A stretch of DNA of 64,000 bases from contig JAJDDT010000116.1 in the NCBI GenBank assembly GCA_029260165.1, positions 1-64,000 of the forward strand, given 5' to 3'. The translations under genes were made by a program, and so were the position numbers. Below, one piece after another: positions 1 to 64,000 of the stretch (the stretch's first letter is position 1; every line of letters starts with the position of its first letter). The stretch is from Phycisphaerae bacterium. GTDB taxonomy: Bacteria; Planctomycetota; Phycisphaerae; UBA1845. The notes under the pieces were generated by a model, which saw nothing but the letters and a program-made list of their open reading frames with translations, was not told the origin of the DNA and ran no database searches.

Positions 1-306
1 TAATGGCTTGCACGGACTGCCGTGGGGCGAGGGGAGGGGTGATCTACTCAATTGGTCCGACGACGCCAAGTGGGTCGTGGCAGAGGTGGACGATGAGACG
101 ATCGTCGATCTCGGAGGCAAAATCAAGTTTCCGCGCGCTAATGTCGTGTACTGCGGACTGCGGGAGGGGGCGACGTCATACATCGCAAATCATGGGGGCA
201 CAGGGCGCGCAATTAGCGGCGCGACCGTGACGGGAGGCGGGCACTTCACAGATGGACAGCAACGCCTGCGAGGAAAAACCGAAACGCATGGAACATTGCA
301 AACCGC

Positions 307-1989
307 CTACCGAACAGAAATGACCGCGTCCGCCTCAGCCATGTCCACGATCGTGTTGCGATCGACAATATCCTCGCTCACCAGCTCAGGCTCGCGAATG
401 GCCAGGATACGCAAAAACTCCGGCGGAAACGCCCGGTAACGCAAACGAGCCGTCACCCGAATATCACCAACAATCCCCCGATCCGGAATCGGAACATCGT
501 ACCGAAACGGCGTCGGTGTCAGCATGTCCAGCGAATGCGAATTGTCCATGTGATCAGCCAACAACGGATTGATCACCGTCTCCCACGACCCATCCTCGTG
601 AATCCGGATGAATTTGTTCTGAAAACTCACCATTCCAAGATTCCGCTCCGGTCGCTGATTGTGATCAGGCCCATCGTGAAAAACCGTATCCAGTGTTTCC
701 ATATCCACGTCAAAATGGTGATCGTTCAAATCCTCATCATCCTGCAACCCGTCAGGTTCCATTTCCCCGGTTTCGGGATGGGCCTGATCACGCAGGTACC
801 CCGATTCGTAAATCACCCCCGCGTCATCCGAAACCACCAGCTCCACCCATACCTGTCGCTCCTGCGAAAAACCAGACGGCACGCGATGCCCGGTTCCCGT
901 ATTCGTCACAACGATCCGAATCGGAATCACCTCTGCATCTGTCGCCAACGACGCGGGCGTTCCATCCAGCGTCAATGTACACGCCGCTCGCAACATCTGC
1001 GTCCGACGCTGCTTCTGACCCAGTGGAAAACCAAACTCATCCTTCGCATCCGTATCAATATTCGGAAACTGCGGGCTGTCCACAAACGGAATCGAGACAG
1101 CCGTGAACGCATGAATCGCGTGTTTCCGCTCAGGAACGTCCACCCCAACCCCAAGTGTCATCGTCGGAAACACGCCGGGCGGTTCGATCGGATACAACGA
1201 CATATGACAGTCCTGGCAACGAACCACTTTCCCATGCGGATTGTCCGTCGAGTTGTAAGGCCCATTCTTCCATTCGGTGAACAGATTCTCCAGACGCTGA
1301 AAAGGCTCGCCCGTCACGGGATCAGGAATCGGAATACGCACATCATGACAGGATCCGCAAAACTCCGGCGACTGCAGGTATGGCGACTCCGCAGTATCGT
1401 GATACGAAACGTCCACCGAGTCCGACACAGGCCCCCATTTCGTATCGCTGGGACCATAAATCAGTGACAAATTCGCGATCCCATCGTTGAGAAAACTCTT
1501 GTCCAGGTCAGGCCCCGTCACCGTGTGACAAAAATCACAACTGAGACCCTGTTGGCTGACGGGTGACAGGTTGTCCCGGGCAGGCGTGGCAGACGCCTCA
1601 TCGACATAGCTCGGCAACTCACCGTTGAATACCCCCGTCGGAGAATGACAACCGATGCAGAAATTCTCCGTCACGCCATTTTCGGGATTGGCTGCAAAGG
1701 CACCCGAAGTCAGTTTTTCAACCGTCAGCTCAAAAGCATTGAATACCGGACTGGTGGCAGAATAGTGCATGATCGACCCCTGCCATTCACGGAAATGAGT
1801 TGGATGGCATGCACCACACATCGTTGGATCATTGAAACCAGCCGATGCGAAACCCGCCGTCCCATCACTTGGCGCAACCTCCACCCCTGTCGAAGGCGGA
1901 TTGTTCTCCAGCCCGCACCCATGCCACACCAGGGTCCCCAAACAGAGCGACAGGGTACCCATAATTCCCAAAATGATTCGCCGACGCAT
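307..1989 (-). CDS. secreted multiheme cytochrome c (5 CxxCH motifs)
   Basis: The ORF track 602-aa frame has an internal Met (MRRRIILGIMGTLSLCLG) at 1989 preceding a signal-peptide-like stretch. Heme-binding motifs CGACH, CIGCH, CDFCH, CGSCH and CQDCH are read from the translation. Confidence 0.75.
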   Translation of the reverse strand: MRRRIILGIMGTLSLCLGTLVWHGCGLENNPPSTGVEVAPSDGTAGFASAGFNDPTMCGACHPTHFREWQGSIMHYSATSPVFNAFELTVEKLTSGAFAANPENGVTENFCIGCHSPTGVFNGELPSYVDEASATPARDNLSPVSQQGLSCDFCHTVTGPDLDKSFLNDGIANLSLIYGPSDTKWGPVSDSVDVSYHDTAESPYLQSPEFCGSCHDVRIPIPDPVTGEPFQRLENLFTEWKNGPYNSTDNPHGKVVRCQDCHMSLYPIEPPGVFPTMTLGVGVDVPERKHAIHAFTAVSIPFVDSPQFPNIDTDAKDEFGFPLGQKQRRTQMLRAACTLTLDGTPASLATDAEVIPIRIVVTNTGTGHRVPSGFSQERQVWVELVVSDDAGVIYESGYLRDQAHPETGEMEPDGLQDDEDLNDHHFDVDMETLDTVFHDGPDHNQRPERNLGMVSFQNKFIRIHEDGSWETVINPLLADHMDNSHSLDMLTPTPFRYDVPIPDRGIVGDIRVTARLRYRAFPPEFLRILAIREPELVSEDIVDRNTIVDMAEADAVISVR

Positions 1990-2359
1990 TTTGCCCTTCT
2001 CACACCCACGCCACACGGATTCCACGGGCCAAACCCGGCAACTGACGTTCCGGATAATCCACGCCAGGGTCCGCATAAAACTCCCTGCGCGCGAACCCGC
2101 ATCCCGACATCGCACCCGATGGTATTTCGCAGCCGGAACAATGTCTACAATAGTCTAACCATTTTACCCGGGGCGTTGTCAACGGTGCATTCCCAATTGA
2201 TTTCCTGCACTGGACCTGGGGCATATTACCCAATTCGGCAACAGGGTCGCGTAATTACCCCCAGGGTCCGTCGTTATTTGTCTCCGAATGGTTTGGCACA
2301 CGTCTTGCTTGTCTTCACTCAGCAGGGAAACCGAAGTCACGACGAAACGGAGCAGAACA

Positions 2360-2722
2360 ATGACCGCAGCACTTAAAAAAGCCATCATCGACACCACTCG
2401 CCAGGTCGCCAATAACTGGATCAACGATGCGAAGAACTGGAGCAGGGGCGATTCGTTCAGCGGCCTGCGACAGACCCCTCGCTACCAGTGGCATACCCCG
2501 GTCATCCTCGAGGTGCTCGAAGGCCGGGACGCAGGCCAATCCTGCTACGCCAACACCCACGATATCAGCCTGGGCGGAATGGGACTGACCTGCCGACACC
2601 CCCTCCAGCAGGGCACGCTCGTCTGTGTCACCGACGACAAGGGCGATGCCGTTTTCGGTCGCGTCTGTCACTGTGCCCAGAGCATCACAACGTTCAAGGT
2701 TGGTATCGAGTTCACCGCGTAG
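2360..2722 (+). CDS. PilZ-domain c-di-GMP binding protein
   Basis: It carries the RxxxR motif (RQTPR) and the DxSxxG motif (DISLGGMG), which are diagnostic of PilZ. GGAG lies 8 nt upstream of the ATG at 2360. Confidence 0.65.
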   Translation: MTAALKKAIIDTTRQVANNWINDAKNWSRGDSFSGLRQTPRYQWHTPVILEVLEGRDAGQSCYANTHDISLGGMGLTCRHPLQQGTLVCVTDDKGDAVFGRVCHCAQSITTFKVGIEFTA

Positions 2723-3259
2723 CAGGGTCTGATTCGAGCTTCCGGCTCATTTCGACCGATTCCCACGACCGATAACACGCCGTCGCCCGCCGAGGATTCA
2801 TAAAAAAACGGAGGTGCTGACGTGAGGCTCACCCCGACTCTCGAGACGAGTCGTTAACTCGCTCAGCCTCACGCCAGCCACCCCCGTACTCAGGAGGGGA
2901 AAGAAGAATCCGAACAAACAGGGTAGTGCCGCTCACTTCTCGACTGATTGAGCCAGGCACCGTTCAATATTCCGCGGAGGCGCAGAGGACCCCGACCGAG
3001 AGTACGAGGCTAGACACACCCCCGACCCAAGCCTCCACGTCCCGCGGCTGTTCCGGTGCGGTTTTTCCAGCCCCAACGACGGGATAATACCCGTCGATTC
3101 GAGGCTGCGTGGCGTTTCCGCTCACACCCCAACTACGGTTCCTCCGCACAACTTCTGTCTCGCGATTATGATTTTTTCGGGAATTTTTGACCGGGTCGTC
3201 CAGGATTGTGACTCACGACTTGGTGATTCGTGACAGGACCGGCTAGAATCACCCGTACA

Positions 3260-3826
3260 ATGGATGAGACAAGGCCTTCACTGCTGGTACGCGTCAAACG
3301 GCACGACGACGAAACCGCCTGGCGCGAGTTCTACCACCTCTACGCGCCTCTTCTGGAGCGCTACGCCCGCAAGAGAGGTCTCAGTCGCGAGGAATCGGAC
3401 GACGTGGCCCAGGAATGCATGAATATCCTCGTCAAGAAAATGAAGGGGTTCGACTACGCGCGCGGGAAGGGAACCTTCAAGGGCTACCTTTACCGTGTCG
3501 TCAGCAACCACATCGCCGACCGCATGCGCAAGAACAAGCCCCGACAGGCTGCCAGCGGCGAACTGCGACGACTGGAAGCCAAAGACGACCGTCACTGGGA
3601 AAAGGTCTGGTTGCAGCAGCATCTCAGCTTTTGCCTGGCCAACATCCAGGACGAATTTTCCGAGGTCACCATCGCCGCGTTCAAACTCTACGCTCTTCGT
3701 GAATGGTCCGTCGAAAAGGTTTGTGAGTCGCTCGGTATCACAGCCAATCAGGTCTATCTCGCCAAGTCGCGCGTGACCCGAAGACTCCGCAAGGAATTGA
3801 GCGAATACGTCGGTGAAGTGTTGTAG
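3260..3826 (+). CDS. ECF (sigma-70 family) RNA polymerase sigma factor
   Basis: It has the region-2 FYHLYAPLLERYARKRGLSREESDDVAQE and a region-4 HTH (LGITANQVYLAKSRVTRRLRKEL). Confidence 0.85.
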   Translation: MDETRPSLLVRVKRHDDETAWREFYHLYAPLLERYARKRGLSREESDDVAQECMNILVKKMKGFDYARGKGTFKGYLYRVVSNHIADRMRKNKPRQAASGELRRLEAKDDRHWEKVWLQQHLSFCLANIQDEFSEVTIAAFKLYALREWSVEKVCESLGITANQVYLAKSRVTRRLRKELSEYVGEVL

Positions 3827-3870
3827 CGAAATCGTCGCGCGAAACGCTGTTTCAAAAACGAGGTAATCCC

Positions 3871-6345
3871 GTGTCCACCTGTCTCACCGAAGTCGATTTC
3901 GAGCAATTCGACAACGGGGACTCGACCGACGCGGAGTTGGAACGCATCAGCGACCACATCTCTTCCTGCGACGCCTGCCGCATTGCCTACGAACGGTTTC
4001 AGAATGACGAGAGTTTCCTCGCCGGTGCCAGATCGCTCCTCGACGACGACATGACCATCCCCAAAATCCCGCGACGCCGAAAACCCTCTTCAGGCGATTT
4101 TACCATCGAGCACGCGCCAAAACTCGAACTCTCCAGGCACCTGCCCAACATCGACGGCTACAAGATCGTCGATGTTCTGGGTCACGGCGGGATGGGCATC
4201 GTTTACCGTGCGGTCCAGCTCAAGCTCAACCGCACGGTCGCGCTCAAGGTGCTCCCCTCGATGATTGGAGCCGCCAACCCCGCCGCCGTCGAACGCTTCC
4301 AAAGAGAAGCCAACGCAGCCGCAAGACTTCACCACACGCACATCATCCCCATCTACGATTTCGGCGAGTCTCACGATGCGTACTACTACGCCATGGAGCT
4401 TATCCAGGGGCAACCGATCTCTGTTTTGGTCAAACAATTTGCGAAGAAGAACGCAGCCAGCGCTTCCCCTGCTCGGTTGGCAGACATGCTGCGCAACACC
4501 ACTTATGAATCTCCCGACACCGGCAGATCCCAACCCTACATCATGCCCGACATCGACGAATCACGCGTCACGATGGCGACGCAGGGTTTCGGTCGCGGGC
4601 GCATCTACTACCGACAGGTCGCGCGATGGATTGCGGACGCTGCCCATGCGCTCCAATACGCCCACAGCCAGCGCATCATCCACCGCGATATCAAGCCCGC
4701 CAACCTGATTCTCTCCGTCGATGGTCGCATCATGGTCGCGGATTTCGGCCTGGCCAAGACCGAGGATGAGCACTCTGTCACGGTCACCGGTGCGCTTCTC
4801 GGGACGATTCGCTATTGCAGTCCCGAGCAGGCGATGGCGGGTCGCATCCCGCTCGACCATCGCACCGACGTTTACTCACTCGGTGCGACGATGTACGAGC
4901 TGCTCTGCTTCCAGCCTGCCTACCCCGGCGACGAAGACAAGAAGGTTCTCGCAGCCATCATGACCCGCGACCCGGTTTCGCCGCGGAAAATCGTCCCCCA
5001 TGTCCCTGCCGAACTGGAAACGATTTGTTTGAAAGCAATGGAACGCGCCCCCGACGCGCGCTATCAGACCGCCCGCGCCTTCGCCGAAGACCTTGAGCGC
5101 TACACCAAAGACCTGCCCATCGTCGCCAAGCGCCCACCGTTCCATAAACGAGCCGTCAAATTCGTGCGTCGCCATCGCGCTGCCACGACGGCTGCGACGG
5201 CGGGTGTGCTCGTTGTCGTCATGACGGTCGTGTTGTTCGTTCAGGAACAGATCCAGAAGGATCTGCGAAACGACGTTCACATGCAGGACGCTCGGCACGC
5301 GATGAACAACAATGAATACGACGACGCGCTAATCGATTTGCAGGCAGTCCTGGAGGAATCGCCCGACAACTGGCGCGCCATTGGAAACCTTGGCATTGTC
5401 GGCAAGGAGAAATTCAAACGCAGTGCCCAGGGCGAGGAAGACTTTCAGATTCTCCGCGACGCCGTCGCCAATTGCGATCGAGCGCTCGTGACCGAGCCTG
5501 ACCACCCTGGACTGCTCAGTACCAAGTCCGTGGCGCTGTACATGCTCAAAAAGCTGAAAAAAGCCGAGCAGGTTTGCAAGGATGCCCTCGATTCTCAGCA
5601 CCCGTGGGCCGCATCCAACTTGATCAAGATATATGCATTGCAGCGGCAAATCGACGAAGCCAAAGAAGTGAGCGACATCGCGGCCAGGCTCGCCGCCGAC
5701 AAACTCGTCGAACTCAGGAGGGGCGTGATCCCACGCGACGAAGCCAGCGGACAACAGCAGGCCCTCGGAAGTCTCTGGCGCACCATCGCCACCATTCGGT
5801 TTTTCCTTGACGACAAGGAAGGCACCGAAGAAGCCATCAGGTTCGCACTCAAGTTCGACAATCACCACCCCGGAAACCAGTTGATGAAGGCACGCATTCT
5901 CCTGGCCTACGGCGCTGATCATGACGACGAACGCGCCAGACCATACCTGTTTGCCCGAAATGCATGGAGAGAGGCCTCTGATCTCAAATACCCTGCACGC
6001 GATCCGCGTGGCGAGCGGATGGTCGCCTTGGCTATACTCAAGGAAGAGGACTATTCTGAAGCCATCGTCGAAGCCGAAAAAACAATCAACGCCGGCGACA
6101 TTCCCGCATTTGGGCATCTTGTTGCTTCGATTGCTCACGCCCACCTCGGCGCACGCGACGCAGCCCGCGCCCATCTCCGCGAAGCCGACGCCAAATGGCC
6201 TGATGATCTTCGCCAACCAGGCCAATACCGGGTCAACGCCGACCGCGAAATCCTCTGGTTTGAAACCGCCGACGAACTCATCCGCCTGCGATCCGAGGCG
6301 GAAAATCTCCTCGAAATTCCACATTCGGGTCCGCAAAATCGTTAA
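3871..6345 (+). CDS. Ser/Thr protein kinase with N-terminal ZAS-like zinc motif and C-terminal TPR repeats
   Basis: It starts at a GTG with an upstream GAGG. The sequence shows HRDIKPANLIL, DFGLAK and a GxGxxG glycine loop. The N-terminus has an H-x3-C-x2-C motif (DHISSCDAC). There is a transmembrane segment, then TPR-like repeats. Confidence 0.9.
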   Translation: MSTCLTEVDFEQFDNGDSTDAELERISDHISSCDACRIAYERFQNDESFLAGARSLLDDDMTIPKIPRRRKPSSGDFTIEHAPKLELSRHLPNIDGYKIVDVLGHGGMGIVYRAVQLKLNRTVALKVLPSMIGAANPAAVERFQREANAAARLHHTHIIPIYDFGESHDAYYYAMELIQGQPISVLVKQFAKKNAASASPARLADMLRNTTYESPDTGRSQPYIMPDIDESRVTMATQGFGRGRIYYRQVARWIADAAHALQYAHSQRIIHRDIKPANLILSVDGRIMVADFGLAKTEDEHSVTVTGALLGTIRYCSPEQAMAGRIPLDHRTDVYSLGATMYELLCFQPAYPGDEDKKVLAAIMTRDPVSPRKIVPHVPAELETICLKAMERAPDARYQTARAFAEDLERYTKDLPIVAKRPPFHKRAVKFVRRHRAATTAATAGVLVVVMTVVLFVQEQIQKDLRNDVHMQDARHAMNNNEYDDALIDLQAVLEESPDNWRAIGNLGIVGKEKFKRSAQGEEDFQILRDAVANCDRALVTEPDHPGLLSTKSVALYMLKKLKKAEQVCKDALDSQHPWAASNLIKIYALQRQIDEAKEVSDIAARLAADKLVELRRGVIPRDEASGQQQALGSLWRTIATIRFFLDDKEGTEEAIRFALKFDNHHPGNQLMKARILLAYGADHDDERARPYLFARNAWREASDLKYPARDPRGERMVALAILKEEDYSEAIVEAEKTINAGDIPAFGHLVASIAHAHLGARDAARAHLREADAKWPDDLRQPGQYRVNADREILWFETADELIRLRSEAENLLEIPHSGPQNR

Positions 6346-6391
6346 AACCGCCCCAGAACCAATCGTTCCAAAACGCAGAATAATTGGCATC

Positions 6392-6418
6392 CAACCCACC
6401 ATTTTGTTAGGATGGTGG
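6392..6418 (+). terminator. possible hairpin after the kinase gene (CCACCAT-N9-ATGGTGG)
   Basis: A 7-bp inverted repeat lies 50 bp past the stop codon, with no T-tract. Confidence 0.2.
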
Positions 6419-6590
6419 TGCTGTGGCTGCTTTGAACAGCCGCACATGTCCGCAGGTGACGAGGCTTCCCGCGGGCCTGATGGGGTGCTGCGACAAGACT
6501 GTCAACACGGTGTCCGTGCGCCCATGGTCAGCCGAACAACCGGAGTTCCGTCGTGACGCGCGACGTGACGCCAACGCAGGAGAGTCGGAT

Positions 6591-8507
6591 ATGCGTGCGA
6601 AAACACTGTTAGCCTCGATGTGCCTCGCTCTTGCGTGGACCCATACCGATGCCGTCGCGGGACCCTGCCTCTGCAACGGAAACGCGGACAACGTCGGGAC
6701 CGTGGACCCCAACGATATCGACCTCATCTTTACCTGCCTCGATGGCGATTGCACGGGTTGTGCGAACGACTGCGACGTGAACTGTGATGGTGTTGTCGAC
6801 CTCGAAGACGTCTCCGTGGCACAATGTCAACTCGGTACGAACGACCCAACCTGTTGCGCCGCCATCACCACCGGTGCCTGCTGCATCGACGGCATTACCT
6901 GCGCGCAGGCGACCCAGGCTGTCTGCCTCGCATCGGCGGACGCCCGCTACCTCGGCGACGGAACCATTTGCGCCGATGGTGGGTGTGATTGCAACGGCAA
7001 CGGCGTCAACGATCGGCTGGATATCGCCAACAACTTCGAGGACGACTGCAACCGCAACGGCATCCCCGACCGCTGTGAAATCAACGTGGTCAGTCCCGCG
7101 CCGGGCGGTCCGTTTTTCTGCAACATCCCGGGCAACTGCGACCCGGACTGCAACAACAACGGTCAACCCGATGGATGCGACATCGAACGGTGCGGTGCGG
7201 GCATACCCGCCAACCCCGATTGTCAGGACTGCAACCTCAACCGAATTCCCGACATCTGCGATATCTCGATGGGTGTGTCCAACGACTTCAATGGAGACTT
7301 CACCCCCGATGAGTGCCGCTTCTGGGACGGTGGGGGAGGCAATGACCTTTGGGGGAATCCGCAAAACTGGAATCCCGACACCCTGCCGCAGCCGAATGAT
7401 CCGGTCACCATCGCGGGACCAACAAGCATCGTTCAGCTCGATATCCCTGTACAAATCAGATCGCTAAGTCTCATCGACCGGGCTTCGCTCATCGTATCAT
7501 CACCCCTGCCGAATGATCTGCAGATTCTCGACGGACTCGACGTCCGCGGTAATCTCAGGCTCGGACGGGATCGCCAGGTTATCGTCATGAATGGTGATGC
7601 TGTCATCGGGTCATCCGGTTCGCTCAAACGCGACGGCGTCGATCCAACGACTGCAGCCTTGAGGGTTCTCAACGGCAATCTCAAGGTGCTCGAGGGAATC
7701 GCCACACAACCTCGTGGAGAGCTTGTTCTTGAAGATCGGATGGAGCTGAGCGTGTCCGGCGACGTCGTCGTCGATGGCAGAAACGCCGTCTCCTGCGATC
7801 TGATTCCCCTCGTCGGTCCCGACTGCACCCCACCGTTGCTCGAACTCACCAAAAACTCCAAGGCCGAGATATTTGGAAAAATGGAATTGAAGGGCTCCGT
7901 CGAGATCAAGGGTGGAAAACTCGTTGCATCAGCAGCCTCCGCGCCTTCAGGATCATCCGGACCATCCGCCGCAGGCCCGCCCGACCACCAGATCGTCCTT
8001 GGCGGTGATTTCCAGAACAAAGCCACCGACCCGCAATGCTTCGATTTCATCGACGGTGGCATCCGACTCGACAGCACGATCCCCCCGTTCGCCAACTTCG
8101 GTGAAGGCCTCCCGCAGGACTTTGAAGTCGCCGGCGCGGACATAGGCCCGGTCTTCGCGGGCCTCGATAATAATTTCGCCTTCGGGCAGATTACCATCAC
8201 CACGCCCACGCGGGTCAACTTCGTCGACCGCTTCGACAACGATGGAAACCCCTCGCGACGCGACGCACAGTATGTTCAGGTTCTGCGTCTGGATCCCGGT
8301 ACCCGGACAAATACCGTTGGTGTTAATGTCTACTACGTCGATCTCATCGACGGCGGAAGCGTCATCACCGGAAACGGGGCTCTCATTCCCATCGTTGGTC
8401 CCGCCGTTCCCGCTGCCTCCGGGTTCGCCATGTTCGTTCTTGCGTCGTGCATGATTCTTGCCGCCGCCCGCATCATGCGAAAACAGCGTTTTGAACCGCA
8501 GACATGA
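6591..8507 (+). CDS. secreted Cys/Asp-rich repeat protein (dockerin/EF-hand-like DxDxDG repeats) with C-terminal membrane-anchor sorting-like tail
   Basis: AGGAGA lies upstream of ATG 6591. The signal peptide is MRAKTLLASMCLALAWTHTDAVAG. Repeats such as DVNCDGVVDLEDV are present. The C-terminus is PAVPAASGFAMFVLASCMILAAARIMRKQR. Confidence 0.6.
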   Translation: MRAKTLLASMCLALAWTHTDAVAGPCLCNGNADNVGTVDPNDIDLIFTCLDGDCTGCANDCDVNCDGVVDLEDVSVAQCQLGTNDPTCCAAITTGACCIDGITCAQATQAVCLASADARYLGDGTICADGGCDCNGNGVNDRLDIANNFEDDCNRNGIPDRCEINVVSPAPGGPFFCNIPGNCDPDCNNNGQPDGCDIERCGAGIPANPDCQDCNLNRIPDICDISMGVSNDFNGDFTPDECRFWDGGGGNDLWGNPQNWNPDTLPQPNDPVTIAGPTSIVQLDIPVQIRSLSLIDRASLIVSSPLPNDLQILDGLDVRGNLRLGRDRQVIVMNGDAVIGSSGSLKRDGVDPTTAALRVLNGNLKVLEGIATQPRGELVLEDRMELSVSGDVVVDGRNAVSCDLIPLVGPDCTPPLLELTKNSKAEIFGKMELKGSVEIKGGKLVASAASAPSGSSGPSAAGPPDHQIVLGGDFQNKATDPQCFDFIDGGIRLDSTIPPFANFGEGLPQDFEVAGADIGPVFAGLDNNFAFGQITITTPTRVNFVDRFDNDGNPSRRDAQYVQVLRLDPGTRTNTVGVNVYYVDLIDGGSVITGNGALIPIVGPAVPAASGFAMFVLASCMILAAARIMRKQRFEPQT

Positions 8508-8646
8508 TCTGACAATCCAATCCGCCCCATTCAAAAATCGTCGCTGATTTGTAATAGTCAGTGTCGCGGGATCGTTGTAAAATGCGCCGACACCCAATAC
8601 CCCGTCCGGGTGTGCGTCAGAACCGAACCAGACAGGGACACGCGCA

Positions 8647-9327
8647 GTGAATGACTCGCTACAGACATCCTTGCTCGCGGCAGCGCCGATCGCCATGGTC
8701 GCGCTTGAAATCGCATACATTGCAAGCCTGATCGTCGGCGGTGGGCTGATGCTCCTGTCCACCATGTTCGGTCAGGATGCTGATGCCGACGTTGACTTCG
8801 GCGATGTTGATGCCGATTTCGACCTTGACACCGACGCCGATCCTGGAATCGACGCACCCCACGACGCGTCAGCCATGTCGCTGGCGAGTTGGTTTTCCAC
8901 GCAATTCGTCGTGTATTTCCTCGCAGGCTTTGGGCTTGTCGGCGTCGTTCTCACCTTTCTGACCCCGCAATCAACCGCCGCGGTCGCGGTCTCTGCCGTT
9001 GTCGTTGGTATCGTCACAGGCCAATCCGCCCACCACGTCCTGAGATACCTCAAACGCAGCAGCTCGGACAGCGCGCCGACGACGGCAGATTTTGTCAACA
9101 AACCCGCGCGCGTCACCATTACCGTTCAGCCAACCCAACGCGGCGAGGTGGCTGTCATGGTCCGGGGTCGCGAACGATTCGTGCCCGCCAAACCGAAACA
9201 CAACGACCAGAGCTTCAACGTCGGTGACACCATCGTCATCGTCAGCTACCACGCGGGCACCGCTGAAATCGTCAGCAAAGAGGAATTCGAATTCGTCGCC
9301 AACAAACCCCTGGGAGATTCGCAATGA
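8647..9327 (+). CDS. NfeD-like membrane protein (OB-fold, flotillin-associated)
   Basis: It has N-terminal transmembrane helices and a C-terminal beta-rich domain. Its stop overlaps the flotillin start (ATGA). The start is a GTG. Confidence 0.65.
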   Translation: MNDSLQTSLLAAAPIAMVALEIAYIASLIVGGGLMLLSTMFGQDADADVDFGDVDADFDLDTDADPGIDAPHDASAMSLASWFSTQFVVYFLAGFGLVGVVLTFLTPQSTAAVAVSAVVVGIVTGQSAHHVLRYLKRSSSDSAPTTADFVNKPARVTITVQPTQRGEVAVMVRGRERFVPAKPKHNDQSFNVGDTIVIVSYHAGTAEIVSKEEFEFVANKPLGDSQ

Positions 9328-10655
9328 CAGCAATCCTGATCGCACAAAACTCACTGCAGGCAGGTATCGCCATTGGACTGGGTGTCCTCTTTTTCATCGT
9401 TACCCTTCTTGTTCTCGTGGCCAAGTTCATGGTCGTCGGCAACCCCTCGGAATTGCTCGTCATCAGCGGCAAGCGGTCCGGCGGACTAGGCTACCGGACC
9501 CTCATAGGTGGACGCACAGTGGTCATCCCCATCATCGAAAAGGTATCGCGCGTTTCTCTGCGCAACATGCAGGTGGGCCTTGAGGTCAGAGCACAATCCG
9601 GCGGTGGCAAAATGATTCCCATCACCGTCACGGGCGTTGCCAACGTCAAGGTCGCTTCCGATCCCGAAATACGAGGCAGCGCCATCGAACGATTTCTGGG
9701 ACAACCGCAGGTCGAAATGGAACGCGTTGCCCGCGAAACATTGGAGGGTGGTTTGCGCGCGGTCATCGGAAAAATGACGCCCGAGGAAATCGTCGAAGAT
9801 CGTGACAAATTCGTCGCCACCGTCATGAACGAAGTCAGCGATGATTTCCGCAAGCTGGGCCTCGTGATCGACTCGGTCAACATTCAGAACGTCCACGACG
9901 AAGACCAATACCTCGAATCCATCGCCCGAAAAGCGTCGGCCGAAGTCCGCGCCCACGCAAGACAATACGAAGCCCAGCGCAAATCCGAAGCAGACATCAA
10001 GGAAGCAGAAGCAGGCGCCCTCGCAAGAACCGCCCAGGCAGAACGAGATGCAGAAGCCAAGTCCTCCGAAGCTGCCGGTTTTCAAAAATCCGAACAGGCA
10101 CGGCTCGAAGCTGAAAAAGCCATCGCCGAGTCCAACAACGCATTGCGTATCCGAAAAGCCGAACTCGCCAGAGAGGCTGCCCTCAAGGAAGCCGAAACAC
10201 AAACCGCCGCCGCAAAAGCAGAAGAAGCGCGACTCCTCACCACAGAGGTCAAGCACGCCAACGCAGACCGCGACGTCGCCAAGGCACAGGCGGAAGGAGC
10301 AGCCGCCAAAATCCTCGAAGAGGGAAAAGCGCGAGCCGCCGCGATACAGGCAATCGGCCAAGCTATCCATGACCACCCCGATGCCCTCAAGGTCATGCTC
10401 ACCGAAATGATGCCCAACGTCGTCAGTGAAATGACCAAAACCATCGCCAATGTCCAGCTCGGCGACATCACCGTCATCGACTCGGGAAATGGACAAGCCA
10501 TCGCCGGAGCAGCGTTGGGCAAAGCCAGAATGTTGTCCGAGTCTCTCGCAACCCTCGAGTCCGTTCTCGGCATCGACCTGCGCGACCTGACCCGGAACAT
10601 CGCGCAAAACATCACGCCGGGGAAAACGACACAACCAAAACCAGTGGAAGCATAG
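9324..10655 (+). CDS. flotillin / SPFH (band-7) domain protein
   Basis: It has an N-terminal transmembrane segment, an SPFH core (VISGKRSGG...IPIT..) and a long Ala/Glu-rich coiled-coil. Confidence 0.85.
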   Translation: MTAILIAQNSLQAGIAIGLGVLFFIVTLLVLVAKFMVVGNPSELLVISGKRSGGLGYRTLIGGRTVVIPIIEKVSRVSLRNMQVGLEVRAQSGGGKMIPITVTGVANVKVASDPEIRGSAIERFLGQPQVEMERVARETLEGGLRAVIGKMTPEEIVEDRDKFVATVMNEVSDDFRKLGLVIDSVNIQNVHDEDQYLESIARKASAEVRAHARQYEAQRKSEADIKEAEAGALARTAQAERDAEAKSSEAAGFQKSEQARLEAEKAIAESNNALRIRKAELAREAALKEAETQTAAAKAEEARLLTTEVKHANADRDVAKAQAEGAAAKILEEGKARAAAIQAIGQAIHDHPDALKVMLTEMMPNVVSEMTKTIANVQLGDITVIDSGNGQAIAGAALGKARMLSESLATLESVLGIDLRDLTRNIAQNITPGKTTQPKPVEA

Positions 10656-10719
10656 AAACACCCGGAGCGTTGAATTCATTGCCTACCAATGGTTTCGGGT
10701 TGCGCGGGCAATTCGAGGC

Positions 10720-11490
10720 GTGATGACCCAGCGGTGGTTGGCGGGAGATGTCATGGATCGATTTAAGTTTACGACGATTGCACATGGGACGCATCGGTTG
10801 TGCAGTCCCATTTCGGATGGGAAGTTGCGGGACATCATGGATGTCCTCGGGCTTTCGGCGGATTCGCGGGTATTGGATATTGCCTGTGGGAAGGGGGAAA
10901 TGCTGATTCGGATGGCGGAGTTGTACGGGGTTTCCGGGGTTGCGGTGGATTTTTCGCCGGCGTTTCTGGAGGAGGCGCGGAAGCAGGCATCGACGCGGGG
11001 AGTGGCGGACCGGATCGAATGGATCGAGGGAGATGCAAAGGAGTTTGAGGGGCAGGTCGAGGGGTTTGACGTGGTGTCGTGTCTGGGGGCCAGGCCATTC
11101 GGGGCTTATCGCGACACGTTGACGAGGATGGGGACGTGGGCAAAGACCGGCGGTGTGATGGTCGTGGGCGAGGGATATTGGCAAAAGCCCCCCGATGCGC
11201 GGTATCTGGAATTCCTGGGAGCGAAGGCGGAGGAGTATTCGGATCATGCGGGGACCGAGGCGGTGGGGTTGTCGCTGGGACTGACACCGATCTATTCGAC
11301 TACGTCATCGCAGGACGAATTCGATCATTACGAGGGGATGTATCTGGCTGCGATGGAGCGATACTTGCGGGTGAACCCGGATGATCCCGACGCGCGTGCG
11401 ATGGGTGAGCGAATCCGGGGTTGGCGTGATGCCTGGTTGCGCTGGGGGCGGGAGACGCTGGGATTCGGGGTTTATGTGTTTATGAAATGA
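10720..11490 (+). CDS. class I SAM-dependent methyltransferase
   Basis: Motif I is VLDIACGKGE and an acidic residue follows beta-2 (VDFSP). Confidence 0.7.
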   Translation: MMTQRWLAGDVMDRFKFTTIAHGTHRLCSPISDGKLRDIMDVLGLSADSRVLDIACGKGEMLIRMAELYGVSGVAVDFSPAFLEEARKQASTRGVADRIEWIEGDAKEFEGQVEGFDVVSCLGARPFGAYRDTLTRMGTWAKTGGVMVVGEGYWQKPPDARYLEFLGAKAEEYSDHAGTEAVGLSLGLTPIYSTTSSQDEFDHYEGMYLAAMERYLRVNPDDPDARAMGERIRGWRDAWLRWGRETLGFGVYVFMK

Positions 11491-12658
11491 TGGGTCTGTG
11501 GGCGACGGACCCGGGCTGGTCGAACGACCTGCCGGGTTTGCAGCGGCGAAGGTCGTGCGCGGTTGATCCTGTCGCGATCAGATCGCAGACGATGTCGGCT
11601 GTTACGGGGGCAAGGGTGAGTCCGGTGCGGAAGTGACCGGTGGCGGCGATCAATCCTTCAAAACCGGGGACAGGTCCGATGTAGGGTCTGCGATCGGGGG
11701 TGCCCGGGCGGAGTCCCGCCCACATCGTTTCGACCGGATAGTCAACCAGCTTCGGAACGGCGGCTGCGGTCGAAAGCGTCAGCCATCTGATGCCGTCGGG
11801 CGTGTTGCGTTTCATGAATCCGGAGTCGTGTTCCTCGGTCGCACCGGCGAGGAGTCGGCCATCCTTTCGACAGACAAGGTAGAGCTTCCGGCGGTTGATA
11901 ACGTGGCGGATGGGGCGGTCGACGCAGTGCAACAGCATGATTTGTCCGCGAACCGGATAGACCTTGAAGAGGTCGCTGATTTTGCCGTGGCCAATCTCCG
12001 TGGACCAGGCACCGGCGCACAGGACGACGTGTTTCGCGCGAAATTTGTACCGACCGCAATCGACGCCGATCACGCGATCGTGCTCGACGGCGAATCGCGT
12101 GACCTCCGATCCTTCGCGAATGTCGACACCATGCTCGATGCAGGCGGACCGCAACGCAGCCAGCAGCCTGGGGTTGCGAACCTGGGCGGTATCGCGACGG
12201 AGCAGGAATGCGAGGCAGTTTCGGGCGATATTCGGTTCGACTTCGCGGATGTCGTCGGTCGCGATGACCTCGACGGCGGGTTTTCCGTCTGCTGTGGTCA
12301 CGTCAGCCAGAACGCGGACGTCGGATTCTGCCATCTCGACGGCCTGGGTGGTGGTGAGCATGTCCAGGCTGCCGCAGCGTTCGTATTCGGTGTCGATACC
12401 GGAAACATCCGTCAGCTCGGCGCAGAATGATTCGTATTGGGCGATGCTCTGACAGTGCAGTCGGTACATGGCGTCGGAGCGGTGGGGGTTGGCGGCGGAG
12501 ATGATTCCCGCACCCGCCCATGACGCCTCGCGACCGCATTGGTTTTTTTCGAGCAGGATGACACGATGCCCCGTTTGTTGAACGCGAAACGCAATCGACA
12601 GACCCACGACGCCGCCACCGACGACGATGACTTCTGAATTGTTCCCGGCGATCGTCAT
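11480..12658 (-). CDS. FAD-dependent oxidoreductase, glycine oxidase (ThiO)/D-amino-acid oxidase family
   Basis: It has the Rossmann fold VIVVGGGVVGLSIAF, the PVRGQ motif and a C-terminal GHFRTGLTLAP. Confidence 0.7.
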   Translation of the reverse strand: MTIAGNNSEVIVVGGGVVGLSIAFRVQQTGHRVILLEKNQCGREASWAGAGIISAANPHRSDAMYRLHCQSIAQYESFCAELTDVSGIDTEYERCGSLDMLTTTQAVEMAESDVRVLADVTTADGKPAVEVIATDDIREVEPNIARNCLAFLLRRDTAQVRNPRLLAALRSACIEHGVDIREGSEVTRFAVEHDRVIGVDCGRYKFRAKHVVLCAGAWSTEIGHGKISDLFKVYPVRGQIMLLHCVDRPIRHVINRRKLYLVCRKDGRLLAGATEEHDSGFMKRNTPDGIRWLTLSTAAAVPKLVDYPVETMWAGLRPGTPDRRPYIGPVPGFEGLIAATGHFRTGLTLAPVTADIVCDLIATGSTAHDLRRCKPGRSFDQPGSVAHRPIIS

Positions 12659-12661
12659 GAT

Positions 12662-13768
12662 CTATTTTCCGCGCGGGCGGTGCTCTCCAAGAAGGTCGAG
12701 AATGCGCTGGAGCTGTTCGGGGATCGGGGCTTCGATGGCGATGGGTCTGTTTTCGGTCGGGTGCATGAACCGGATGCGGCGGGCGTGCAGGCACTGGAAC
12801 GGAATGAGCGGTTCGGTGTCGCCTTGTCCCGTGAGGTCTCTTTCGCTGAGAAAGTGTCCGCCGTATTGCGTGTCGCCGAGCATGGGGTGCCCGATGCTGG
12901 ACATGTGGACGCGGAGTTGGTGGGTTCTGCCGGTTTTGGGAAACATGTGCACGGTGGTGAAGCCTGCGAAACGCTGCCGGACCTCGTAACGCGTGATGGC
13001 TTGTTTGGTGGCTTGATCGTAGCTCGCTTTTCCGCCGACGATGATGCGGTCTTTCACGAGCGGATGGGCAGCCAGCGGTTTGTCGATGATGTCGCCGTCG
13101 AGTTGAAGCTCGCCCTCGAGGATGCCAAAATACATCTTGTGGATCGTGCGTTTTTCAAATTGCATCGCGATTCGCCAATGGGCCTCATTGGTCTTGGCGA
13201 TGAGCATGACACCGGTGGTGTTCTTGTCGAGTCGGTGAATAATCCCCGGGCGGAAGGGTTCGCTGCCGTCGGAGAGCGTTTTGGCGTAGTGGGCGAGTCC
13301 GTTGACGATGGTGCCGGATTTGCCCACGCCCGAAGGGTGACAGATGATGCCGGTTTGTTTGTTGATGGCCAGGAACTGGTCGTCTTCGTAGATGATGTCG
13401 AGTGGGATATCCTCGGGGATGACGTCGAGCGGAACCGGGGGTGGCAGAACGACCTGAATAACGTCGCCTTTGGCGGGTTCGTAGCTCGGTTTGGTGGGCA
13501 GGCTGTTGACGGTGACGTCGCCGTCCTTGATGAGTTTCTGGAGGTTCGTTCGCGACATGCGCGGGAATTTGGCGCAGAGGTATACGTCGAGACGTTTGCC
13601 GGCGAATTTTTTGCGGACGTTGATGGTGTGGATCGCGCAGACGTCATCTTCAGTATCGTCAGTGGCGTCGCCAAGGGTGTCGTCAATGGGCTCGTTGATG
13701 GGTTGGATGTCGCGCGGTTCGTCTGTCATCGGTGCTGTCATGCGTGAAACCAGCCAAGATGAGGGCAA
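12662..13768 (-). CDS. RluA-family 23S rRNA pseudouridine synthase (RluD-like)
   Basis: It has the catalytic HRLDKNTTGVMLIAKT and an S4-like N-terminal region. The start is uncertain (13768, 13741 or 13729). Confidence 0.8.
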   Translation of the reverse strand: MPSSWLVSRMTAPMTDEPRDIQPINEPIDDTLGDATDDTEDDVCAIHTINVRKKFAGKRLDVYLCAKFPRMSRTNLQKLIKDGDVTVNSLPTKPSYEPAKGDVIQVVLPPPVPLDVIPEDIPLDIIYEDDQFLAINKQTGIICHPSGVGKSGTIVNGLAHYAKTLSDGSEPFRPGIIHRLDKNTTGVMLIAKTNEAHWRIAMQFEKRTIHKMYFGILEGELQLDGDIIDKPLAAHPLVKDRIIVGGKASYDQATKQAITRYEVRQRFAGFTTVHMFPKTGRTHQLRVHMSSIGHPMLGDTQYGGHFLSERDLTGQGDTEPLIPFQCLHARRIRFMHPTENRPIAIEAPIPEQLQRILDLLGEHRPRGK

Positions 13769-13803
13769 AACGGCGTGGATGCAAGGGGTGCGGAGGTCGT
13801 GAT

Positions 13804-14676
13804 GTGCGGCGTGTGCTGATGATTGTCAATCCGGTGGCGGGGAGGACGAACCCGACGAGACTGGTTCGGCGTGTGGAGCGACGGCTGACTGAGTCGGATG
13901 TCGGGGTGGAGGTTCTGGAGACGGTGGGGGTCGGAGACGCGACGCGAATAGCGGCTGATGTGGCTGATCGGACCGAAACGGTGGTGGTGTTCGGAGGCGA
14001 TGGCACCTGTCGCGAAGTAGCGCGGGGGTTGAATGGAAAGCGGATTCCGCTGGTGCCCGTTCCGACGGGCACAGAATCGATTTTTGCGCGGGAATTGGGG
14101 ATGAAAGCCCGAGCGAAACGGGTCGTGCGGGCGGTGATTTCCGGTCAGCGGCGGATGTGTGATGTGGGCTGGGTCAACGGCGAGCACATGTTTCTGGTTG
14201 TTGCGGGCGTTGGATTCGATGCGGAGGTGTTGGCGAGGGTGGTGAGGCGGCGAGTCGGACATCAGTCGAATCTCGACTACATCGGGCCGTTGCTCAGGAC
14301 GTTTTTTGCCTATCGTTTCCCCGTGATTCGTGTGTTTGACGGGAGTTTGAAGAAGTTTGACGGGCGGGGAATTGTATTGGTCGGGAACATGGCCCGCTAC
14401 GCGCTCGGTTTGCGCGTGGTTCGCGATGCAAAATGGGACGACGGATTGTTGGACGTGGTGGTTTTTCCGTGCTCAACGCGAACCGGGTTGGTTCGGCATG
14501 CGGTTTGGACAGTCGCGAGGCGGCATTTCGGGCGGAACGGGGTTGTGTGTTTTCGGAGCAGGCGCGTGGTGGTTGAGCATGACGATGCGGTTGGCGTTCA
14601 GGTTGACGGCGAGATCGTGAACGCGGGCAGGTATGAATTTACGGTGGATCGCGGTGGTCTGTGGGTGCAGGTTTGA
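13804..14676 (+). CDS. diacylglycerol kinase family lipid kinase (DagK_cat)
   Basis: It has VVVFGGDGT and PVPTGTES. The start is a GTG at 13804 or an ATG at 13819. Confidence 0.7.
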   Translation: MRRVLMIVNPVAGRTNPTRLVRRVERRLTESDVGVEVLETVGVGDATRIAADVADRTETVVVFGGDGTCREVARGLNGKRIPLVPVPTGTESIFARELGMKARAKRVVRAVISGQRRMCDVGWVNGEHMFLVVAGVGFDAEVLARVVRRRVGHQSNLDYIGPLLRTFFAYRFPVIRVFDGSLKKFDGRGIVLVGNMARYALGLRVVRDAKWDDGLLDVVVFPCSTRTGLVRHAVWTVARRHFGRNGVVCFRSRRVVVEHDDAVGVQVDGEIVNAGRYEFTVDRGGLWVQV

Positions 14677-14890
14677 GGGTTTGGTGCAGCGAGATAGGCG
14701 GGAGTTGGATCGACGCGGGTTGGGGGTTGGCATTCGTTGACAAAACCGGGGGGGTTTCTGAGAATGTGCTGGTGTCTGGGTTGAAACTGCGGGATTCGTG
14801 GCCTGCGGTTGGTCGATATTTGGAAAGAATGTGGTGTGCGGATTGATTCGAGGGCGGTGCGTTTGTGTCCCGCCTTTCTCTTGGGCCTGA

Positions 14891-14912
14891 CATTGTGATT
14901 TTATTCACAATG
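14891..14912. promoter_or_regulatory. CRP/FNR-family type palindrome TGTGA-N6-TCACA
   Basis: The sequence CATTGTGAttttatTCACAATG is a perfect 8-bp inverted repeat about 110 bp upstream of the first gene of the bc-complex operon. Confidence 0.35.
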
Positions 14913-15019
14913 TGGTACTGGTTGCAAAGGGTCGGCGGAGTCGTAAACGGTTTTGAAAAAAGGGTTTGTGTTCGTCGCGGTGGTTGGGTTTAATACCCGG
15001 CGAACTAGCTGAAAATGTC

Positions 15020-16162
15020 ATGAGCGGACAGGAAAAACACCGAGAATCTGAGGGGACGCAGCGGGAAGAGATGGCGGATCCGTCGGAACATGCGTTTTCG
15101 GGCGGTGGAGGCTATTCCGAGACGGGGGCGGATGAGCCTATGACGTCGTCGCTGATGGCGAGGCTCTTCGCCGTTCCGCTGGTGATTGTCAGTGTGGTTG
15201 TAGGATGTGCAGTGGTGGTTGTATTGCTGTTCGGGTCGATCGCGACGGATCAGGAGCGGTCGATTGACCGTTTGCTGACGATTCTGGAGACGCGCTCCGG
15301 GGAGAAGATGGTGGGGATGCTGCTTCCGAATGAGAAGGAGTTGTGGCAGGCGAGTCGGGAGTTGGCGTTGAGGCTTGGGAAAAAAGAGGTCGAGGTATCG
15401 GCTGATGAGCTGCCGATGGTGGTGGATCGGTTGTCCGCGATGTTGGCAGTTGGGGACGCGTCGGGGGAAACGGCTAACGAATGGGTGCTCAAGAAGCGTC
15501 ATTTTGTGATGCAGGCGGTTGCGATGACCGATTCGCCGAAGGCGGTTGGCGCGTTGGTTCCGTTGTTGCAATCGGATGACGGGATGACGCGGGGTCAGGC
15601 GTTGGCGTCGTTGGCGTCGTTGCGTGACCTGCCGGAGACGCGGGGTGCTTTGGGTGCGATGTTGCCGTTGTTGAAGGATGGTGATTCCGCCGTGCAGATG
15701 CAGGCGTGTGCAGCCATATCGGTCGTGGCTGAGACGGGTGACGTTGAGGCGATCGATGCGTTGGTTCAAGCCTATTTCGACGACGATCGCGAGGTTCAGT
15801 GGAATGCGACGTTGGCGTTGGCGCGGTTGGGGAGTTTGAAGGGGAAGTCACTTCTGTTGGACATGTTGACGCGTTCGTATTGGGAAAAGGATGTCAAGGT
15901 GCGGAAGGAGACTTCGCCGGGGAGTTTCGTGGAATATCCGCTACCGCCGTTGGCGGTTTCGCGTTATCTTGTGGCCGCTGTTGAGGCGGCTGGGCATGTT
16001 GATGATGCTCAGGTGTGGTCGCAGATCGAATCGCTGTCGAAGGACGAGTCGCCTGAGGTTCAGGAAGCGGTCCGGCGTGTACTGGATGAGCGCTCCGCTG
16101 TCGGGGGTTCATCAGGGTCGGGCTCGTTAGCCAAGAGTGAGGAAGTTGGCCATGGCCGTTAA
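15020..16162 (+). CDS. membrane-anchored HEAT/PBS-lyase-like repeat protein
   Basis: It has a transmembrane helix, then repeated LLxDxDxxVRxxAxxAL units (LVPLLQSDDGMTRGQALASL, MLPLLKDGDSAVQMQACAAI). Confidence 0.6.
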   Translation: MSGQEKHRESEGTQREEMADPSEHAFSGGGGYSETGADEPMTSSLMARLFAVPLVIVSVVVGCAVVVVLLFGSIATDQERSIDRLLTILETRSGEKMVGMLLPNEKELWQASRELALRLGKKEVEVSADELPMVVDRLSAMLAVGDASGETANEWVLKKRHFVMQAVAMTDSPKAVGALVPLLQSDDGMTRGQALASLASLRDLPETRGALGAMLPLLKDGDSAVQMQACAAISVVAETGDVEAIDALVQAYFDDDREVQWNATLALARLGSLKGKSLLLDMLTRSYWEKDVKVRKETSPGSFVEYPLPPLAVSRYLVAAVEAAGHVDDAQVWSQIESLSKDESPEVQEAVRRVLDERSAVGGSSGSGSLAKSEEVGHGR

Positions 16163-17210
16163 GGAACAGATCGTCAAAGTATGGATCGAGGAAGGGTGCA
16201 TCGTTTGCGATGCGTGCGAGACGGCTGCCCCGGACGTTTTCGATGTTCAGGATGAGACGTGCGAGATTCGTCCCGACGCGTTGAAGATGGAATTCACCAA
16301 GCCTCGGACGGACTCGATTGTTGAAGCGGCTGAGGAATGTCCGGTTGATGTGATCAAGTTTGACGTGGTTTCGGAGGAAGTGGCGGATGCTGCACTTGCG
16401 GCTCCTTCTCCCGCCGCGGCTGAGGCTGCCCCTGTCGCGTCCGCTCCTGCTCCCGTGGCGGCTGCTCCGTCTGAGCCTGCACCGGCTGCGGTTGCGAAGT
16501 CTCCGGTGAAATCGCCTGCGGTTTCTGTAGCGGGTGCCCCTGATCCTGCGATACAGGCGTTGTTGCGTGCTGCGACGGCGCGAGGGGGAATGGCGGGTCG
16601 ATCGAGGGACGAGGGTGGTCCCGAGGCTCGTGAATGGAGCAAAAAGCGGGCGGACGACTTGCCGCCTGATGCGCGTACGTCGAAGGTGATGCAGGGGACC
16701 AGGGGCAAGGACGCGGGGGTAACGCGTCGCGGTTTGCTGGCGGGTTCAGCGGCTGCGATCGGATGGGCGGCGTTTGGTGGGACGACGATGGTTTCGGGTG
16801 TGGCTTTCCAGCGATTCCTGATGCCGAACGTGTTGGAGGAACCTGATCCGAAGATTCGGGTGGGTACGGTTTCTCAGTATGCGCAGATGGTGCCCGGTGA
16901 GGTGAATGAAGACTACAAGCCAATCGGGGTTTGGATGATTCGCACGGAAGGCAAATTGGCGGCGCTCAATATTATTTGTACGCATCTTGGTTGTATTCCA
17001 AACTGGCTGGCGAATGACCGGAAGTTCAAGTGTCCGTGTCATGGAAGCGGTTTTTATCCTGATGGGATTAATTTTGAGGGACCAGCTCCGAGGCCTTTGG
17101 AGCGGTTTAAGATTTCGTTGATCGACGGGACGATTGTCGTCGATCGGAGCAAGAAGTTTCAATTTGAGAAGGGTGAGTGGGACAATTCCGACAGTTATTT
17201 GTCGGTGTAG
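16152..17210 (+). CDS. Rieske [2Fe-2S] subunit of cytochrome bc complex with N-terminal ferredoxin-like (CxxCxxC...CP) domain
   Basis: AGGAAG lies 6 nt before ATG 16152. The N-terminus has CIVCDACETAAPDVF and ECPVD. An Ala/Pro linker follows, then an internal twin-arginine TRRGLLAGSAAA, then the Rieske boxes CTHLGC and CPCHGS. Confidence 0.85.
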   Translation: MAVKEQIVKVWIEEGCIVCDACETAAPDVFDVQDETCEIRPDALKMEFTKPRTDSIVEAAEECPVDVIKFDVVSEEVADAALAAPSPAAAEAAPVASAPAPVAAAPSEPAPAAVAKSPVKSPAVSVAGAPDPAIQALLRAATARGGMAGRSRDEGGPEAREWSKKRADDLPPDARTSKVMQGTRGKDAGVTRRGLLAGSAAAIGWAAFGGTTMVSGVAFQRFLMPNVLEEPDPKIRVGTVSQYAQMVPGEVNEDYKPIGVWMIRTEGKLAALNIICTHLGCIPNWLANDRKFKCPCHGSGFYPDGINFEGPAPRPLERFKISLIDGTIVVDRSKKFQFEKGEWDNSDSYLSV

Positions 17211-17294
17211 TTTCGTCGCTCTTCATGGCATGGTTCGGCAGGTCCGCGGCGCGGTTGGACCTGTGGGACAACAGCAGATTTCAGGTACGACAGA

Positions 17295-18080
17295 ATGAGT
17301 TTATTCAGCCGATTTGGTGACTGGGTCCGTGAGGGACAGGTTTGGGGCAGCGTGTTGCGACATGGTGTTCCGCGAGATCGTCGGACACGTGCGATGGCGA
17401 TATTGAGCAATGTGTTTCTGCACCTTCATCCCGTGGCGATTCGCAAGAGTGGTATTCGCTTGAGCTTCACATGGTGCATGGGGGGTCTGACCTTCTTTCT
17501 GTTTTTGATCGAGGTCGTGACCGGTGTGCTCCTGATGTTCTACTACAGACCGACGGTGGAATATGCCTATTTTGATATTCAGGGTCTGCGAGCGCATGTG
17601 ACGCTGGGACTGTTGCGCGAGATGCATCGGTGGGGTGCGCACGCGATGGTGATTGCGATCTGGCTGCACATGCTTCGTGTGTTTTTGACGGGTAGTTACA
17701 AACCGCCTCGCGAGTTCAACTGGACGATTGGTGTGATTCTGTTGGTATTGACGCTGTTGTTGTCATTTACCGGGTATTTATTGCCTTGGGATCAGTTGGC
17801 GATGTGGGCGATTACGGTGGGGTCGAACATGGCCCGTGCGACGCCATTGATTGGTCATGAGGGGCCGCTGGCGCAGTATGTGCAGATTGGCGGTGTACCG
17901 CTGGTGCATGCCGGTGACGATGCGCGTTTCGGGTTGCTGGCCGGTACGTTCGTGGGGCCTAATGCGCTGTTGCGGTTTTATGTGTTGCATTGCATTTTCA
18001 TTCCGCTGGTGGTCGGCGTGTTGATTGCGGTTCATTTCTGGCGGATTCGCAAGGATGGCGGAATCAGTGGTCCGCTGTAG
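17295..18080 (+). CDS. cytochrome b, N-terminal (b6-like) half
   Basis: It has four transmembrane helices with conserved His pairs (HLHP..., [15 protein letters not shown]). The PEWY region is absent, which marks it as the split N-terminal half. Confidence 0.9.
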
Positions 18081-18126
18081 CGTTTGGCGCGGTGGCGGTG
18101 AATCGGACGAGCAATTTGGATAGACG

Positions 18127-19281
18127 ATGATTGAATCAATGAACAGTCTGTTGGCTGGTGAGACGCTGCTCGCTTCGGGTGGTGTTGAAACGGTTAAGAA
18201 CGCGATCAACTGGGTATGTCAGCCTCACTGGTTTTTCGTTCTTTCGTGTGGTGTGACGGGGGTTTTTCTGGGTGGTTATCGTGCGTTAACCAGGCCTGCG
18301 GTCGCTCTTTTTGCGCTGATCGCATTCACGATTGCCTATGGCCTGTCGGCGATGGACGCGGACTTTCTGTCGATCATCATCAAGCCTGACAACGTTCCGA
18401 TCACGTTGATGATTTATTTGTTTGGTTTTTTCATCTGGCTGGGATTTCGCCAGGCAGCGGTCAACGACGAAAACACAGAGCAGGGCAGGCCGCTGATCGA
18501 GGCGGGTTCGGACGACAAGGTGTTGGTCTGGCCTGATCTGGTTTATATCGAATTGATAGCGATGGTGCTCTGCACGGTATTTATCATCGTATGGGCGGTG
18601 GTGTTGCGGGCACCGTTGGAGCAGCCCGCCGACCCGAGTCTGGCTCCGAATCCCGCGAAGGCACCCTGGTATTTCCTGGGGTTGCAGGAGTTGCTGGTTT
18701 ATTTTGATCCGTGGATTGCGGGTGTGCTGCTGCCGGGGTTGATCGTTGTTGGTTTGATTGCGGTTCCGTACCTCGACAAGAACCCGAGGGGGAACGGGTA
18801 TTACACGTTCAAGGAGCGAAAGTTTGCGATCTCGATGTTCATGATCGGGTTCGTGATTCTCTGGCTGGTGCTGATCGTGTTCGGCACGTTTTTGCGTGGT
18901 CCGAACTGGAATTTCTTCGGTCCGTATGAATATTGGGATGTGCACAGGCCGGCGGCGCTGTTGAATATCAACCTGTCTGAGATTTTCTGGGTTCAGTGGT
19001 TGAATCAGGGGATTCCGACGGAGGGCAGGTGGGGTCTGCCGCATTTTGTTTATCGCGAGTTGCCGGGGATTGTGGTGTTGCTTGGGTACTTTTTTGTGTT
19101 GCCGGTGATGCTGCGGGTGACTGTGTTCAAGCGGATGGGCGATCAGATCGGACTGATTCGCTACTCGTTGTTGATCATGCTGTTTTTGTGGATGGCATTG
19201 ATTCCCATCAAGATGGTTTTGCGATGGGGCTGGAATTTCAAGTACATCGTGGGCATCACCGAGTGGTTCCTTAACTTTTAG
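18127..19281 (+). CDS. cytochrome b C-terminal half / subunit-IV-like, extended
   Basis: It has the PWYFLGLQELLVYF (PEWY-like) motif and multiple transmembrane helices. At 384 aa it is much longer than b6f subunit IV. Confidence 0.8.
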   Translation: MIESMNSLLAGETLLASGGVETVKNAINWVCQPHWFFVLSCGVTGVFLGGYRALTRPAVALFALIAFTIAYGLSAMDADFLSIIIKPDNVPITLMIYLFGFFIWLGFRQAAVNDENTEQGRPLIEAGSDDKVLVWPDLVYIELIAMVLCTVFIIVWAVVLRAPLEQPADPSLAPNPAKAPWYFLGLQELLVYFDPWIAGVLLPGLIVVGLIAVPYLDKNPRGNGYYTFKERKFAISMFMIGFVILWLVLIVFGTFLRGPNWNFFGPYEYWDVHRPAALLNINLSEIFWVQWLNQGIPTEGRWGLPHFVYRELPGIVVLLGYFFVLPVMLRVTVFKRMGDQIGLIRYSLLIMLFLWMALIPIKMVLRWGWNFKYIVGITEWFLNF

Positions 19282-19304
19282 CAATTGCGTTTGGAAAAAA
19301 CGTT

Positions 19305-22300
19305 ATGCCGATACCTGTCGAAACGCTTCGGGATATGAATGGGCTTAACCGCTGGTTTGCGGTGAGTTGCCTGCTGATGTTCGCGAGTTTGATCTGGATG
19401 GTCTGGGAGGATTACGATCGTCCCTGGCGTGGGTATCAGGACGACTACATGGTGGTCCAGGCTGCGCTGGCGCACCTCGACTATCTTGATACGCAAACCG
19501 AATCGTTTCAAAACGGGGTTGCGGTCGCCCGGGAACAGGTTGAACGGGCAAATGTGGAACGAGAAGCCAACGCGTCGGTCAGGACCGGCCTGGAAACTGA
19601 GCTTGCGAAACTGAAGACGCAGCACGACGCGGTGAAGATCGGCTTTGGGAATGCCAATGCGATCGTTCAGGTGACGCGCGTTGAGTATGAAGAGGCTGTC
19701 AGCGCTCATGGTGAGGACGATGAGCACACTAAGGTCGTGTGGCAGAAGTTACATAGTCAGGAGGAGACCGTCGCCGACCTGAAACTGACCAAAGACGGGA
19801 TCGAGGACGATCAAAAGAGTTTGCGGTCGCGGATCAAGGGGATTGATCAACAGGTGGCTGATGCTCAGAAGGCGGTGGACGCGCTGTTAAAGGTAGCGTC
19901 AGATGCGGAGGAAAAAGAGCAGCGGTATACCAACGTGCTCGCCAAGGCGGTGATCAACGCACCGCTCATGGATTTCACGGCTCCCAAGGGGACCGAATCG
20001 CGTCATGAGGTCAAACAGTATGTGCTGCCCGATGTGCGTCAGGAGTTGAACTATCTGCAGACGTACACGACCGATCGTTGTACGACGTGTCATGTCGCGA
20101 TCGATGACAAGGGATTCACGCGTGAGAATTTGGCGAGAAAGTTTGAGCGGGCGTTGCCAGCCATCAATGAAAAACTGATCCGCCAAAGCCTGGCGGTGGT
20201 TGATTTTCCGGAAATACCGGAAGTCAGCGGAGATTTTGCGCCGGAGATCGCACCGGGACAGGTGACTGAGTTCTGGACGTTGTTGTCGGCGGATCAGCAG
20301 CGATCGTATTTCAGCGAGCTTCTTGAGCGGGTCAATACGTTCCTCTCGCGGACCGGCAAGCAGGAGATGAACCTCAGTCAGCCAATCATGGCGCATTCGA
20401 ATCTGGACTTGTTTGTGCATGTGGATTCATCGCACCCAGCGGTCAAAATCGGTTGCACGGTGTGTCATGAGGGGAATCCGCAGGAGACGGATTTTGTGCA
20501 GGCGGCGCACTCGCCGGTGACGCATGAACAGGAGCATGACTGGAAGGAAAAATATTATGTGACGGCTGCGTTTGTTCCAAATGTGACGTTTGACGTGGTC
20601 GAGCATCACTGGGACAGGCCCATGCTGCCGCCGAAGTATTCCGAGGCGGGTTGTGCGAAGTGTCACACGCAGATTGCCGACATTTCGAGTTACGACGGGG
20701 AATCGCAGGCGAAGCGGTTGAACCTCGGGCGCGATCTGTTCACGCGGGCAGGCTGCGTGAATTGCCACGCGGTCGACCAACTGGAAGACGCTCGCAAGGT
20801 CGGGCCTGACCTGACGCGGATTTCATCGAAGCTCGAGCGTGGGTTTACCGAGCAGTGGGTGTTCAACCCGAAGGCGTTTCGCCCGTCGACGTGGATGCCT
20901 CATTTCTTCATGCAGGAAAACAACGGACCGGGTTCGGAGAGTCATCTGGACGAAAACCCCGTTTTGCGCACCGAAACTGAAGCCCAGGCCATCACGCACT
21001 ACCTGTTTACGATGTCGCAGGACTGGTCGCCCGATCCGATGCCGAATGATCTGACCGGCGACGTCGAAAAGGGACGCAAACTGTTCAACTCGGTGGGTTG
21101 TCTCGCCTGTCATGCGAACGTGGCGGAGTTCGGCCGGGAAATGATCGTGGCGGACATGGTCAATCGCGAGGGACGGACCGGGAAATTCGCCGACGCGTAC
21201 TACGATGATTTGACCTACACAGAGCGCGTGTACCATCTGATTGAGCATGTGTCGAGCGATCGCGACACGGTGTTTTCTCCCGAAGCGATCGGGGATCGAC
21301 CCGTGTTCACGCGTCATGGTCCCGATCTGTCCGCTGTCGGGATGAAGGCCAACCGGGCGTGGTTGTTTGGCTGGCTGAAAAACCCCGCCGACTACAACCC
21401 GAACACGCGCATGCCTTCGTTGCGTCTGACCGATCAGGAGGCGGCTGACATTGTCGAATATCTGATGACGTTAAAGGAGAATCACGCGTTTTCGACGTCT
21501 TCGTTCCCCGGTGATAACGAACACAAACAGATGGCCAGGGATCTGGTGTTCCAGTTGTTATCGAGTCAGAATTCCGACCGCCGTGCGACCGCGATCATGA
21601 ACGACGAAAACCTCGAGCTGACCGGAATGTTGAAGGGTTTCGTCTCTGATTCACTGGACGCTGATCGCGTCGAGTCGTTGTTTTCAGGGTTGTCGCTTGA
21701 AGACAGGCAGATGATGTTTCTGGGCAACAAGATGATTGCGCATTATGGGTGTTACGCCTGCCACACCATCGTCGGGTTCGAGAAGTCGCCACCCCCGGGA
21801 ACCAACCTGACGAAATGGGGTGAAAAGCCCCTGTCGCAGTTGGATTTCGGCATGTATACGCACGCGCACGACCATCTGCGTGACGAGCGTCCGGAGGTCT
21901 TCGACAAGGTGTATCCACTCGAGCGTGACGATCTGATCGAATGGTCGCAGGGGGGAAACCCGGATGAGCAGATAACACACTCACACGCCGGGTTTGCCAA
22001 ACACAAAATGCTCAACCCGCGGATATGGGATCGTGAAAGGATCAAGGGGCCGTACGACAAAATCAAGATGCCGAATTTCTACTTCACGGAGGATCAGTCC
22101 GATGCGCTGGTGACGTTCCTCCTGTCGCGGAAATCAGCAAGGGTCACGAGCAGTCTGCAGATCGACTATAACGGAGGCCGTCAGGGTGCGATCGCCGAGG
22201 GGCGCGTGCTCGCTCGCGAGTTGAACTGCATCGGATGTCACAAGATCGAGGACAATGTCGCCGTCGTCCATCAGTTCTACACGACCAGCGACGATGGTTA

Positions 22301-23261
22301 CGCGAACTTCGACGAGGTGAATGCTCCGCCCTGGCTTCGGGGGCAGGGTTCCAAGGTTCAATACGCCTGGTTATACGGGTTCTTCAGCAACGTCGAAACG
22401 CTGCGACCCTGGTTGAAAATCCGGATGCCGACTTTCAACCTGACCGACGAGGAAACGACGACGCTGGTGTCGTATTTCGCGGGTATCGCGCAGGACGAAG
22501 CCGCCATGCTGGCGGAAAATCTCAAGCCCGTACACAAGTTCATCAATAGTGCCTCGAAGAAAGAAGGCGGCGACGTGCACAAGGCTGACTATTGGTTCGC
22601 GACCGATGAACTGCGTGGCCAGGCCAAAACGCTCGGCGATTATTGTGTCGCCAACCGTCTGATGCTGACGTTTGATCTGGACCCGTCAAACAGCAAAGAG
22701 GACCTTGCCGAAGCCTATCGCAGCACAGCCGACAAAGCTGATTTCACGCGTGAGTTGCTGGACGTGAAGTTCCCGTTTTCCGAAAGCCCGCGACCGATGA
22801 TCGATGACGAGCGATTCAGGCTTGGGGAGGCGTTCTTCTACGAGTTGAAGTGTCTTTCCTGTCATGTCCTGGGTGATCCGACTATCGAAGGTTCCAACAG
22901 CAATCCGTCGGCTCCGAATCTGGACCTGACGCATGCCCGTTTGAGTCAGAAATGGGTGGATTTGTGGATGCAGGAGCCTGCCAATCTGCAACCAGGAACG
23001 AAGATGCCGCAATGGTTCCCGGGTGGCAGGAGTGCCTTTGCCGAGTATCCCGACGATCTCAAAACGGAACTGGAAGGTCAATACGGTGCGACCGGAGCGG
23101 ATCAGATCGCACTGATGATGGATTTCCTGTATAGTGCGGGTGCAAGAAATTACACCGCTCTTCAACCCGGCGGCCTGGGAACAGACGCTGGTGATGCCTC
23201 CTCCGGTGACGACGACGAGGAAAGTGATGAGGAGGAGGACGAAGAGGAGGAAGAGGAATAG
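19305..23261 (+). CDS. large multiheme cytochrome c (8 CxxCH) with poly-acidic C-terminal tail
   Basis: Heme motifs are CTTCH, CTVCH, CAKCH, CVNCH, CLACH, CYACH, CIGCH and CLSCH. There is an N-terminal transmembrane segment. The protein ends ...SGDDDEESDEEEDEEEEEE. Confidence 0.85.
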   Translation: MPIPVETLRDMNGLNRWFAVSCLLMFASLIWMVWEDYDRPWRGYQDDYMVVQAALAHLDYLDTQTESFQNGVAVAREQVERANVEREANASVRTGLETELAKLKTQHDAVKIGFGNANAIVQVTRVEYEEAVSAHGEDDEHTKVVWQKLHSQEETVADLKLTKDGIEDDQKSLRSRIKGIDQQVADAQKAVDALLKVASDAEEKEQRYTNVLAKAVINAPLMDFTAPKGTESRHEVKQYVLPDVRQELNYLQTYTTDRCTTCHVAIDDKGFTRENLARKFERALPAINEKLIRQSLAVVDFPEIPEVSGDFAPEIAPGQVTEFWTLLSADQQRSYFSELLERVNTFLSRTGKQEMNLSQPIMAHSNLDLFVHVDSSHPAVKIGCTVCHEGNPQETDFVQAAHSPVTHEQEHDWKEKYYVTAAFVPNVTFDVVEHHWDRPMLPPKYSEAGCAKCHTQIADISSYDGESQAKRLNLGRDLFTRAGCVNCHAVDQLEDARKVGPDLTRISSKLERGFTEQWVFNPKAFRPSTWMPHFFMQENNGPGSESHLDENPVLRTETEAQAITHYLFTMSQDWSPDPMPNDLTGDVEKGRKLFNSVGCLACHANVAEFGREMIVADMVNREGRTGKFADAYYDDLTYTERVYHLIEHVSSDRDTVFSPEAIGDRPVFTRHGPDLSAVGMKANRAWLFGWLKNPADYNPNTRMPSLRLTDQEAADIVEYLMTLKENHAFSTSSFPGDNEHKQMARDLVFQLLSSQNSDRRATAIMNDENLELTGMLKGFVSDSLDADRVESLFSGLSLEDRQMMFLGNKMIAHYGCYACHTIVGFEKSPPPGTNLTKWGEKPLSQLDFGMYTHAHDHLRDERPEVFDKVYPLERDDLIEWSQGGNPDEQITHSHAGFAKHKMLNPRIWDRERIKGPYDKIKMPNFYFTEDQSDALVTFLLSRKSARVTSSLQIDYNGGRQGAIAEGRVLARELNCIGCHKIEDNVAVVHQFYTTSDDGYANFDEVNAPPWLRGQGSKVQYAWLYGFFSNVETLRPWLKIRMPTFNLTDEETTTLVSYFAGIAQDEAAMLAENLKPVHKFINSASKKEGGDVHKADYWFATDELRGQAKTLGDYCVANRLMLTFDLDPSNSKEDLAEAYRSTADKADFTRELLDVKFPFSESPRPMIDDERFRLGEAFFYELKCLSCHVLGDPTIEGSNSNPSAPNLDLTHARLSQKWVDLWMQEPANLQPGTKMPQWFPGGRSAFAEYPDDLKTELEGQYGATGADQIALMMDFLYSAGARNYTALQPGGLGTDAGDASSGDDDEESDEEEDEEEEEE

Positions 23262-23369
23262 AATAGGATAGAACGGAAAGGATCGAGGGCGTTGGCCGAT
23301 ATCAGAAGTGTGACGCGAAACGTCGGCCGCGTTGGTCCGATAACATCTTTGCAGCAGGAGAACAGATTC

Positions 23370-24116
23370 ATGAACAGCAGACGAATCGCAGCGTTGACAG
23401 TCGTTTTCGCCTTCGCGGGCAGTGGTTTTTTCGCCGAAGCGTTGGCGGATGGTGCGACCATCAAGGGCAAAATCAGTTGGAACGGCAAGCCATTCAAAGC
23501 CAAACGATACGCAATGAACGCCCAGTGCAAGGGCCTTCACGAAAAAGCGGGTCAGAAGGTTCCGCGCAAGGAAAAGACCGTCACAAACGAGAACGGGACT
23601 ACCAAAAACGTGTTTATGTACATTAAGAACGCGCCGAAGGGCGATTATCCCACGCCGAATGCGCCGGTCGTGTTGGACCAGATTGGCTGCACCTACGTTC
23701 CGCACGTTTTTGGTGTGATGGCTGGTCAGGGAATTCTGATCAAGAACAGTGATGAAGTGTCTCACAACGTTCACGCAGTACCGAATGCAAGGCTCGGAAA
23801 AAACAAGGAGTTCAACAAGTCTCAGCCTCGCAAGGGTCTTGAGACGACCGAGTCTTTCAAACGCGCGGAGATCGGTGTGAAGTTCAAGTGCGACGTTCAT
23901 CCGTGGATGTCGGCCCGCTGTCACGTCATGGACCATCCGTTTTTTGACACGACCGGCGACGATGGCACGTTTGAGATTACGGGGTTACCGCCCGGAACGT
24001 ACAGCGTGGTTGCGTGGCATGAAAAGCACGGCGAGACGACAGTGGAAGTCACCGTCGCTCAGGACGAGACAAAGGAAGCCGACCTGACGCTTTCGCGAAA
24101 GGGCTGGGCTGAATAG
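23370..24116 (+). CDS. secreted cupredoxin (amicyanin/pseudoazurin-like type-1 Cu site) with C-terminal CarboxypepD_reg-like beta-sandwich
   Basis: The signal peptide is MNSRRIAALTVVFAFAGSG. SHNVHAV matches the amicyanin N-terminal His ligand (PHNVHFV). KCDVHPWM matches the C-x2-H-x2-M loop (CTPHPFM). The tail is DGTFEITGLPPGTYSV. Confidence 0.55.
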   Translation: MNSRRIAALTVVFAFAGSGFFAEALADGATIKGKISWNGKPFKAKRYAMNAQCKGLHEKAGQKVPRKEKTVTNENGTTKNVFMYIKNAPKGDYPTPNAPVVLDQIGCTYVPHVFGVMAGQGILIKNSDEVSHNVHAVPNARLGKNKEFNKSQPRKGLETTESFKRAEIGVKFKCDVHPWMSARCHVMDHPFFDTTGDDGTFEITGLPPGTYSVVAWHEKHGETTVEVTVAQDETKEADLTLSRKGWAE

Positions 24117-24221
24117 ACCCGCCGTTTTCATACGATGATTACAGACCGAAGCGTCGTGGGAATTGTCTCACGGCGCTTCGATTTTTTTGCGCATTTGCGT
24201 TAGAATCCCGCCGGAAACGTC

Positions 24222-25235
24222 ATGAATGAGCAGGTTTTGACATCTGATGGGCATGATGCGTTGCGGCATCGGCTGGCGATCGGGCTGATGTGCGGAACAG
24301 CCGGTCTGGTCTTCGTCGGCGGGTCGGTGACAAGCAATGACGCGGGGATGGCTGTCCCGGATTGGCCGACGACGTTCGGGGAAAACATGTTCCTGTACCA
24401 CCCGCGGAACTGGGTGGGCGACATTCTGTTTGAGCATGTTCACCGGTTGTGGGGGGCAGCCGTCGGGATGATCACGATCGCAGTGACCCTGTTGACCCAA
24501 TTTCGCGACAAAAGACAAGCGGTATGCTGGTTCGGGTGGATTCTGCTGGCTGCGGTCATCGGGCAGGGCGTGATGGGCGGCTATCGCGTGAACAATGATT
24601 CGATTCGGTTGGCCATCACCCACGGTTGTTTCGCCCACCTGTTTTTCTGTGGGACGGTCGTGATGGTACTGGTGACGTCGCGGAAGTGGCCACGGGTGGG
24701 GAGTAGCGATGGGTTTGGCGTCGGATTGCGTTGGTTCACGATTGCGACGGCGACAGCGGTTTTCGCCCAGGTCGTGATCGGAGCGATCTACAGACATCTG
24801 TCTGTCGGGTTGGCCTACCATGTGATTGGCGCGTGCGTGACGACGTTGCTGATCTGCGGTTTGGTGATGTGGGTGACCGGACACCATCATGAGCATCGGT
24901 GGTTGATGAGGTTGACCAAATGGTTCGGCGGATTGTTCATGCTGCAGTTGATGCTCGGTGTGGCTGCCTATGTTGCGGTGATGACTTACAACGTGGATTA
25001 CGCTGCCCACAACGAACGTCAAGCCGATACGGAGATGGTCGATGGATCGGTTGCTGCTGACGAGGCTGCGTTTCGTGACGCGACGTTTTTTGAGTGGTTC
25101 CTGCCGTCGCTGCATGTTGTGGTCGGAGCGGGCGTGCTTGGGATTTCCGCGGGGATGGCGTTGAGCGTTTGTCGCGAGGGCGCGAAGGTCTCAGATGCAG
25201 GTAAACTGACCGGGGAAGGAGTATCGGTGACATGA
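24222..25235 (+). CDS. ctaA: heme A synthase (COX15/CtaA family)
   Basis: It has the DWPTTFG motif, multiple transmembrane helices and conserved His residues. Confidence 0.85.
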   Translation: MNEQVLTSDGHDALRHRLAIGLMCGTAGLVFVGGSVTSNDAGMAVPDWPTTFGENMFLYHPRNWVGDILFEHVHRLWGAAVGMITIAVTLLTQFRDKRQAVCWFGWILLAAVIGQGVMGGYRVNNDSIRLAITHGCFAHLFFCGTVVMVLVTSRKWPRVGSSDGFGVGLRWFTIATATAVFAQVVIGAIYRHLSVGLAYHVIGACVTTLLICGLVMWVTGHHHEHRWLMRLTKWFGGLFMLQLMLGVAAYVAVMTYNVDYAAHNERQADTEMVDGSVAADEAAFRDATFFEWFLPSLHVVVGAGVLGISAGMALSVCREGAKVSDAGKLTGEGVSVT

Positions 25236-26140
25236 AAGCGGTTGTGGGTGCGAATCCGGTTTCGACGGGCGAATCGGTGTTGTTTGACTACATCGCCCTG
25301 GCCAAGCCTCGGGTGGCGAGTTTGGTCGTTCTGTCGTCGTCGGTCGGATTCTACCTGGGGCATGTCGGGGTATTTGCGATCGCAGACGTGGTCCGGATGC
25401 TGACGATGATGCTGGGGACCGTGCTGGTCGTGTCGGCTGGTAACGCGACCAACCAGATCATCGAGCGAGCCCATGACGCAAAGATGATCCGGACAGCCAA
25501 TCGCCCGTTGGCGTCGGGCCGAATGCAGAGTGCCCAGGCTGTCTCGTTTTCACTTGTCACGCTCGTCTCGGGGCTGGTGATTCTCGGTTTTGGAAACAAC
25601 GTGGTGTCCGCTGTGGTGGCGTTGACAGCGTTTCTGAGCTACGCGTTCGTCTACACGCCCATGAAACGGGTCGGACCGTCGGCTGTGATGATCGGAGCCG
25701 TTCCGGGAGCGCTACCGACGGTGATTGGTTGGTCAGCCTCAACGGGCGGACTGGAGCTGGGAGCCTGGCTGCTGTTCGCCATCGTCTTTTTCTGGCAACT
25801 GCCGCACTTTCAAGCCATCGCGTGGATCTATCGCGACGACTACGCCCGTGCGGGTTTCAAGGTTCTTCCAGTTGTGCATCCAGGCGGAAAACGGTCCATG
25901 ATCGAGGTTGTGGGATTCAGTCTGCTGCTGATTCCCGTGACGCTGTTACCGACGTTTTTCGACCTGGTGGGGGTGGTCTACTATGTCTGTGCGATGGCGT
26001 TGGGATTCGCGTTTCTGGCCTACGGATTGGAAATGGTCAGGCTCCGAACACACGAAAGCGCGAAACAGCACATGTGGGCGTCCCTGGCCTATCTGACACT
26101 TGTGTTTGTTTTGCTGATTGTTGACAAGTCAACCGCCTAA
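25232..26140 (+). CDS. ctaB: protoheme IX farnesyltransferase (heme O synthase, UbiA family)
   Basis: It has NQIIERAHDAKMIRTANRPLASG. Its ATG overlaps the ctaA stop (ATGA). Confidence 0.9.
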   Translation: MKAVVGANPVSTGESVLFDYIALAKPRVASLVVLSSSVGFYLGHVGVFAIADVVRMLTMMLGTVLVVSAGNATNQIIERAHDAKMIRTANRPLASGRMQSAQAVSFSLVTLVSGLVILGFGNNVVSAVVALTAFLSYAFVYTPMKRVGPSAVMIGAVPGALPTVIGWSASTGGLELGAWLLFAIVFFWQLPHFQAIAWIYRDDYARAGFKVLPVVHPGGKRSMIEVVGFSLLLIPVTLLPTFFDLVGVVYYVCAMALGFAFLAYGLEMVRLRTHESAKQHMWASLAYLTLVFVLLIVDKSTA

Positions 26141-26155
26141 ACCGGGGCGACAAAA

Positions 26156-26428
26156 TCAGTCGTCATTTGAGGCGGGGTTGTCAGCTTCCGCTTCCTGCCC
26201 AGCCAGCTCTTTCGCGCGGATGTACCATCCTCGTCCGACCCAGGCGACGCAACCCAACACCGCGTACGCGATAACCGCCATCACCGCGACACCCGCCTTG
26301 GCACCGAGGACCATATTGGAATTCGGATCACCGAAACAGGTTGAGCAGGCGGTGGCAGCCTCGGTCAGCAAACTGCTCAAAAGCAGGGAACACGCGACGA
26401 GGCGACAAGCGTACGTTGCCCGGTTCAT
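26156..26428 (-). CDS. small membrane protein with CxxC motif, oxidase-operon associated
   Basis: This 90-aa protein has the motif CSTCFGDP, one transmembrane helix and an acidic tail. Its start overlaps the upstream ORF's stop. Confidence 0.4.
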   Translation of the reverse strand: MNRATYACRLVACSLLLSSLLTEAATACSTCFGDPNSNMVLGAKAGVAVMAVIAYAVLGCVAWVGRGWYIRAKELAGQEAEADNPASNDD

Positions 26429-26631
26429 TCGATCGCCTCGCGTCGAACCTTGCGAATAAACCAGTTGCCGTAGATGACGAGCAGCCCGCCGGAAACAAGA
26501 GAACCCAGCCCAAACGTGAGCGCACCGGTATCACCCTGACGAAAATACCGCAAAACACCCCACCCGCCGACGAGCAGCGTCATGGCGACACAGGAGACGA
26601 CAAAAATGATGTGAAATTTTCCAAGCGACAT
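26425..26631 (-). CDS. small 2-TM membrane protein, oxidase-operon associated
   Basis: This 68-aa protein has two hydrophobic helices and is co-directional with coxD. Confidence 0.4.
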   Translation of the reverse strand: MSLGKFHIIFVVSCVAMTLLVGGWGVLRYFRQGDTGALTFGLGSLVSGGLLVIYGNWFIRKVRREAIE

Positions 26632-26696
26632 CGTGCAATCCTCTCGGACGTCACATCACACTCGTGATGAGCCGTTCGGGATTATAGCCGATTACG

Positions 26697-27011
26697 TCAA
26701 ACCCTGCCCGAAAAGGCTTCGTTGCCCTGAAGGTCCATCGCCGGCAACGCCATAAGCACCGCGAAGAAAAACGCCGTCAGCGCAAGAATCGCGTAGATGG
26801 CTTTGCGCTCCGAAATCAGGTGCATGAAATAACACGCGACGAGCGTCCCCTTGATCGACGCAATGGCCAACCCGATGATGATCGCCACCGTCGTGGACAC
26901 ATCCAGGAGCGACGCACCCACGGTAACCCCGGACAAAACGAGCAGCGAAGCAAACACCGTCATGTAGATGCGAACTTCTTTCGAGATTTCCTCAACGGAG
27001 TGGCCACCCAT
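26697..27011 (-). CDS. cytochrome c oxidase subunit IV (prokaryotic CoxD/CtaF type)
   Basis: This 104-aa protein has three transmembrane helices. Its N-terminus MGGHSVEEISKEVRIYMTVFASLLVLSGVTVG resembles the caa3/aa3 subunit IV family. Confidence 0.65.
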   Translation of the reverse strand: MGGHSVEEISKEVRIYMTVFASLLVLSGVTVGASLLDVSTTVAIIIGLAIASIKGTLVACYFMHLISERKAIYAILALTAFFFAVLMALPAMDLQGNEAFSGRV

Positions 27012-27023
27012 TCTTGATCGCTC

Positions 27024-27851
27024 CTATAGCAAATAGATCGTCGGGAAGAGGAAAATCCAAACCAGATCAACAAAGTGCCAATACAAGCCGGCACACTCGA
27101 TCCGATTCGAGAACTGAGCCGGATTCGATCGAAACATCCCCGTCCCAAACAGCAGAAAGTACAGATTCACCGCGATCCCACCGACAATGTGCAGACCATG
27201 CAACCCTGTCATCGTGAAATAGAGACCGTAGAAATTGCTGTGCTTGGGACCAAAATTCGTCAGCCTGTCAATATCGAGCCGGTTAATCCTGATCTGCTCT
27301 GCATGACCCTCGCCGCCCTTTTCGTGGTCACTGTGCTCATCATCCCCCGACGTTCCATGTTGAACAGCATCCGGGGAGAAGAGGATGTAATCCTTGTCGA
27401 GGTCGTTTTCGTCGAGGTGGCCCGTAATCGATTCGGACCCTTCGTAACCCTTGACCAAAGCGCCATCAGCGAGGAAGGCTTCGTAGTGCTCAAATTTCGG
27501 CTTGTACTCGATCGTCTTGATAACAAGGAAAACCAGGGACAACGCGATCGTCAGACTCATGTAAAAGCGGAACTTGCCGAGATTGTTCAACCTGCAACCG
27601 ACCCACGCCATCACCATCGTCACGCTGGACGAAATCAGCACGACGGTGTTGAGCGTCGCAAGCGGGACGTTCAGCACATCCCACCCGTCAGGCCAGGAAT
27701 CCGCGCCGACGCGAAGCAGGATGTACGACGAAAAAAGGGCACCGAAGAGCATCACCTCGGAAGCAAGAAAGAGCCACAAACCAAGCTTGCCGTTGGTCAA
27801 CCCGGTGATCGGGTGTGGCTCATCAATATATCGAATCACGGGAGCGGACAC
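27024..27851 (-). CDS. ctaE: cytochrome c oxidase subunit III
   Basis: It has the typical subunit III N-terminus (HPITGLTNGKLGLWLFLASEVMLFGALF). Confidence 0.9.
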   Translation of the reverse strand: MSAPVIRYIDEPHPITGLTNGKLGLWLFLASEVMLFGALFSSYILLRVGADSWPDGWDVLNVPLATLNTVVLISSSVTMVMAWVGCRLNNLGKFRFYMSLTIALSLVFLVIKTIEYKPKFEHYEAFLADGALVKGYEGSESITGHLDENDLDKDYILFSPDAVQHGTSGDDEHSDHEKGGEGHAEQIRINRLDIDRLTNFGPKHSNFYGLYFTMTGLHGLHIVGGIAVNLYFLLFGTGMFRSNPAQFSNRIECAGLYWHFVDLVWIFLFPTIYLL

Positions 27852-27878
27852 AGTGTCGGTCTCCTAAGGGTTCGCAAA

Positions 27879-29603
27879 CTACTTGACAAACTGCGGGCTG
27901 TAATCGTCCGAAGCTCCGGGAACGCTGTACTCGTAGGGGCCTCGATAGACCTCGGGTTCGGTCGCGAAGTTACCGTGCGGAGGTGGTGACGGAGCCGCCC
28001 ATTCGAGTGTCGTCGCCTTCCACGGATTCTGGTCCACCTTCTTACCCGCAAAAAAGCTCATGAAGAAATTCAGGATAAACGGAATCTGCGCGATCCCCAA
28101 CAGCCAGGCGGACCACGACGACGCGATCGTCCACTCCTGAACAGCCTGCCCATGTTCATAATGCGTCTGATCATAAAGACGACGCGACACACCGGCCATC
28201 CCCTGAACAAACATCGGAATGAACACGCCGTTCAAAAACACCAGCGTGCCGATCCAGTGCAGCTTGCCCAGCGCACTGTTCATCATTCTGCCCGTCACCT
28301 TCGGGTACCAGAAGTACACCCCCGCAAAGAGGGCCATCAGCGTCCCCGGCGCGACCACGAAGTGGAAGTGACCGATGACGTAATAGGTGTCGTGCAACTG
28401 AATGTCCGAGGCAGCCAACCCGAGCGGCAGACCGGTCAAACCACCGATCGCGAACATCGGCAAAAAGGACAACGCGAACAGCATCGGCGTGTTAAACCGA
28501 ATCGATCCACCCCACAAGCTCAAAATCAACGCCGTCAGAATAATCACCGACGGTATCGAGATGATCATCGTCGTCGTCTGGAAGAAAATGCTCATGCTCT
28601 GACCCATGCCGGTCATGAACATGTGGTGCGCCCAAACGATAAACGACATGAACCCGAGGAAAATCACCGAATAAACCAGCGATCGGTAGCCCCACAAAGG
28701 CTTGCGCGTGTTGTTGGCGACGATCTCCCCGACGATTCCCATCGCCGGAAGGATCAGAACATACACCTCCGGGTGCGCGAGAAACCAGAAAAGATGCTGC
28801 CAAAGCAACGGGTTACCACCACCAGCGTTAACCGCAGGACTGCCACTGATAATCAGACCATCCGGCATGAAAAAACTCGTCCCCGCCACGCGGTCCATCA
28901 ACTGCAACACCCCAGCCGCCTCCAAAGGCGGAAACGCGAGAAGCAGCAGAAACGAGGTGATAAACTGTGCCCAGACGAAAAACGGCAGACGGAAGAACGT
29001 CAAACCCTTCACGCGAAGCTGAACAATCGTGACGATAAAATTGACCGAACCCAGCAGCGACGACGTGATCAGAAAAACCATGCCGACCAGCCACATCGTC
29101 TGGCCAATCAGATGTGGTTGCGTGTTCGCCAGCGGCGGATACGACGTCCACCCATACTGAGCAGCACCACCCTCAACGAAGAAGCTGCAAATCATCACAA
29201 CCCCGCCGGTGAAATAAACCCAGTAGCTGGCCATGTTCAGTTTCGGAAACGCCATGTCCGGAGCGCCGATTTGCAGCGGCATCACATAATTCCCGAAACC
29301 ACCGACCGCCAACGGGACCACACCAAGGAACACCATGATCGTCCCGTGCATCGCGCCAAGCTGATTGTAAAATTCGGGCAGCATCGTGCCGCCGACGAAC
29401 CCCGCCTCGCCGAAAATGTTCTCAAGAAACGAGAAGTCAGCCTTCGGATAGGCAAGCTGGGCACGCATGATCATCATTAGCGCGAAACCCAGAAACAAAA
29501 ACAGCAACGACGTGACCGTGTACTGAATCCCGATGACTTTGTGGTCGACCGAGAAAACATATTTGCGAATAAAACCCGGATCGTGGTGATCGTGGCCGCT
29601 CAT
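27879..29603 (-). CDS. ctaD: cytochrome c oxidase subunit I (heme-copper oxidase)
   Basis: It has 12 transmembrane helices and the conserved GHPEVY and HHMF regions. Confidence 0.95.
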   Translation of the reverse strand: MSGHDHHDPGFIRKYVFSVDHKVIGIQYTVTSLLFLFLGFALMMIMRAQLAYPKADFSFLENIFGEAGFVGGTMLPEFYNQLGAMHGTIMVFLGVVPLAVGGFGNYVMPLQIGAPDMAFPKLNMASYWVYFTGGVVMICSFFVEGGAAQYGWTSYPPLANTQPHLIGQTMWLVGMVFLITSSLLGSVNFIVTIVQLRVKGLTFFRLPFFVWAQFITSFLLLLAFPPLEAAGVLQLMDRVAGTSFFMPDGLIISGSPAVNAGGGNPLLWQHLFWFLAHPEVYVLILPAMGIVGEIVANNTRKPLWGYRSLVYSVIFLGFMSFIVWAHHMFMTGMGQSMSIFFQTTTMIISIPSVIILTALILSLWGGSIRFNTPMLFALSFLPMFAIGGLTGLPLGLAASDIQLHDTYYVIGHFHFVVAPGTLMALFAGVYFWYPKVTGRMMNSALGKLHWIGTLVFLNGVFIPMFVQGMAGVSRRLYDQTHYEHGQAVQEWTIASSWSAWLLGIAQIPFILNFFMSFFAGKKVDQNPWKATTLEWAAPSPPPHGNFATEPEVYRGPYEYSVPGASDDYSPQFVK

Positions 29604-29614
29604 GAGGCTCGTCC

Positions 29615-30397
29615 CTATTCTTCCTCTTCTTCTTCTTCCTCGTCGCCGCCTGACGCCATCTCCGCCAGCCAGGCGTCATAATCTTCCTGCGTGTCGACGA
29701 ACAAATCCCCCGACATCGTGAAATGGTTGTTCCCGCACAACTGCGCACAGGCGATGGCTTTTGAGTACTCGCCAACTCTGGTCGCCTCGAACTGCATCGG
29801 AATCGCCATCCCGGGAATCGCATCCTGCTTGACGCGCATGATCGGAATGAAAAAACTGTGAATCACATCCTTGGACGTCAATCGGATCACCACCGGCGTA
29901 TCGACCGGAATATGCATGATCCCCGCCGTCACAAAATCGTCCGCTGCCGCAGGATCGCTGTGATCCAGGCCAACGAGATTCTCGCTGTCGACCAGCTTCG
30001 GAGACGTCGAGCCGAATTTCCCGTCCGCACCCGGATAATGCACGTTCCACTGGAACTGCTCTGCCACAACGTGGATTTCGACGCGGTCATCGCCCTCAGC
30101 CGGAAAATCGGTCCGAGACGCACCAAAGGTCGGAATCGAAAGCCCGAACAACAGGACTACCTCGAAAATGACAACGAAGATTTCCGCGTATTTGGACGGC
30201 TTGGCCTTGATGGTTTCGTACGACGCCTTATGCCCCTCACGAGCACGAAACCGGACGAGGCAATAGGTAAAGAAAATCGCCCAGCCAACGAAGATGACGA
30301 CCATGAACCAGTGCAACATGTCGATCAGCAGATCGACTTTGTGACCATTGACCGAGATGTCAATCGGCAACCACCAGCCGTAGATGGATTCTTCCAT
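29615..30397 (-). CDS. ctaC: cytochrome c oxidase subunit II (CuA), no fused cytochrome c domain, poly-Glu tail
   Basis: The CuA site is H...CAQLCGNNHFTM. The start is MEESIYGWW, with GGAGAAAGG upstream. The protein ends GGDEEEEEEEE. Confidence 0.9.
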   Translation of the reverse strand: MEESIYGWWLPIDISVNGHKVDLLIDMLHWFMVVIFVGWAIFFTYCLVRFRAREGHKASYETIKAKPSKYAEIFVVIFEVVLLFGLSIPTFGASRTDFPAEGDDRVEIHVVAEQFQWNVHYPGADGKFGSTSPKLVDSENLVGLDHSDPAAADDFVTAGIMHIPVDTPVVIRLTSKDVIHSFFIPIMRVKQDAIPGMAIPMQFEATRVGEYSKAIACAQLCGNNHFTMSGDLFVDTQEDYDAWLAEMASGGDEEEEEEEE

Positions 30398-30597
30398 TTC
30401 GCCTTTCTCCAGCAGCCCACCCGGACGACAACACCACAACGGAATCGCCGATCGCCCCCTCGATGCGAAAAACGCCCAAGTTTCAATTGATAGCGGAAGT
30501 AGAAGCCGGGATGACCAAAACGCCCGCCGCGCCAAACTCGTAACGCGTTGGGTACGCAAAAACGCGCCGTCCGTCAAGTAAGATTTTTTCGAAGTCC

Positions 30598-30617
30598 ATA
30601 TTCCATCGGTGGAATAT
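30598..30617. promoter_or_regulatory. palindrome ATATTCC-N6-GGAATAT in divergent coxB/sco1 promoter region
   Basis: The inverted repeat is read directly from the sequence. It overlaps the putative GTG start of sco1. Confidence 0.25.
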
Positions 30618-31364
30618 CCGCACGCCGCCAGGCGACAGGCCGTTCCACGTTGCCCGAAGACGTGCTATTCTCCCGGTCGAAACCGAACGAATCATGCACG
30701 AGAAAAAAGAATGGAACCCACCAGAATCTCACCTGCGGAGCAAAAGGCGTCAAAAATCGTTCTCGTCGTGCTCGTCCTCGGCGGGATACTGATCGCAGGA
30801 CGCGCTTTCGTCGGGATGGCCGGCGAATTGTCTGCCGTCGGCAAGCCTGCCCCGCCGACGACCCTCGGCAGGATCCCCGATTTCAATCTGACAAGGCACG
30901 ACGACAAACCCCTCGGATCGAGCGACCTGCGGGGAAAAATCTGGATCGCCGACTTCATTTTCACGCGCTGTGCAGGCCCATGCCCAATCATGACGCAAAA
31001 GATGGCCAGCCTCCAGGACGTGTTATCAGGACACCGGAACGTGGAATTCGTCACGATCAGCGTCGATCCCGTCTATGACACCCCCAAAGTGCTCCGCGAC
31101 TACGCACAGCATTTCAGTGCCGATCTGAAAAACTGGTCGTTCCTCACCGGGGATCGCGACAAAATTTTCAACCTCTGCCTGCGTGGATTCAAACTGGCCG
31201 TCGCCGAGAATCCTGGAGCGGACTACGACGACATGATCATCCACAGCACGAAATTCACCCTCGTCGACCGAAAAGGCAACATCAGAGGATACTACGAAGG
31301 CACCGACCCCGAAGATATCACACGCCTCGTCACCGACGTCGGTACCCTTGTCGCCAACCCGTGA
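30609..31364 (+). CDS. SCO1/SenC copper chaperone (thioredoxin-like)
   Basis: It has the CAGPCP CxxxC motif, an N-terminal transmembrane anchor and a conserved His. The start is either the GTG at 30609 or the ATG at 30711. Confidence 0.85.
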   Translation: MEYPHAARRQAVPRCPKTCYSPGRNRTNHAREKRMEPTRISPAEQKASKIVLVVLVLGGILIAGRAFVGMAGELSAVGKPAPPTTLGRIPDFNLTRHDDKPLGSSDLRGKIWIADFIFTRCAGPCPIMTQKMASLQDVLSGHRNVEFVTISVDPVYDTPKVLRDYAQHFSADLKNWSFLTGDRDKIFNLCLRGFKLAVAENPGADYDDMIIHSTKFTLVDRKGNIRGYYEGTDPEDITRLVTDVGTLVANP

Positions 31365-31822
31365 TCGCAATGACCACCACCGACATGCTCGCCGTGACCA
31401 CCGCCGACCTGCCCGCCGTCAACGCGTCCTTAAACACCCTCGCCACGATTCTGCTCACGCTCGGCTACGTTTTCGTCAAAAAAAAGCAGCTCGCCCGTCA
31501 CAAGGCGTGCATGATCGCAGCCACAACCGTCTCCGCCATCTTCCTGATTTGTTACCTAACTTACCACTACAACCACGGATCGACGAAATTCACCCACCCC
31601 GGACCGATTCGATACGTCTATTTTTTCATCCTGATCACCCACGTCATTCTCGCCGCCACCGTCGCGCCGTTGGTTCCGATCACGCTCTACCGCGCATGGA
31701 AACAGCAATTCGACCGCCACCGCCGAATCGCCCGATGGACCTGGCCCATCTGGATGTACGTCAGCATCACCGGCGTGATCGTCTACCTCATGCTCTACCA
31801 GTTATTCCCCGGCCCATCGTAA
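31361..31822 (+). CDS. DUF420-family membrane protein (oxidase-associated)
   Basis: It has four transmembrane helices. Its start overlaps the sco1 stop. This family is commonly linked to caa3/aa3 operons. Confidence 0.65.
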   Translation: MIAMTTTDMLAVTTADLPAVNASLNTLATILLTLGYVFVKKKQLARHKACMIAATTVSAIFLICYLTYHYNHGSTKFTHPGPIRYVYFFILITHVILAATVAPLVPITLYRAWKQQFDRHRRIARWTWPIWMYVSITGVIVYLMLYQLFPGPS

Positions 31823-31858
31823 CGTCACAAGCCACGAATCCTGGGATTCCGCAATTCA

Positions 31859-33523
31859 CTACGTTTTGGGAATGCACAAGCAGCTCGTCAGAATGGGCGC
31901 GTCCGCGTGCTTCCACGTTTCGTTGAGCTGGCCGCGAACAATCAACGCCTCAGCCTCCTTGTCCTGACCTTCAAGGGACCGCATAAGACCATACAGAGAC
32001 CATCCATTGTTAGGCCAGCGGCTCAGGTCTTCGCGATACACGCGCTCGGCGTCAGCGAAGCGGTTGTCGATCAAATACACCGCGCCGAGCGTGTGGCGGG
32101 TCGGCTGAATCCACTCCGGCGGTTCCATGTAGGCCAGCGAGTCTTCGATCTTAACACCCATTTCCAGTTCCGACGCAGCACGCTGCAAATGGCCTTTTTG
32201 CAATTCGATCTCGCCCGTGATGAGGTGATCGGCGATACGCAACACCTTTCTCGCCGGATTGATGGCCATGGCGTGATCCTCGGGCAAACGCTCCATCGCT
32301 CGTCGAAAAGCATCGTGTTCGAGTTCGGCGCTGGTAAAATCTTTTTTCGCCGCGAACGCAATGGCGCGATTGGCACGCCACATCGCCGTCGAAACAGGCA
32401 GAATCGGAAGCGGCGGGGATTCGGCGAGAATGTCGTCCCAACGACCGAAACGTTTCTGAACGTCGTACACGGCGCACATCATGTAATCAAGATAGGGAAC
32501 ACCGGCACGAAGGGCGTCGTCCGGAACGTTCTCCGAAATCACGCGAGCCGCATCCAGCGCCTCCTTTTCCCGCCCACTCATCATCGCCGCAAACGCCAAC
32601 ATGTGAGAGTTGTGCGACATATACAGGTGCTGAAACCGCTGCGCCGGAGCCACGTCCCGATAGTGCACATCCGATCGCATCGCTTTCTTGTTTTGAACAA
32701 TCGCCTCATCCCACTGACCGACAAGCACATCGACGTGCGACGGCATGTGCAGCAGATGACCGCTCGCAGGAACCATGTTTCTCAGACGATTGGCCGCTGG
32801 CAACGCCCGTCGCGGATTGCTGCTCGGCTCGACGGCGTGAATATAAAAATGGTTGCAGCCCGGGTTGTTCGGATCCATGTCCATCAACTTCTCGAGCAGC
32901 GCAATAACTTCCTCAGTTCCCTCGCGGGGTTTTCGATCCAGCGTGTAGAGGTTCCACGGGTTGAGGTCCATCAGCGATTCGGCGTAAAAAGTTCCAACGT
33001 CCGAATCCTGAGGATATTTCCCGCTGACGCGCTCCATCGCCGTCGCATAGGCCTTGTCGAGCGTGCTGCGATCTTCAGGCCACGGCTTCGTATAGCGCGT
33101 CGACAACGCGAGGATCAGATCTCTCTCGACCGGCGTCGTGTTGTCGATGAGTTTCACCGCCTCCTGCATCGCAACCCACGCAGCCTCCGATTGCTCCGGA
33201 GTCATCAGAGGGTTGTTGATGTGCGGACCGTGGCAGAGCGCGATGCCCCAAAATGCCATCGCGCATTGGGGATCGAGCTGCGCCGCACGCTCGAATGAGC
33301 GAACAGCTTCGTCATAGTTAAACGCGTACGCCCAGTTGAGACCCTGGTCGAAATACCGCTGGGCTTGCGGCGAGTCCGTCGTCACCGCTCGCCGATGGGA
33401 ACCGATTTCGGCAAACAGTTGGGCACCGTTTTCAGCACGCACCGGTCGAAACGTCAATTGGCTGCAGCCGGCCGACAAGACCAGCCCAGCGAACAGGATT
33501 CCCACGAGGAAGCTTCTCGCCAC
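31859..33523 (-). CDS. TPR-repeat lipoprotein
   Basis: It has a signal peptide with a lipobox (LVLSAGC) and multiple TPR-like repeats. Confidence 0.65.
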   Translation of the reverse strand: MARSFLVGILFAGLVLSAGCSQLTFRPVRAENGAQLFAEIGSHRRAVTTDSPQAQRYFDQGLNWAYAFNYDEAVRSFERAAQLDPQCAMAFWGIALCHGPHINNPLMTPEQSEAAWVAMQEAVKLIDNTTPVERDLILALSTRYTKPWPEDRSTLDKAYATAMERVSGKYPQDSDVGTFYAESLMDLNPWNLYTLDRKPREGTEEVIALLEKLMDMDPNNPGCNHFYIHAVEPSSNPRRALPAANRLRNMVPASGHLLHMPSHVDVLVGQWDEAIVQNKKAMRSDVHYRDVAPAQRFQHLYMSHNSHMLAFAAMMSGREKEALDAARVISENVPDDALRAGVPYLDYMMCAVYDVQKRFGRWDDILAESPPLPILPVSTAMWRANRAIAFAAKKDFTSAELEHDAFRRAMERLPEDHAMAINPARKVLRIADHLITGEIELQKGHLQRAASELEMGVKIEDSLAYMEPPEWIQPTRHTLGAVYLIDNRFADAERVYREDLSRWPNNGWSLYGLMRSLEGQDKEAEALIVRGQLNETWKHADAPILTSCLCIPKT

Positions 33524-33726
33524 AATACGCCTCCGTTCTATCTATTCGCGTACAGGAAGTGAGGAGACCCCAGCCGGTCTCCCGAATTTATCGGCCCTTC
33601 AACTCCCGGTCGTATCCGATCGAACCGTCGGAATCAAGCGAGAATTGCATTTTTCCTGTGATTTGCGATTGTTACCCATCGAACACCGCGGTCAAAATGC
33701 CCTGAAACCCCTGGCCCACCGTATTT

Positions 33727-34587
33727 GTGTCCGATACGATTCGCCAAACCATGAATTCCGCACTTGCAACAAATTCAGCCCTGAACACCGTCCACCTCGG
33801 TGACAATCTCCCATTCATGCAGTCGCTCCCGGACGCGTGTTGTGATCTTATCTACGTCGATCCACCCTTCTGCACCGGACAACGCCAAACCACCGCCCGC
33901 CAAACCAACGGATATTCCGACAACTGGTCCGGTTCCATCGAGGGATATCTGAAATTCCTCGAACCGCGACTACGAGAAATGCACCGCCTCCTGTCCGAAA
34001 CGGGATCACTGCTCGTGCATCTGGACTGGCGAACCGTTCATTACGCCAAGGTGATGCTCGACACCCTCTTTTCGCGCGACAATTTCCTGAACGAAATCAT
34101 CTGGCACTACCGAACCGGCGGACGATGCAGCCACTGGTTCGCCCGCAAGCACGACTCGATTCTTTTCTACGCCAAAAACAAAGGCAAACACACGTTCAAC
34201 GTCCTCCGCGGCGGAAAATTCCGCACCGATGGCCTGAACATCGACGAAGACGGCAGACCCTACAAATCCACCAAAAAGGGACGCCTCTATTTCCACCCGG
34301 ACGGACCAGCCATCACCGACGTCTGGGACATCCCGTTCCTCTCCACCGTCTCAAACGAGCGCACAGGTTACCCAACCCAAAAACCGGAGGCGCTTCTCGA
34401 TCGGATCATTCAGGCAGCCTCCAACCCGGGTGATGTCGTCGCGGATTTCTTCTGCGGTAGCGGTACGACACTCACTGTCGCAGCCCGAACGGATCGACGG
34501 TTTATAGGATGCGATATCGAGTCCGCCGCCGTGGAAATCGCGAAAAACAGGGCGACCAGCCAGGCGAATCAACGCCCGACAACATAG
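33727..34587 (+). CDS. DNA methyltransferase, beta-class (motif IV DPPF before motif I FCGSGTT), likely N6-adenine
   Basis: It has IYVDPPF and, near the C-terminus, DFFCGSGTT. No cognate nuclease lies adjacent. Its GC content (~55%) is lower than that of its neighbours. Confidence 0.8.
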   Translation: MSDTIRQTMNSALATNSALNTVHLGDNLPFMQSLPDACCDLIYVDPPFCTGQRQTTARQTNGYSDNWSGSIEGYLKFLEPRLREMHRLLSETGSLLVHLDWRTVHYAKVMLDTLFSRDNFLNEIIWHYRTGGRCSHWFARKHDSILFYAKNKGKHTFNVLRGGKFRTDGLNIDEDGRPYKSTKKGRLYFHPDGPAITDVWDIPFLSTVSNERTGYPTQKPEALLDRIIQAASNPGDVVADFFCGSGTTLTVAARTDRRFIGCDIESAAVEIAKNRATSQANQRPTT

Positions 34588-35633
34588 TTAAAACCCCCGT
34601 CAAGTCGTTGTCCAATCAAAACAGCCGATTGTGTGTTGAATTCCGGAAACGGAATGATCGTCCCCTTAGGCCACCATGTGTCAGGTTGCCGTGTCCCGGC
34701 TTCGGACATAAAGGCACAATGACCATCAAAGAAATTGATCACAACACCGCGCCCGTTACCCTTGCGATGACGATAACCAAAACTCCCGGGCTTCTCATCA
34801 AAATGATACGCCGACAAAACAAAATCACCCGCATTAAACACCGGCATTGTCGGCCCACCATTGCAAAACATCCCCCCATCCTCCGCGTCCCAGCGATAAT
34901 CATAAGTAATCCGATGATCCTCGTCCGTGAATCGATTCCCGTCCGCCAAATACGCCTTGATCCCCGGATTTGCAATCCGATCCAGTCGCGGAAGATGGTT
35001 CGTGGGCTGCAACGCGTTCCCATTCAGATGATCGAAACTCGCCTTCGGAACAGGTGCAACAGGCCCCCAGGGCTGAGACGGATCACGATCAACCATTGTC
35101 CGAGGCCACATCAAAAAATTGCGAAACGTATTATAACTCACCATCGGAGCCGTCTCAAAAGGACCAGCCGGACCCGGAAAGGGTTCCGCCATAAATTTGT
35201 TCTCAGGGCACGCAAACACCCCCTTGCGAATCTCCGCCAATCGATCCGCCCGATTCACAGGCAATGAAATATTCATGAATTTCGCCGCCAATGGACCCGC
35301 ATAATCCCATATCTGCACCGCATCGGTGGCCAACTCCTCCGCAACCGGGTCCGATTCGTCAGCCACCGAATACAACATACTCCCGGACGTCCCCGGAGAA
35401 CCGCAAAGCCAACCACCAAACGACATCGCATATCCCGTGGCAGCTTTTCCGATATTTGAAAGATTGGCAGAACAAACCACCGTTTTGGCCTGCGACCGCG
35501 CGGACTTGAGCGAGGGCAACAGAATGGAAATCAATAATGCAATGACGCTGACAACAATCAACAATTCAATCAATGTGAATGCCGACGAATTCGTCCCGGA
35601 GCGACGAAGCCAATGGCGATGTGAAGCAGACAT
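34569..35633 (-). CDS. DUF1559 'H-X9-DG' protein with prepilin-type N-terminal cleavage/methylation domain
   Basis: It has the GFTLIELLIVVSVIALL prepilin leader, and its C-terminus carries FDGHxxxxxxxxxDG-like sequence. This family is typical of Planctomycetes. Confidence 0.85.
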   Translation of the reverse strand: MSASHRHWLRRSGTNSSAFTLIELLIVVSVIALLISILLPSLKSARSQAKTVVCSANLSNIGKAATGYAMSFGGWLCGSPGTSGSMLYSVADESDPVAEELATDAVQIWDYAGPLAAKFMNISLPVNRADRLAEIRKGVFACPENKFMAEPFPGPAGPFETAPMVSYNTFRNFLMWPRTMVDRDPSQPWGPVAPVPKASFDHLNGNALQPTNHLPRLDRIANPGIKAYLADGNRFTDEDHRITYDYRWDAEDGGMFCNGGPTMPVFNAGDFVLSAYHFDEKPGSFGYRHRKGNGRGVVINFFDGHCAFMSEAGTRQPDTWWPKGTIIPFPEFNTQSAVLIGQRLDGGFNYVVGR

Positions 35634-35657
35634 TGAAAACCCTTTTGACTGTTCGTC

Positions 35658-36242
35658 CTAACGCGTTCGTTCGATGGAATCCAGGATCGAATAGACCGTG
35701 GCCACATCACGCGCATTGAGCGGTCTCCCCGAGCGGAGAATGATACTGTAAGCATCAACGTCCAGCGCACAGGTCGCCACAATGATCGAGGCTGACTCGT
35801 CGGTCACCAGAACACCCGCACCAACGTCGCCAAACGATACGTCCGTTGGATTAAGCTCCGGTGCCCTGGCAAACATCCCCCCGCCCGCTCGCCCCAGTTG
35901 GCCGTAGGTAATCAGTTGCTCGACTGCAAATCCCGTCGCGGTCAGACCGGCGCGCAACGTTGACCGCTGAACAAAAACCTCGCGCGGAATCGATTCGGGC
36001 GGACTGTCCAGCCGGACCACCTCGCCCATGATCAACCCGTCGATCTGCCTGTCTGACCATCCCGACGGAGGATGAAACGACAACGCCCAGCCCTCGGGGG
36101 CGATAGAATCACCCAGCCGCACCGAGCGACGATGCAGCGACAGACCCGCCGCCAGTGCGGTCGTCATCAACAGCATCGTGAATGGGGCAGCCAGCCGAAC
36201 AAACGCGCGAAACGCAGTGGATTCCGTCGAGGAAACGGTCAT
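35658..36242 (-). CDS. hypothetical membrane-anchored protein
   Basis: The ORF has an N-terminal hydrophobic helix. No motif was recognised. Confidence 0.4.
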   Translation of the reverse strand: MTVSSTESTAFRAFVRLAAPFTMLLMTTALAAGLSLHRRSVRLGDSIAPEGWALSFHPPSGWSDRQIDGLIMGEVVRLDSPPESIPREVFVQRSTLRAGLTATGFAVEQLITYGQLGRAGGGMFARAPELNPTDVSFGDVGAGVLVTDESASIIVATCALDVDAYSIILRSGRPLNARDVATVYSILDSIERTR

Positions 36243-36382
36243 GACAGAATAAAATGCTAGCAGCGCAGGTCAATCGCGGCAACGGTTGACCATGTGTCAA
36301 CCCAATCCTAAAGTGTCCGTGGATTCACCGATGCAGTGGACAGTGGCTGTTTTTTGGATCGTTCAGAGAGGGTTCCGCCCGC

Positions 36383-37234
36383 ATGAGTAACTTCATGGCG
36401 TTCTTCAAGCGGGGGTTGGGTGCGCTCATCCCGACCGTTCTCACGATCGCGGTCTTCCTGTGGGTCTACCATTTTGTGGACACAAACATCGCCCGCCACA
36501 TCACCAGCGGTGTGCTCAAAGTATACGCATGGAGCGGCGAGCCTGACGTCGCCCTCGGAATCGACGACGAAGCAGCCCTGATCTACGGCGAACCCGTTGA
36601 CCAATGGAGCCCAGCTGGCAGACGTTTGACCTCCCACTACATAGCGATCAAAGCCACCGGAGACCCGAACATCGAAGGCAGCGTTGAACGTGCGAATCAG
36701 GATCGGCGTGATGCGCTGTGGGACCTTGTCCGGCGAAAATGGAAAATTTTCAATTTCATTGGATTCGTCATCGCCATTTTCCTTATCTACATGACGGGCT
36801 ATTTCCTCGCCAGTTTTATCGGACGTGCGACCTGGTTGATCCTGGAACGCACCCTGATGCGGATTCCGGTCATCGGCACCATCTACCCCAACATCAAGCA
36901 GGTGACGGATTTCTTCATTTCGGATAAGAAAATAGGGTTCTCAGGCGTCGTGGCTGTCCAGTATCCGCGGAAAGGGATTTGGGCGATGGGTCTGATGACC
37001 GGTCCGCCGATGAGTTCGATCTCCGACCACGACGATCGTGAACTGATCACGGTGTTTATCCCGAGTTCGCCGACACCGATCACCGGGTATACCATCACGG
37101 TGGCCAGGGAGGACGTTATTGAATTACCGCTCTCGATCGATGAGGCGTTGAGATACACGATCAGTGGCGGCGTGGTAAAACCATCGAGTTTTTCGACGCC
37201 CGAGGGTTTGCCGCAACAGGTGCCAACACCGTAA
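36383..37234 (+). CDS. DUF502-family membrane protein
   Basis: It has an N-terminal transmembrane segment (ALIPTVLTIAVFLWVYHFV) and a second transmembrane segment, matching the DUF502 architecture. Confidence 0.65.
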   Translation: MSNFMAFFKRGLGALIPTVLTIAVFLWVYHFVDTNIARHITSGVLKVYAWSGEPDVALGIDDEAALIYGEPVDQWSPAGRRLTSHYIAIKATGDPNIEGSVERANQDRRDALWDLVRRKWKIFNFIGFVIAIFLIYMTGYFLASFIGRATWLILERTLMRIPVIGTIYPNIKQVTDFFISDKKIGFSGVVAVQYPRKGIWAMGLMTGPPMSSISDHDDRELITVFIPSSPTPITGYTITVAREDVIELPLSIDEALRYTISGGVVKPSSFSTPEGLPQQVPTP

Positions 37235-37296
37235 CATTGCGCCAGGCACGGGTGAGTTCACCCGCCTGGCCACCATTCCAGTTAAGGAGGCGACGG

Positions 37297-37596
37297 GTGC
37301 AGATCAACTTCAGCAGCCGGCATGTCGAGGTGCCGGAGGAAATCAAGGACTACGCTCATGAGAAGGCCGGGAAACTACATCGATTTTTCGATCGGATTCA
37401 ATCCATTAACTTCGTGATCGAAAATGAAGGCGACCTCTTCTCGGTCGAGTTGCTGGTCAACGCGGGCGCGAAGCACGAATTCATGGGCAAGGAAACGGGC
37501 GACGATGCCCAAAAGCTGATTGACGCAACGATTGACAAGGTCGAGCGGCAACTGCGGGATTACAAAGAGAAGCTGAAAAGCCATAAACAGGCGTAA
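37297..37596 (+). CDS. hpf: ribosome hibernation promoting factor / RaiA family
   Basis: AAGGAGG lies 7 nt upstream of GTG 37297. The sequence INFSSRHVEVPEEIKDYAHEKAGKL is typical of HPF. Confidence 0.8.
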   Translation: MQINFSSRHVEVPEEIKDYAHEKAGKLHRFFDRIQSINFVIENEGDLFSVELLVNAGAKHEFMGKETGDDAQKLIDATIDKVERQLRDYKEKLKSHKQA

Positions 37597-37656
37597 CCGG
37601 TAGCGGTAAGCAGGAACAACACCGCCGGTGACGGCGCGAGGCGGAGGTGCAGGATC

Positions 37657-38130
37657 GTGAAACTGGGCGACTTTATCATCAACGACGCGATTATTCCGGA
37701 GCTGCAGTCCTCTGACCGCGATGGCGTGATTCGGGAATTGGTTCAGGCATTGGCGGATCAGGGCGCGATCAGTGCCGATGAGGTCGACGCCGTCACGGAA
37801 ATCGCCGTGAAACGCGAAAACGAGGGCAGCACGGGCTTTGGCAAGGGTGTCGCGGTTCCGCACGTCAAGCACGAAACGATCGGAAAGCTCATGGCGTCCA
37901 TTGGCAGATCGAGCACGGGCATCGATTTCGCGTCGCTGGACCGCGCGCCGGTCTACACCGTCGTCCTGCTCATCAGTTCCAAAGAAGACCCCGATGCCCA
38001 CCTGGCTGCCATGGAACAAATCTTCAGGCATCTGCAACGCGACAATTTCAGGCGATTTCTGCGACAGGCAGACACCCGCGAAGCCATCGTGGACCTCATC
38101 AACGAGGCCGACGAAATGTCCGCGGCCTGA
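37657..38130 (+). CDS. ptsN: PTS EIIA(Ntr)-type nitrogen regulatory protein
   Basis: It has the active-site region GKGVAVPH and the EIIA-2 fold pattern. It sits next to hpf as in rpoN-linked clusters. Confidence 0.8.
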   Translation: MKLGDFIINDAIIPELQSSDRDGVIRELVQALADQGAISADEVDAVTEIAVKRENEGSTGFGKGVAVPHVKHETIGKLMASIGRSSTGIDFASLDRAPVYTVVLLISSKEDPDAHLAAMEQIFRHLQRDNFRRFLRQADTREAIVDLINEADEMSAA

Positions 38131-38165
38131 CCCGGCCGCCTGACGAACATTGAGGACCAGGCGTC

Positions 38166-38468
38166 TTGAGCGAACCGAACGAATCAGTTGTGCGCGAAGT
38201 GACCATCTGCAACAAGGAGGGTCTGCACACTCGCCCGGTGATGAAATTCGTGGATCTGGCCCAGACGTTTGAATCCGATGTTTCGGTTCGATCGCTCGAG
38301 AGCACGGAAATCGTGAATGGAAAAAGTGCGATGGAGTTGATGCTCCTGTGTGCGACATTTGGAACTGTTCTTGAAGTCACCGCCACCGGAGTGGATGCAG
38401 CCCGGGCAGTCGAGGCACTGACCGCCCTGGTTGTCGACGAATTCAGCCTCGACCTTCCCAACACCTGA
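38166..38468 (+). CDS. HPr-family phosphocarrier protein (NPr-like)
   Basis: It has GLHTRP around the active His and is 100 aa long. Confidence 0.85.
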   Translation: MSEPNESVVREVTICNKEGLHTRPVMKFVDLAQTFESDVSVRSLESTEIVNGKSAMELMLLCATFGTVLEVTATGVDAARAVEALTALVVDEFSLDLPNT

Positions 38469-38633
38469 CAAGCCAGTCGCGGTTATACCCGGCGGTTCAA
38501 AAAATCACCCCCCTCAAAGCCACCCCGTTGAAGGTTGGGCATTGTCCCCTTAAGCTGGACCCGCCTGGGGTAGTTGCGCCGGATTTGCAGGTTGCGACAA
38601 CGCCCAGCGTGTTTCCGCGATCGTGATGAGTCA

Positions 38634-40373
38634 ATGCAGATACTGACAGGAAAAGCCGTTTCTCCTGGAATCGCCATCGCCGAGGCAGTGGTCCTCGATG
38701 CGGAGGAGCTGCGCATTCCGAGGCGGATGGTGACCAAAGACGAGATTCCGGACGAAATCACGGAGCTGGACCACGCCTTTGCCACGTCGATCGAGGAAAT
38801 CGCCACACAACGTGCAGATGTGAAGCTCCAGCTTGGGCATGACGTAGCGGACGTGTTCAACTGGCACATCGGTGTGTTAAAAGACCCAATGCTCCGCAAG
38901 GACATTGTTTCGCTGATGGAGGAGCGGAACTATTCGGCTGCCTACGCGGTCAGCACGGTCATGCGCGGGTTACAGCGTCGCTTTATGCAGATGAAAGACC
39001 CGCTGTTGGCTGAACGCATGCGCGATGTTCAGGACATCGAGCGTCGTTTGTTGCGAAATGTGCTCGGCAAGTCAGCCGAGGATATTTCCCATCTTTCCCA
39101 GGAAGCCATTCTGGTCACGCACGATTTGACGACGTCGCAGACGGCGAGGCTTTCGAGCACGAAAATCATCGGTGTCGCGCTGGACGTGGGTGGCGCGACC
39201 TCCCATACCGCCATCCTGCTGCGATCGTGGGGTAAACCGGCTGTTCTGGGGTTGAAAAACCTGTCGTCGCACGTCAGCGGGGGTGACACGGTGATCGTGG
39301 ACGGGTTGAACCACATGGTGGTGGCTGACCCGGATGAAGCGACACTGGAAGATTATCGATCGAAGCGTGCGAGCTTCGTGAAGCTGATTGATGCGCTCGA
39401 CGAGTTGCGTGATCTTCCTGCCGTCACGACGGAAGGGGTTCGCATCGAGTTGCTGGGGAACATCGAGTACCCGGCTGAGGCTGCTGCGAGTATGGAGAAG
39501 GGTGCGGACGGAATCGGTCTTTATCGCACGGAATTCCTGTTTTTGGGGGATGAGGATCCGGACGAGGAGGAGCAGTTCGAGGCTTATTGCAAGACGATCG
39601 CGGGGGCGAACGGGAATCAGGTGACGGTTCGCACGTTTGATCTGGGGGCAGACAAGATTACACAAAACAAGCATTTTGAGCCGGAGCGGAACCCGATGTT
39701 GGGGAATCGGTCGATTCGGTACAGTTTGCAGCATCTGGAGATGTTCAAGGTGCAGTTGCGGGCGATTCTGCGGGCTGCGCGGACGGGGAATGTGCGGGTG
39801 ATGTTCCCGCTGTTGACGACGTTGATGGAGCTTCGTCAGGCGAAAATGACGCTTTTTGACGCAATGGAGGACCTTGAGGAGACTGGGGTTCGGTTTGGGC
39901 GCGATCTGGACATTGGGATGATGATGGAGACGCCCGCGGCTGCGAGTCAGTGTCGTGAGTTCGTTCGTGAGGTGAAATTTGTCAGTATTGGTACAAACGA
40001 CCTGATTCAGTACCTTTTGGCGACGGATCGGGGCAATGAGCGGGTGTCGCGGTACTACACGGCGAGCCATCCGGCGGTGCTCCGGACGATTCGTGACGTG
40101 ATTCGGACTTGTGCGAAGGCGGGGGTTGACTGTAGTCTATGTGGTGAGATGGCTGGTGAACCGATTTATGCGATGTTGCTGATCGGGTTGGGGCTGCGAA
40201 AGTTATCGATGGCTCCTAATAATATACCAGAGATCAAGAAGCTGATTCGTGCGTGCAGTTTGAAGAAAGCTGAGCGGGTAGCCAAGCGGGCATTGACGTT
40301 CGAGACGGACGCTCAGGTGACGAATTATCTTCGTGCGGAAACGAAAAAGCTCCTTCCGGACGATCCGATCTAG
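38634..40373 (+). CDS. ptsI: phosphoenolpyruvate-protein phosphotransferase (PTS enzyme I)
   Basis: It has an N-terminal HPr-binding domain and the GGATSHTAILLRSWGKPAVLG His region. The C-terminus has the PEP-utilising TIM barrel (GTNDLIQY, CGEMAG). Confidence 0.9.
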   Translation: MQILTGKAVSPGIAIAEAVVLDAEELRIPRRMVTKDEIPDEITELDHAFATSIEEIATQRADVKLQLGHDVADVFNWHIGVLKDPMLRKDIVSLMEERNYSAAYAVSTVMRGLQRRFMQMKDPLLAERMRDVQDIERRLLRNVLGKSAEDISHLSQEAILVTHDLTTSQTARLSSTKIIGVALDVGGATSHTAILLRSWGKPAVLGLKNLSSHVSGGDTVIVDGLNHMVVADPDEATLEDYRSKRASFVKLIDALDELRDLPAVTTEGVRIELLGNIEYPAEAAASMEKGADGIGLYRTEFLFLGDEDPDEEEQFEAYCKTIAGANGNQVTVRTFDLGADKITQNKHFEPERNPMLGNRSIRYSLQHLEMFKVQLRAILRAARTGNVRVMFPLLTTLMELRQAKMTLFDAMEDLEETGVRFGRDLDIGMMMETPAAASQCREFVREVKFVSIGTNDLIQYLLATDRGNERVSRYYTASHPAVLRTIRDVIRTCAKAGVDCSLCGEMAGEPIYAMLLIGLGLRKLSMAPNNIPEIKKLIRACSLKKAERVAKRALTFETDAQVTNYLRAETKKLLPDDPI

Positions 40374-40490
40374 CGGATTGGCTGTCTGGGAATGGGCGGA
40401 GTTGACGATATTAGACGTAGCGGCCTGTTGTGGGAGCACCGGGCTGCTTTGTGACAAGATTTTGAAAGTCGGCAACCAGGCGGCAACAGG

Positions 40491-41141
40491 ATAGCAGAAG
40501 AACATTTTCGCGGTGCAATTGATTTCGCCATTGATGGCGACCTCCGTTTCCTGTCTCATCAGGAGACGGTACGGATGCTTACCCGGGCGTTGGTCCGGGC
40601 TGAGGTACCGGTACGGTATTCGCAGGGTTTTAATCCTCACGCACGAATTTCGCTCCCATTGCCCCGTTCTGTTGGCGTCGCTTCCGAAGTGGAGCGAATG
40701 CTGGTCGAGTTGACTGAGTTTGTCAGTCCCGACGAGTTGATCCGCCGCCTGGCCGAACAAATGCCCACAGGTGTGACAATGCGCCGAGCACGGATGCTTG
40801 AGGCGGGAGAGTTGTCCATACCGCGACTGGTACGATACAGCGTGCAGACGGCAGGGGTTGATCCTGTCGAACTGGGTGCCCGAGCGAAGCAACTGTTGCA
40901 GTTTGAACCGATTCACCACGATCGCTTCGTTCACAGCTCGAACCAGACGCGTCGGATTGATCTGCGACCTTACCTCGACACGATCGAGGTTGCGGGGGAT
41001 CACACCTGTTTTTCAATTCACGTGACCGGCGGCGGATCGGTCAAGCCTTCAGAGGTTTGCGACGTGATGGGCATCGGTTCGGAACACACCGCGCATATGA
41101 TCCGCCGTTTGGAGGTAACATGGCAATCAAGGCGAATGTGA
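40491..41141 (+). CDS. DUF2344 / TIGR03936 'radical-SAM-linked' protein (start uncertain)
   Basis: It has the YSQGFNPHARISL motif. The conserved N-terminus (GDLRFLSHQETVRM) extends upstream of the first ATG (40575), and no ATG, GTG or TTG exists before the in-frame stop at 40452. Confidence 0.55.
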   Translation: MAEEHFRGAIDFAIDGDLRFLSHQETVRMLTRALVRAEVPVRYSQGFNPHARISLPLPRSVGVASEVERMLVELTEFVSPDELIRRLAEQMPTGVTMRRARMLEAGELSIPRLVRYSVQTAGVDPVELGARAKQLLQFEPIHHDRFVHSSNQTRRIDLRPYLDTIEVAGDHTCFSIHVTGGGSVKPSEVCDVMGIGSEHTAHMIRRLEVTWQSRRM

Positions 41142-43426
41142 ACGGTCCGGACAGCGGAGATCCGCTGCCCTGGCCTGGTGATTCTGTTTCGGGATCGGTA
41201 CCAAGGGTGCGTCGGTCTGTTTCGGGATCGGGTTCTTCGCGCGTGAAGGCGGTTGAGGCGAGCGAAGTTTCGTCGGGTTCGGCGAGTGCGACGTCTCAAA
41301 TGGTCGGGTCTCGATCATCGTCGTCCCCGGGTCGTCGATCTTCGGGTTCGACGGGTGAAAAGAAGCCGGGGGGGCGCAGACCCGGGCGAAAAAAGGTGTC
41401 CACGTCATCCGCGTTCTCGTCGTCAGGTTCGGCGTCGTCAACATCGACGTCATCAACAACGACACAGAAGACGGCCAAGCCATCCTCGCGACGGGCGGGG
41501 ACTGCGGCGAAAAAGACCGCAAAGCCCAGGTCGGCGGCGTCTGATTCCAAGGCGAAGACAGCCAGGACGACCAGGAGATCTGCGGGGGCCAAGGGAGGTC
41601 CGAAGCGTGTGAAGCGTACGACTGCGAAACCCACATCGAAGGCAACCGGGGAGCTGAAATCGGCGGAGAAACCGGTTGCGACGTCCGCGACCGGCAGGAA
41701 GTCTGCGGCGCGCACGGACAGGTCATCGCGTGAGTCATACGACGATTCCGGGACACGATTCCGATACGAGCCTGACTCTGATCGAACCGTTGTTACCGAA
41801 TATGTGGAACCTGCGGATCGCGAATCTGTTGGGAAAGCGGAATCCCGGGTTCCGGCGCCTGTGGTGACCCCTGCGCTGGCTCGTGGTGGTCGTCAGATGT
41901 TGATCAACGCGTCGTCGGGCGAGGAGTGTCGCATTTCGATTGTCCACGAACGTCGTCTGGAAGAGATTTTCATCGAGCGTCAGAGTGCGGTGTCGCATGT
42001 GGGCAATATCTACAAGGGTATTGTGACGAACGTCGAGGCGGGGATTCAGGCGGCGTTTATTGATTTTGGGTTGCCCAAGCATGGTTTTCTGCACATTTCG
42101 GATGTTCAGCCTCAGTATTTTGGTGATCGTCCGATGGAGCCTGAGGGGGTGGGTCAGAAGACGCCAAGGCGTGAAAGACCGCCGATTCAGAAGTGTTTTC
42201 GTCGTGGTCAGGAAGTGATCGTGCAGGTGACGAAGGAGGGTCTCGGGACCAAAGGCCCGACGTTGAGCACCTATCTTTCGATTCCGGGTCGATTTCTGGT
42301 GATGATGCCCGGGATGGCGAAGCTCGGTGTGTCGCGGAAGATCATCGACGAGGATGTTCGTCGGAAAATGCGTTCGGTGCTGGATGAATTGAAGCTGCCG
42401 AAGAGCATCGGGTTCATTCTTCGCACAGCCGGTCAGGATCGCAACAAGCGTGAGCTTCAGCGTGACTTGAATTATTTGATCCGTCTCTGGAAGATGGTGT
42501 CGTCGCGTGTTCGGGCGGCCAAGGCACCTGCGGAGTTGTATCGCGAGTCTGATCTGGTCGTTCGGACGTTGCGTGATGTTTTCACGCCGGAGTTTGACCA
42601 GATTATTGTGGATTCGCCGGCGACGTCGGAACGGGTTCGGGACTTTCTTCGGATCGCGACACCGAGGACGCCTCAGAAGATTGTGCAGGCGTATCAATCG
42701 CCGGTTCCGATTTTTCATCATTATGGTATCGAGCAGCAGATCGAGGCGATTCATTCGCGGCATGTACCGTTGCCGTCGGGTGGTAGTCTGGTGATCGAGT
42801 CGACCGAGGCGATGGTGACGATCGACGTGAACAGTGGTCGTTTGAAGAATTCGGATGATGAGGAGGGGACCGCGTATCAGACGAATGTGGAGGCTGCTTC
42901 GGAGATTGCGAGGCAGTTGCGGTTGCGTGACCTTGGCGGATTGATCGTTTGCGATTTTATCGACATGCGGTTTGACCGTCACAAGCGTTCGATTGAGAAG
43001 GCGCTTCGCGATGAGTTGAAGATACACAAGGAGCGTGCGCGGATTTTGCGGATGAGCCAGTTTGGTTTGATTGAGATGACGCGTCAGCGTCAGGGGCCTT
43101 CGATCAAGCGCGGGGTGTACAACGACTGTCCGCACTGCAAGGGCAGCGGGTTGGTGAAATCGCCGGAGTCGATGACGCTGCACGTTATTCGCAATATTCA
43201 GATGGCGTTGCATCGCGGTGATGTGGAGCGATTGCGGGTGCAGGTTGCGCCCGATGTGGCGTATCAGTTGCAGAATCGCAAGCGTGGGACGTTGTTCCAG
43301 CTTGAGCAGGATACGGGCAAGGAGATCGTGATCGCACCGAATGCGGAGTATGTGTGGGATCAGCAGAGGTACGACGCCGAGGACAGTCGGGGTCGTGTGT
43401 CGCAGATTTACGACGAGCGTATGTAG
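41120..43426 (+). CDS. RNase E/G family ribonuclease with ~280-aa N-terminal Ser/Arg/Lys-rich disordered extension
   Basis: GGAGG lies upstream of ATG 41120. An S1 domain (GNIYKGIVTNVEAGIQAAFIDFG) is followed by the catalytic core (DVNSGR) and a Zn-link CPHC. Confidence 0.9.
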   Translation: MAIKANVNGPDSGDPLPWPGDSVSGSVPRVRRSVSGSGSSRVKAVEASEVSSGSASATSQMVGSRSSSSPGRRSSGSTGEKKPGGRRPGRKKVSTSSAFSSSGSASSTSTSSTTTQKTAKPSSRRAGTAAKKTAKPRSAASDSKAKTARTTRRSAGAKGGPKRVKRTTAKPTSKATGELKSAEKPVATSATGRKSAARTDRSSRESYDDSGTRFRYEPDSDRTVVTEYVEPADRESVGKAESRVPAPVVTPALARGGRQMLINASSGEECRISIVHERRLEEIFIERQSAVSHVGNIYKGIVTNVEAGIQAAFIDFGLPKHGFLHISDVQPQYFGDRPMEPEGVGQKTPRRERPPIQKCFRRGQEVIVQVTKEGLGTKGPTLSTYLSIPGRFLVMMPGMAKLGVSRKIIDEDVRRKMRSVLDELKLPKSIGFILRTAGQDRNKRELQRDLNYLIRLWKMVSSRVRAAKAPAELYRESDLVVRTLRDVFTPEFDQIIVDSPATSERVRDFLRIATPRTPQKIVQAYQSPVPIFHHYGIEQQIEAIHSRHVPLPSGGSLVIESTEAMVTIDVNSGRLKNSDDEEGTAYQTNVEAASEIARQLRLRDLGGLIVCDFIDMRFDRHKRSIEKALRDELKIHKERARILRMSQFGLIEMTRQRQGPSIKRGVYNDCPHCKGSGLVKSPESMTLHVIRNIQMALHRGDVERLRVQVAPDVAYQLQNRKRGTLFQLEQDTGKEIVIAPNAEYVWDQQRYDAEDSRGRVSQIYDERM

Positions 43427-43565
43427 CCCTTTTGCGATTGGCTGACAGGGATTGGCATGCCGCATGCTCGGGGATAGCATGTGGCATGTTTTTTGCGCGG
43501 ATTTTTCCCGTGGGCGGTGGATCGCCGACGCGGGTCCGCGTATTGGTGAAAGGATGTTTGGTGCG

Positions 43566-44816
43566 ATGTCCGAGTTGAATCCGTTTAAGATTGCCCAGGC
43601 TCAGTTGGATGAGGCGGCGAAGATATTGGGTCTTGATCAGGCGACGCATGATTTTTTGCGTTGGCCTATGCGTGAGTATCGGTTCACGATTCCGTTGCGG
43701 TTGGATAACGGGTCGACGAAGGTGTATCATGCCTATCGCGTGCAGTACAACTCGGCGCGTGGACCGACGAAGGGCGGTCTGCGGTGGCATCCGGATGAGA
43801 CGATTGACACGGTTCGGGCGCTGGCTGCCTGGATGACGTGGAAGACGGCGGTCGTGGATATTCCGTTGGGCGGTGGTAAGGGTGGGGTGACCTGCAATCC
43901 GAAGGAGTTGTCGAACGCGGAGAAGGAGCGATTGGCGAGGGGGTATATTCGGACGGCTGCTCAGTTTCTGGCGGTGGATAAGGATGTGCCTGCGCCGGAT
44001 GTTTACACGACGCCTCAGATTATGGCGTGGATGATGGACGAGTATGAGGTAATCAAGGGTCACTCGCATCCGGGGGTGATCACGGGCAAGCCTATTCCGC
44101 TGGGTGGAAGCCAGGGTCGTGGTGATGCGACGGCGCGGGGTGGTGTTTATGTCGTGCGTGAGGCGGCCAGGGCGCGTGGGGTTGATGCGGGTTCGGCGTC
44201 GTATGCGATTCAGGGATTTGGTAACGCCGGACAATTTGCGGCGACGCTGCATCCGGAGATTCTCGGTGGTGGGAAGCTGGTGGCGGTGAGCGATTCGGGT
44301 GGTGGTGTTTACAGCAAGAACGGGATCGATCCTGACAAGATGGTGCATCACAAGCAGGAGACGGGTCGGGTGGCGGGGTTCCCCGGGACCGAGCCTGTCA
44401 GCAACGAAGAGCTGATGGAACTGGATGTGGATATTCTGTACCCGGCTGCATTGGAGAATGTGATTACAGAGGACAACGCCGGGAATATCAAGGCGAAGAT
44501 TGTGTGTGAGTTGGCCAACGGTCCGACGACGCCTGAGGGGGATCGGATTCTGCATGATAAAGGCGTGTTTGTGTTGCCGGATTTCCTGGCGAATGCGGGC
44601 GGTGTGACGGTGTCGTATTTCGAGCAGGTTCAGAACACATACAACTACTATTGGACGCTGGGTGATGTGCATAGTCAGTTGGATCGTCGCATGACGGACG
44701 CATTCAAAGGGGTGTATGCGATTTGTCAGAAGGAAAAGATTCACATGCGATTGGCGGCGTATATGGTGTCGGTGTCGCGTGTGGCAGAGGCGTGCAAACT
44801 GCGTGGGTGGGTTTAG
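43566..44816 (+). CDS. gdhA: glutamate dehydrogenase (Glu/Leu/Phe/Val dehydrogenase family)
   Basis: It has the GGGKGG motif and the catalytic K region, plus a C-terminal Rossmann fold GFGNAG. Confidence 0.9.
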   Translation: MSELNPFKIAQAQLDEAAKILGLDQATHDFLRWPMREYRFTIPLRLDNGSTKVYHAYRVQYNSARGPTKGGLRWHPDETIDTVRALAAWMTWKTAVVDIPLGGGKGGVTCNPKELSNAEKERLARGYIRTAAQFLAVDKDVPAPDVYTTPQIMAWMMDEYEVIKGHSHPGVITGKPIPLGGSQGRGDATARGGVYVVREAARARGVDAGSASYAIQGFGNAGQFAATLHPEILGGGKLVAVSDSGGGVYSKNGIDPDKMVHHKQETGRVAGFPGTEPVSNEELMELDVDILYPAALENVITEDNAGNIKAKIVCELANGPTTPEGDRILHDKGVFVLPDFLANAGGVTVSYFEQVQNTYNYYWTLGDVHSQLDRRMTDAFKGVYAICQKEKIHMRLAAYMVSVSRVAEACKLRGWV

Positions 44817-44867
44817 CGGAACCGGGGTGATTGGCCTGCGGGTTGGCCCGGTTGTTGACCAAAAAAT

Positions 44868-46214
44868 TTAGTCGTCGAGCAGGTTTTGTTCGATGAGGAA
44901 ATCGTGGATGATTTGGGCTGCCAGTTGGTGGCCTTTTTCATTCCAGTGGCCTATGCCGGGTCTTTTGAAGCCGTGCAGGTGTTCGCCTGTCCTTCGATGC
45001 TGTTGCAGAAACGGGTCGGCTAGGGAAATGTGGATGATGTTGTTTGTGGCCAGGAAGCTGGACAGGCGTCTTTCGGGATAGTCGCAGTCAAGGTCAGGGC
45101 GTATTTTTCGGAAATGATCGCGAGCAGCGGGGCAAACCTGCTGGGTGCTGCCCTGAATGACGGCTATGAAGGGGATACCGCGGAGGTCGCAGCGTGATTT
45201 CATGTCCAGCAATATTGCCTGGGTGACGGGCCATGCCTGTGCCCAGTCGTCGGGCGGATTCGGGTTGAAGATATTCAGGTCGCGCTCGGTGCCGGTATAG
45301 AATTGTGCGAGATCGGCGACGGGGGAGGTGGCGCGTTCGCGCTGCATGACTGTGCGAAGTGCTTCGGTGGCGAGTCCCGCCAATCGGACATTGGACGCGA
45401 TCCATGTAACGGCGCGCCACAGTCGGCTGTCGGGACTTCGGAGGTCGCGATTCCGGTCGTCGCCTGTGCGGAAGCTGTCATCCAGGACGAGTTCTCCATT
45501 TTTGTTCGGGAGCAGGAAAGGTCTCGCGATTCGGCTGAGGCTGGGGTGATTGTCGCGGATGTCGTTTGTGCAGGTGATGCTGAGGATGACCAGATCGGGA
45601 TCGAACGGAATGACGAAATGTTCGAGGCGTTGGTGCTCCTGGGCGGTGGAAAAGCCGTTCATGCCGAAGTTGAGAACCTCGCAGGCGATGGGGCTGTCGT
45701 TGTTGAGGCGCGATTCGAGTTGTTCTGTGACGGCGTCTTCAATCGCAACCTGGCGGGCTTCAACATAGGAATCGCCGAGCATGGCGATGCGAAACACACC
45801 GGGCGGTTTTTCGAGGGTTGTTTCGCTGTCGCGGAAACCGAGGGAGTTGATGCGAACGATGGCGTGTCCTTCGGAGTCGTGCATGAGCGTTCGGTTGGGA
45901 AGGTGCGTGTAGCCCGTGTGCGGGTCGGACATGACGATGATGCCGCCCTTGTGGATACCGAGGATGCGCAGGCTGATCTCGGCCAACAGCATCGAGCCGG
46001 TCATCAGAATCGTGACAGCCAGGAGTTTGAATCGCCGGGAGAAACGTGGGTGGGGTTGGTTTGGCTCGTCCGACCGGGATGATGTCGGTGTTCGTTCTCT
46101 TTGCGCCCGTTTCAATTTGACGATTCTCATTTGAATTTCACGTCTGCTCATTTCGAGCGCCGGATCCGGGAGCATATCGTCATTGGCAGTCCGTTGAAAC
46201 AGAACCATACTCAA
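44868..46214 (-). CDS. membrane-anchored SGNH/GDSL-like hydrolase family protein
   Basis: It has a transmembrane helix, then IAMLGDSYV (a GDS block) and later DxxH-like residues. Confidence 0.6.
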   Translation of the reverse strand: MSMVLFQRTANDDMLPDPALEMSRREIQMRIVKLKRAQRERTPTSSRSDEPNQPHPRFSRRFKLLAVTILMTGSMLLAEISLRILGIHKGGIIVMSDPHTGYTHLPNRTLMHDSEGHAIVRINSLGFRDSETTLEKPPGVFRIAMLGDSYVEARQVAIEDAVTEQLESRLNNDSPIACEVLNFGMNGFSTAQEHQRLEHFVIPFDPDLVILSITCTNDIRDNHPSLSRIARPFLLPNKNGELVLDDSFRTGDDRNRDLRSPDSRLWRAVTWIASNVRLAGLATEALRTVMQRERATSPVADLAQFYTGTERDLNIFNPNPPDDWAQAWPVTQAILLDMKSRCDLRGIPFIAVIQGSTQQVCPAARDHFRKIRPDLDCDYPERRLSSFLATNNIIHISLADPFLQQHRRTGEHLHGFKRPGIGHWNEKGHQLAAQIIHDFLIEQNLLDD

Positions 46215-46408
46215 CAGGCTCTTGTGGCCGCGTGAGGAACATGGCGCAATGTGTTACGCGCTATTGCATCGGGGGTTCATCCGTTCTTCGAGCCGATATC
46301 GGTGGCTGATGTCGCGGAATTGGGAAAACCAGGCCAAAAATTGAAGGTTAACAGGACGTATTGAATCGTAACTGATTATGTGACGATAACTTACATCGCG
46401 GTTGCATT

Positions 46409-48043
46409 ATGCCTTGGAAATCGCATAACCGGCGACTAAACTCGGGCCTGTGGATCGGCGAGCCGCCGAAATTGGAACCTGCGGATGAGCGCATCCGTGG
46501 TGTTTTGCAGGAGGGTTTTATGCGCACAGAGACGGTGGTGGTTGGTGTTCTGGGAGGTGTTCTGGGATGGTCTTCTTTTGCCCAGGGTCAGTGGGTGAGT
46601 TTTTCTGACGAGACGGACGGTCGTTTGACGTTGTCATCCCTGATCGACGCTCCGGGGAGCGACCCGTTTGATGACGACGAGGAAAAGGATATTGCGGCAG
46701 CGGATTTCAACCGTGATGGTTGGCTTGACGCGGTGGTTGTTCGCAAGCGTGTTTTTTCAAATCCCGGAGCGCGTCAGGACATTCTCCTGATGAATGAGAA
46801 CGGGGTGCTGGTCGATCGGACGGCGAAGTTTGCCCCTGGATTTCGTCAGACACTGACCGATGCCAGGGCGGTCATTACCGAAGACATGGATGGTGACGGT
46901 TGGCGGGATGTTGTCATCGCCAACACGTTTGATCAGCAGCCATTGTACTATCGCAACCTCGGCAATGATGAGAGCGGGGAGTGGCTTGGGTTGGTCAACG
47001 AGTCGGCTGCCCGGTTTCCGACCATTACGGTTTTGAACCTGACGGGCCCGCGGTTTTGCGCGGTGGCGGCGGGTGACGTCAATGGTGATGGGTCGAACGA
47101 TCTGTTCTTCTCGAACTACAACAACAACCCCAACAGTCTTGCGACAACCGATGTGCTGCTGATCAACGACGGGTCCGGGAACTTTACCGACGAATCAGAC
47201 TCTCGGCTGGGGAATCTGGCGCGTGTGGCGTTTGGTACGGACAGTGCCGTCGTTGACATGGACGGTGATGGGGACAATGACATCGTCAAGATATCGACGG
47301 AGTTTACGATCTCGCCGTTTCCGATCGGAACGTACATCCTGTGGAATGACGGCGCGGGCAATTTTGCAACGTTCGATCCAATCCCCGGCTCGACGATGGA
47401 CTACATGATTGCGGTCGACGATTTCAACGGGGACGACACGATGGACGTCTACATCACCGGAGATTTTCAGGACAGCGTTCACCTGTCCACGCACCACGGA
47501 CCCAATGACGTCTCCTGGCAGTCATTCGCACCAAGCCCGTCGCTGCGAACGACCAATTTCGGCGGCAACACCAAGGCGGCGGACATCGACAATGATGGTG
47601 ATCCTGATATCGGGTTGGCACCGGTGGATGTGGACGTAGCCAACTGCAACTCGGGACCGAATCTGGGAGAATTCGCCTTGCTTCGCAATGATGGAACGGG
47701 GCGCTTTTCGGACCCGTTTGGTGCGGACCAGAACATTCAACTCAGGCCTCACGACTTCGTTTTTGCGGATGTCAATAACGACAACTGCCTGGATGTATTC
47801 ATGGGTCTTTGTACTGGTTGGCGTGTTTTTGTGCAGCAGAACTGCCCGGTGTACTCAGCCGCGGATTTCAATCTCGACGGTACAGCCAACACGTTTGACG
47901 CGGCGTCCTGGTTCGATTGTTTCACGGGTCCGGGCAATGGCCCGCCAATGGATGGTTGCCACCGCGCCGACTTCGATCGTGACAACGACATCGATTTCGC
48001 CGACTTCGGTTCAATGCAGCCGTTGCTGACCGACGCACCCTGA
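46409..48043 (+). CDS. secreted FG-GAP/integrin-alpha-like beta-propeller repeat protein with C-terminal dockerin-like repeat
   Basis: It has at least seven DxDGDGxxD repeats (DMDGDGWRD, DVNGDGSND, DIDNDGDPD...). The C-terminus is DFDRDNDIDFADF. The start may be at 46527. Confidence 0.75.
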   Translation: MPWKSHNRRLNSGLWIGEPPKLEPADERIRGVLQEGFMRTETVVVGVLGGVLGWSSFAQGQWVSFSDETDGRLTLSSLIDAPGSDPFDDDEEKDIAAADFNRDGWLDAVVVRKRVFSNPGARQDILLMNENGVLVDRTAKFAPGFRQTLTDARAVITEDMDGDGWRDVVIANTFDQQPLYYRNLGNDESGEWLGLVNESAARFPTITVLNLTGPRFCAVAAGDVNGDGSNDLFFSNYNNNPNSLATTDVLLINDGSGNFTDESDSRLGNLARVAFGTDSAVVDMDGDGDNDIVKISTEFTISPFPIGTYILWNDGAGNFATFDPIPGSTMDYMIAVDDFNGDDTMDVYITGDFQDSVHLSTHHGPNDVSWQSFAPSPSLRTTNFGGNTKAADIDNDGDPDIGLAPVDVDVANCNSGPNLGEFALLRNDGTGRFSDPFGADQNIQLRPHDFVFADVNNDNCLDVFMGLCTGWRVFVQQNCPVYSAADFNLDGTANTFDAASWFDCFTGPGNGPPMDGCHRADFDRDNDIDFADFGSMQPLLTDAP

Positions 48044-48049
48044 CCGATC
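47998..48049. repeat. left copy of 52-bp direct repeat (3' end of FG-GAP gene)
   Basis: It is 49/52 identical to 49520..49571. Confidence 0.8.
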
Positions 48050-48076
48050 AACCATTTAATTGTCCTGAACCAGTGA

Positions 48077-48123
48077 GGGTTTGGGCGCGCAATGCCAAAA
48101 CCGGCTACCGCGCGCCCAAACCC
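48077..48123. terminator. perfect 14-bp stem hairpin (GGGTTTGGGCGCGC-N19-GCGCGCCCAAACCC)
   Basis: The hairpin is read directly from the sequence. It lies 34 bp after the FG-GAP stop, with no T-tract. Confidence 0.4.
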
Positions 48124-48128
48124 CTCAG

Positions 48129-48200
48129 TAGGGCAGGTGCTCGCACCTGCCGTCACCATAGACGAAGAACCAAACACAATTACCGCATCCCGTGGGGCAG
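48129..48200. repeat. ~70-bp palindrome-containing repeat unit, copy 1 (TAGGGCAGGTGCTCGCACCTGCC + tail)
   Basis: Related copies are at 49086..49157 and 49163..49224. The hairpin core recurs inverted at 48286..48308. Confidence 0.8.
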
Positions 48201-48285
48201 TGCGCGCGCCCGCCGCATAAGGCTGAATCAGGGGAACACACGGGGCGAGACGGTAGTTGCCGCACGCACCGAAGGTGATAGTCTC

Positions 48286-48308
48286 GGCAGGTGCAAGCAC
48301 CTGCCCTA
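48286..48308. repeat. inverted copy of hairpin core GGCAGGTGCAAGCACCTGCCCTA
   Basis: The sequence match is direct. Confidence 0.7.
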
Positions 48309-48313
48309 CCCGG

Positions 48314-48910
48314 CTAAGGATCGTATTCGACGTATGAGCCCATGCGGACGAGGTCACGCTCGCAGGTAGCATCCCAGCCTTCCAACAGGCGATCGTACTC
48401 AGACCAGAATGCGTCGAATTCTCCGTCGATGGTCTCCACCGAGGTATCCTTTTCGATTCCTTGGAATAAAGCCTTTGCCTGCGCCGCAAAGCTCACAATC
48501 TGTTCAGCATAGACCCCCCATGGAATCTGAATCCTAGCGTCATGGAATTTGACCGCTTCCGTAAGATCGTTTGATTCGTATCGGACAACGTTGTCGATGC
48601 AAACAAGCCCGTCTTGATGCCGGACGTCCCAATCAATTCCAATGTCGCAGTGCATCATGAGGATCAATCCGCAGCCGTGAGGGATTAACCGCTCCGCAAC
48701 CCGGTGCTGACTTGTATGCCGAAACTTCAAAGTCCTCAGAAGTCCGAGAGCTGCCTCACTGATGCCATAGCTCCCGGACTCGCCGGGTGATACGCCAACC
48801 GATATTTGCTGTCCACCGATTCGCAGATCAATTTCACCGTGAGAACAAAGATCGTGCCTGGCGTCATTGTCGATCCAGCCCTGCCGCAGAATTCGAATCG
48901 AGAAGTCCAT
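48314..48910 (-). CDS. hypothetical protein, lower-GC cargo of the inserted segment
   Basis: This is a 198-aa ORF with no recognisable motif. Palindromic repeat copies sit at 48129..48308 on its 3' side, and further copies at 49086..49224 lie ~175 bp beyond its 5' end. Confidence 0.5.
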   Translation of the reverse strand: MDFSIRILRQGWIDNDARHDLCSHGEIDLRIGGQQISVGVSPGESGSYGISEAALGLLRTLKFRHTSQHRVAERLIPHGCGLILMMHCDIGIDWDVRHQDGLVCIDNVVRYESNDLTEAVKFHDARIQIPWGVYAEQIVSFAAQAKALFQGIEKDTSVETIDGEFDAFWSEYDRLLEGWDATCERDLVRMGSYVEYDP

Positions 48911-49085
48911 TCATCACCTCACCAAATTGATACGATACTTGAGGCAAGCCCGACCCTCCACCTGGCGATGTCCGAATGTGGCCCCATCGTGATGACACTG
49001 CTCTTGATCACGTCTGGAGCTTTTGTGTACCGGGGGCATCGCTCACTAACCTAGTAATTGGAGCCGCGTGCCATGAACAGCCTGG

Positions 49086-49224
49086 TAGGGCAGGTGCTTG
49101 CACCTGCCGTCACCATAGACGAAGAATCAAACAAAATCACCGCATTCCGTGGGGCAGTTCAGTAGGGCAGGTGCTCGCACCTGCCGTCACTATGGACGCG
49201 AAATCAAACACAACTACCGCAGCC
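49086..49224. repeat. two tandem copies of the ~70-bp palindromic repeat unit
   Basis: The units at 49086..49157 and 49163..49224 each contain GGCAGGTGC(T)YGCACCTGCC. Confidence 0.8.
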
Positions 49225-49376
49225 AACTATATCCCGAAACAGCACCCGATCAAAATTCGCGCGTGGCGAACTTGTGCGTGCCACCCAACAACTTCCTTCC
49301 GGCGGAATCTCCACAACAGCCGATCTGGCCCAACCTCCCGACTCATCCCAACCGACCACCACGGCAAGGCTGGTTC

Positions 49377-49508
49377 ATGAACAAGGTCCGGACAATCACA
49401 AGCGTCGTCACCCTCGCGGTCGCCCTGTCTGCCGTTGGCTGTCAGTCCGCGCGTGTTTTCTATAAACCAAGCCTGCGCAGTGACTTAGCACCGCAACAAA
49501 ACGAATAG
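49377..49508 (+). CDS. small putative lipoprotein (43 aa)
   Basis: The sequence MNKVRTITSVVTLAVALSAVGC has a signal peptide and a lipobox-like Cys. Its size and architecture are entericidin-like. The call is weak. Confidence 0.3.
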   Translation: MNKVRTITSVVTLAVALSAVGCQSARVFYKPSLRSDLAPQQNE

Positions 49509-49519
49509 ATCATCCTCGC

Positions 49520-49571
49520 CGCCGACTTCGGTTCAATGCAGCCGTTGCTGACTGATGCTCCCTGACCGATC
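49520..49571. repeat. right copy of 52-bp direct repeat
   Basis: It duplicates the FG-GAP C-terminal codons (…DFGSMQPLLTDAP*) as a pseudo-end. Confidence 0.8.
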
Positions 49572-49602
49572 GATGGTTGTCCATTTCAGGATTGGTAACG
49601 AA

Positions 49603-49643
49603 ATTGGGCGTGCGGTGCCGCGAACTGCGGTCGCACGCCCAAT
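49603..49643. terminator. 12-bp stem hairpin (ATTGGGCGTGCG-N17-CGCACGCCCAAT) between convergent genes
   Basis: The hairpin is read directly from the sequence. It lies between the lipoprotein ORF (+) and the diheme cytochrome (-). Confidence 0.4.
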
Positions 49644-49712
49644 CCCTACCGATTACAAGTCTCTGATTGCGAAATGTCACCCGCGGTATCGCGAGGTCGC
49701 GGGGCTGCCGGG

Positions 49713-50597
49713 CTACCTGACTGTCGCACGGCGGGAATAACGAAGCGACAATACTGCGACAGCGAACATCGTCAGCACCATGGCGAGCATTCCCCATTCG
49801 GAAGTCGTGGGGACGGCGGACACCGCAGGTGCGGTCGGGAAATTTTGTTGGATGTACAGTCCGAGGTCTGCGGCTCCCTGGTCGGAACCACCGTTCTGAG
49901 TCCAACTCGGCATCGCGGGTTGGCTACCCGGTTGCCCGACGCGAATCTTGTGCATGAACTCCCACGGGTTGCTTACCGCAACCGTTCCGACCCACTCGGG
50001 ATTTTCGGGGGTACCGAAATTGAGATCGGTACCGTCGTCTCCGTGGCAGAAGAAACAAAAACCGCTTCCGGTGTAGTTGGCTTCACCCTGCACGGGGTCG
50101 CCGACAAATTGAGTGCCGTTGAGGAATGCGGCTGGGTCGACCAATTGTGTCTGGAGAAATGCAACAATGTCGTCGATGTCTGCGTCGGACAGGCCAATCG
50201 TTCCGAAACCGTGACCGTTGACATTTGTGCCACCCGTACCGTCGCCGTCCGGGTTTTTGATGATGTCGAACATCTGCGCGGGCGTCATGGCTGAGGTCAA
50301 CACGCCTGGAATGCCCGTGAAGTGCGACGAGCCGACAGCGTACGCTCCGGCGGCGCCTTTGTAGTCCCAACCGTGACATTCCTTGCAACGGAAGGTCGTG
50401 TTACCGGATTGCTGTCCAACCGCAGGATATAGCGGATGCTCGCCAACCGGGGCGGGGGAACCATTCCCGGTCCACCATTTGTCGTACAGCCGTCCCCCCT
50501 GGAACGCGTCCTGTGCGACGGCTTGTGATGACAGGCAAAAGACAACGACGGCCAACGCACCCAACGAGGTGCGCGCACTGAGTGGGCGGTATTCCAT
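49713..50597 (-). CDS. secreted diheme cytochrome c with C-terminal membrane-anchor sorting-like tail
   Basis: It has a signal peptide and the heme motifs CKECH and CFFCH. The C-terminus is PTTSEWGMLAMVLTMFAVAVLSLRYSRR. Confidence 0.8.
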   Translation of the reverse strand: MEYRPLSARTSLGALAVVVFCLSSQAVAQDAFQGGRLYDKWWTGNGSPAPVGEHPLYPAVGQQSGNTTFRCKECHGWDYKGAAGAYAVGSSHFTGIPGVLTSAMTPAQMFDIIKNPDGDGTGGTNVNGHGFGTIGLSDADIDDIVAFLQTQLVDPAAFLNGTQFVGDPVQGEANYTGSGFCFFCHGDDGTDLNFGTPENPEWVGTVAVSNPWEFMHKIRVGQPGSQPAMPSWTQNGGSDQGAADLGLYIQQNFPTAPAVSAVPTTSEWGMLAMVLTMFAVAVLSLRYSRRATVR

Positions 50598-50789
50598 TTT
50601 CTGACTCCCCTATCTGCCTTTCGGCACCTTGCTTACCCACCCATCCCGGCATGGTCTATCTATCCGACAGGATAACAACCTGCGCTTGTCGATTCAACCC
50701 GGGTCAGGAAAAGGCGTTTGAGGAGTGCCTTTCCGCGAAAACAGTTTGAATCCCGCGGCGTATGCAGCCTGCGTCCCATAATCACGGCT

Positions 50790-53700
50790 CTATTCACCGC
50801 CGAACTTCCACCAGCGTTTTTTGCCGGCGATTGACGGATCGGGGTTGTTTTTCTCATTCTCGATGATCTTGAGCAGGTCGGCGTCGCTCATCGTGGGGCC
50901 CTTGATGCGGCGGAGCATGCGCAGTTTTTCGCGGGTCTCGTCGTCGAGTCCCTCGGGCAGGGCATCCTGGGAAACGTCTGCGGGGGGTTGGTTCGACTCC
51001 GGTGTGTGATCGTTTTCCTTTGCGGTGGGCTGATCCTGTTCCTTATTGGCGGCGATACTTTTCCCGGACACAGCGGACGATTTCGATTCGGTTTTTGCTT
51101 TTGGTTCACGTTTCCTCGATTTCTCTTCGACAACCCGGCTTGAAAGATCAACGGGACCAACGTTGCCTTGTTCGTTGACAAGCTCGACGGTTTCACGAGC
51201 GGCGGCGGATGCCTGCTCGGCGGCTTCGGTGATTTCGTCCTGTTGTCTGGTAAGATTCGCCTGCAATTCATCGAGTGCAGAGCGGTGTTTTTCGAGATCA
51301 TCACGCCACTGTTCGAGTGCTTTGCGCTCGGTGCCAAGCTCCTCGGCCCATTCCTCCGCTTCGGTTTCACGTTTCGAGATATGTTGTTCGGCGGTTGATG
51401 TTTCCGCGTTTTGCGATTCGACGGACTCGATGCGTTTCTGAAGATCGTTGCGCTGTTGTTCGAGTTTTTGTCTGTCGGCATGGAAACCTTCCCGCTCGAC
51501 GGCCAGCGATTTTTCTCGCTCTTCCACGTCTTTGAGAAATTCCTCCAACTCGGCGCGATCGCTCCGGGACGAATTGGCTTGCTGAGCAACTGACGATTGC
51601 TCCCGAGCCATCTGGTCTTGTTTTTCGACGAGTTCCTTTTTCTGCGACTCGAGTTCCCGGCGTTGCCCGTCAAGTTCGGACGATTGTGATTGCAGTTGCT
51701 CCTGTTGGGATTCGAGCTGTTCACGCAGTTCGACGATCGTCTGCTGTTCATGCTCGAGCGATTGGCGTTTCTCGGTGACGGCGTTGTGTTCGGACTGTTG
51801 CGATCCTCGTTGTTGTTCCAGTTGCTTTTTGATTTTTTGAAGCTCGGCGTTTTCGCTCGCGAGTTTGTCGCGATCGGAATCGGTTTTCTGACGCTCGACA
51901 TCGAGGCTGGCCTGCTCGCTGGCGGTTTGCTCGAGCTTTGTTGACAGTTCGTCACGTTGTAACTGCAGCTTTTCACGCTCGGCGGCGAGTCGTTGTCGTT
52001 CGGTGGCGATCTGGGTGGCTTCGTCCTGATGATCGCCCAGTTCGGAGGTGAGGCGATTGCGTTCGTCATCGAGTTCGGCGCGTTCGTCGGCGAGTCGTTG
52101 CTGATCGGATTTGATCTGCCGACGCTTTTCGGCCAACTGCTCTCGTTCCGATTTTAGCTGGGCGGTTTCGGCGTTGTGTTTTTCGGTTAGTGCGTGGACG
52201 CGTTCGGTCTCGGCGTTGGATTCGGCCTGCTGGGCGGCGATTTTTTCGGCAGACGATTCGAGCGATTGTTTTTGTTGTTCGAGTTCGAGTCGTGTGGCTT
52301 TGAAAGATTCGCGATCGCTGCGAAGACGGGTTTGCAACGCCTCTGCCTGCGCGTGGGCCTTGTCGATTTCCGCCCGCTCGGCGCTCAGGGCGGAGCGATC
52401 CTTGGCGATCTGTTCCCGTTCGGATTGCAGCAGTTGGCGCTCGGCGGCGGACCGCTCGCCTTCACCGCGACATTGTTCGACCTCCGCCTGGAATTTTTGA
52501 CGAACGTCTTTGAATTGTTTTCGTTCGGAATCGAGCCTCTTGCGATCAGCCAACTGCTTTTCGCGTTGTTCGCTCGCGCCTCGCTGGTCCTGCGCGAGAC
52601 GGGCACGCTGTTCCTCGATCGATTCACGATCCGACGCGGCGCGGACGGACTCGGAGCGGAGTTGTTCCTTGTCTTTTTCCAGCGCGGACCTGGTCTTCTC
52701 GAGGTTGCCCGTTGCGGCTTCGATGGCTTGTGATCGCTGTGCGACGTCGGCGCTGTGTTTTCGCAATTCGCCCTTTTGCGATTCAAGACGCTCCCTGTCC
52801 GCTTCAATCTCGGAGGCTTGCTTGCGGATGGCGTCGCGATGTTGGATCAACTCGGCCTTTTGCTGATCCTGCAACTTGGCGCATTGCTGCAATTTTGCGT
52901 TTCGATTCTCGATTTTCGACTGGTTCTGCGCGATCTCCTGCGCGCGTTGGTCCAGTTCCGAACGCTTCTGGTCTAGTTGCTTCACCTCCGTTTGCAGGCT
53001 TGAGTGCTGTTGTTTGAGATTGGCTTCCTGATCCCTGACGTGGGCACCCTGCTTTTCGATTTCCGCCCGTTGTTGCTGCAACCGGTTGTGGTCTTCGGTG
53101 ATTTTCGCGGTCTGTTTTTCAAGATTGGCGGACTTTTTCGCGGATTCAGCCGCCTGTTGCTCCAACTGCTTCGATCGGCCATCAAGACCCTGCTCGCGTT
53201 GGGTTTGTTTGACGCCGGCCTGCTCGACGGCGTGCCTGGTTTGTTCCAACTCTTTCTTCTGCGCGCCGAGCTTTTCATGTTGGTCAGCCAGCGATTTTCG
53301 TTCCGCCTCGATGGTCTTGCTGCGTTCGCCGAGCTTTGATCGTTCGTCCTTGATGGCGGACCGCTCGGATTCAAATTTCCGGAACTGTTCCTGCAGTTGC
53401 TTCGCACGCTCTTCGAGTTTCGATTGCCCGTCCCTGATCGCCGCCTGTTCGGACTCCTGCTGTTTTGACTGCTCCTGGAGGTTTTTCGCCTGCTCTTCGA
53501 GTTTCGATCGTCCGTCCCTGATGGCGGACCGCTCGGATTCCAGCCGCTTTGACAGATCCTGAAGCTGCACAGACTGGTCGTCGAGTTTGTTTTGCGATGC
53601 TGCAATCTGCGTGTCGCGTTCCCTGGCAGCCAGCACCGCAGCCTGAACCTGCTCCTGTTTTCCGGCCAGCTCAGTTTGCTGGGATTCCAGTCTGGCCTGC

Positions 53701-54902
53701 AGCGAGTTCAGCGATTTCTCGCGGTCGCCCATTTTGGTTTGACGCGCTTCCAATGCTTGAGCGTGTTTGTTGATTTCACCGCCACGCGACTCGAGTTTTT
53801 GCGCGGTCGCGGCTTGCTCCTTTGCGATCGCGTCCAATTGATTGCGTTGATCCGCAAGCTGTTGGGCTTGTGCTTCGTGTTGCTGTTTACTCTTGGCGAG
53901 GTCAGCCGATTGCTGATCCAACTGCTGCTTCTGCTGATCCAGTTGCTGTTTGTGCTGCTCAAGATGCTGCTGTTGCTGCTCAAGTTTCTTCTGTTCGATC
54001 GCCCTCTTTTCGAGCGCCTGCTCTTTCTCCTTCAAACCGGCTGCCTGCGATTCGATCCTGTTGGCACGCTCGTCAAGCTTCTGCTGCTCCTGTTGAACAG
54101 CGATCTGACGCTGCTCCGATTGCTCCTGATCTTTTTGGAGTTTTTGTCCCTGATCTTCGATCTGCCGGCGACGTTGCTCTATCGCCTGGACATCGGCAGC
54201 CAGCTTCTGCTGCTGGTCCGATAGCGATTGTTGGGCGGTGGCGAGCGTTTCCTGCTGTTCCCGGACCTGGGTTTCCCGGCTGGCGATCTCTTGTTCAGCG
54301 GCTTCGATTTTTTTCCGGCGTGCATCGAGCTTTGCGGTTCGATCCGACCATTCCCGGTCGCGGGCGGCGAAGTCCGTTTTGGTGCGTTCAAATTCAGCCT
54401 TCTCTTTTTTCAGAGACTCATTTCGGCCTGCCAGCGCGTTAGCGTCCTGTTCAATCCCTGATTTTGTGGTTGCGAGTTTTTTTTGTTCGATCCCAATCTG
54501 CTCGAATTGTTGGGCAATTTCGATTGCCTGTGCTTCGAGTTTCTTTTCGCGGTCCGCGGCTGATTGCTCACGGTCTGATAATGTGGCAGCGAGGTCATTA
54601 TTTTTCTTTTTTTCTGCCTCGATTTGTTGCGCACGTTCTCGGACGGCGGAATTTTGAGCCTCAACCTCCTCCGCGTGCTGCTTCGTTCTGCCGGCAAATT
54701 TCTCGACGCGGGCTCGCCATTCGTCAATTTGCTGCCACGATTGCGCGACACTTTTCTGAATCGTTTCAATGCGTTCGGTCACGGAAACGAGAACGTCCGA
54801 AATCCGGTCGTGGCTGGACACAGCCTGCCCGCGCGAGCCGGTTTTCGCATTATCGGTTTCGGGTGAATTCATATCGGGATTCGCCAGGTTCGCATCAGTC
54901 AT
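50790..54902 (-). CDS. giant (1370 aa) coiled-coil protein
   Basis: It shows heptad-like Q/E/K/R/A/L-rich sequence along almost the whole length and no NTPase motifs. The C-terminal tail is ...SIAGKKRWWKFGGE. Confidence 0.8.
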   Translation of the reverse strand: MTDANLANPDMNSPETDNAKTGSRGQAVSSHDRISDVLVSVTERIETIQKSVAQSWQQIDEWRARVEKFAGRTKQHAEEVEAQNSAVRERAQQIEAEKKKNNDLAATLSDREQSAADREKKLEAQAIEIAQQFEQIGIEQKKLATTKSGIEQDANALAGRNESLKKEKAEFERTKTDFAARDREWSDRTAKLDARRKKIEAAEQEIASRETQVREQQETLATAQQSLSDQQQKLAADVQAIEQRRRQIEDQGQKLQKDQEQSEQRQIAVQQEQQKLDERANRIESQAAGLKEKEQALEKRAIEQKKLEQQQQHLEQHKQQLDQQKQQLDQQSADLAKSKQQHEAQAQQLADQRNQLDAIAKEQAATAQKLESRGGEINKHAQALEARQTKMGDREKSLNSLQARLESQQTELAGKQEQVQAAVLAARERDTQIAASQNKLDDQSVQLQDLSKRLESERSAIRDGRSKLEEQAKNLQEQSKQQESEQAAIRDGQSKLEERAKQLQEQFRKFESERSAIKDERSKLGERSKTIEAERKSLADQHEKLGAQKKELEQTRHAVEQAGVKQTQREQGLDGRSKQLEQQAAESAKKSANLEKQTAKITEDHNRLQQQRAEIEKQGAHVRDQEANLKQQHSSLQTEVKQLDQKRSELDQRAQEIAQNQSKIENRNAKLQQCAKLQDQQKAELIQHRDAIRKQASEIEADRERLESQKGELRKHSADVAQRSQAIEAATGNLEKTRSALEKDKEQLRSESVRAASDRESIEEQRARLAQDQRGASEQREKQLADRKRLDSERKQFKDVRQKFQAEVEQCRGEGERSAAERQLLQSEREQIAKDRSALSAERAEIDKAHAQAEALQTRLRSDRESFKATRLELEQQKQSLESSAEKIAAQQAESNAETERVHALTEKHNAETAQLKSEREQLAEKRRQIKSDQQRLADERAELDDERNRLTSELGDHQDEATQIATERQRLAAEREKLQLQRDELSTKLEQTASEQASLDVERQKTDSDRDKLASENAELQKIKKQLEQQRGSQQSEHNAVTEKRQSLEHEQQTIVELREQLESQQEQLQSQSSELDGQRRELESQKKELVEKQDQMAREQSSVAQQANSSRSDRAELEEFLKDVEEREKSLAVEREGFHADRQKLEQQRNDLQKRIESVESQNAETSTAEQHISKRETEAEEWAEELGTERKALEQWRDDLEKHRSALDELQANLTRQQDEITEAAEQASAAARETVELVNEQGNVGPVDLSSRVVEEKSRKREPKAKTESKSSAVSGKSIAANKEQDQPTAKENDHTPESNQPPADVSQDALPEGLDDETREKLRMLRRIKGPTMSDADLLKIIENEKNNPDPSIAGKKRWWKFGGE

Positions 54903-55125
54903 AACGTTGCGCGATCCTCGGTTGGTAAGGTCCTGTAACGCATGTCCGCCACAGTCCGATTCGATATACCCGCAAATCTTTTATCCACGGGTTCGGACAA
55001 ACTGACTGGTCTGTCACAAACGTATCGTACAATTCGATCGTGTGATGCGACTCGTGCGTATCGACACGTCCTGTCTAGATCGACACGAGGGCGTTGGCTT
55101 TTGAACTAGACCACCTCGGGACAAG

Positions 55126-56010
55126 GTGGGGAGGGCCACGATGGCCGAAAGATTAAAAACCATGGAAGCGTTGACCGCGCCGTCCGGTATGGAACCTCTG
55201 AGGCTGCTTGCCGACGACGCGATGGCGGAACTGACCAAAGCGTTGGAGGTTATTCGGACGCATGCCGATGAGCTGTTCAACGAACATACTCAAATTCAAT
55301 CCGCACGCGCAAAGATTCAACATGAGCAGAAAGCGATGCTGGAGCATAAAGCTACGCTGGAATCGCGTGAGCTTGAGTTGTCTGCGGTGCGAGACAATTT
55401 GGGTGTCGAAAAGAAAGCGGTTGCGCAGCGCGAGCTTGGATTGTCCGATGATTGTAAAAGACTCGAAAAAGCCCGGACGGTGCTTGGAAGCGAGCAGGCA
55501 GAACTGGAAAATTCGCGAAACGCGCTCGAAGAGGCTAGGCGCTCGTTGAAGATCAGCCAGACGGATCTTGCCGAAGCTCAATCGCGGCTTGATGACCGGG
55601 CGCATAAAATTGACGAGCGTGATGGGACGTTGAAGCAACGGGAATCCGGATTGAAAGCACAGGTGGCTGAGCTTGAGTCTCGTCGCGAGGATTTGGAAAT
55701 GCTGACGGATCAACTGAAGCGTGAGCATCGTGAATTGTCGACGCAGCGGGAGCAGTTGGCCAGGCGGCTCGTCTCGGTGGCTGACATAGATTCGGAACCG
55801 ATCGCCCCGCCATTGCCAAAATCCGCATCGGATCAGGCGGTGGCGACACCGAAAGAGATGCCCCGCGTTCAGGCACCCGCTCCGGTGGCTCAACCGATGA
55901 ATGGTGAGGGCGAGGCGACAGCGGATCGTCCGGTGCGGTCGCATCCTGCGGCGGACCAGTTCCGAAAACTGCGGCGTGATGCGAAACGCCGCGTCAAGGG
56001 GCTTGGGTAG
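55126..56010 (+). CDS. coiled-coil protein with basic C-terminal tail
   Basis: It has an E/R/L-rich coiled-coil, then a Pro/Ala-rich segment, then RKLRRDAKRRVKGLG. Confidence 0.6.
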   Translation: MGRATMAERLKTMEALTAPSGMEPLRLLADDAMAELTKALEVIRTHADELFNEHTQIQSARAKIQHEQKAMLEHKATLESRELELSAVRDNLGVEKKAVAQRELGLSDDCKRLEKARTVLGSEQAELENSRNALEEARRSLKISQTDLAEAQSRLDDRAHKIDERDGTLKQRESGLKAQVAELESRREDLEMLTDQLKREHRELSTQREQLARRLVSVADIDSEPIAPPLPKSASDQAVATPKEMPRVQAPAPVAQPMNGEGEATADRPVRSHPAADQFRKLRRDAKRRVKGLG

Positions 56011-56075
56011 GGGCGACGAGCGCGGGAGCGGACGACATCGAATTGGCCAAACGCCAAACGAAGGGGGCTTGTTGA

Positions 56076-57131
56076 ATGGCATTGTCGTTGTTTTCAAAAA
56101 AGAAGGGTGTTTCAGCCGAATCAGACGTGGAGGTCCGCACGCCTCTGCGTGTCGAGCCCCCGCCACCATCGCCTGATTCACTCCTTGCGGAGTTCAAGCC
56201 AGCCACTCCCGAAAAGGAGGAAACAGACGAGCTGCTCCGCCTGTTTCAACGCCGTCGGTACGCATTCATCATTGACAATGCGGACCACTGGCAGGCGCAC
56301 CCGAGTGTTGAGCGCATCATCGATCAGTCACACGAAGCGCTGGAAAGCGGATTTGCGCTGGTGCCGGCGGGGGCTGCTTCGTTGGCGCAAACGGTGTCCG
56401 ACGACGCGAGCAGTCCGCAGCTCGATGTTGACGTCGAACCGTTTCTCATGGCGGTCCATCCGGTCACCAACGCTGATTTTCAGTATTTTGTGGACGGTGG
56501 TGCCTACGAGAATCTCGATCTCTGGCCGGAAGAGATTTGGCCTTACCTGATCGAGTTTCACGACCTGACCGGTACGCTGGGTCCACGGTATTGGCGTGAC
56601 GGTCGTCATGATTTCCGCAAAGCCAACCACCCCGTCATCGGCGTGAGTTGGTACGAAGCCAACGCGTATGCAACGTGGGCTGGTGTGCGACTCCCGACCG
56701 AAGCGGAATGGCAGATGGCAGCCAGTTGGCGTATTCGCAGTTCGACCGATGTCTTCCGTCGATTCCCATGGGGCGATGCGATGGACTGGACCCGTTGCAA
56801 CCTGTGGAACGCCGGTCGTGGCACGACGGTCGCGGTGGATGAATACGCCGAAGGGGGCGCTCCCAACAATGTTCTGCAGATGATCGGAAACGTGTGGGAA
56901 TGGGTGGGCACGGAATTCAACATCCTGGCGGACGATCAATCACCGATCGTCGGTGAGATGCCGATGATGGGCGTTCGCGGGGGATCGTTCGATACCTACT
57001 TTGAGTCGCAGGCGACAAGCCTGTTCCGGTCCGGACAGATTGCGTTGGGACGTACGCACAATCTCGGTTTTCGCTGCGCTCTCGACATCGAGAGTCCGAC
57101 CGAAGAAACCGCTTCCGAAGGGGACGACTAA
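56076..57131 (+). CDS. FGE-sulfatase/SUMF1 (DUF323) domain protein, probably non-catalytic paralog
   Basis: It has GNVWEWV, RGGSF and a C-terminal GFRCA. Only a single Cys sits where true formylglycine-generating enzymes carry two. Confidence 0.8.
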   Translation: MALSLFSKKKGVSAESDVEVRTPLRVEPPPPSPDSLLAEFKPATPEKEETDELLRLFQRRRYAFIIDNADHWQAHPSVERIIDQSHEALESGFALVPAGAASLAQTVSDDASSPQLDVDVEPFLMAVHPVTNADFQYFVDGGAYENLDLWPEEIWPYLIEFHDLTGTLGPRYWRDGRHDFRKANHPVIGVSWYEANAYATWAGVRLPTEAEWQMAASWRIRSSTDVFRRFPWGDAMDWTRCNLWNAGRGTTVAVDEYAEGGAPNNVLQMIGNVWEWVGTEFNILADDQSPIVGEMPMMGVRGGSFDTYFESQATSLFRSGQIALGRTHNLGFRCALDIESPTEETASEGDD

Positions 57132-58001
57132 ATGTCGATCGCATTGAGTGCAACGCAGTGTCTGATCTGCCAGCAGGAAAACACGGAAGACGCGTACTGC
57201 TGTGCGCTTTGTTCCGCACCGATGTCATTATCGCGGGAGGCGTTGATTCAGAACCGCCACCCCAACATGATCACCGTCATCGGGGACAGCAACGTCGGCA
57301 AGACCGTTTATCTTGGTTACCTGCTCGACATGTTGACGCGACGCGCAGGCGAATATGAATCGGTACCCAAGGGACCGTTTTCGATCAACCTTCAGCAAAA
57401 CGTGATGAGCCACCTGGCCATGCGGTTGTTCCCCCCGAAGACACCCAACGAGGTCGACCAATGGCATTGGGCATACTGTCAGACCGCACACAAGCGACGT
57501 CCCGATCAGTGGTTCGATCTGGTCATGCCGGACATGGCTGGCGAGTCGATCGGAACCGAACTCGACGCTCCGGGAAGCTATCCCGCCATTCAGGGATTGC
57601 TCACGCAGAGTCGCGGTATCATGTTGCTCGTTGACGCATCGGCTGCGGCAATGGGCAACGTGCAGGCGGACTTCTTTGCGTTCAAATTGATGAGCTACAT
57701 CGATCAACTGGCTGCCCTCGGCACGGAAACAAAAGTCGCAACACCGGTGGCTGTTGTCCTTTGCAAGTCTGATTATTGCCCACAGTCGTTTGACGATCCG
57801 ATCACGTTTTCCCAGACCAACCTCAACCGCCTCTGGAATCTCTGCGATTCGCGATTCACCAACGTCGCCTACTTCGCCGCCAGCGTCATCGGTGCGATCG
57901 GCTACGGAACCGACGAGGACGACAACGTCGTGTCGGTTCCACTGCACTCCGCGCCACGCGGTATTCTGGAACCATTTGAATGGTTGATCACAGCCCTGTG
58001 A
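57132..58001 (+). CDS. small Ras-like P-loop GTPase with N-terminal zinc ribbon
   Basis: Its ATG directly abuts the upstream TAA. It has CLICQQ...CCALC (CxxC...CxxC), the G1 motif GDSNVGKT, the G3 motif DMAGE, the G4 motif LCKSD and a G5-like FAAS. Confidence 0.8.
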   Translation: MSIALSATQCLICQQENTEDAYCCALCSAPMSLSREALIQNRHPNMITVIGDSNVGKTVYLGYLLDMLTRRAGEYESVPKGPFSINLQQNVMSHLAMRLFPPKTPNEVDQWHWAYCQTAHKRRPDQWFDLVMPDMAGESIGTELDAPGSYPAIQGLLTQSRGIMLLVDASAAAMGNVQADFFAFKLMSYIDQLAALGTETKVATPVAVVLCKSDYCPQSFDDPITFSQTNLNRLWNLCDSRFTNVAYFAASVIGAIGYGTDEDDNVVSVPLHSAPRGILEPFEWLITAL

Positions 58002-59197
58002 TGCAGGTCGACCATGCAGTCTTCACGTCGAGCGAAACCCGCATGGCACAGGGATATCGCATCGTCGCGTCATCCGCCAATCTGACCGCCGACGAAAAAA
58101 AACACATCACCACCGCCAGCCCGTCGCACTCAGCCATGTGCCCGATCAACGACGACAACATCGGCCTGTCGTTTTATCCACTACGCAGCGGGCGATATTG
58201 CATCGCACGCACCACCCACGCTGGTCTCGAACAAACCGCACGCGGTGGGCAACGCGTGCTCACGCAATCATTTGTTCTGTCCGCCGATCAACTGCTCGCG
58301 TTTGACAACAATCCGTTCGCCATCCTTGGCGCACTCAATCGCGGCGGCGCGTTTGAATTCGACGAACTACCGAAAGGCCAACTGGAACCCATCGAACTCG
58401 ACGCACCAACCGGGACGTCGTCGTTCAACACAAGCATTGTCGACGACCCCGCAACGTTCATCCTGCTGGCCAACACTTTTGCAACCGACGCGATGATCAC
58501 CATAGGCGTTGGAGACATCGTAAGCCTGCTCGAAACCGCGTTGATGTTTTTGCCCAGGCCGCTGCGATTGAATTACTCGTTCACAATGGGTCTGAAATTC
58601 GCCCTTTCGCGTCGATACCGCCTGCACGCAATCGGTGAGGCGGACCTCGCAACCAAACGCGTTATCCGGGGTCAACCCATTCAACTCGTTGAAGACCTGC
58701 GAAAAAACACCCCCGAGTCCCCATCCCATCCCTGGACCGATCTTTGGACCGACTGCGTTGGTGTCGGAAAGCTTGATATGCTCGCAAGCCTCGCAAGCGA
58801 CGAATTTGACAGCACCGACGACCACACATTGAGCGAGGTAGCCACCTATCAAAAGGCGATTAACCACATCGCCGACGAACCACTCGAGGCACTCCTGGCT
58901 GGGTGGCAGCCTGTCTCCGACGACGAACTCCCGGAAACCAACATCGAACGAACGATGTTGAAGCGATACATCACCGCCAAAAAATCTCGAACGATCACTG
59001 CAATGAGCACCGCAGACGCGTCCACCCTGACGCCATGCTGGAGTTGGATCACGCAGTTGGCGCTATCCGACGAGAATATCCGCAAGGCGTGCGAAGCCGC
59101 AGCGAATCGCATCGACGAGTTAACCTGCCCATGGCTTTCGGAACGCGAGCCATCGCAACCCGACGCAATTCCGCACGAATCCGCACCACATTCCTGA
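58001..59197 (+). CDS. hypothetical 399-aa protein translationally coupled to the GTPase
   Basis: Its ATG overlaps the GTPase stop (TGATG). No motif was recognised. Confidence 0.6.
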   Translation: MQVDHAVFTSSETRMAQGYRIVASSANLTADEKKHITTASPSHSAMCPINDDNIGLSFYPLRSGRYCIARTTHAGLEQTARGGQRVLTQSFVLSADQLLAFDNNPFAILGALNRGGAFEFDELPKGQLEPIELDAPTGTSSFNTSIVDDPATFILLANTFATDAMITIGVGDIVSLLETALMFLPRPLRLNYSFTMGLKFALSRRYRLHAIGEADLATKRVIRGQPIQLVEDLRKNTPESPSHPWTDLWTDCVGVGKLDMLASLASDEFDSTDDHTLSEVATYQKAINHIADEPLEALLAGWQPVSDDELPETNIERTMLKRYITAKKSRTITAMSTADASTLTPCWSWITQLALSDENIRKACEAAANRIDELTCPWLSEREPSQPDAIPHESAPHS

Positions 59198-59223
59198 GTG
59201 TCCGCGTGGGTGATGAATGCAAT

Positions 59224-59248
59224 GTAGCGTCACCCCTTGTGGGTGACG
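59224..59248. repeat. REP-like hairpin GTAGCGTCACCCcttgtGGGTGACG (copy 1), probable terminator
   Basis: It has an 8-bp stem and a 5-nt loop. An identical copy lies at 60730..60754. Confidence 0.6.
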
Positions 59249-59417
59249 GGAACACGAAACGACGTCATCTTGCAATCGCGCCGCCAACAACGAACGACGC
59301 TGCAAGAGTGCAAAGCACGATGATCGTGCCCACCGATTCTGCCACGGCCCCGTTGTCGCTCAATCCGTGCACGGGTATCATCCCGACATCGGGCAACCTG
59401 TCTCAAGTGTGTTGACT

Positions 59418-60632
59418 ATGTCAGATTCGATCAACTCCGCGTCACTCAATCTCCCTTCCGGAACTGAACTCGCATTTGGCACACTCCTCAACGTCTGCTC
59501 CACCCTGAATCAGCCCGGTACTGCGCAGGAATTGCTGGACAACCTTCTCCTGCAAGCCCGACGACTCGTCAACGCCCAGGCGGGCACCGTGTTCCTCGTC
59601 AACCACAGCCAACTGCGGTTCGTCTGTTGCCAGAACGACGCAAGGCCCGACCTTTGCGTCGCGCCAAAACCATACGAACTCGATCGTGTTTCGCTTTCGG
59701 GTACCAGAATATCAGTAGATGAGACGTCGCTGGCGGGTTACGTCGCAAGGTACAAGGAACCACTTCGCATCGACGATGCCTACAACATGCCGTCCAGTGT
59801 TTGTCACAAATTCGACACGTCGCACGACAAGACCACAGGCTACAGAACGAAATCGCTGCTTGTGATCCCCCTGATCGACCGCCTTGGGGACACCGTTGGC
59901 GTACTGCAACTTATCAACAAGCAGATACCCACCGGCGAAACAGACACCGCGTTCACCGAGCGCGACCAGCAGATCGCGCTGGCTGTTGCATCCCTGGCCG
60001 CCGTCTGCATTCGCAATGCAAAGCTGCGCGACACTCTTCGCGACTCGCACCTCGACACCATCATGCGCCTGTCAACCGCCGCAGAATTTCGCGACGATGA
60101 CACAGGGCAACATATTCGTCGCGTCAGCTTTTATTGTGAAACGATCGCAAGAAACGCGGGATGCGGACCGGAAACGTCGCAGATTATCCTGTTTGCAAGC
60201 CCCATGCACGACATCGGAAAACTCGGTATCCCCGACGCCATCCTGACAAAACCCGGTCCGTTATCGCGCGAAGAGCGGTTGGCCATGCAGGAGCATACGG
60301 TGCTCGGCGCGAAAATATTGAATGGTTCAGACAACGAGATTATCGCAATGGCAGAGTCGATCGCGCTGGCGCATCACGAAAAATGGGACGGGTCGGGCTA
60401 TCCCGCAGGCCTGCGCGGCGAGGATATTCCCCTCCCAGGCCGCATCTGCGCGGTGGCGGACGTGTTCGACGCACTCACATCCAAACGCGTTTACAAGAAC
60501 GCCTTCCCGTTCAGCGAAGCCATCGATTTGATCCGTCAGGGAATCGGGACACACTTCGACCCCTGGCTTGTTGACGTTTTTCTCTCCGCCAGGGGCGAAA
60601 TCGAAATCATCCACGAAGCGCTGACGGAATAA
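59418..60632 (+). CDS. GAF-domain HD-GYP phosphodiesterase (c-di-GMP)
   Basis: It has HD...HDIGK and HHEKWDGSGYP (GYP), preceded by a GAF domain. Confidence 0.85.
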   Translation: MSDSINSASLNLPSGTELAFGTLLNVCSTLNQPGTAQELLDNLLLQARRLVNAQAGTVFLVNHSQLRFVCCQNDARPDLCVAPKPYELDRVSLSGTRISVDETSLAGYVARYKEPLRIDDAYNMPSSVCHKFDTSHDKTTGYRTKSLLVIPLIDRLGDTVGVLQLINKQIPTGETDTAFTERDQQIALAVASLAAVCIRNAKLRDTLRDSHLDTIMRLSTAAEFRDDDTGQHIRRVSFYCETIARNAGCGPETSQIILFASPMHDIGKLGIPDAILTKPGPLSREERLAMQEHTVLGAKILNGSDNEIIAMAESIALAHHEKWDGSGYPAGLRGEDIPLPGRICAVADVFDALTSKRVYKNAFPFSEAIDLIRQGIGTHFDPWLVDVFLSARGEIEIIHEALTE

Positions 60633-60729
60633 CCACGTCGCCGACGAAACCTGAAGCGCCCGCAACATCTTCAGTTGCAGTGCATCACCACCACGCCATT
60701 CATCTGTATCGCCACACCGTCATTCTTCC

Positions 60730-60754
60730 GTAGCGTCACCCCTTGTGGGTGACG
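60730..60754. repeat. REP-like hairpin copy 2
   Basis: It is identical over 25 bp to 59224..59248. Confidence 0.6.
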
Positions 60755-60808
60755 AGAAAACCAGAAAGTGTCGGCGAGCGAGGATGCTGTGCTTGAATAG
60801 AAACGACC

Positions 60809-61255
60809 TTACGGCGCGTCATCATTCCCGCGTGACAGCCAGAGAAGGTGCAACACAAACGCGACGATGGCCGTCGCGCCGACAAACCCCATTGCATCAA
60901 GCCCACCAAGCCTGACGCCCGACTGACTCAGGACACCGATCACCACACCAGCCACCACCTCCATCGCAACGAGCAGCTTCAGATAGGACAACCAGTCGAC
61001 CAGTGGCGTCCCCTTTCCACCCAGCGGTGACGTCTCAAGAACCGCCTGCGCCTGCATGATCGGGCGTCTCCAGACCAGATACGCAACACCAAGCGCCGCC
61101 AGAAGCAACAGCGCGTAAACCTTCCCCCATTGCGTGAGACTCGGCACCTCGACACGTCCACTGTCACCACCGGAATCACCGGCTCCGAACAGCAGCCAGA
61201 ACCCCGTCGCAACAAGCAACGACCCAATCCACGGAATAACCCAGGAACGTTTCAT
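60809..61255 (-). CDS. hypothetical multi-pass membrane protein
   Basis: It has four hydrophobic helices and no recognisable motif. Confidence 0.45.
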   Translation of the reverse strand: MKRSWVIPWIGSLLVATGFWLLFGAGDSGGDSGRVEVPSLTQWGKVYALLLLAALGVAYLVWRRPIMQAQAVLETSPLGGKGTPLVDWLSYLKLLVAMEVVAGVVIGVLSQSGVRLGGLDAMGFVGATAIVAFVLHLLWLSRGNDDAP

Positions 61256-61417
61256 GGCAGTCCCTCAAATCCGATCAACGTCTGACGTCAAACCCACCTC
61301 GGACCAACACACCCGATATAAGGAAACTCGGGCCGACCGTCCACAGCGATCGACCCGAGTGATTTTACCTCATCGCGACATCAATAGCACGTCGCAACTT
61401 CGTTAACATCCGCACCA

Positions 61418-62791
61418 TTACGCGGCGGACACGCGCGAACGCGTCACGAGCACAAAGCCCATGCCGACGAACAGGCACGCCAGAACGATTTTGGTCATCT
61501 GACCCAAAGCAGGAATCGGCTCGATGAAGCAGACGGTGTCATCACCCCGGCTCCAGTCACCGCTCGTGCCGAACGGGCTGAAATTGCCCGAACCGCAGGC
61601 ACCGGCTGCGTCCGACTGCGTTGCCCATGCGCGAACGCCGTCCGCGAGAATCGTCTGCTCCTCGGTCACAATATCCTCACCAACGACCACGCGGGCCATG
61701 ACGAGTGTGTCCGTGTCACCGTTGCGACTACCCGCAATACGACCAAACGCCGTCTCCTGCGGTGCGAGGAAGCCACCGAAGAAGCGAAGAACGGTCGTGC
61801 CATTGGCCCAGGGCTCGCAGAATTCCACATCAAAACCCGGAGGAGGCGTGACGTTTGCCAAATCCTCGCAATCCGGTCCACCATCGCCCTTGCTGACGGC
61901 AAGGTAGAACTCGGTGATCTCAAAACCCGGAGCCGGCGTGTTGCGGTTCTCAATGTCAAAACCATAGTTGCAGCAACCGGTCTCGGGGTCCGAAAGGTCA
62001 TTCAGGAAAATATCGACATCCGGTGTGATCCGCTCCGCACCACCCGACGAAAACGTCATGCAATAGGCAAGGTCGTAGTCATTGCCGTCGAGGTCATCAG
62101 GACCATAATCGCCGTCACCATCGTCTTCCTGAGCAGATGCACCATCACCCGGAGGCGCGGTCTCCCAGAAGAAGAAGCATTCGGTCCCCACGGGAGCGGC
62201 ATTCGTGATCTCAACATGGTAATCATCCAGGGGAAGATCAATCGGCGTGTTCAACACAAACGTCCATCTGATCTCAGGCGTCAGCCCCGCAAGGATATTC
62301 CCGGTTTGCATGTCCGTGAGCGTACCGACCGACTGCGGCAGATCGAAGATCACGTTCGTCTCGTCGGGAACGCCGTTGTCGTCACCAAGAATCCGAACCG
62401 TGAAATTGTTGATACCATCTGCAACACAGTCCGCGAATCCGTTCGGTGGCGGAATAAGCCAGACACCCTGCCATTCGATCTGCGACACAGTACCACCCGT
62501 CAGAAAACGAAAATTGTCCGCGGCACGAAGACCAGCCTCTGTATCCGAATTGACCGCCAACGTACCCATCGCACCCTGACCAGCCTGGTCGGATTCCTGG
62601 CAGGTCGTGCCGCTGTCACCAGCCGCCTGCGTCTCGCCCTTTGCACTCGCGACAAAATTCGGATCCTCAAAAACCCGCACAGACCGCGAACGAAAACTGC
62701 TCTTCTCCTGCGCTACCGCCAACGCACCAGACGCAAGAACGCCCAATGCAAGCACCATTGTGTCTTTTGTCTTCATCAACCTTCTCCTCAT
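61418..62791 (-). CDS. secreted Asp/Gly-rich protein with C-terminal membrane-anchor sorting-like tail
   Basis: It has the signal peptide MRRRLMKTKDTMVLALGVLASGALAVAQ and acidic repeats. The C-terminus is IPALGQMTKIVLACLFVGMGFVLVTRSR. Confidence 0.6.
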   Translation of the reverse strand: MRRRLMKTKDTMVLALGVLASGALAVAQEKSSFRSRSVRVFEDPNFVASAKGETQAAGDSGTTCQESDQAGQGAMGTLAVNSDTEAGLRAADNFRFLTGGTVSQIEWQGVWLIPPPNGFADCVADGINNFTVRILGDDNGVPDETNVIFDLPQSVGTLTDMQTGNILAGLTPEIRWTFVLNTPIDLPLDDYHVEITNAAPVGTECFFFWETAPPGDGASAQEDDGDGDYGPDDLDGNDYDLAYCMTFSSGGAERITPDVDIFLNDLSDPETGCCNYGFDIENRNTPAPGFEITEFYLAVSKGDGGPDCEDLANVTPPPGFDVEFCEPWANGTTVLRFFGGFLAPQETAFGRIAGSRNGDTDTLVMARVVVGEDIVTEEQTILADGVRAWATQSDAAGACGSGNFSPFGTSGDWSRGDDTVCFIEPIPALGQMTKIVLACLFVGMGFVLVTRSRVSAA

Positions 62792-62876
62792 TCCTCTTCA
62801 AAACCATCGCGGGAGCACCCCGCGCTTCCTGACCATGGTACACGCCAACGCGCGCACGTTCCACGAGCAACATTCC

Positions 62877-62893
62877 TGCACATGCCGTGCCAA
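62877..62893 (-). promoter_or_regulatory. candidate sigma54 (-24/-12) promoter TTGGCACGgcatGTGCA
   Basis: GG-N10-GC spacing is exact. It lies ~85 bp upstream of the 62791 start and downstream of the EBP gene. Confidence 0.5.
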
Positions 62894-63025
62894 CGCACAC
62901 CACATCCCACGACCGGCGAATCCCCATTACCCCTTGTCATCAAACCACTTACATCCGGCGTCCGAGTCAAGCCAGCCAGGCGTTCCACCACTGTCCAACC
63001 CACGAACAAACCGTTGTTCAATAAA

Positions 63026-63052
63026 TGGACAACGCTGTAAAACAAATGGACA
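63026..63052. promoter_or_regulatory. candidate enhancer (UAS): two AAATGGACA half-sites 21 bp apart
   Basis: It sits ~150 bp upstream of the sigma54-like promoter, and a further inverted TGTCCA lies at ~62992. Confidence 0.3.
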
Positions 63053-63059
63053 GCCGCTG

Positions 63060-64000
63060 CTATTCCTCGGTTCCGTGCATACCGTATTTTTTCAAGAGTG
63101 CGTAAAGTGTGGTCCGGGAAATCGACAGCGACTGTGCCGTCCTGGAAATGTTCCCCCCAAACCTCGCCAACCGCTTTTCCAACACGTCCGCCGTCCACAG
63201 GTCCAGCAATTCCTGATAGGTGGCATCGTCGTCCGCAAACAACGCACCCGGTTCAGTCGCTTCAAACCCGGATCGGTTGTCTGCCGGCTGCGACGCGACG
63301 GATATCTCAGGCGACAGGCGATCGACATCGACAACCTGTCCCGCCCCTGCCATCGCAACGATTTGTTCGATCTCACTGCGAACCTGTCTGACATTCCCAG
63401 GCCAATGACCGTCGCACAAACGACGTCGCGCATTGGCAGAAAGACGCAAATCCGGTTTGCCAGCCTCACGACAGAATTTCGCAAGATAGTGATCAATCAG
63501 TGCGGGAATATCGTCGCGGCGATTGCGCAACGGCGGAATGTCGCAAGCCACCACCTTGATCCGATAATACAGGTCTTCGCGAAACTTTCCCGAGGATACC
63601 AACGCGGCAAGGTCGGCGTTCGTCGCCGCAATTACACGCACGTCGGTGTCAATCTCAGACGACGAACCGACGCGCATCACGCAGCCTTCCTGCAACACAC
63701 GCAATACCTTGACCTGCATCTCCGCGCTCATGTCGGCGATCTCGTCGAGGAAAACCGTCCCGCCATGGGCCACCTCGAACACGCCCGCCCTGTCCACCAC
63801 CGCACCGGTAAACGCACCACGAACGTGCCCGAACAACTCCGACGCCAGCAGACTGTCCGCATACGCTCCGCAATTGACAGCCACAAACGCCCCGCCCGAT
63901 CGCAGGCTTGTCCGATGGATATGCTGAGCGACCAGCTCCTTACCGGTCCCGGTTTCCCCCTGAATCAGAACCGTAACATCCGACTCCGCCGCCCGCGTCG
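63060..64000 (-). CDS. sigma54-dependent (NtrC/Fis-family) transcriptional activator, 5' end beyond window
   Basis: AAA+ sigma54-interaction motifs are present (GETGTGKE in revcomp of 63900-63960, ESELFGH, GAFTGA). It ends with a C-terminal Fis-type HTH. Confidence 0.9.
   Translation of the reverse strand, partial: TRAAESDVTVLIQGETGTGKELVAQHIHRTSLRSGGAFVAVNCGAYADSLLASELFGHVRGAFTGAVVDRAGVFEVAHGGTVFLDEIADMSAEMQVKVLRVLQEGCVMRVGSSSEIDTDVRVIAATNADLAALVSSGKFREDLYYRIKVVACDIPPLRNRRDDIPALIDHYLAKFCREAGKPDLRLSANARRRLCDGHWPGNVRQVRSEIEQIVAMAGAGQVVDVDRLSPEISVASQPADNRSGFEATEPGALFADDDATYQELLDLWTADVLEKRLARFGGNISRTAQSLSISRTTLYALLKKYGMHGTEE

Follow-up and report, generated by a model that had tools for sequence, protein, structure and literature searches.

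The window, by which we mean the whole stretch of 64,000 nucleotides that was analysed, carries an operon in which the genes for a HEAT-repeat protein, a ferredoxin-Rieske fusion (Fd::Rieske), cytochrome b6, a long subunit IV and an octahaem cytochrome c follow each other in this order, and the same operon was found again in at least 17 Planctomycetota loci. The first gene (14966-16162, + strand) encodes a membrane-anchored HEAT-repeat protein of 398 amino acids (Pfam HEAT_2, 5.8e-18, and HEAT_PBS) with one transmembrane (TM)-like segment at residues 59-96. A HEAT protein gene lies 5' of the fusion in the Planctomycetota loci and a HEAT_2/HEAT_PBS protein occupies the same position in a Bacteriovoracaceae locus (L030); homology of the HEAT proteins between the two lineages was not demonstrable by pairwise BLAST (E 0.52), the two sets of proteins agreeing in Pfam family and in gene position alone. 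The cytochrome b6-type subunit of 261 amino acids (17295-18080, + strand; Pfam Cytochrome_B, 4.8e-40), whose gene begins 85 nucleotides 3' of the fusion, contains the haem-cN cysteine in the motif F-T-W-C61-M-G-G (CxGG) and an N-V-F-L-H43-L-H45-P motif, both conserved across the loci, H43 being a family-wide histidine 18 residues before the haem-cN cysteine. Scores against the NCBIfam models ExtP (262.7 bits on b6, cut-off 290) and ExtQ (68.9 bits, cut-off 150) place the operon outside the Geobacter Ext (selenite/tellurite) Rieske/cytochrome b module. The next gene encodes an extended subunit-IV-like protein of 384 amino acids (18127-19281, + strand; Pfam Cytochrom_B_C, 3.1e-6) with about seven TM-like segments and the Qo motif A-P-W-Y at residue 179. 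It is followed by the gene for a membrane-anchored octahaem cytochrome c of 1318 amino acids (19305-23261, + strand; Pfam Cytochrom_C, 1.4e-31; 8 CxxCH motifs), which stands in for cytochrome f/c1 and is conserved downstream in both the Planctomycetota and the Bacteriovoracaceae loci. Adjacent to the operon, Pfam matches identify an aerobic terminal-oxidase (aa3) cluster on mixed strands (24222-31364) with ctaA (24222-25235, +), ctaB (25232-26140, +), COX3 (27024-27851, -), COX1 (27879-29603, -), COX2 (29615-30577, -) and SCO1 (30609-31364, +), and the encoded complex looks like the main aerobic complex III of the cell. The operon and the genes around it revealed neither an NAD(P)/FAD Fe-S oxidoreductase nor any other enzyme that could give electrons to the tethered ferredoxin or take them from it, and the rest of the window held no ferredoxin-dependent enzyme or Tat component hinting at a partner.

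The fusion gene (16152-17210, + strand) runs from an ATG at 16152 to a stop codon at 17208-17210 and encodes 352 amino acids in a frame that is open throughout. An in-frame GTG at 16137 is an alternative start that would add five residues; we place the start at 16152 because the orthologues all begin with MA(V/T)KE, a Shine-Dalgarno-like GAGGAAG read directly from the sequence (16138-16144, + strand) lies 8 nucleotides 5' of this ATG, and a start there overlaps the 3' end of the HEAT gene by 11 nucleotides. The product is predicted to be one bitopic polypeptide, the Rieske subunit of a menaquinol:cytochrome c oxidoreductase of b6 type, with four parts: a ferredoxin domain, an Ala/Pro tether with two helical motifs, an internal RR motif with a TM helix, and the Rieske domain. 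The initial annotation had described a ferredoxin domain, an Ala/Pro linker, an internal Tat-type RR anchor and a Rieske domain; all four elements hold, and every motif quoted there was located in the protein. In the AlphaFold2 model, disorder at residues 80-127 gives way to three helices (132-143, 157-163, 172-184), to a long one spanning 192-222 and then to the Rieske fold. A Foldseek search of the PDB with the whole model matched the Rieske/TM part alone, the full architecture being absent from the solved chains, and in the searchable literature a fusion of ferredoxin and Rieske domains was not found described. Terminal extensions were trimmed off before analysis in phylogenetic work on Rieske proteins (PMC3509893), which is a possible reason why the architecture escaped comment. 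The architecture and topology as read here are very probable.

The first 76 residues (16152-16379, + strand) form a monocluster ferredoxin domain, predicted to be cytoplasmic, with a match to Pfam Fer4_13 at residues 13-69 (29.0 bits, cut-off 24.5) and a ferredoxin fold that is modelled confidently over residues 1-76 (pLDDT 83-92). The motif C16-I-V-C19-D-A-C22 ... E-C63-P-V-D follows the pattern CxxCxxC...CP; the predicted [4Fe-4S] ligands C16, C19, C22 and C63 are invariant in 27 orthologues, as is C63-P64, and C37 is nearly invariant. The best solved relative is the [4Fe-4S] ferredoxin 1IQZ (E 3.6e-5), to which the Cys ligands align. Among the orthologues the domain shows a mean identity of 73% with zero indels, versus 71% for the Rieske domain. 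A subfamily signature, KVWIExGCIVCDAC...TCxIRP, is common only to the fusion and to membrane-anchored ferredoxins of Bacteriovoracaceae. The domain is followed by a disordered Ala/Pro-rich tether (residues 77-127; 16380-16532, + strand; pLDDT below 50), A and P making up 62% of residues 76-127 and the linker length ranging from 46 to 96 amino acids across orthologues; such a tether resembles the swinging-arm linkers of lipoyl domains in 2-oxoacid dehydrogenases. A conserved region, also predicted to be cytoplasmic (residues 128-189; 16533-16718, + strand), comprises G128..PDPAIQALLRAATARGG146 with the helix 132-143 and L170-PPDAR175 with the helix 172-184, and in it G128, L137, L138, A140, A141, R144, G145, G146 and P171 are invariant. 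The window protein thereby keeps one copy of a motif, xxILAAARGG, of which Planctomycete Rieske proteins without the ferredoxin domain have 2-4 copies. Zero Pfam matches were obtained with this repeat even at E<=10, and it was not taken as a known family.

Residues 190-222 (16719-16817, + strand) hold the internal RR motif and the single, Gly/Ala-rich TM helix, and include the stretch T191-R192-R193-G-L-L-A-G-S-A-A-A-I-G-W-A-A-F. Apart from the Rieske core, the protein has a single hydrophobic segment of TM grade, at residues ~194-219; hydropathy reveals no N-terminal signal peptide and no hydrophobic segment before residue 194. The net charge is +3 in the 15 residues before the TM segment and -1 in the 15 residues after it, hence the N-terminus is placed in the cytoplasm. 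R192-R193 is invariant in 27/27 orthologues; the Tat profile TIGR01409 matches residues 190-218 with 16.2 bits, just below its cut-off of 16.7, and is matched at E<=0.1 by 8/27 orthologues. The twin-arginine consensus is S/T-R-R-x-F-L-K with a moderately hydrophobic helix after it, and the window protein reads T-R-R-G-L-L-A at this place. In a usual Tat substrate the signal is at the N-terminus, whereas here RR takes up residues 192-193 of 352. The N-terminal Tat signal of unfused relatives aligns with the internal motif (MRQKLNRREFFSFLSIGW in Bacteriovoracaceae, VTRRGLLAGSAAAIGW in the window protein), which argues for a displaced Tat signal-anchor and for retention of the ferredoxin domain in the cytoplasm. 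Residues 190-222 are thus predicted to be an uncleaved, displaced Tat-type signal-anchor. The internal twin-arginine membrane segment that had been proposed for this gene is accordingly supported by the invariant RR, by its homology to the N-terminal RR of unfused Rieske proteins, and by flanking charge and the AlphaFold2 model, and the topology prediction called for at that stage returned a single TM helix with the N-terminus on the cytoplasmic side. A usual Rieske anchor has a single N-terminal TM helix with a short cytoplasmic tail; the single TM helix is found here, but 190 residues including a folded cofactor domain precede it. As regards biogenesis, we infer that both cofactor domains would fold in the cytoplasm and that the Tat system would recognise the internal RR-helix and export the C-terminal Rieske domain alone, the ferredoxin domain and tether remaining on the cytoplasmic (n) face.

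A conserved hinge or neck (residues 223-240; 16818-16871, + strand; F-x-M-P-N-V-x-E-E-P-D-P) connects the TM helix to the Rieske domain; P225, N226, V227, E229 and P233 are invariant and mean identity is 73%. The [2Fe-2S] Rieske domain itself, predicted to be periplasmic (residues 241-352; 16872-17207, + strand), matches Pfam Rieske at residues 241-319 (36.1 bits, cut-off 20.3; 6.1e-9) and contains box I, C276-T-H-L-G-C281, and box II, C294-P-C-H-G-S299 with C296 and H297, both invariant in the 27 orthologues.

In favour of a merger of separate ferredoxin and Rieske genes by sequencing, assembly or frameshift error, the parts lie in different frames in three of 21 species-level genomes (L041, L045 and L046). 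Against such an artefact, a single uninterrupted ORF is present in the window and in the other 18 of the 21, and the best 120 independent protein clusters (54-100% identity, five data sources) have an open frame, are nearly all full-length and include the Rieske part despite differing linker lengths; a precomputed PF13370 match is recorded in nearly all of them, three listing Rieske only. Even where the gene is split, as in L045 and L046, the ferredoxin-linker and Rieske parts are two adjacent, overlapping genes, which offers Rosetta-stone support for the electron-port reading given below. Moreover, there is no conserved internal start codon: M180, a candidate start for a separate canonical Rieske gene, was rejected since this Met is not conserved. 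An artefact is therefore hardly credible. The stop codon or frameshift in the linker that would have separated the two genes was sought and is absent from this gene, the single polypeptide stands as far as sequence can show, and the search for such fusions in Planctomycetota confirmed a real fusion, conserved across many members of the phylum. The initial placement in Planctomycetota also proved right.

The nearest unfused relatives belong to Bacteriovoracaceae, in which the RR motif is at the N-terminus of the Rieske protein and a separate 282-residue protein has an N-terminal helix as membrane anchor and a C-terminal ferredoxin domain 61% identical to that of the fusion (E 2e-19), a further item of Rosetta-stone support for the port. 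The gene of this membrane ferredoxin adjoins infB-rbfA-truB, away from the bc operon, and tblastn gave no ferredoxin match in the bc loci; its link to the bc complex is circumstantial. In many Planctomycete orthologues the ferredoxin is replaced by the 2-4 cofactor-free ILAAARGG repeats with Ala/Pro linkers in an extension of similar length, hence the cluster is dispensable for the core complex. Other variants have only ~25 residues between ferredoxin and RR (P0121, P0127 and P0130) or carry two ferredoxin domains (P0123).

We propose that the extra, predicted [4Fe-4S] cluster serves as a tethered electron port on the cytoplasmic side, a reading for and against which we find the case evenly balanced; that the ferredoxin domain is an n-side redox port of any kind is, if anything, very slightly favoured. 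The domain would act as a swinging one-electron carrier, trading electrons on the n-side of the b6 core with haem cN, with haem bN and perhaps with a further interface haem on His43, so that the complex would gain a cytoplasmic electron port besides its normal Q cycle. Links to the n-side are seen in the haem-cN cysteine and H43 kept by b6, in the interface haem modelled for the Kuenenia complexes and in the role proposed for haem cN of b6f; the dispensability of the cluster and the absence of a donor or acceptor gene from the operon count against a port. Flow would be mainly inward: low-potential electrons of the cytoplasm would enter at the [4Fe-4S] cluster, pass to haem cN and reduce menaquinone at the Qn site, amounting to a ferredoxin:quinone reductase activity built into complex III. 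A complex that seems to be the chief aerobic complex III of the cell needs a functional Qn site, and given such a site, electrons would run downhill on the way in and uphill on the way out. Planctomycetes have a menaquinone pool; this argument is purely thermodynamic and assumes such a pool as well as a low-potential cluster, and inward flow, though preferred to outward flow, is put forward tentatively.

The port may instead run outward, as proposed for anammox: quinol oxidation at Qo would be bifurcated, the low-potential electron passing through the b-haem chain to the tethered [4Fe-4S] cluster and on to cytoplasmic enzymes, and the high-potential electron through Rieske and the octahaem cytochrome to the aa3 oxidase. 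The closest solved Rieske protein is indeed Kuenenia Kustd1480 (PDB 9rk3; 52% identity over the Rieske domain, E 1.2e-38), whose measured potential of +335 mV, compared with that of menaquinone, was argued to leave room for b haems of very low potential and for an Fe-S chain on the n-side that reduces NAD(P)+ (PMC12954380). Furthermore, His43 of b6 is conserved and Ser299 of the high-potential signature is kept, as is the Tyr in most orthologues (CPCHGSGY), but the window protein has Phe instead of Tyr at His+4. A tethered ferredoxin in stoichiometric amount cannot take half of the respiratory flux of what looks like a main aerobic complex III adjoining aa3 genes, the uphill reduction of a low-potential cluster would compete with quinone reduction at a working Qn site, and the operon is without an NAD(P) oxidoreductase or other acceptor. 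We regard an outward port as improbable.

A wholly different role, in which the ferredoxin is not wired to the b6 core, appears less remote than outward flow but is still unlikely. The domain might sense redox state, O2 or iron, might be stationed at the membrane as a ferredoxin that serves other enzymes, or might be an assembly or quality-control module that would hold the Tat signal until cofactors are inserted, the N-terminal extension mainly recruiting a cytoplasmic partner. The orthologues with repeats and Ala/Pro linkers in place of ferredoxin, together with the ILAAARGG-type copy in the window protein, suggest that the common function of the extension is cluster-independent; in addition, a partner enzyme is absent from the operon, and a HEAT-repeat protein, typically a binder of peptides or helices, is always encoded upstream. 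These points have to be set against four invariant Cys ligands in a domain conserved as strongly as the catalytic Rieske domain, against the short-linker variants, which hold the cluster right at the n-face, and the double-ferredoxin variant, and against the occurrence of the fusion only with b6 subunits that keep the haem-cN Cys, an association confounded by phylogeny. The joint claim, that a haem-cN-containing b6-type complex bears a fused ferredoxin as a built-in port on its cytoplasmic face and that its Rieske subunit represents a new class of Tat substrate, with a folded, cofactor-bearing soluble domain kept cytoplasmic ahead of an internal Tat signal-anchor, is offered as a possibility falling short of a probable conclusion.

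Few energy-converting enzymes have been studied as thoroughly as the Rieske/cytochrome b complexes, whose Rieske subunit is normally a bare helix with one cluster domain. If the electron port is real, it would be natural evidence for direct ferredoxin exchange of b6-type complexes at the Qn/haem-cN site and would match the ferredoxin:quinone reductase activity that has long been under debate for cyclic electron flow in b6f or, run in reverse, the proposal that bifurcation in anammox complexes drives the formation of low-potential reductant. Conserved in a phylum and coupled with a retained haem-cN Cys, the fusion may provide a genetically hard-wired natural system for studying whether ferredoxin feeds, or is fed by, the n-side of these complexes, a question that is still debated for photosynthetic cyclic electron flow and was lately revived for anammox complexes. 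For the Tat pathway it would be an unusual test case, with cofactor-containing folded domains on either side of a single internal RR-helix and no preceding Sec-inserted helices.

Among known proteins, the ferredoxin domain is akin to the monocluster [4Fe-4S] ferredoxins of Bacillus thermoproteolyticus (1IQZ), Pyrococcus furiosus and Thermotoga maritima, being of the same family (Fer4_13) with the CxxCxxC...CP ligands aligned residue by residue; unlike these free, soluble proteins of 60-81 amino acids, it is the N-terminus of a membrane subunit. Actinobacterial QcrA, which is inserted by Sec and Tat (PMC3471235, PMC5449189), likewise has an internal RR directly before its last TM helix, the one that carries the Rieske domain across the membrane. 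However, QcrA has two or four Sec-inserted TM helices before RR, whereas the window protein has ~190 soluble, cofactor-binding residues and, instead of an even number (at least two) of TM helices, none; the NCBIfam model bc1_QcrA_actin scores 26 bits against a cut-off of 275. In a published Tat survey all reported families have several TM helices before RR, and no candidate has a soluble N-terminal domain (PMC5449189). The NapH-NapG-type fused polyferredoxin Q1NSB0 (PMC5449189) also combines in one chain Fe-S clusters predicted on both membrane sides with an internal RR before the exported domain; it is nevertheless unrelated in sequence and, with its five TM helices and seven [4Fe-4S] clusters, is a member of the quinol dehydrogenase family, outside any Rieske/cytochrome b complex.

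With the b6f complex the present one shares b6 plus subunit IV, the haem-cN CxGG motif and, as in PetC, a single-TM Rieske subunit whose anchor is of Tat type and uncleaved, here by prediction; PetC from spinach and from Nostoc aligns over the TM helix plus Rieske domain. The cyanobacterial/plastid PetC models NF045928 (61.3 bits versus 250) and NF010001 (62.1 versus 154) match only the C-terminal 70 residues. PetC has a short N-terminal tail and its ferredoxin is free and soluble, whereas here the ferredoxin is fused; in further contrast to b6f, cytochrome f is missing, the organism is non-photosynthetic and the Qo motif reads APWY. For b6f, electron transfer from ferredoxin to haem cN in the ferredoxin/FNR route of cyclic electron flow is a proposal of long standing (PMC5600118). 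Closer in phylogeny are the Rieske/cytochrome b complexes of the anammox planctomycete Kuenenia stuttgartiensis, Kustd1480-1485 and Kuste4569-4574 (PMC12954380; PDB 9rk3, 9rk4), which belong to the same phylum and similarly have a split, b6-type cytochrome b carrying the haem-cN Cys and, in its N-terminal region, a conserved His, an enlarged subunit IV, a multihaem cytochrome c replacing cytochrome f, and Fe-S clusters proposed on the cytoplasmic face. In AlphaFold3 models of those complexes a dimer-interface haem bound by His43/His62 connects to a chain of [4Fe-4S] clusters on the cytoplasmic side (PMC12954380), and H43 of the window b6 is likened to Kuste4571 His43 and Kustd1481 His62 by position and motif only. 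This interface haem is itself a prediction by AlphaFold3, made for an organism other than the present one. The Kuenenia paper mentions no N-terminal ferredoxin domain for its Rieske proteins (PMC12954380). Unlike in anammox Kuenenia, where the n-side Fe-S clusters reside in a separate, operon-encoded NAD(P)/FAD oxidoreductase subunit, no such gene is found here among the operon and neighbouring genes, the setting is aerobic with an aa3 oxidase, and one predicted [4Fe-4S] domain is fused directly to the N-terminus of the Rieske protein.

The Fd::Rieske open reading frame spans 352 codons on the forward strand (16152..17210). A GTG in the same frame at 16137 would extend the protein by five residues; since all orthologues begin with MA(V/T)KE, GAGGAAG stands 8 nt 5' of the ATG and the overlap with the end of the upstream gene is 11 nt, we take 16152 as the true start. 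The elements described in the initial annotation were recovered in the protein: the ferredoxin signature (C16-I-V-C19-D-A-C22 with C63-P), the Ala/Pro-rich linker (62% A+P over aa 76-127), the twin-arginine motif with its hydrophobic segment (T191-R192-R193-GLLAGSAAAIGWAAF) and the Rieske boxes CTHLGC (aa 276-281) and CPCHGS (aa 294-299). Pfam assigned Fer4_13 to aa 13-69 (29.0 bits, cut-off 24.5) and Rieske to aa 241-319 (36.1 bits, cut-off 20.3). The Tat-signal profile TIGR01409 matched aa 190-218 with 16.2 bits, slightly below its cut-off of 16.7, and was matched by 8 of the 27 orthologues at E<=0.1; in the profile search no curated NCBIfam family exceeded its own cut-off. Used as a lone query, the ferredoxin domain retrieved the [4Fe-4S] ferredoxin of Bacillus thermoproteolyticus (1IQZ, E 3.6e-5), followed by monocluster ferredoxins of Pyrococcus and Thermotoga, and all four Cys ligands align with these proteins. 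A fifth cysteine of the domain, Cys37 (16260..16262, motif T-C-x-I-R-P), is near-invariant in the fusions and shared by the membrane ferredoxins of Bacteriovoracaceae; by the standard motif it lies outside the cluster-ligand set.

In the AlphaFold2 model, built on the 27-sequence alignment, aa 1-76 adopt a ferredoxin fold with high confidence (pLDDT 83-92), aa 80-127 are disordered, short helices span 132-143, 157-163 and 172-184, and a single long helix (192-222) precedes the Rieske fold. Outside the Rieske core only one hydrophobic segment is of transmembrane (TM) grade. Because the 15 residues preceding this segment carry a net charge of +3 and those after it -1, and no N-terminal signal peptide was found in the protein, the N-terminus is predicted to be cytoplasmic; this single-helix topology agrees with the earlier proposal of a ferredoxin domain on the cytoplasmic side.

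The initial annotation had also proposed a single polypeptide and named a stop codon or frameshift in the linker as the alternative. The frame is open in the window, and an uninterrupted ORF is present in 18 of the 21 species-level genomes containing both parts. Moreover, almost all of the best 120 protein clusters (54-100% identity; NCBI, JGI, ENA, Logan) are full-length and carry both Pfam domains, the Rieske domain only being listed for three. On these grounds we reject a frameshift or assembly artefact and regard the protein as one polypeptide. Linker length ranges from 46 to 96 residues among orthologues with the reading frame kept in every case, the ferredoxin domain is free of indels and as conserved as the Rieske domain (mean identity 73% and 71%, respectively), and 27 aligned orthologues show no variation in the four Cys ligands, in RR192-193 or in either Rieske box. 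An internal start at M180 was considered as well; M180 varies among the 27 orthologues, hence there is no conserved internal start codon.

The three exceptions to the uninterrupted ORF are of two kinds. In L045 (5621..6860, Tepidisphaerales) and L046 (7941..9225, Phycisphaerales) a ferredoxin-plus-linker gene of 236-251 aa and a Rieske gene of 185 aa lie in different frames with an overlap of about 30 nt. The break falls at the same junction in both species, directly before the RR, which is thus close to the N-terminus of the separate Rieske protein, and no cytochrome b gene was found downstream of the split genes. They represent either a true paralogue that is split or one gene with a programmed frameshift. 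The third exception, L041, changes frame at a different place, on a 1.7-Mb contig, and may be an assembly error.

A search for ferredoxin-Rieske fusions found the full fusion across several groups of Planctomycetota, and in the species-genome scan it occurred only in this phylum (Phycisphaerae, Phycisphaeraceae, Tepidisphaerales and MAGs labelled Planctomycetales or Planctomycetaceae). At the 50%-identity level 116 clusters matched Fd::Rieske at E<=1e-30, and the architectures were surveyed in the best 150. These comprised ferredoxin, long linker and Rieske (345-375 aa); ferredoxin, a linker of about 25 residues and Rieske (243-310 aa); two ferredoxins and Rieske (P0123, 414 aa, two Fer4_13 matches, CxxCxxC at aa 17 and aa 98); and Rieske with a cofactor-free N-terminal extension of two to four S-V-E-E-I-L-A-A-A-R-G-G repeats separated by Ala/Pro linkers. 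The ferredoxin-free, repeat-bearing planctomycete clusters are P0143, P0144, P0151, P0153, P0197, P0215 and P0136. Fd::Rieske itself has one repeat copy, D-P-A-I-Q-A-L-L-R-A-A-T-A-R-G-G (aa 131-146, 16542..16589), and no Pfam family covers motifs of this kind.

The closest unfused Rieske proteins belong to Bacteriovoracaceae and a few Acidobacteriota (49-56% identity over aa 190-352); these relatives share the b6, long subunit IV and multihaem genes and have a HEAT_2/HEAT_PBS protein upstream. The N-terminus of the Bacteriovoracaceae Rieske protein, MRQKLNRREFFSFLSIGW, aligns with VTRRGLLAGSAAAIGW of Fd::Rieske, which argues that the internal RR is a displaced N-terminal Tat signal-anchor. Furthermore, Bacteriovoracaceae encode a conserved family of 282-284 aa (>100 clusters) with an N-terminal TM helix, an unassigned domain of about 200 aa and a C-terminal Fer4_13 domain that is 61% identical to the window ferredoxin domain (E 2e-19). 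Its gene lies away from the bc operon, after infB-rbfA-truB (L068 7341..8189; L067 7353..8207).

Fd::Rieske is the second gene of a conserved operon whose order recurs in Planctomycetota loci. It is preceded by a membrane-anchored HEAT-repeat protein (14966-16162, +) and directly followed by a cytochrome b6-type protein (17295-18080, +), a subunit-IV-like protein of 384 aa with the Qo motif APWY (18127-19281) and a membrane-anchored cytochrome c of 1318 aa with eight CxxCH motifs (19305-23261). Genes for a cupredoxin-like protein, ctaA, ctaB, COX3-COX1-COX2, SCO1 and DUF420 lie 3' of the operon, and together the operon and the oxidase cluster look like the cell's aerobic quinol-to-oxygen chain. 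A 274-aa protein encoded after the octahaem cytochrome gene and ahead of ctaA (23292..24116, +) has a signal-peptide-like N-terminus (MNSRRIAALTVVFAFAGSG), a CarboxypepD_reg-like C-terminal domain and a C-D-V-H-P-W-M motif similar to the C-x2-H-x2-M copper loop of the amicyanin type; this protein may use copper to carry electrons to the aa3 oxidase. Elsewhere in the window, adjacent Double-GTPase (DO-GTPase1/2) and GTPase-associated protein GAP1 genes (57132..59197, +) lie beside an FGE-sulfatase-family gene, and a 1370-aa ORF lacking a Pfam match at E<=0.001 (50790..54902, -) adjoins a dihaem cytochrome c gene (49713..50597, -).

A membrane-anchored HEAT_2/PBS-lyase-HEAT-like protein is invariably encoded directly 5' of the Rieske gene, in the ferredoxin-fused operons of Planctomycetota as well as in the unfused ones of Bacteriovoracaceae (L030 7029..7931). 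PBS-lyase HEAT proteins catalyse thioether attachment of tetrapyrroles to cysteine. This chemistry, taken with a haem cN attachment machinery described as unknown outside cyanobacteria and plastids (PMC5600118), makes the upstream protein, by analogy, a candidate assembly factor or partner. The window b6 retains the single haem-cN-binding cysteine of b6f (F-T-W-C61-M-G-G, aa 58-64) and, 18 residues N-terminal of C61, an N-V-F-L-H43-L-H45-P motif (aa 39-46), of which H43 is kept in essentially all of the ~60 related cytochromes b fetched, distant phyla included.

Domain order, ligand sets, the invariant RR, the single TM helix and the operon are read directly from sequence, and this anatomy is solid and phylum-wide; from it we infer function. 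Both clusters would be inserted in the cytoplasm, the Tat system would recognise the internal RR-helix and export the Rieske domain alone, and the ferredoxin domain with its tether would remain on the n-face. There, electrons may pass between the tethered ferredoxin and the haems on the n-side of the b6 core. Several observations point this way: the ligands are invariant, variants exist with a short linker or with two ferredoxins, related lineages have split-gene and membrane-anchored homologues, b6 conserves both the haem-cN cysteine and His43, and n-side Fe-S modules have a precedent in the closest relatives studied so far. Against a role as n-side electron carrier stand the cofactor-free repeats that replace the ferredoxin in many orthologues and the absence of partner enzyme genes near Fd::Rieske. 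As to the direction of the proposed exchange, we incline towards an inward one, in which a low-potential donor in the cytoplasm would pass electrons through the [4Fe-4S] cluster and then haem cN to menaquinone. The complex seems to serve as the main aerobic complex III, for which a functional Qn site is required; given such a site, inward transfer is downhill and outward transfer uphill. A menaquinone pool and a low potential of the cluster are assumed here on general grounds and not from the window sequence.

No description of a ferredoxin-Rieske fusion was found in the searchable full-text literature. The fusion is present in public databases under generic names ("Rieske 2Fe-2S domain-containing protein", "4Fe-4S domain-containing protein"), and in Rieske phylogenetics terminal extensions were explicitly trimmed prior to analysis (PMC3509893). 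We rate the whole as a complex of the Rieske/cytochrome b6 type in which one more cluster is predicted on the n-side and the putative Tat topology is unusual. It has a bearing on whether ferredoxin feeds in electrons at haem cN and on the bifurcation proposed for anammox complexes, both of them open questions. In b6f, haem cN is a proposed acceptor of electrons from ferredoxin in cyclic flow (PMC5600118). Among solved structures, the soluble Rieske domain of Kuenenia stuttgartiensis Kustd1480 comes nearest (9rk3, E 1.2e-38, 52% identity). Its parent complex, like Kuste4569-74, combines b6-type and multihaem c cytochromes with an NAD(P) oxidoreductase on the cytoplasmic side; potentials of +303 and +335 mV were measured for the Rieske proteins of Kuenenia (PMC12954380). 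AlphaFold3 models of these complexes show an extra b haem, bound by His43 or His62 where the cytochromes b of the dimer meet, and from this haem a chain of [4Fe-4S] clusters continues (PMC12954380). H43 of the window b6 has the same residue number as His43 of Kuste4571, the modelled ligand of this haem, and is a possible counterpart of it. PMC12954380 mentions no ferredoxin domain in the Kuenenia Rieske proteins, whereas the window Rieske protein has one. Internal Tat motifs are known from actinobacterial QcrA and a few other families, always behind Sec-inserted helices. In contrast to the families surveyed in PMC5449189, every one of which has several TM helices ahead of the RR, Fd::Rieske has a single TM helix, and it follows the RR.

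What the first reader, a model, noticed from the sequence alone, without database searches (positions are those of the whole stretch)
47998..49571. 1.47-kb insertion bracketed by 52-bp direct repeats that duplicate the 3' end of the FG-GAP gene
47998..48049 and 49520..49571 are 49/52 identical. The right copy re-encodes the FG-GAP C-terminus (...DFGSMQPLLTDAP*) as a pseudo-end. That is the signature of site-specific integration into a gene's 3' end with target reconstitution. The interior contains a lower-GC orphan gene (48314..48910, ~52% GC), a 43-aa lipoprotein-like ORF and many palindromic repeats. It has no integrase or transposase, so it may be a decayed or mobilisable mini-island, or a cargo site used by an element encoded elsewhere.
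Basis: seen in the sequence. Interest (0 to 1): 0.7.

Follow-up and report, generated by a model that had tools for sequence, protein, structure and literature searches.

The report
Repeat-flanked mini-insertion at a gene's end
A 1.47-kb piece of DNA sits just after an FG-GAP gene and is flanked by two diverged copies of that gene's last 15 codons plus its terminator hairpin; it looks like the scar of an old insertion of foreign DNA that carries one accessory gene and four small palindromic repeats and has no recombinase of its own, which makes it a tidy but fairly ordinary case.

Summary
Positions 47998-48049 and 49520-49571 match at 49/52, and none is expected by chance.

The duplicated unit is longer than reported, about 127 nt:
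- the last 15 codons and the stop codon;
- a 31/32-nt spacer that barely aligns;
- a 39-nt hairpin found only at these two places in the window.

The two copies look like gene ends that diverged under selection. The first 33 nt are identical. All three differences are synonymous. The hairpin stems differ by two compensatory pairs.

The right copy sits where a terminator shared with the convergent cytochrome c gene would be, so it is probably the original gene end.

The interior holds four GTAG-tagged REP palindromes, a family not seen elsewhere in the window. It also holds a 198-aa gene that is not an orphan: it has 97 homologues, a confident model with no clear fold match, and a different neighbourhood in every relative examined.

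No integrase, transposase or RAYT is encoded anywhere in the 64 kb.

Best reading (about 0.5): the scar of a single-crossover insertion of foreign DNA that carried its own copy of the gene's tail and terminator, and that is now non-autonomous. An integrase-driven mechanism is not shown.

The empty-site test could not be done, because no relative is more than 57% identical. This is a new member of a known kind, of modest interest.

The parts
46520..48043 (+). FG-GAP/VCBS repeat gene (507 aa as called in the public record) ending in a dockerin-like C-terminal module. This is the target gene.
   Evidence: Pfam FG-GAP_3 at 5.7e-25. A 100% match to P0098, 507 aa. The C-terminal 60-aa module is widespread, with 539 representative hits.
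47998..48049 (+). Left copy of the 52-nt direct repeat: the last 15 codons, the stop codon and 6 more nt of the live gene.
48077..48123 (+). Hairpin 1: a 14-bp perfect stem with a 19-nt loop, 33 nt after the stop codon. Terminator-like, with no U tract.
   Evidence: Inverted repeat I13. RNA fold -38.8 kcal/mol, z -6.5. The motif occurs at only two places in the window.
48128..48201 (+). REP copy R1: GTAG tag, 9-bp stem GGCAGGTGC and TC loop, then a 50-nt tail.
48278..48315 (-). REP copy R2 (head part only), inverted relative to R1. R1 and R2 fold together as a REPIN-like long hairpin. R2 abuts the stop codon of the 198-aa gene.
   Evidence: Inverted repeats I1-I3. DNA fold of 48120-48320 has z -4.8.
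48314..48910 (-). 198-aa conserved gene of unknown function, with conserved DLCSHG, GISEAALGLLRTL and HGCG..LMMGC motifs. This is the cargo.
49085..49158 (+). REP copy R3, 93% identical to R1 over 74 nt. With R2 it brackets the 198-aa gene as a 38-nt inverted repeat (49079-49116).
49162..49235 (+). REP copy R4, in tandem with R3 at a 77-nt period.
49377..49508 (+). 43-aa ORF with a signal-peptide and lipobox-like N-terminus. It is in frame with the pseudo-end and separated from it by a TAG codon. Whether it is a real gene was not established.
   Evidence: Sequence. No Pfam hit. No similar sequence in the window or in the fetched loci.
49520..49571 (+). Right copy of the 52-nt repeat: a non-coding pseudo-end of the FG-GAP gene. 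It carries three synonymous T-ending codons (ACT GAT GCT where the left copy has ACC GAC GCA).
49603..49643 (+). Hairpin 2, homologous to hairpin 1 and differing from it by two compensatory pairs. It lies 38 nt after the pseudo-stop and 69 nt after the stop of the convergent cytochrome c gene, so it is probably the original shared terminator.
   Evidence: Pairings were read.
49713..50597 (-). Convergent dihaem cytochrome c gene. This is the right-hand chromosomal flank, not part of the insert.
   Evidence: Pfam Cytochrome_CBB3 and Cytochrom_C.

Best explanation
This is the scar of a horizontal insertion anchored in the last ~50 nt of the FG-GAP gene.

Before the event, the FG-GAP gene and the cytochrome c gene converged on one shared hairpin terminator. 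That is today's right copy plus hairpin 2. A piece of foreign DNA of about 1.4-1.5 kb, most simply a circular molecule, recombined by a single (Campbell-type) crossover within the 33-nt stretch that is identical in both copies. The incoming DNA carried its own version of the same gene tail and terminator, derived from another lineage.

As a result, the live gene now ends in the incoming tail and terminator (left copy plus hairpin 1). The displaced resident tail and terminator lie 1.47 kb downstream as a pseudo-end. If the crossover was instead to the right of the three differences, the three variant codons in the right copy are the foreign ones. The topology is the same either way.

The cargo is a 198-aa accessory gene of unknown function bracketed by GTAG-tagged REP palindromes, plus a doubtful 43-aa ORF.

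The element has no recombinase. Today it is at most passively excisable by recombination between the direct repeats. Which enzyme made the crossover is not determined: a tyrosine or serine integrase acting in trans, RecA, or illegitimate end-joining next to a homologous anchor.

Shown: the anatomy and the pattern of divergence. Inferred: the direction of the event, the foreign origin, and the mechanism.
For: 1. The repeat is real and far beyond chance.
2. The homology covers about 127 nt, taking in the tail, the spacer and the hairpin. The hairpin motif is unique to these two sites, has the same 39-nt length at both, and sits at offsets of 32 and 33 nt.
3. Divergence is graded in the way expected for two functional gene ends from different lineages, not for a fresh duplication. 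The first 33 nt match 33/33. Then come three differences, all synonymous; the chance of 3/3 being synonymous is 0.013. All three fall in the last four codons, which by my own count has a chance of about 0.01. The spacer is nearly unalignable. The hairpin stems differ by two compensatory pairs, T:A to A:T and C:G to T:A (sequence, folds).
4. Homology ends abruptly on the left. There is no similarity upstream of 49520, and no other trace of FG-GAP coding sequence in the insert.
5. Hairpin 2 sits between the pseudo-stop and the stop of the convergent cytochrome c gene, a natural arrangement before an insertion.
6. The interior is distinctive. It holds 4 of the window's 6 GTAG-tagged perfect hairpins, and all copies of that REP family.
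7. The 198-aa gene behaves as an accessory gene. Its six closest homologues each sit in a different neighbourhood, one of them next to a serine recombinase and an IS21. In one other MAG the gene is again bracketed by inverted REPs with the same GTAGGGCA...TGCCGTC head and tail. Its codon fit is the second lowest of 46 ORFs.
Against: - No empty-site allele, circular junction or donor locus could be found. No relative of the FG-GAP gene is more than 57% identical, and the relatives' loci are not syntenic.
- No integrase, transposase or RAYT is encoded in the whole window.
- Composition is barely atypical: 0.556 against 0.569 GC, and codon fit z about -1.7.
- REPs also bracket an ordinary GAF-HD gene elsewhere in the window. 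REP flanks are therefore not in themselves evidence of mobility.
- In 55 other loci the homologues show no flanking inverted repeats above the null.
- The statistical arguments rest on only three substitutions and two compensatory pairs.
Confidence: 0.5

Rival explanations
1. The right copy is a relic of a second gene. It would be the last 46 nt plus the terminator of a tandem paralogue, or of another gene carrying the same C-terminal module, whose body was deleted or replaced. The 198-aa gene and the REPs would simply lie in what used to be the space between the two genes.
For: - FG-GAP genes do occur in tandem in a relative (L067).
- The C-terminal ~60-aa module is shared by hundreds of unrelated proteins, so several genes in one genome may end alike.
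- A functional paralogue tail would also explain the synonymous-only differences and the compensatory hairpin changes.
Against: - No other FG-GAP or dockerin coding remnant is present between 48044 and 49519 (blastx), and there is no similarity upstream of 49520. The deletion would therefore have to be clean and to spare exactly 15 codons.
- A run of 33 nt of perfect identity followed by a sharp change in divergence looks more like a crossover boundary than like a pair of paralogues.
- The repeat has no further copy in the window.
Confidence: 0.2
2. The last ~127 nt were duplicated in place, for example by template switching at hairpins during replication or by REP-associated rearrangement. 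The copies then diverged slowly, and gene conversion kept the first 33 nt identical.
For: - Hairpins and REPs are abundant exactly here and are known hot spots for rearrangement (established knowledge).
- Direct repeats in cis can undergo gene conversion.
- Composition is nearly native.
Against: - A non-coding pseudo-tail should pick up changes at any codon position and at the rate seen in the spacer. Instead positions 34-52 show 3/19 differences, all synonymous, while the adjacent spacer is almost unalignable.
- This does not explain where the 1.39 kb between the copies came from, nor why that DNA has its own REP family.
Confidence: 0.12
3. The mobile unit is the ~840-bp module REP-198-aa gene-REP (48278-49116), moved in trans by a REP-recognising enzyme (RAYT/TnpA-REP-like) or even by the 198-aa protein itself. 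The 52-nt repeat would then be a separate or secondary feature.
For: - The same gene in another MAG (L061/L062, 61% aa identity) is bracketed by 41-nt inverted repeats with the same GTAGGGCA head and TGCCGTC tail. The spacing there is 750 nt, against 763 nt here, and the genomic context is unrelated.
- Published work describes RAYT genes as typically flanked by GTAG REPs (PMC3733652).
Against: - The orientation of the REP heads relative to the gene is opposite in the two genomes.
- Fifty-five other homologue loci lack flanking inverted repeats.
- The Bacillus cereus homologue is a stable single-copy chromosomal gene.
- The protein has no HUH/Y1 motif and no Y1_Tnp hit.
- A different REP family brackets an ordinary GAF-HD gene in the same window.
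- REP/IS200-type transposition makes no 52-nt duplications (established knowledge).
Confidence: 0.08
4. Assembly artefact: two strain or locus variants from a metagenome were joined in one MAG contig, creating an artificial duplication.
For: - The source is a metagenome-assembled contig: the protein is recorded on one 120-kb NCBI contig and on Logan contigs.
- An independent Logan contig (L060) breaks inside the REPs at 48130 and 49114, so this region is hard to assemble.
Against: - L060 confirms 48130-49114 at 100% identity.
- The 49519|49520 junction shares only a few bases with the FG-GAP sequence upstream of 47998. No k-mer-length overlap exists that could have caused a false join.
- The longest exact repeat is 33 nt, shorter than the usual final assembly k-mers.
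Confidence: 0.05

Closest known systems
[quoted passage not shown]
   Same: Direct repeats flank the element, and one of them forms the functional 3' end of the target gene. The gene end is rebuilt. There is no integrase inside. The element is small.
   Different: No cognate integrase-bearing element, att-site family or empty site is known for this one. The homology runs past the gene end into a diverged terminator. The phylum is different (Planctomycetota MAG). Mobilisation is untested.
GTAG-tagged REP / REPIN elements (PMC3733652)
   Same: The interior repeats have an unpaired GTAG tag, a 9-bp stem and a two-base TY loop (TC or TT). They lie outside genes, occur as inverted dimers (R1/R2 fold as one long hairpin) and as tandem copies. 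The superfamily has been reported in Planctomycetes.
   Different: Only 4 copies are visible, all in this one locus. Genome-wide copy number and a cognate RAYT are unknown. Copies R1, R3 and R4 share an unusually long (~50 nt) conserved tail.
Campbell-type single-crossover integration and homology-facilitated illegitimate recombination of foreign DNA (established knowledge)
   Same: The end product is the same: insert DNA flanked by a direct duplication of the homologous segment. The copies are hybrids, and there is a sharp boundary between an identical tract and a diverged tract. The 33-nt identical tract is about the minimal length for RecA-dependent exchange.
   Different: These are general mechanisms rather than an element family. 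Nothing here shows which of them acted.
CdiI / Imm23-type immunity proteins of polymorphic toxin systems (structural neighbour of the 198-aa cargo protein)
   Different: The similarity is weak. Foldseek finds nothing at E<=0.001. No toxin gene lies next to it here or in B. cereus. Conserved Cys and His residues suggest a metal site, which is not typical of those immunity proteins.

Membership tests
Integrative element remnant (CIME-like) | Direct repeats (attL/attR) flank the element, and one of them forms the 3' end of the target gene | tested here: met
   47998-48049 against 49520-49571 at 49/52. The left copy is the live gene end.
Integrative element remnant (CIME-like) | No integration or transfer genes inside the element | tested here: met
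   No Pfam hit for any ORF in the insert. No recombinase anywhere in the window.
Integrative element remnant (CIME-like) | The att sites are related to those of a functional integrase-bearing element with the same target specificity | not testable with these tools
   The repeat and the back-translated tail were absent from viral contigs. No related element was found.
Integrative element remnant (CIME-like) | An empty site in relatives, or detectable excision (attB and attP junctions) | not testable with these tools
   The closest FG-GAP homologues are at most 57% identical and not syntenic. There is no access to reads.
GTAG-tagged REP / REPIN | An unpaired GTAG tag at one end of a short stem-loop (stem 5-13 bp, loop 2-20 nt) | tested here: met
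   GTAG followed by GGCAGGTGC-TY-GCACCTGCC, four times. Criteria taken from PMC3733652.
GTAG-tagged REP / REPIN | Located outside genes, often as inverted dimers | tested here: met
   All four copies are intergenic. R1 and R2 are inverted and fold together with z -4.8.
GTAG-tagged REP / REPIN | A multi-copy family dispersed around the genome | tested here: inconclusive
   All 4 copies in the 64 kb lie in this locus. A related form occurs twice in L061. The rest of the source genome is not available.
GTAG-tagged REP / REPIN | A cognate RAYT (Y1 HUH transposase) in the genome | not testable with these tools
   None is present in the window. The rest of the genome is unseen.
RAYT / IS200-IS605 TnpA (as the identity of the 198-aa protein) | Y1_Tnp fold with an HUH motif and a catalytic Tyr | tested here: not met
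   No Pfam or NCBIfam hit. No HUH among the conserved columns. No structural match.
Transposon with target-site duplication | A short identical duplication that abuts the element's terminal inverted repeats, plus a transposase | tested here: not met
   The duplication is 52 to ~127 nt and has diverged. No inverted repeats adjoin the repeat copies. No transposase is present.
Polymorphic-toxin immunity protein (as the identity of the 198-aa protein) | Membership of an immunity family by sequence or fold, and a position next to a toxin gene | tested here: inconclusive

The most novel reading that the evidence does not exclude
The REP-198-aa gene-REP module could be a previously unrecognised kind of REP-associated gene cassette. 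In that reading it travels between planctomycete genomes together with its own REP family, and it settles behind genes by carrying a copy of the target gene's tail and terminator, a 'tail-replacing' mini-element that needs no recombinase of its own. In the boldest version, the Cys/His-rich 198-aa protein, which has no known fold, is itself the REP-binding or REP-cleaving factor.
Probability: 0.08. Interest if true: 0.6.

Novelty: new member of a known kind. Interest (0 to 1): 0.3.

Why it matters
The locus is a clean example of reading the history of an insertion from one sequence alone. Synonymous-only differences, compensatory changes in a terminator, and a sharp boundary of identity separate 'foreign copy of the gene end' from 'fresh duplication'.

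It also documents GTAG-tagged REPs in an uncultured planctomycete. And it flags a widespread 198-aa family, with no annotation and no clear fold match, that sits in variable and sometimes REP-bracketed contexts.

None of this changes current understanding of mobile DNA. It would matter more if the REP-gene-REP module, or the copying of a target's tail, turned out to be a recurrent way of moving genes.

Tried and rejected
1. Empty-site test. A genome-collection scan with the FG-GAP protein found only relatives of at most 36% identity. The big protein search gave at most 57%. The two relatives' loci I fetched are not syntenic. Exact look-ups of the FG-GAP protein failed. The test was not possible.
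2. Remnant of a decayed FG-GAP gene in the insert. blastx finds only the 14-aa tail. Rejected as a gradual decay, kept as a clean-deletion rival.
3. Flanking inverted repeats as a general property of the 198-aa family. Only the window and L061 rise above the null, out of 57 loci scored. Rejected as a family trait.
5. The second 198-aa ORFs, in the window (3230-3826, a sigma-70 factor) and in L063 (4416-5012), are unrelated to the family.
6. Known RNA families in 47500-50000: none. No tRNA or tmRNA in the window. Nothing useful from the promoter and terminator scan.
7. Phage or plasmid origin of the cargo. No phage hit, and only 5 large non-mobilizable plasmids at 28-41% identity.
8. The REP and the back-translated tail are absent from viral contigs.
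9. A word-index search with the 70-aa C-terminus returned nothing. The exhaustive HMMER search showed the module is widespread but found no near-identical tail.
10. Integron attC and transposon target-site duplication were considered by inspection and set aside. There are no R'/R'' core sites, no terminal inverted repeats next to the direct repeats, and the duplication is too long and too diverged.
Full report
**Observation**

The reported repeat exists as described. 47998-48049 and 49520-49571 are 49/52 identical. A 29-nt core occurs exactly twice in the window, and never in 100 shuffles. The copies enclose 1470 nt (48050-49519).

The left copy is the live 3' end of an FG-GAP/VCBS gene. Pfam FG-GAP_3 scores 5.7e-25, and the public gene call is 46520-48043, 507 aa. 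The right copy re-encodes ADFGSMQPLLTDAP* but is cut off upstream by a TAG codon. That TAG is also the stop of a 43-aa ORF in the same frame.

**The duplicated unit is longer and is not a fresh copy**

The 78 nt that follow each copy align far better than shuffled sequence (0 of 1000 shuffles). Both contain a 39-nt hairpin, TTGGGCGYGC-N19-GCRCGCCCAA. It occurs nowhere else in the 64 kb and starts 32 and 33 nt after the repeat. Both hairpins fold strongly, with z -6.5 and -4.4.

Read against each other, the shared stems differ by two compensatory pairs, T:A to A:T and C:G to T:A (sequence). The spacer between repeat and hairpin is almost unalignable.

Within the 52 nt, the first 33 are identical. 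The three differences are ACC GAC GCA against ACT GAT GCT. All are synonymous third-position changes; the chance of that is 0.013. They cluster in the last four codons, which has a chance of about 0.01 by my own count. Upstream of 47998/49520 there is no similarity. blastx finds no other FG-GAP remnant in the insert.

This pattern has three parts:
- a coding tail conserved at the protein level;
- a terminator conserved in structure;
- a spacer free to drift, with a sharp boundary next to an identical tract.

That is what two functional gene ends from different lineages look like after a crossover. It is not what a recent local duplication looks like, and it is not what a neutrally decaying pseudo-copy looks like.

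**Polarity**

Hairpin 2 lies 38 nt after the pseudo-stop and 69 nt after the stop of the convergent dihaem cytochrome c gene (49713-50597). Two convergent genes sharing one hairpin is a natural arrangement before an insertion. I therefore take the right-hand hairpin as resident, and hairpin 1 with everything up to 49519 as incoming.

Whether the three variant codons are resident or incoming depends on where exactly the crossover lay. This cannot be decided.

**Interior**

*REP elements.* There are four copies of one element: R1 48128-48201 (+), R2 48278-48315 (-), R3 49085-49158 (+) and R4 49162-49235 (+). Each consists of an unpaired GTAG, a 9-bp stem GGCAGGTGC and a two-base TC or TT loop. 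These meet the published description of GTAG-tagged REPs, which have been reported in Planctomycetes (PMC3733652). R1 and R2 form a REPIN-like inverted dimer that folds with z -4.8.

A census finds six GTAG-plus-perfect-hairpin sites in the window, against 0.7 in shuffles. Four of them are in the insert. The other two belong to a different REP family and bracket an ordinary GAF-HD gene.

*The 198-aa gene.* The gene at 48314-48910 (-) is not an orphan.
- It has 97 homologues: 58-71% identical in planctomycete MAGs and about 40-50% elsewhere, including Bacillus.
- Its conserved motifs are DLCSHG, GISEAALGLLRTL and HGCG..LMMGC.
- It has no hit in Pfam, NCBIfam, PADLOC, PHROGs or by PDB sequence.
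- Its AlphaFold2 model is confident, at pLDDT 87.6.

Its function remains unknown.

*Its neighbourhoods.* The gene's neighbourhood differs in every close relative examined:
- next to purE and an IF-2B-family gene;
- next to a phosphoglucomutase;
- next to a glyoxalase-family gene (Glyoxalase_3);
- next to a DUF6183 gene;
- convergent with a serine recombinase beside an IS21.

In B. cereus it is a stable single-copy chromosomal gene. It occurs on a few large non-mobilizable plasmids and on no phage.

**An unexpected link**

In another MAG from the same study (L061/L062; protein 61% identical), the gene is again bracketed by 41-nt inverted repeats. They have the same GTAGGGCA head and TGCCGTC tail but a different stem. 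They lie 750 nt apart, against 763 nt here.

However, the heads point the opposite way relative to the gene. None of 55 other homologue loci has flanking inverted repeats above the null. I treat this as a real but unexplained association, compatible with the module having moved together with its REPs.

**No machinery**

Every ORF of 80 aa or more in the window was scanned against Pfam. The window encodes respiratory-chain and housekeeping genes and no integrase, transposase or Y1 transposase. There is no tRNA or tmRNA and no Rfam match.

Composition is nearly native. The insert is 0.556 GC against 0.569 for the window. The gene's codon fit is the second lowest of 46 ORFs but only about 1.7 sd below the mean.

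**What could not be tested**

The decisive empty-site comparison failed for lack of relatives. An independent Logan contig confirms 48130-49114 at 100% but breaks in the REPs. It says nothing about the direct-repeat junctions.

The FG-GAP C-terminal module is a widespread, shuffled C-terminal domain, with 539 representative hits. This keeps alive the idea that another gene's tail is involved.

**Verdict**

The feature is real. It is best explained, at about 0.5, as the scar of a single-crossover insertion of foreign DNA that carried its own copy of the target gene's tail and terminator, and that is now non-autonomous.

RecA-dependent exchange in the 33-nt identical tract, or homology-facilitated illegitimate recombination, fits equally well.

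The rivals are:
- a leftover tail of a deleted paralogue (0.2);
- an in-place duplication with gene conversion (0.12);
- a REP-mobilised cassette as the true mobile unit (0.08);
- an assembly artefact (0.05).

It resembles a CIME and contains bona fide GTAG REPs, so it is a new member of a known kind and of modest interest.

Noticed in passing
window 59224-59255 and 60730-60761: A second GTAG-tagged REP family (GTAGCGTCACCCCTTGTGGGTGACG). Two direct copies bracket an ordinary GAF-HD gene (59367-60632). The genome therefore carries several low-copy REP families, and REPs on both sides of a gene are not unusual here.
   Followed up: partly
L061 5869-5909 and 6660-6700 (the same in L062): In another planctomycete MAG, the 198-aa homologue is bracketed by 41-nt inverted repeats with the same GTAGGGCA...TGCCGTC head and tail as the window's REPs. 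The heads point the opposite way relative to the gene. The association between gene and REP family across two genomes is unexplained.
   Followed up: partly
L061 6884-6976, 7399-7491 and inverted partial copies at 7027-7076: Another repeat family of about 93 nt, with the hairpin CCCATGTCC..GGACATGGG, fills the long intergenic region downstream of the module.
   Followed up: no
L063 240-4161: A 69%-identical homologue of the 198-aa gene is convergent with, and slightly overlaps, a serine recombinase (Resolvase, 799-1413). The recombinase lies next to a complete IS21 (istA/istB with 27-nt terminal inverted repeats at 1469-1495 and 4135-4161).
   Followed up: no
window 47831-48040 (FG-GAP C-terminus): The last ~60 aa form a widespread C-terminal module (C.TGP..GP...GC..DFD.D.DVD..DF..FQ). 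It has 539 representative hits and is found at the very end of many unrelated proteins and in many very short ORFs. The C-terminal modules of FG-GAP homologues differ in type, which suggests frequent swapping of 3' ends.
   Followed up: partly
window 57132-59197: A Double-GTPase (DO-GTPase1/2) gene followed by an overlapping gene with GAP1-N2/N1 domains. In Pfam's naming this pair belongs to the predicted GTPase-centred conflict systems.
   Followed up: no
window 50790-54902 (-): A 1370-aa ORF that is almost entirely coiled coil (rich in Q, E, K and R), with internal 84-nt and 168-nt DNA repeats. It has only a weak DUF7491 hit.
   Followed up: no
window 33727-34587: A stand-alone N6/N4 DNA methyltransferase gene. 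Among the neighbouring ORFs scanned, none had a restriction-enzyme hit.
   Followed up: no
window 49713-50597 (-): The dihaem cytochrome c has a weak IPTL-CTERM-like C-terminal sorting motif (E 0.021, below the cut-off).
   Followed up: no

Follow-up and report, generated by a model that had tools for sequence, protein, structure and literature searches.

A conserved five-gene DO-GTPase/GAP1-N2 module of Planctomycetota with a probably non-catalytic FGE-like protein

Results

Genes of the locus

The window (64,000 nucleotides of contig JAJDDT010000116.1 from a Phycisphaerae bacterium) carries an operon of four genes, encoding a coiled-coil protein (gene 1), an FGE-like (FGS) protein, a small GTPase and its GAP1 partner, divergent from a giant coiled-coil protein (Table 1). 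The ORF list of the window places all four plus-strand frames where the original prediction had put them, and direct reading bears out their junctions: 65 bp between gene 1 and the FGS gene, a TAA followed directly by the ATG of the GTPase gene (0 bp), and a TGATG in which the GTPase and GAP1 genes overlap by 1 nt. Because each has many conserved homologues, found in the same order elsewhere, we judge the four ORFs to be real genes and not chance ORFs.

ATG 55141 is the more likely start of gene 1 than GTG 55126; a GGAGG lies 7 nt upstream, and gene calls in loci L001 and L087 agree with it. The GAP1 gene has an alternative ATG at 57980, giving a 22-nt overlap with the GTPase gene; homologue alignment A1 favours 58001 (MQVDHAVFTS). 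The intergenic region measures 223 bp to the GTG, as first reported, and 238 bp if the ATG is the start; a search within it for a sigma-70-like site found none.

Table 1. Features of the locus, in window positions
Feature	Position	Strand	Description
Giant coiled-coil protein	50790..54902	-	1370 aa; divergent from the operon; fifth module component
Conserved C-terminal domain of the giant, LDDETREKLRMLRRIKGPTMSDADLLKII...GKKRWWKFG	50799..50990	-	HMM matches beside the cassette
Divergent intergenic region	54903..55140	.	Common to giant and operon; sequence read
Gene 1, coiled-coil protein	55141..56010	+	289 aa from ATG; alternative GTG start 55126
Basic C-terminal tail of gene 1, QFRKLRRDAKRRVKGLG	55957..56007	+	Near-invariant; family consensus
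FGS protein	56076..57131	+	351 aa; weakly conserved N-terminal region of ~95 aa, then FGE-sulfatase domain
DO-GTPase	57132..58001	+	289 aa; N-terminal zinc ribbon (57159-57212), small G domain, C-terminal beta-rich extension
GAP1	58001..59197	+	398 aa; GAP1-N2 longin-like (~58001-58345), alpha/beta middle, helical C-terminal domain

A DO-GTPase with its own zinc ribbon

The GTPase matches Pfam PF19975 (40.8 bits) and PF19993 (39.2 bits; cut-off 27 for both), that is, DO-GTPase1/2, an assignment common to 764 homologues. The original proposal of a Ras-like G domain carrying a zinc ribbon of its own is supported, the type now being DO-GTPase/extended-Ras: C10, C13, C24 and C27 do not vary among 47 homologues. 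The protein has a single ribbon and no second CxxC pair. The G motifs are complete and invariant among homologues, with Glu replacing the Ras catalytic Gln (DxxGE); this Walker B glutamate ends the segment DLVMPDMAGE138, whose D134, G137 and E138 do not vary in the 47 sequences. A structure search returned Rag, Miro, Rab, SR-beta, Arf and MglA as fold neighbours. An ordinary housekeeping GTPase (Era/EngB-like) in an incidental four-gene adjacency has only the generic P-loop in its favour, and is refuted: no housekeeping GTPase model of NCBIfam matches the protein, Pfam assigns it to DO-GTPase, and the four-gene order recurs, amid unrelated flanks, in more than 80 loci.

The GTPase, GAP1 and FGS family matches all exceed Pfam cut-offs, and the locus, at first not recognised as a described system, belongs to the DO-GTPase/GAP1-N2 systems known since 2020. 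These families were defined by genome comparison (Kaur, Burroughs, Iyer & Aravind, eLife 2020; PMC7159879), and our literature search found no experimental work on any member of the system. The locus as such is not new.

A GAP1 partner with a predicted longin-DENN-like fold

The GTPase partner had been given as 399 aa with no recognisable motif. The gene is real, but its product has 398 residues and matches GAP1-N2 (PF20013, E=3.9e-11, 43.6 bits; cut-off 24); Pfam families other than GAP1-N2 and GAP1-N1 gave no match at E<=0.1. GAP1 has been described as three globular domains, N, M and C (PMC7159879), and an AF2 model of the window protein has three, at residues 1-115, about 125-235 and 244-381, the first with a predicted longin fold (b-b-a-b-b-b-a-a). 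Two structure searches bear out the early guess that the partner might be a roadblock/longin-type GAP or GEF; global TM-scores against the eukaryotic longin-DENN proteins are low. GAP1 is predicted to fold as longin, alpha/beta and helical domains, like eukaryotic longin-DENN regulators, a relationship absent from the text of PMC7159879. A profile of 13 GAP1 sequences found no PDB sequence at E<=0.1, and no Pfam DENN or longin family matches GAP1.

An FGE-like protein that has lost the catalytic cysteines

The FGS protein matches Pfam PF03781 (E=7e-40, residues 95-335) and PDB structures of FGE (best E about 1e-17), which place in it the FGE-sulfatase (C-type-lectin) fold. Of the two catalytic cysteines, one had been thought to remain; in an alignment to Streptomyces coelicolor FGE neither does. 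There, RGGSYLCHDSYCNRY aligns to RGGSF---DTYFESQ, the first catalytic Cys falling opposite a gap and the second opposite Phe, and the pair of the LCHxSYC segment is missing. The FGS protein has only two cysteines, C241 (RCNLW) and C334 (GFRCA); both sit in motifs shared with S. coelicolor FGE, where these motifs are not part of the LCHDSYC segment. Since the catalytic cysteines are lost and FDTYFE, within RGG(S/A)FDTYFE, is conserved across 85 homologues, the protein should not, on sequence grounds, be classed as an FGE. The alignment thus supports the proposed lack of catalysis by the FGE-like domain. Its nearest precedent is pFGE/SUMF2 (PDB 1y4j), a non-catalytic FGE fold that has likewise lost the cysteine pair and ranks among the top PDB matches.

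Could the protein nevertheless be an active FGE-, EgtB- or OvoA-like enzyme, with the zinc-ribbon GTPase acting as metallochaperone or as regulator of its activity? The protein is strongly similar to EgtB, OvsA and FGE in their FGE-like domains, and the GTPase gene follows without a gap; both would suit such an arrangement, but we consider it very improbable. Both cysteines are absent across the family, the nearest precedent is itself non-catalytic, and the EgtB, SenA and OvoA models match in the FGE-like region only (113 bits against a curated cut-off of 360). Pfam reports no second domain in the ~95-aa N-terminal region, and the GTPase is of the DO-GTPase/extended-Ras type.

Two coiled-coil proteins complete a fixed module

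The operon proved to be conserved and co-inherited, as had been proposed. In a neighbourhood survey using naive ORF calls in MAG contigs, all 87 loci have the GTPase gene next to the GAP1 gene and 85 have it next to the FGS gene; a coiled-coil gene encoding an FRKLRRDAKRRxxG tail directly precedes the FGS gene in 71 of the 76 loci with room for it. These gene 1 homologues span 180-441 aa or more, and their tails follow the consensus F[RQ]KL[RC]RDAKR[RK]AIG, with D in 71/71, L in 70 and K in 69.

The divergent 1370-aa giant was also described correctly. E, Q, K, R, A, L and D account for 72% of its residues, heptad-like segments cover most of the protein, and no Pfam family was found in it. Divergent equivalents of 541-1632 aa occur in 39 loci. 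Of 63 non-duplicate loci with 3 kb or more of sequence upstream, 56 have, next to the cassette, an ORF matched by an HMM of the ~60-aa C-terminal region. Because this domain travels with the cassette, a functional link of the giant to it is supported. The cassette is a fixed five-gene module that includes two coiled-coil proteins, whose lengths vary from about 170 to 1632 aa.

Median identity among homologues is 57% for the GTPase, 53% for the FGS protein, 31% for GAP1 and 27% for the coiled-coil protein; by this measure FGS is about as conserved as the GTPase, and GAP1 and the coiled-coil protein evolve faster.

Distribution and genomic context

Nearly all 87 loci are labelled Phycisphaerae or Planctomycetota, so that by label the distribution hardly reaches beyond one phylum, and 80 loci show a single locus per assembly. 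Distribution may be patchy, since no named cultured isolate is among the 80 loci listed. The 125 flanking proteins are overwhelmingly housekeeping, FTCD being recurrent, with few, generic PADLOC matches and no mobile or defence enrichment. No PADLOC model matches the GTPase, GAP1 or FGS, and searches of plasmid, phage and IMG/VR viral-contig collections found no relatives. Flanks differ between distant genomes; one related locus (L002) adjoins HEPN/MNT and HicA toxin-antitoxin genes.

These data bear on a reading of the same parts as a biological conflict or immunity system. The GTPase-GAP1 pair would be a threshold-setting switch coupled to the sensing of an invader such as phage, with sensing by the fast-evolving C-terminal region of GAP1 and the coiled-coils; FGS would be an effector or decoy that binds invader molecules or builds a superstructure through which the infection is contained or the cell killed. 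The likeness to NTP-dependent signalling and conflict modules noted in the original prediction is in fact the published classification: Kaur et al. 2020 read DO-GTPase/GAP1-N2 as conflict systems and mention planctomycete versions with FGS 'effectors' (PMC7159879). The much faster divergence of GAP1 and the coiled-coil protein than of the GTPase, the spread of coiled-coil lengths, the differing flanks and the toxin-antitoxin neighbours of L002 fit this reading too. Yet FGS is constant and well conserved where an effector would be variable, and the module contains no nuclease, protease, pore or other toxic effector. The missing PADLOC matches, housekeeping flanks, absence from plasmid and viral collections, and one-copy, one-phylum distribution also count against it. 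We rate a conflict role as rather unlikely, though close behind the favoured reading, and the same points, with the constant composition, speak for a role outside defence.

Discussion

We interpret the locus as a GTPase switch built from five genes and belonging to the DO-GTPase/GAP1-N2 class, in the FGS form of Planctomycetota, mostly Phycisphaerae, and give a part in cell organisation slight preference, at a little below an even chance. A chromosomally inherited, lineage-specific switch of this kind is favoured only slightly over classical anti-phage defence. The authors who defined the family prefer conflict, and the fast evolution of GAP1 and the variable coiled-coil lengths could reflect an arms race.

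We infer binding partners, GAP or GEF action of GAP1, membrane association and biological role as follows. The zinc-ribbon GTPase would cycle between GTP and GDP states under GAP1, its dedicated regulator (GAP or GEF). GAP1 would use its conserved longin face for this; E77, R81 and R85 are candidates for contact residues or arginine fingers. Coupled in translation to the GTPase, the FGS protein would serve as a non-catalytic lectin-fold binding subunit and not as an enzyme. Gene 1 and the giant may be scaffolds or tethers of variable length, the former docking through its FRKLRRDAKRRxxG peptide and the latter through its C-terminal domain with a basic-aromatic KKRWW/KKRGWF tail, possibly at the membrane. 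The switch would then govern assembly or positioning of a coiled-coil structure.

A bolder version is improbable. GAP1 would be a genuine longin-DENN-type regulator in bacteria, whether by homology or by convergence, paired with a Rag/Arf/Rab-like GTPase, forming with C-terminally anchored coiled-coils and a lectin-fold adaptor a membrane-associated tethering or positioning machine in Phycisphaerae. Planctomycetota are noted for complex envelopes and for having no FtsZ. If true, the machine would be a prokaryotic counterpart of eukaryotic modules of small GTPase, DENN and coiled-coil tether, and the whole DO-GTPase/GAP1 family would have to be re-read as pairs of GTPase and DENN-like regulator.

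New here are the predicted likeness of GAP1 to eukaryotic longin-DENN regulators and the recognition of the cassette as a fixed five-gene module. A longin-DENN-like predicted fold beside a Rag/Rab/Arf-like GTPase makes GAP1, on a concrete hypothesis, a dedicated GAP or GEF whose possible arginine fingers can be named. DENN modules have been seen as a eukaryotic invention derived from a roadblock/longin ancestor in prokaryotes (PMC3521125), and a bacterial regulator of longin, DENN-like and helical parts beside its GTPase would be relevant to that history. Genomic context puts in question a defence role for this FGS-containing subtype. The FGS 'effector' is recast as a conserved, probably non-catalytic core subunit. 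With its defined peptide motifs, the fixed module in this lineage is a clean target for reconstitution.

Comparison with known systems

Among eukaryotic longin-DENN regulators (DENND1A-Rab35, DENND10, FLCN-FNIP2 with RagC, NPRL2/3 with RagA, C9orf72-SMCR8 and Mon1-Ccz1), the likeness of GAP1 lies in the predicted fold, with no detectable sequence similarity. The pair here is bacterial and operon-encoded, and its GTPase bears a zinc ribbon and DxxGE. Compared with MglA-MglB of Myxococcus and other prokaryotes, Pfam assigns the window proteins to DO-GTPase and GAP1-N2, so that membership was rejected and resemblance stays at fold level; GAP1-N2 has the strand order of longin and not of the circularly permuted roadblock, two further domains are present, and the FGS and coiled-coil partners have no counterpart in MglAB. 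GAP1 shares no sequence similarity with the T6SS accessory protein TagF (PDB 9t0n, 6iz8), and the window offers no T6SS context. Relative to pFGE/SUMF2, the FGS protein lacks a signal peptide, carries the ~95-aa N-terminal extension and is operon-coupled to a GTPase.

The systems of Kaur et al. 2020 share with the locus a DO-GTPase family G domain with Walker B Glu and N-terminal zinc ribbon, a GAP1-N2-containing GAP1 encoded directly downstream, occurrence in planctomycetes and, for some planctomycete systems, an FGS-domain protein in the operon. GAP1-N2 systems usually have two zinc ribbons on the GTPase and typically a rapidly evolving FNIII-repeat protein (PMC7159879). The window locus instead has one GTPase, not a paralogous pair, with one ribbon, and lacks both the FNIII-repeat protein and transmembrane segments; scans of the five module proteins and of neighbours detected no FN3 family. 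The FNIII feature is typical, not obligatory, because Kaur et al. 2020 themselves describe the planctomycete FGS versions. Two coiled-coil proteins with conserved terminal motifs replace the repeat component here, and FGS, instead of a variable effector, is a constant, well-conserved core subunit.

Operon architecture and family assignment

Direct reading of the ORF list and junctions upholds the predicted operon of four co-directional genes across 55126–59197, with junctions of 65 bp, TAA-ATG and TGATG, divergent from a giant coiled-coil gene. The giant lies 223 bp from a GTG start of the first operon gene (gene 1), as had been read, or 238 bp from an ATG at 55141; the ATG is preceded 7 nt upstream by GGAGG and agrees with the gene calls for homologues in the closest relative (L001) and in a second related locus (L087). 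The last gene encodes 398 residues rather than the 399 first counted; homologue alignment favours its start at 58001 over an upstream ATG at 57980. The window holds one copy of the cassette, and a promoter and terminator scan of 54700–59500 gave matches no better than shuffled sequence.

Coordinates of the module and neighbouring features in the window
Feature	Coordinates	Strand	Description
Di-haem-type c cytochrome	49713-50597	-	294 aa; Cytochrome_CBB3 + Cytochrom_C
Giant coiled-coil gene	50790-54902		1370 aa; divergent from operon
Giant C-terminal domain	50799-50990		basic helix motif EKLRMLRRIKG
Gene 1, coiled-coil	start GTG 55126 or ATG 55141	+	294 aa (GTG) or 289 aa (ATG)
Gene 1 tail	55957-56007	+	basic helix motif FRKLRRDAKRR
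FGS, FGE-like	56076-57131	+	351 aa; 65 bp after gene 1
GTPase (DO-GTPase)	57132-58001	+	289 aa; ATG directly after FGS TAA
GAP1	58001-59197	+	398 aa; ATG overlaps GTPase TGA as TGATG
GAF + HD-GYP-type (HD_5) gene	59367-60632	+	169 bp 3' of GAP1
Multi-pass membrane protein	60809-61255	-	148 aa; no Pfam match
Putative anchored protein	61418-62791	-	457 aa; N-terminal signal-like segment, C-terminal hydrophobic anchor; no Pfam match

Pfam places the GTPase in DO-GTPase1 (E 2e-10) and DO-GTPase2 (E 8e-10) and its partner in GAP1-N2 (E 3.9e-11), all over cut-off, and the FGE-like protein (FGS) in FGE-sulfatase (E 7e-40). The G motifs of the GTPase are intact. Gene 1 and the giant have generic coiled-coil matches only, to SMC, JetC and HmpF (Pfam, PADLOC, NCBIfam); for the five module proteins together, PADLOC and NCBIfam returned just such matches (SMC/JetC) and EgtB-domain ones, none of them particular to the GTPase or to GAP1. 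Neither of these two proteins gave a meaningful match when PDB sequences were searched by sequence and by profile. Housekeeping GTPase models found no match, and an Era/EngB identity, which would have undercut the original prediction, is rejected.

The DO-GTPase and GAP1 families were introduced by Kaur, Burroughs, Iyer and Aravind (eLife 2020, PMC7159879), in a description that is computational throughout. There, ‘GTPase-centric systems’ have two core parts—a GTPase of the TRAFAC class, bearing zinc ribbons at its N terminus and a glutamate in Walker B, and a downstream ‘GTPase-associated protein 1’ of three domains, type N1 or N2. The same text records N2 systems in actinobacteria, firmicutes, planctomycetes, verrucomicrobia and chloroflexi, views them as acting near the membrane and gives an FNIII-repeat protein as usual in them, though not required for planctomycete versions. 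All core defining features of a GAP1-N2 system that we tested are present here, the FNIII component excepted, and the locus is a member of that system, of an FGS subtype. Neither the ‘unknown’ partner nor the supposedly undescribed system was new, since their Pfam families are those of PMC7159879. Our literature search found no later paper on DO-GTPase/GAP1 proteins.

A fixed five-gene module

Close relatives of GAP1 are few (13 matches in the protein database), and on every contig examined the order is the same—a protein without a Pfam match, FGS, DO-GTPase, GAP1—with differing flanks. Scanning GTDB species representatives with a query built from a seven-sequence alignment gave 104 relatives, with 80 loci listed. 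Each of these 80 comes from a separate assembly, nearly all labelled as Phycisphaerae or Planctomycetota MAGs (the labels are the submitters' own; three are odd: Binatota, Alphaproteobacteria and ‘uncultured bacterium’). The best relative among them, a Phycisphaerae MAG, shares 63% GAP1 identity and full synteny.

The neighbourhood survey ran HMMs, built on the window and the earliest loci found, against naive six-frame ORFs. The GTPase adjoins in 87/87 loci and FGS in 85/87, in a sample biased towards this subfamily because loci were retrieved with two peptide patterns; the FGS–GTPase adjacency thus recurs, and the operon is conserved elsewhere, as predicted. Directly 5' of FGS, 71 of the 76 loci with room carry an ORF ending in F[RQ]KL[RC]RDAKR[RK]AIG, a tail near-invariant among gene 1 homologues (QFRKLRRDAKRRVKGLG in the window). 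A C-terminal domain of ~60 aa is common to the giants of 23 loci (consensus DLDPETAxKLKxLRRLNPxKSxxELLxQI...KKxWFxR; LDDETREKLRMLRRIKGPTMSDADLLKII...GKKRWWKFG in the window). An HMM of this domain matches a cassette-adjacent ORF in 56 of 63 non-duplicate loci, all having 3 kb or more of sequence upstream, which makes the unit one of five genes and bears out the suspected link between giant and operon. Its carrier is a divergent giant (541–1632 aa) in 39 loci and a short co-directional gene (171–306 aa) just 5' of gene 1 in 17; in one subclade, where the gene 1 tails read FQKLCRDAKR, the short form replaces the giant.

Rates of change are asymmetric. Over 66 loci the GTPase has a median identity to the window of 57% and FGS one of 53%, against 31% in GAP1 and 27% in gene 1. 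Rod length varies widely in both coiled-coil proteins, and antisense ORFs in coiled-coil DNA inflate some gene 1 lengths in the naive calls (L031, L035 and L055). The giant gene itself has a strong composition anomaly, with AT skew down to -0.47 at 52–54 kb, and many long spurious ORFs on both strands (for example, 50888–52069, 393 aa; 52982–53605, 207 aa). At 7140–9074 of related locus L003, a metagenomic contig, FGS is called as a 169-aa fragment and the gene 1 tail motif falls in another ORF, of 83 aa, pointing to frameshifts, either assembly errors or cassette decay.

The gene 1 tail and the giant C-domain each place a basic helix motif, alike in the two proteins, behind a disordered linker rich in proline, and may use one docking site, shared or competed for. 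None of the five proteins contains a transmembrane-grade hydrophobic segment. From their sequences, the giant end (KKRWWKF/KKRGWF) and the FGS N terminus (MxLxLFxRK) look like peripheral membrane-binding motifs, which would fit the PMC7159879 view of N2 systems as acting near the membrane.

FGS is a non-catalytic core subunit

FGS RGGSF---DTYFESQ aligns to RGGSYLCHDSYCNRY of Streptomyces coelicolor FGE, and FGS therefore lacks both catalytic cysteines. A non-catalytic domain had been foreseen correctly, on the mistaken count of one cysteine remaining from the pair; the only cysteines are those in RCNLW and GFRCA. The replacement motif is kept in 85 homologues, and a non-catalytic paralogue, SUMF2/pFGE, ranks near the top of the PDB matches. 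With a median identity close to that of the GTPase, FGS belongs to the conserved core and is no variable effector. Two other assignments are rejected: a catalytic FGE/EgtB enzyme with a GTPase metallochaperone, and a DGR-diversified receptor. Against the receptor stand the 53% conservation of FGS and a Pfam scan of nearby ORFs that found no reverse-transcriptase domain.

GAP1 has a predicted longin-DENN-like fold

The AF2 model of GAP1 is confident (pLDDT 86, pTM 0.80). Its predicted N domain runs b-b-a-b-b-b-a-a, the longin order, followed by an alpha/beta middle domain of five strands and an all-helical C domain. This predicted tripartite layout resembles the published DENN module, in which longin precedes an alpha/beta DENN domain of five strands and d-DENN comes last (PMC3521125). 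Foldseek independently puts FLCN at the head of its list (E 1.5e-5, probability 0.93), followed by DENND10 (0.96), FNIP2 and TagF, with low global TM-scores (0.16–0.31). The modelled fold thus agrees with the suggestion of a longin-type GAP or GEF. The most conserved residues in the homologue alignment, including E77, R81, G82 and R85, lie within the longin-like domain. Longin and DENN are mentioned nowhere in the available text of PMC7159879, and a literature search found no link between bacterial GAP1 and either.

Genomic context and biological role

PMC7159879 reads GTPase-centric systems as biological conflict. Near the cassette the window carries housekeeping genes (RNase E/G, glutamate dehydrogenase, a PEP-utilising enzyme, a c-type cytochrome and a sigma-54 activator). 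In 125 ORFs flanking the cassette at other loci, Pfam most often finds FTCD (7), glycosyltransferases, cyclase, amidohydrolase, Lgt and tRNA-modification enzymes. The 25 commonest families there include no transposase, integrase, restriction or toxin–antitoxin family, and PADLOC gives few matches to these ORFs, all generic. GTPase relatives were found in none of the plasmid, phage or IMG/VR collections. Tentatively, a vertically inherited, lineage-specific switch for cell organisation fits somewhat better than a mobile defence system, because composition is constant, FGS is conserved and there is no toxic effector, and because the module occurs in one phylum, once per assembly, between housekeeping flanks and outside mobile and viral collections. 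The preference is only slight because GAP1 and the coiled coils evolve fast, one locus (L002) lies beside toxin–antitoxin genes and the listed loci include no named isolate; the conflict role is a possible and only slightly less favoured reading.

The L002 relative (300–3436; 40% identity) has HEPN/nucleotidyltransferase and HicA toxin–antitoxin genes within a few kb, the only defence-like context among annotated neighbourhoods. An FTCD gene sits just 3' of GAP1 in L003 (11833–13521), and its recurrence in the flanking sample points to a chromosomal position kept within one subclade. In the window the place 3' of GAP1 is taken by the GAF + HD_5 gene, probably encoding a cyclic-di-GMP phosphodiesterase-type signalling protein; it is kept there only in L001, other loci having unrelated genes (FTCD, endonuclease, helicase), and so probably falls outside the module. 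The cytochrome has a hydrophobic C terminus weakly matching the IPTL-CTERM sorting motif (E 0.02). The 457-aa and 148-aa genes are syntenic in L001, where the larger faintly matches DUF7901.

Mechanism and comparison with known systems

One molecular mechanism is common to the cell-organisation and conflict readings. The GTPase would be the nucleotide switch, and GAP1 the longin-DENN-like GAP or GEF dedicated to it. By analogy with arginines in the longin domains of FLCN and NPRL2, R81 and R85 of GAP1 are candidate fingers. FGS may be an adaptor binding a peptide or ligand, presumably stoichiometric with the GTPase given their TAA-ATG coupling and similar conservation, and the two coiled-coil proteins would be scaffolds or tethers docked via their conserved termini.

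Three findings are, as far as its available text shows, not in PMC7159879: the pair of coiled-coil components with their motifs, the place of FGS in the conserved core as a non-catalytic subunit, and the longin-DENN-like fold predicted for GAP1. Without the catalytic cysteine pair, FGS is not to be filed as an FGE; membership of MglAB was likewise rejected, and the locus is not to be filed there. The DENN likeness holds for the predicted structure and not for sequence, where a profile search of PDB sequences gave GAP1 no link, and on present evidence the locus is not to be filed as a DENN-family member. It plausibly works as a small GTPase paired with a longin-DENN regulator does.
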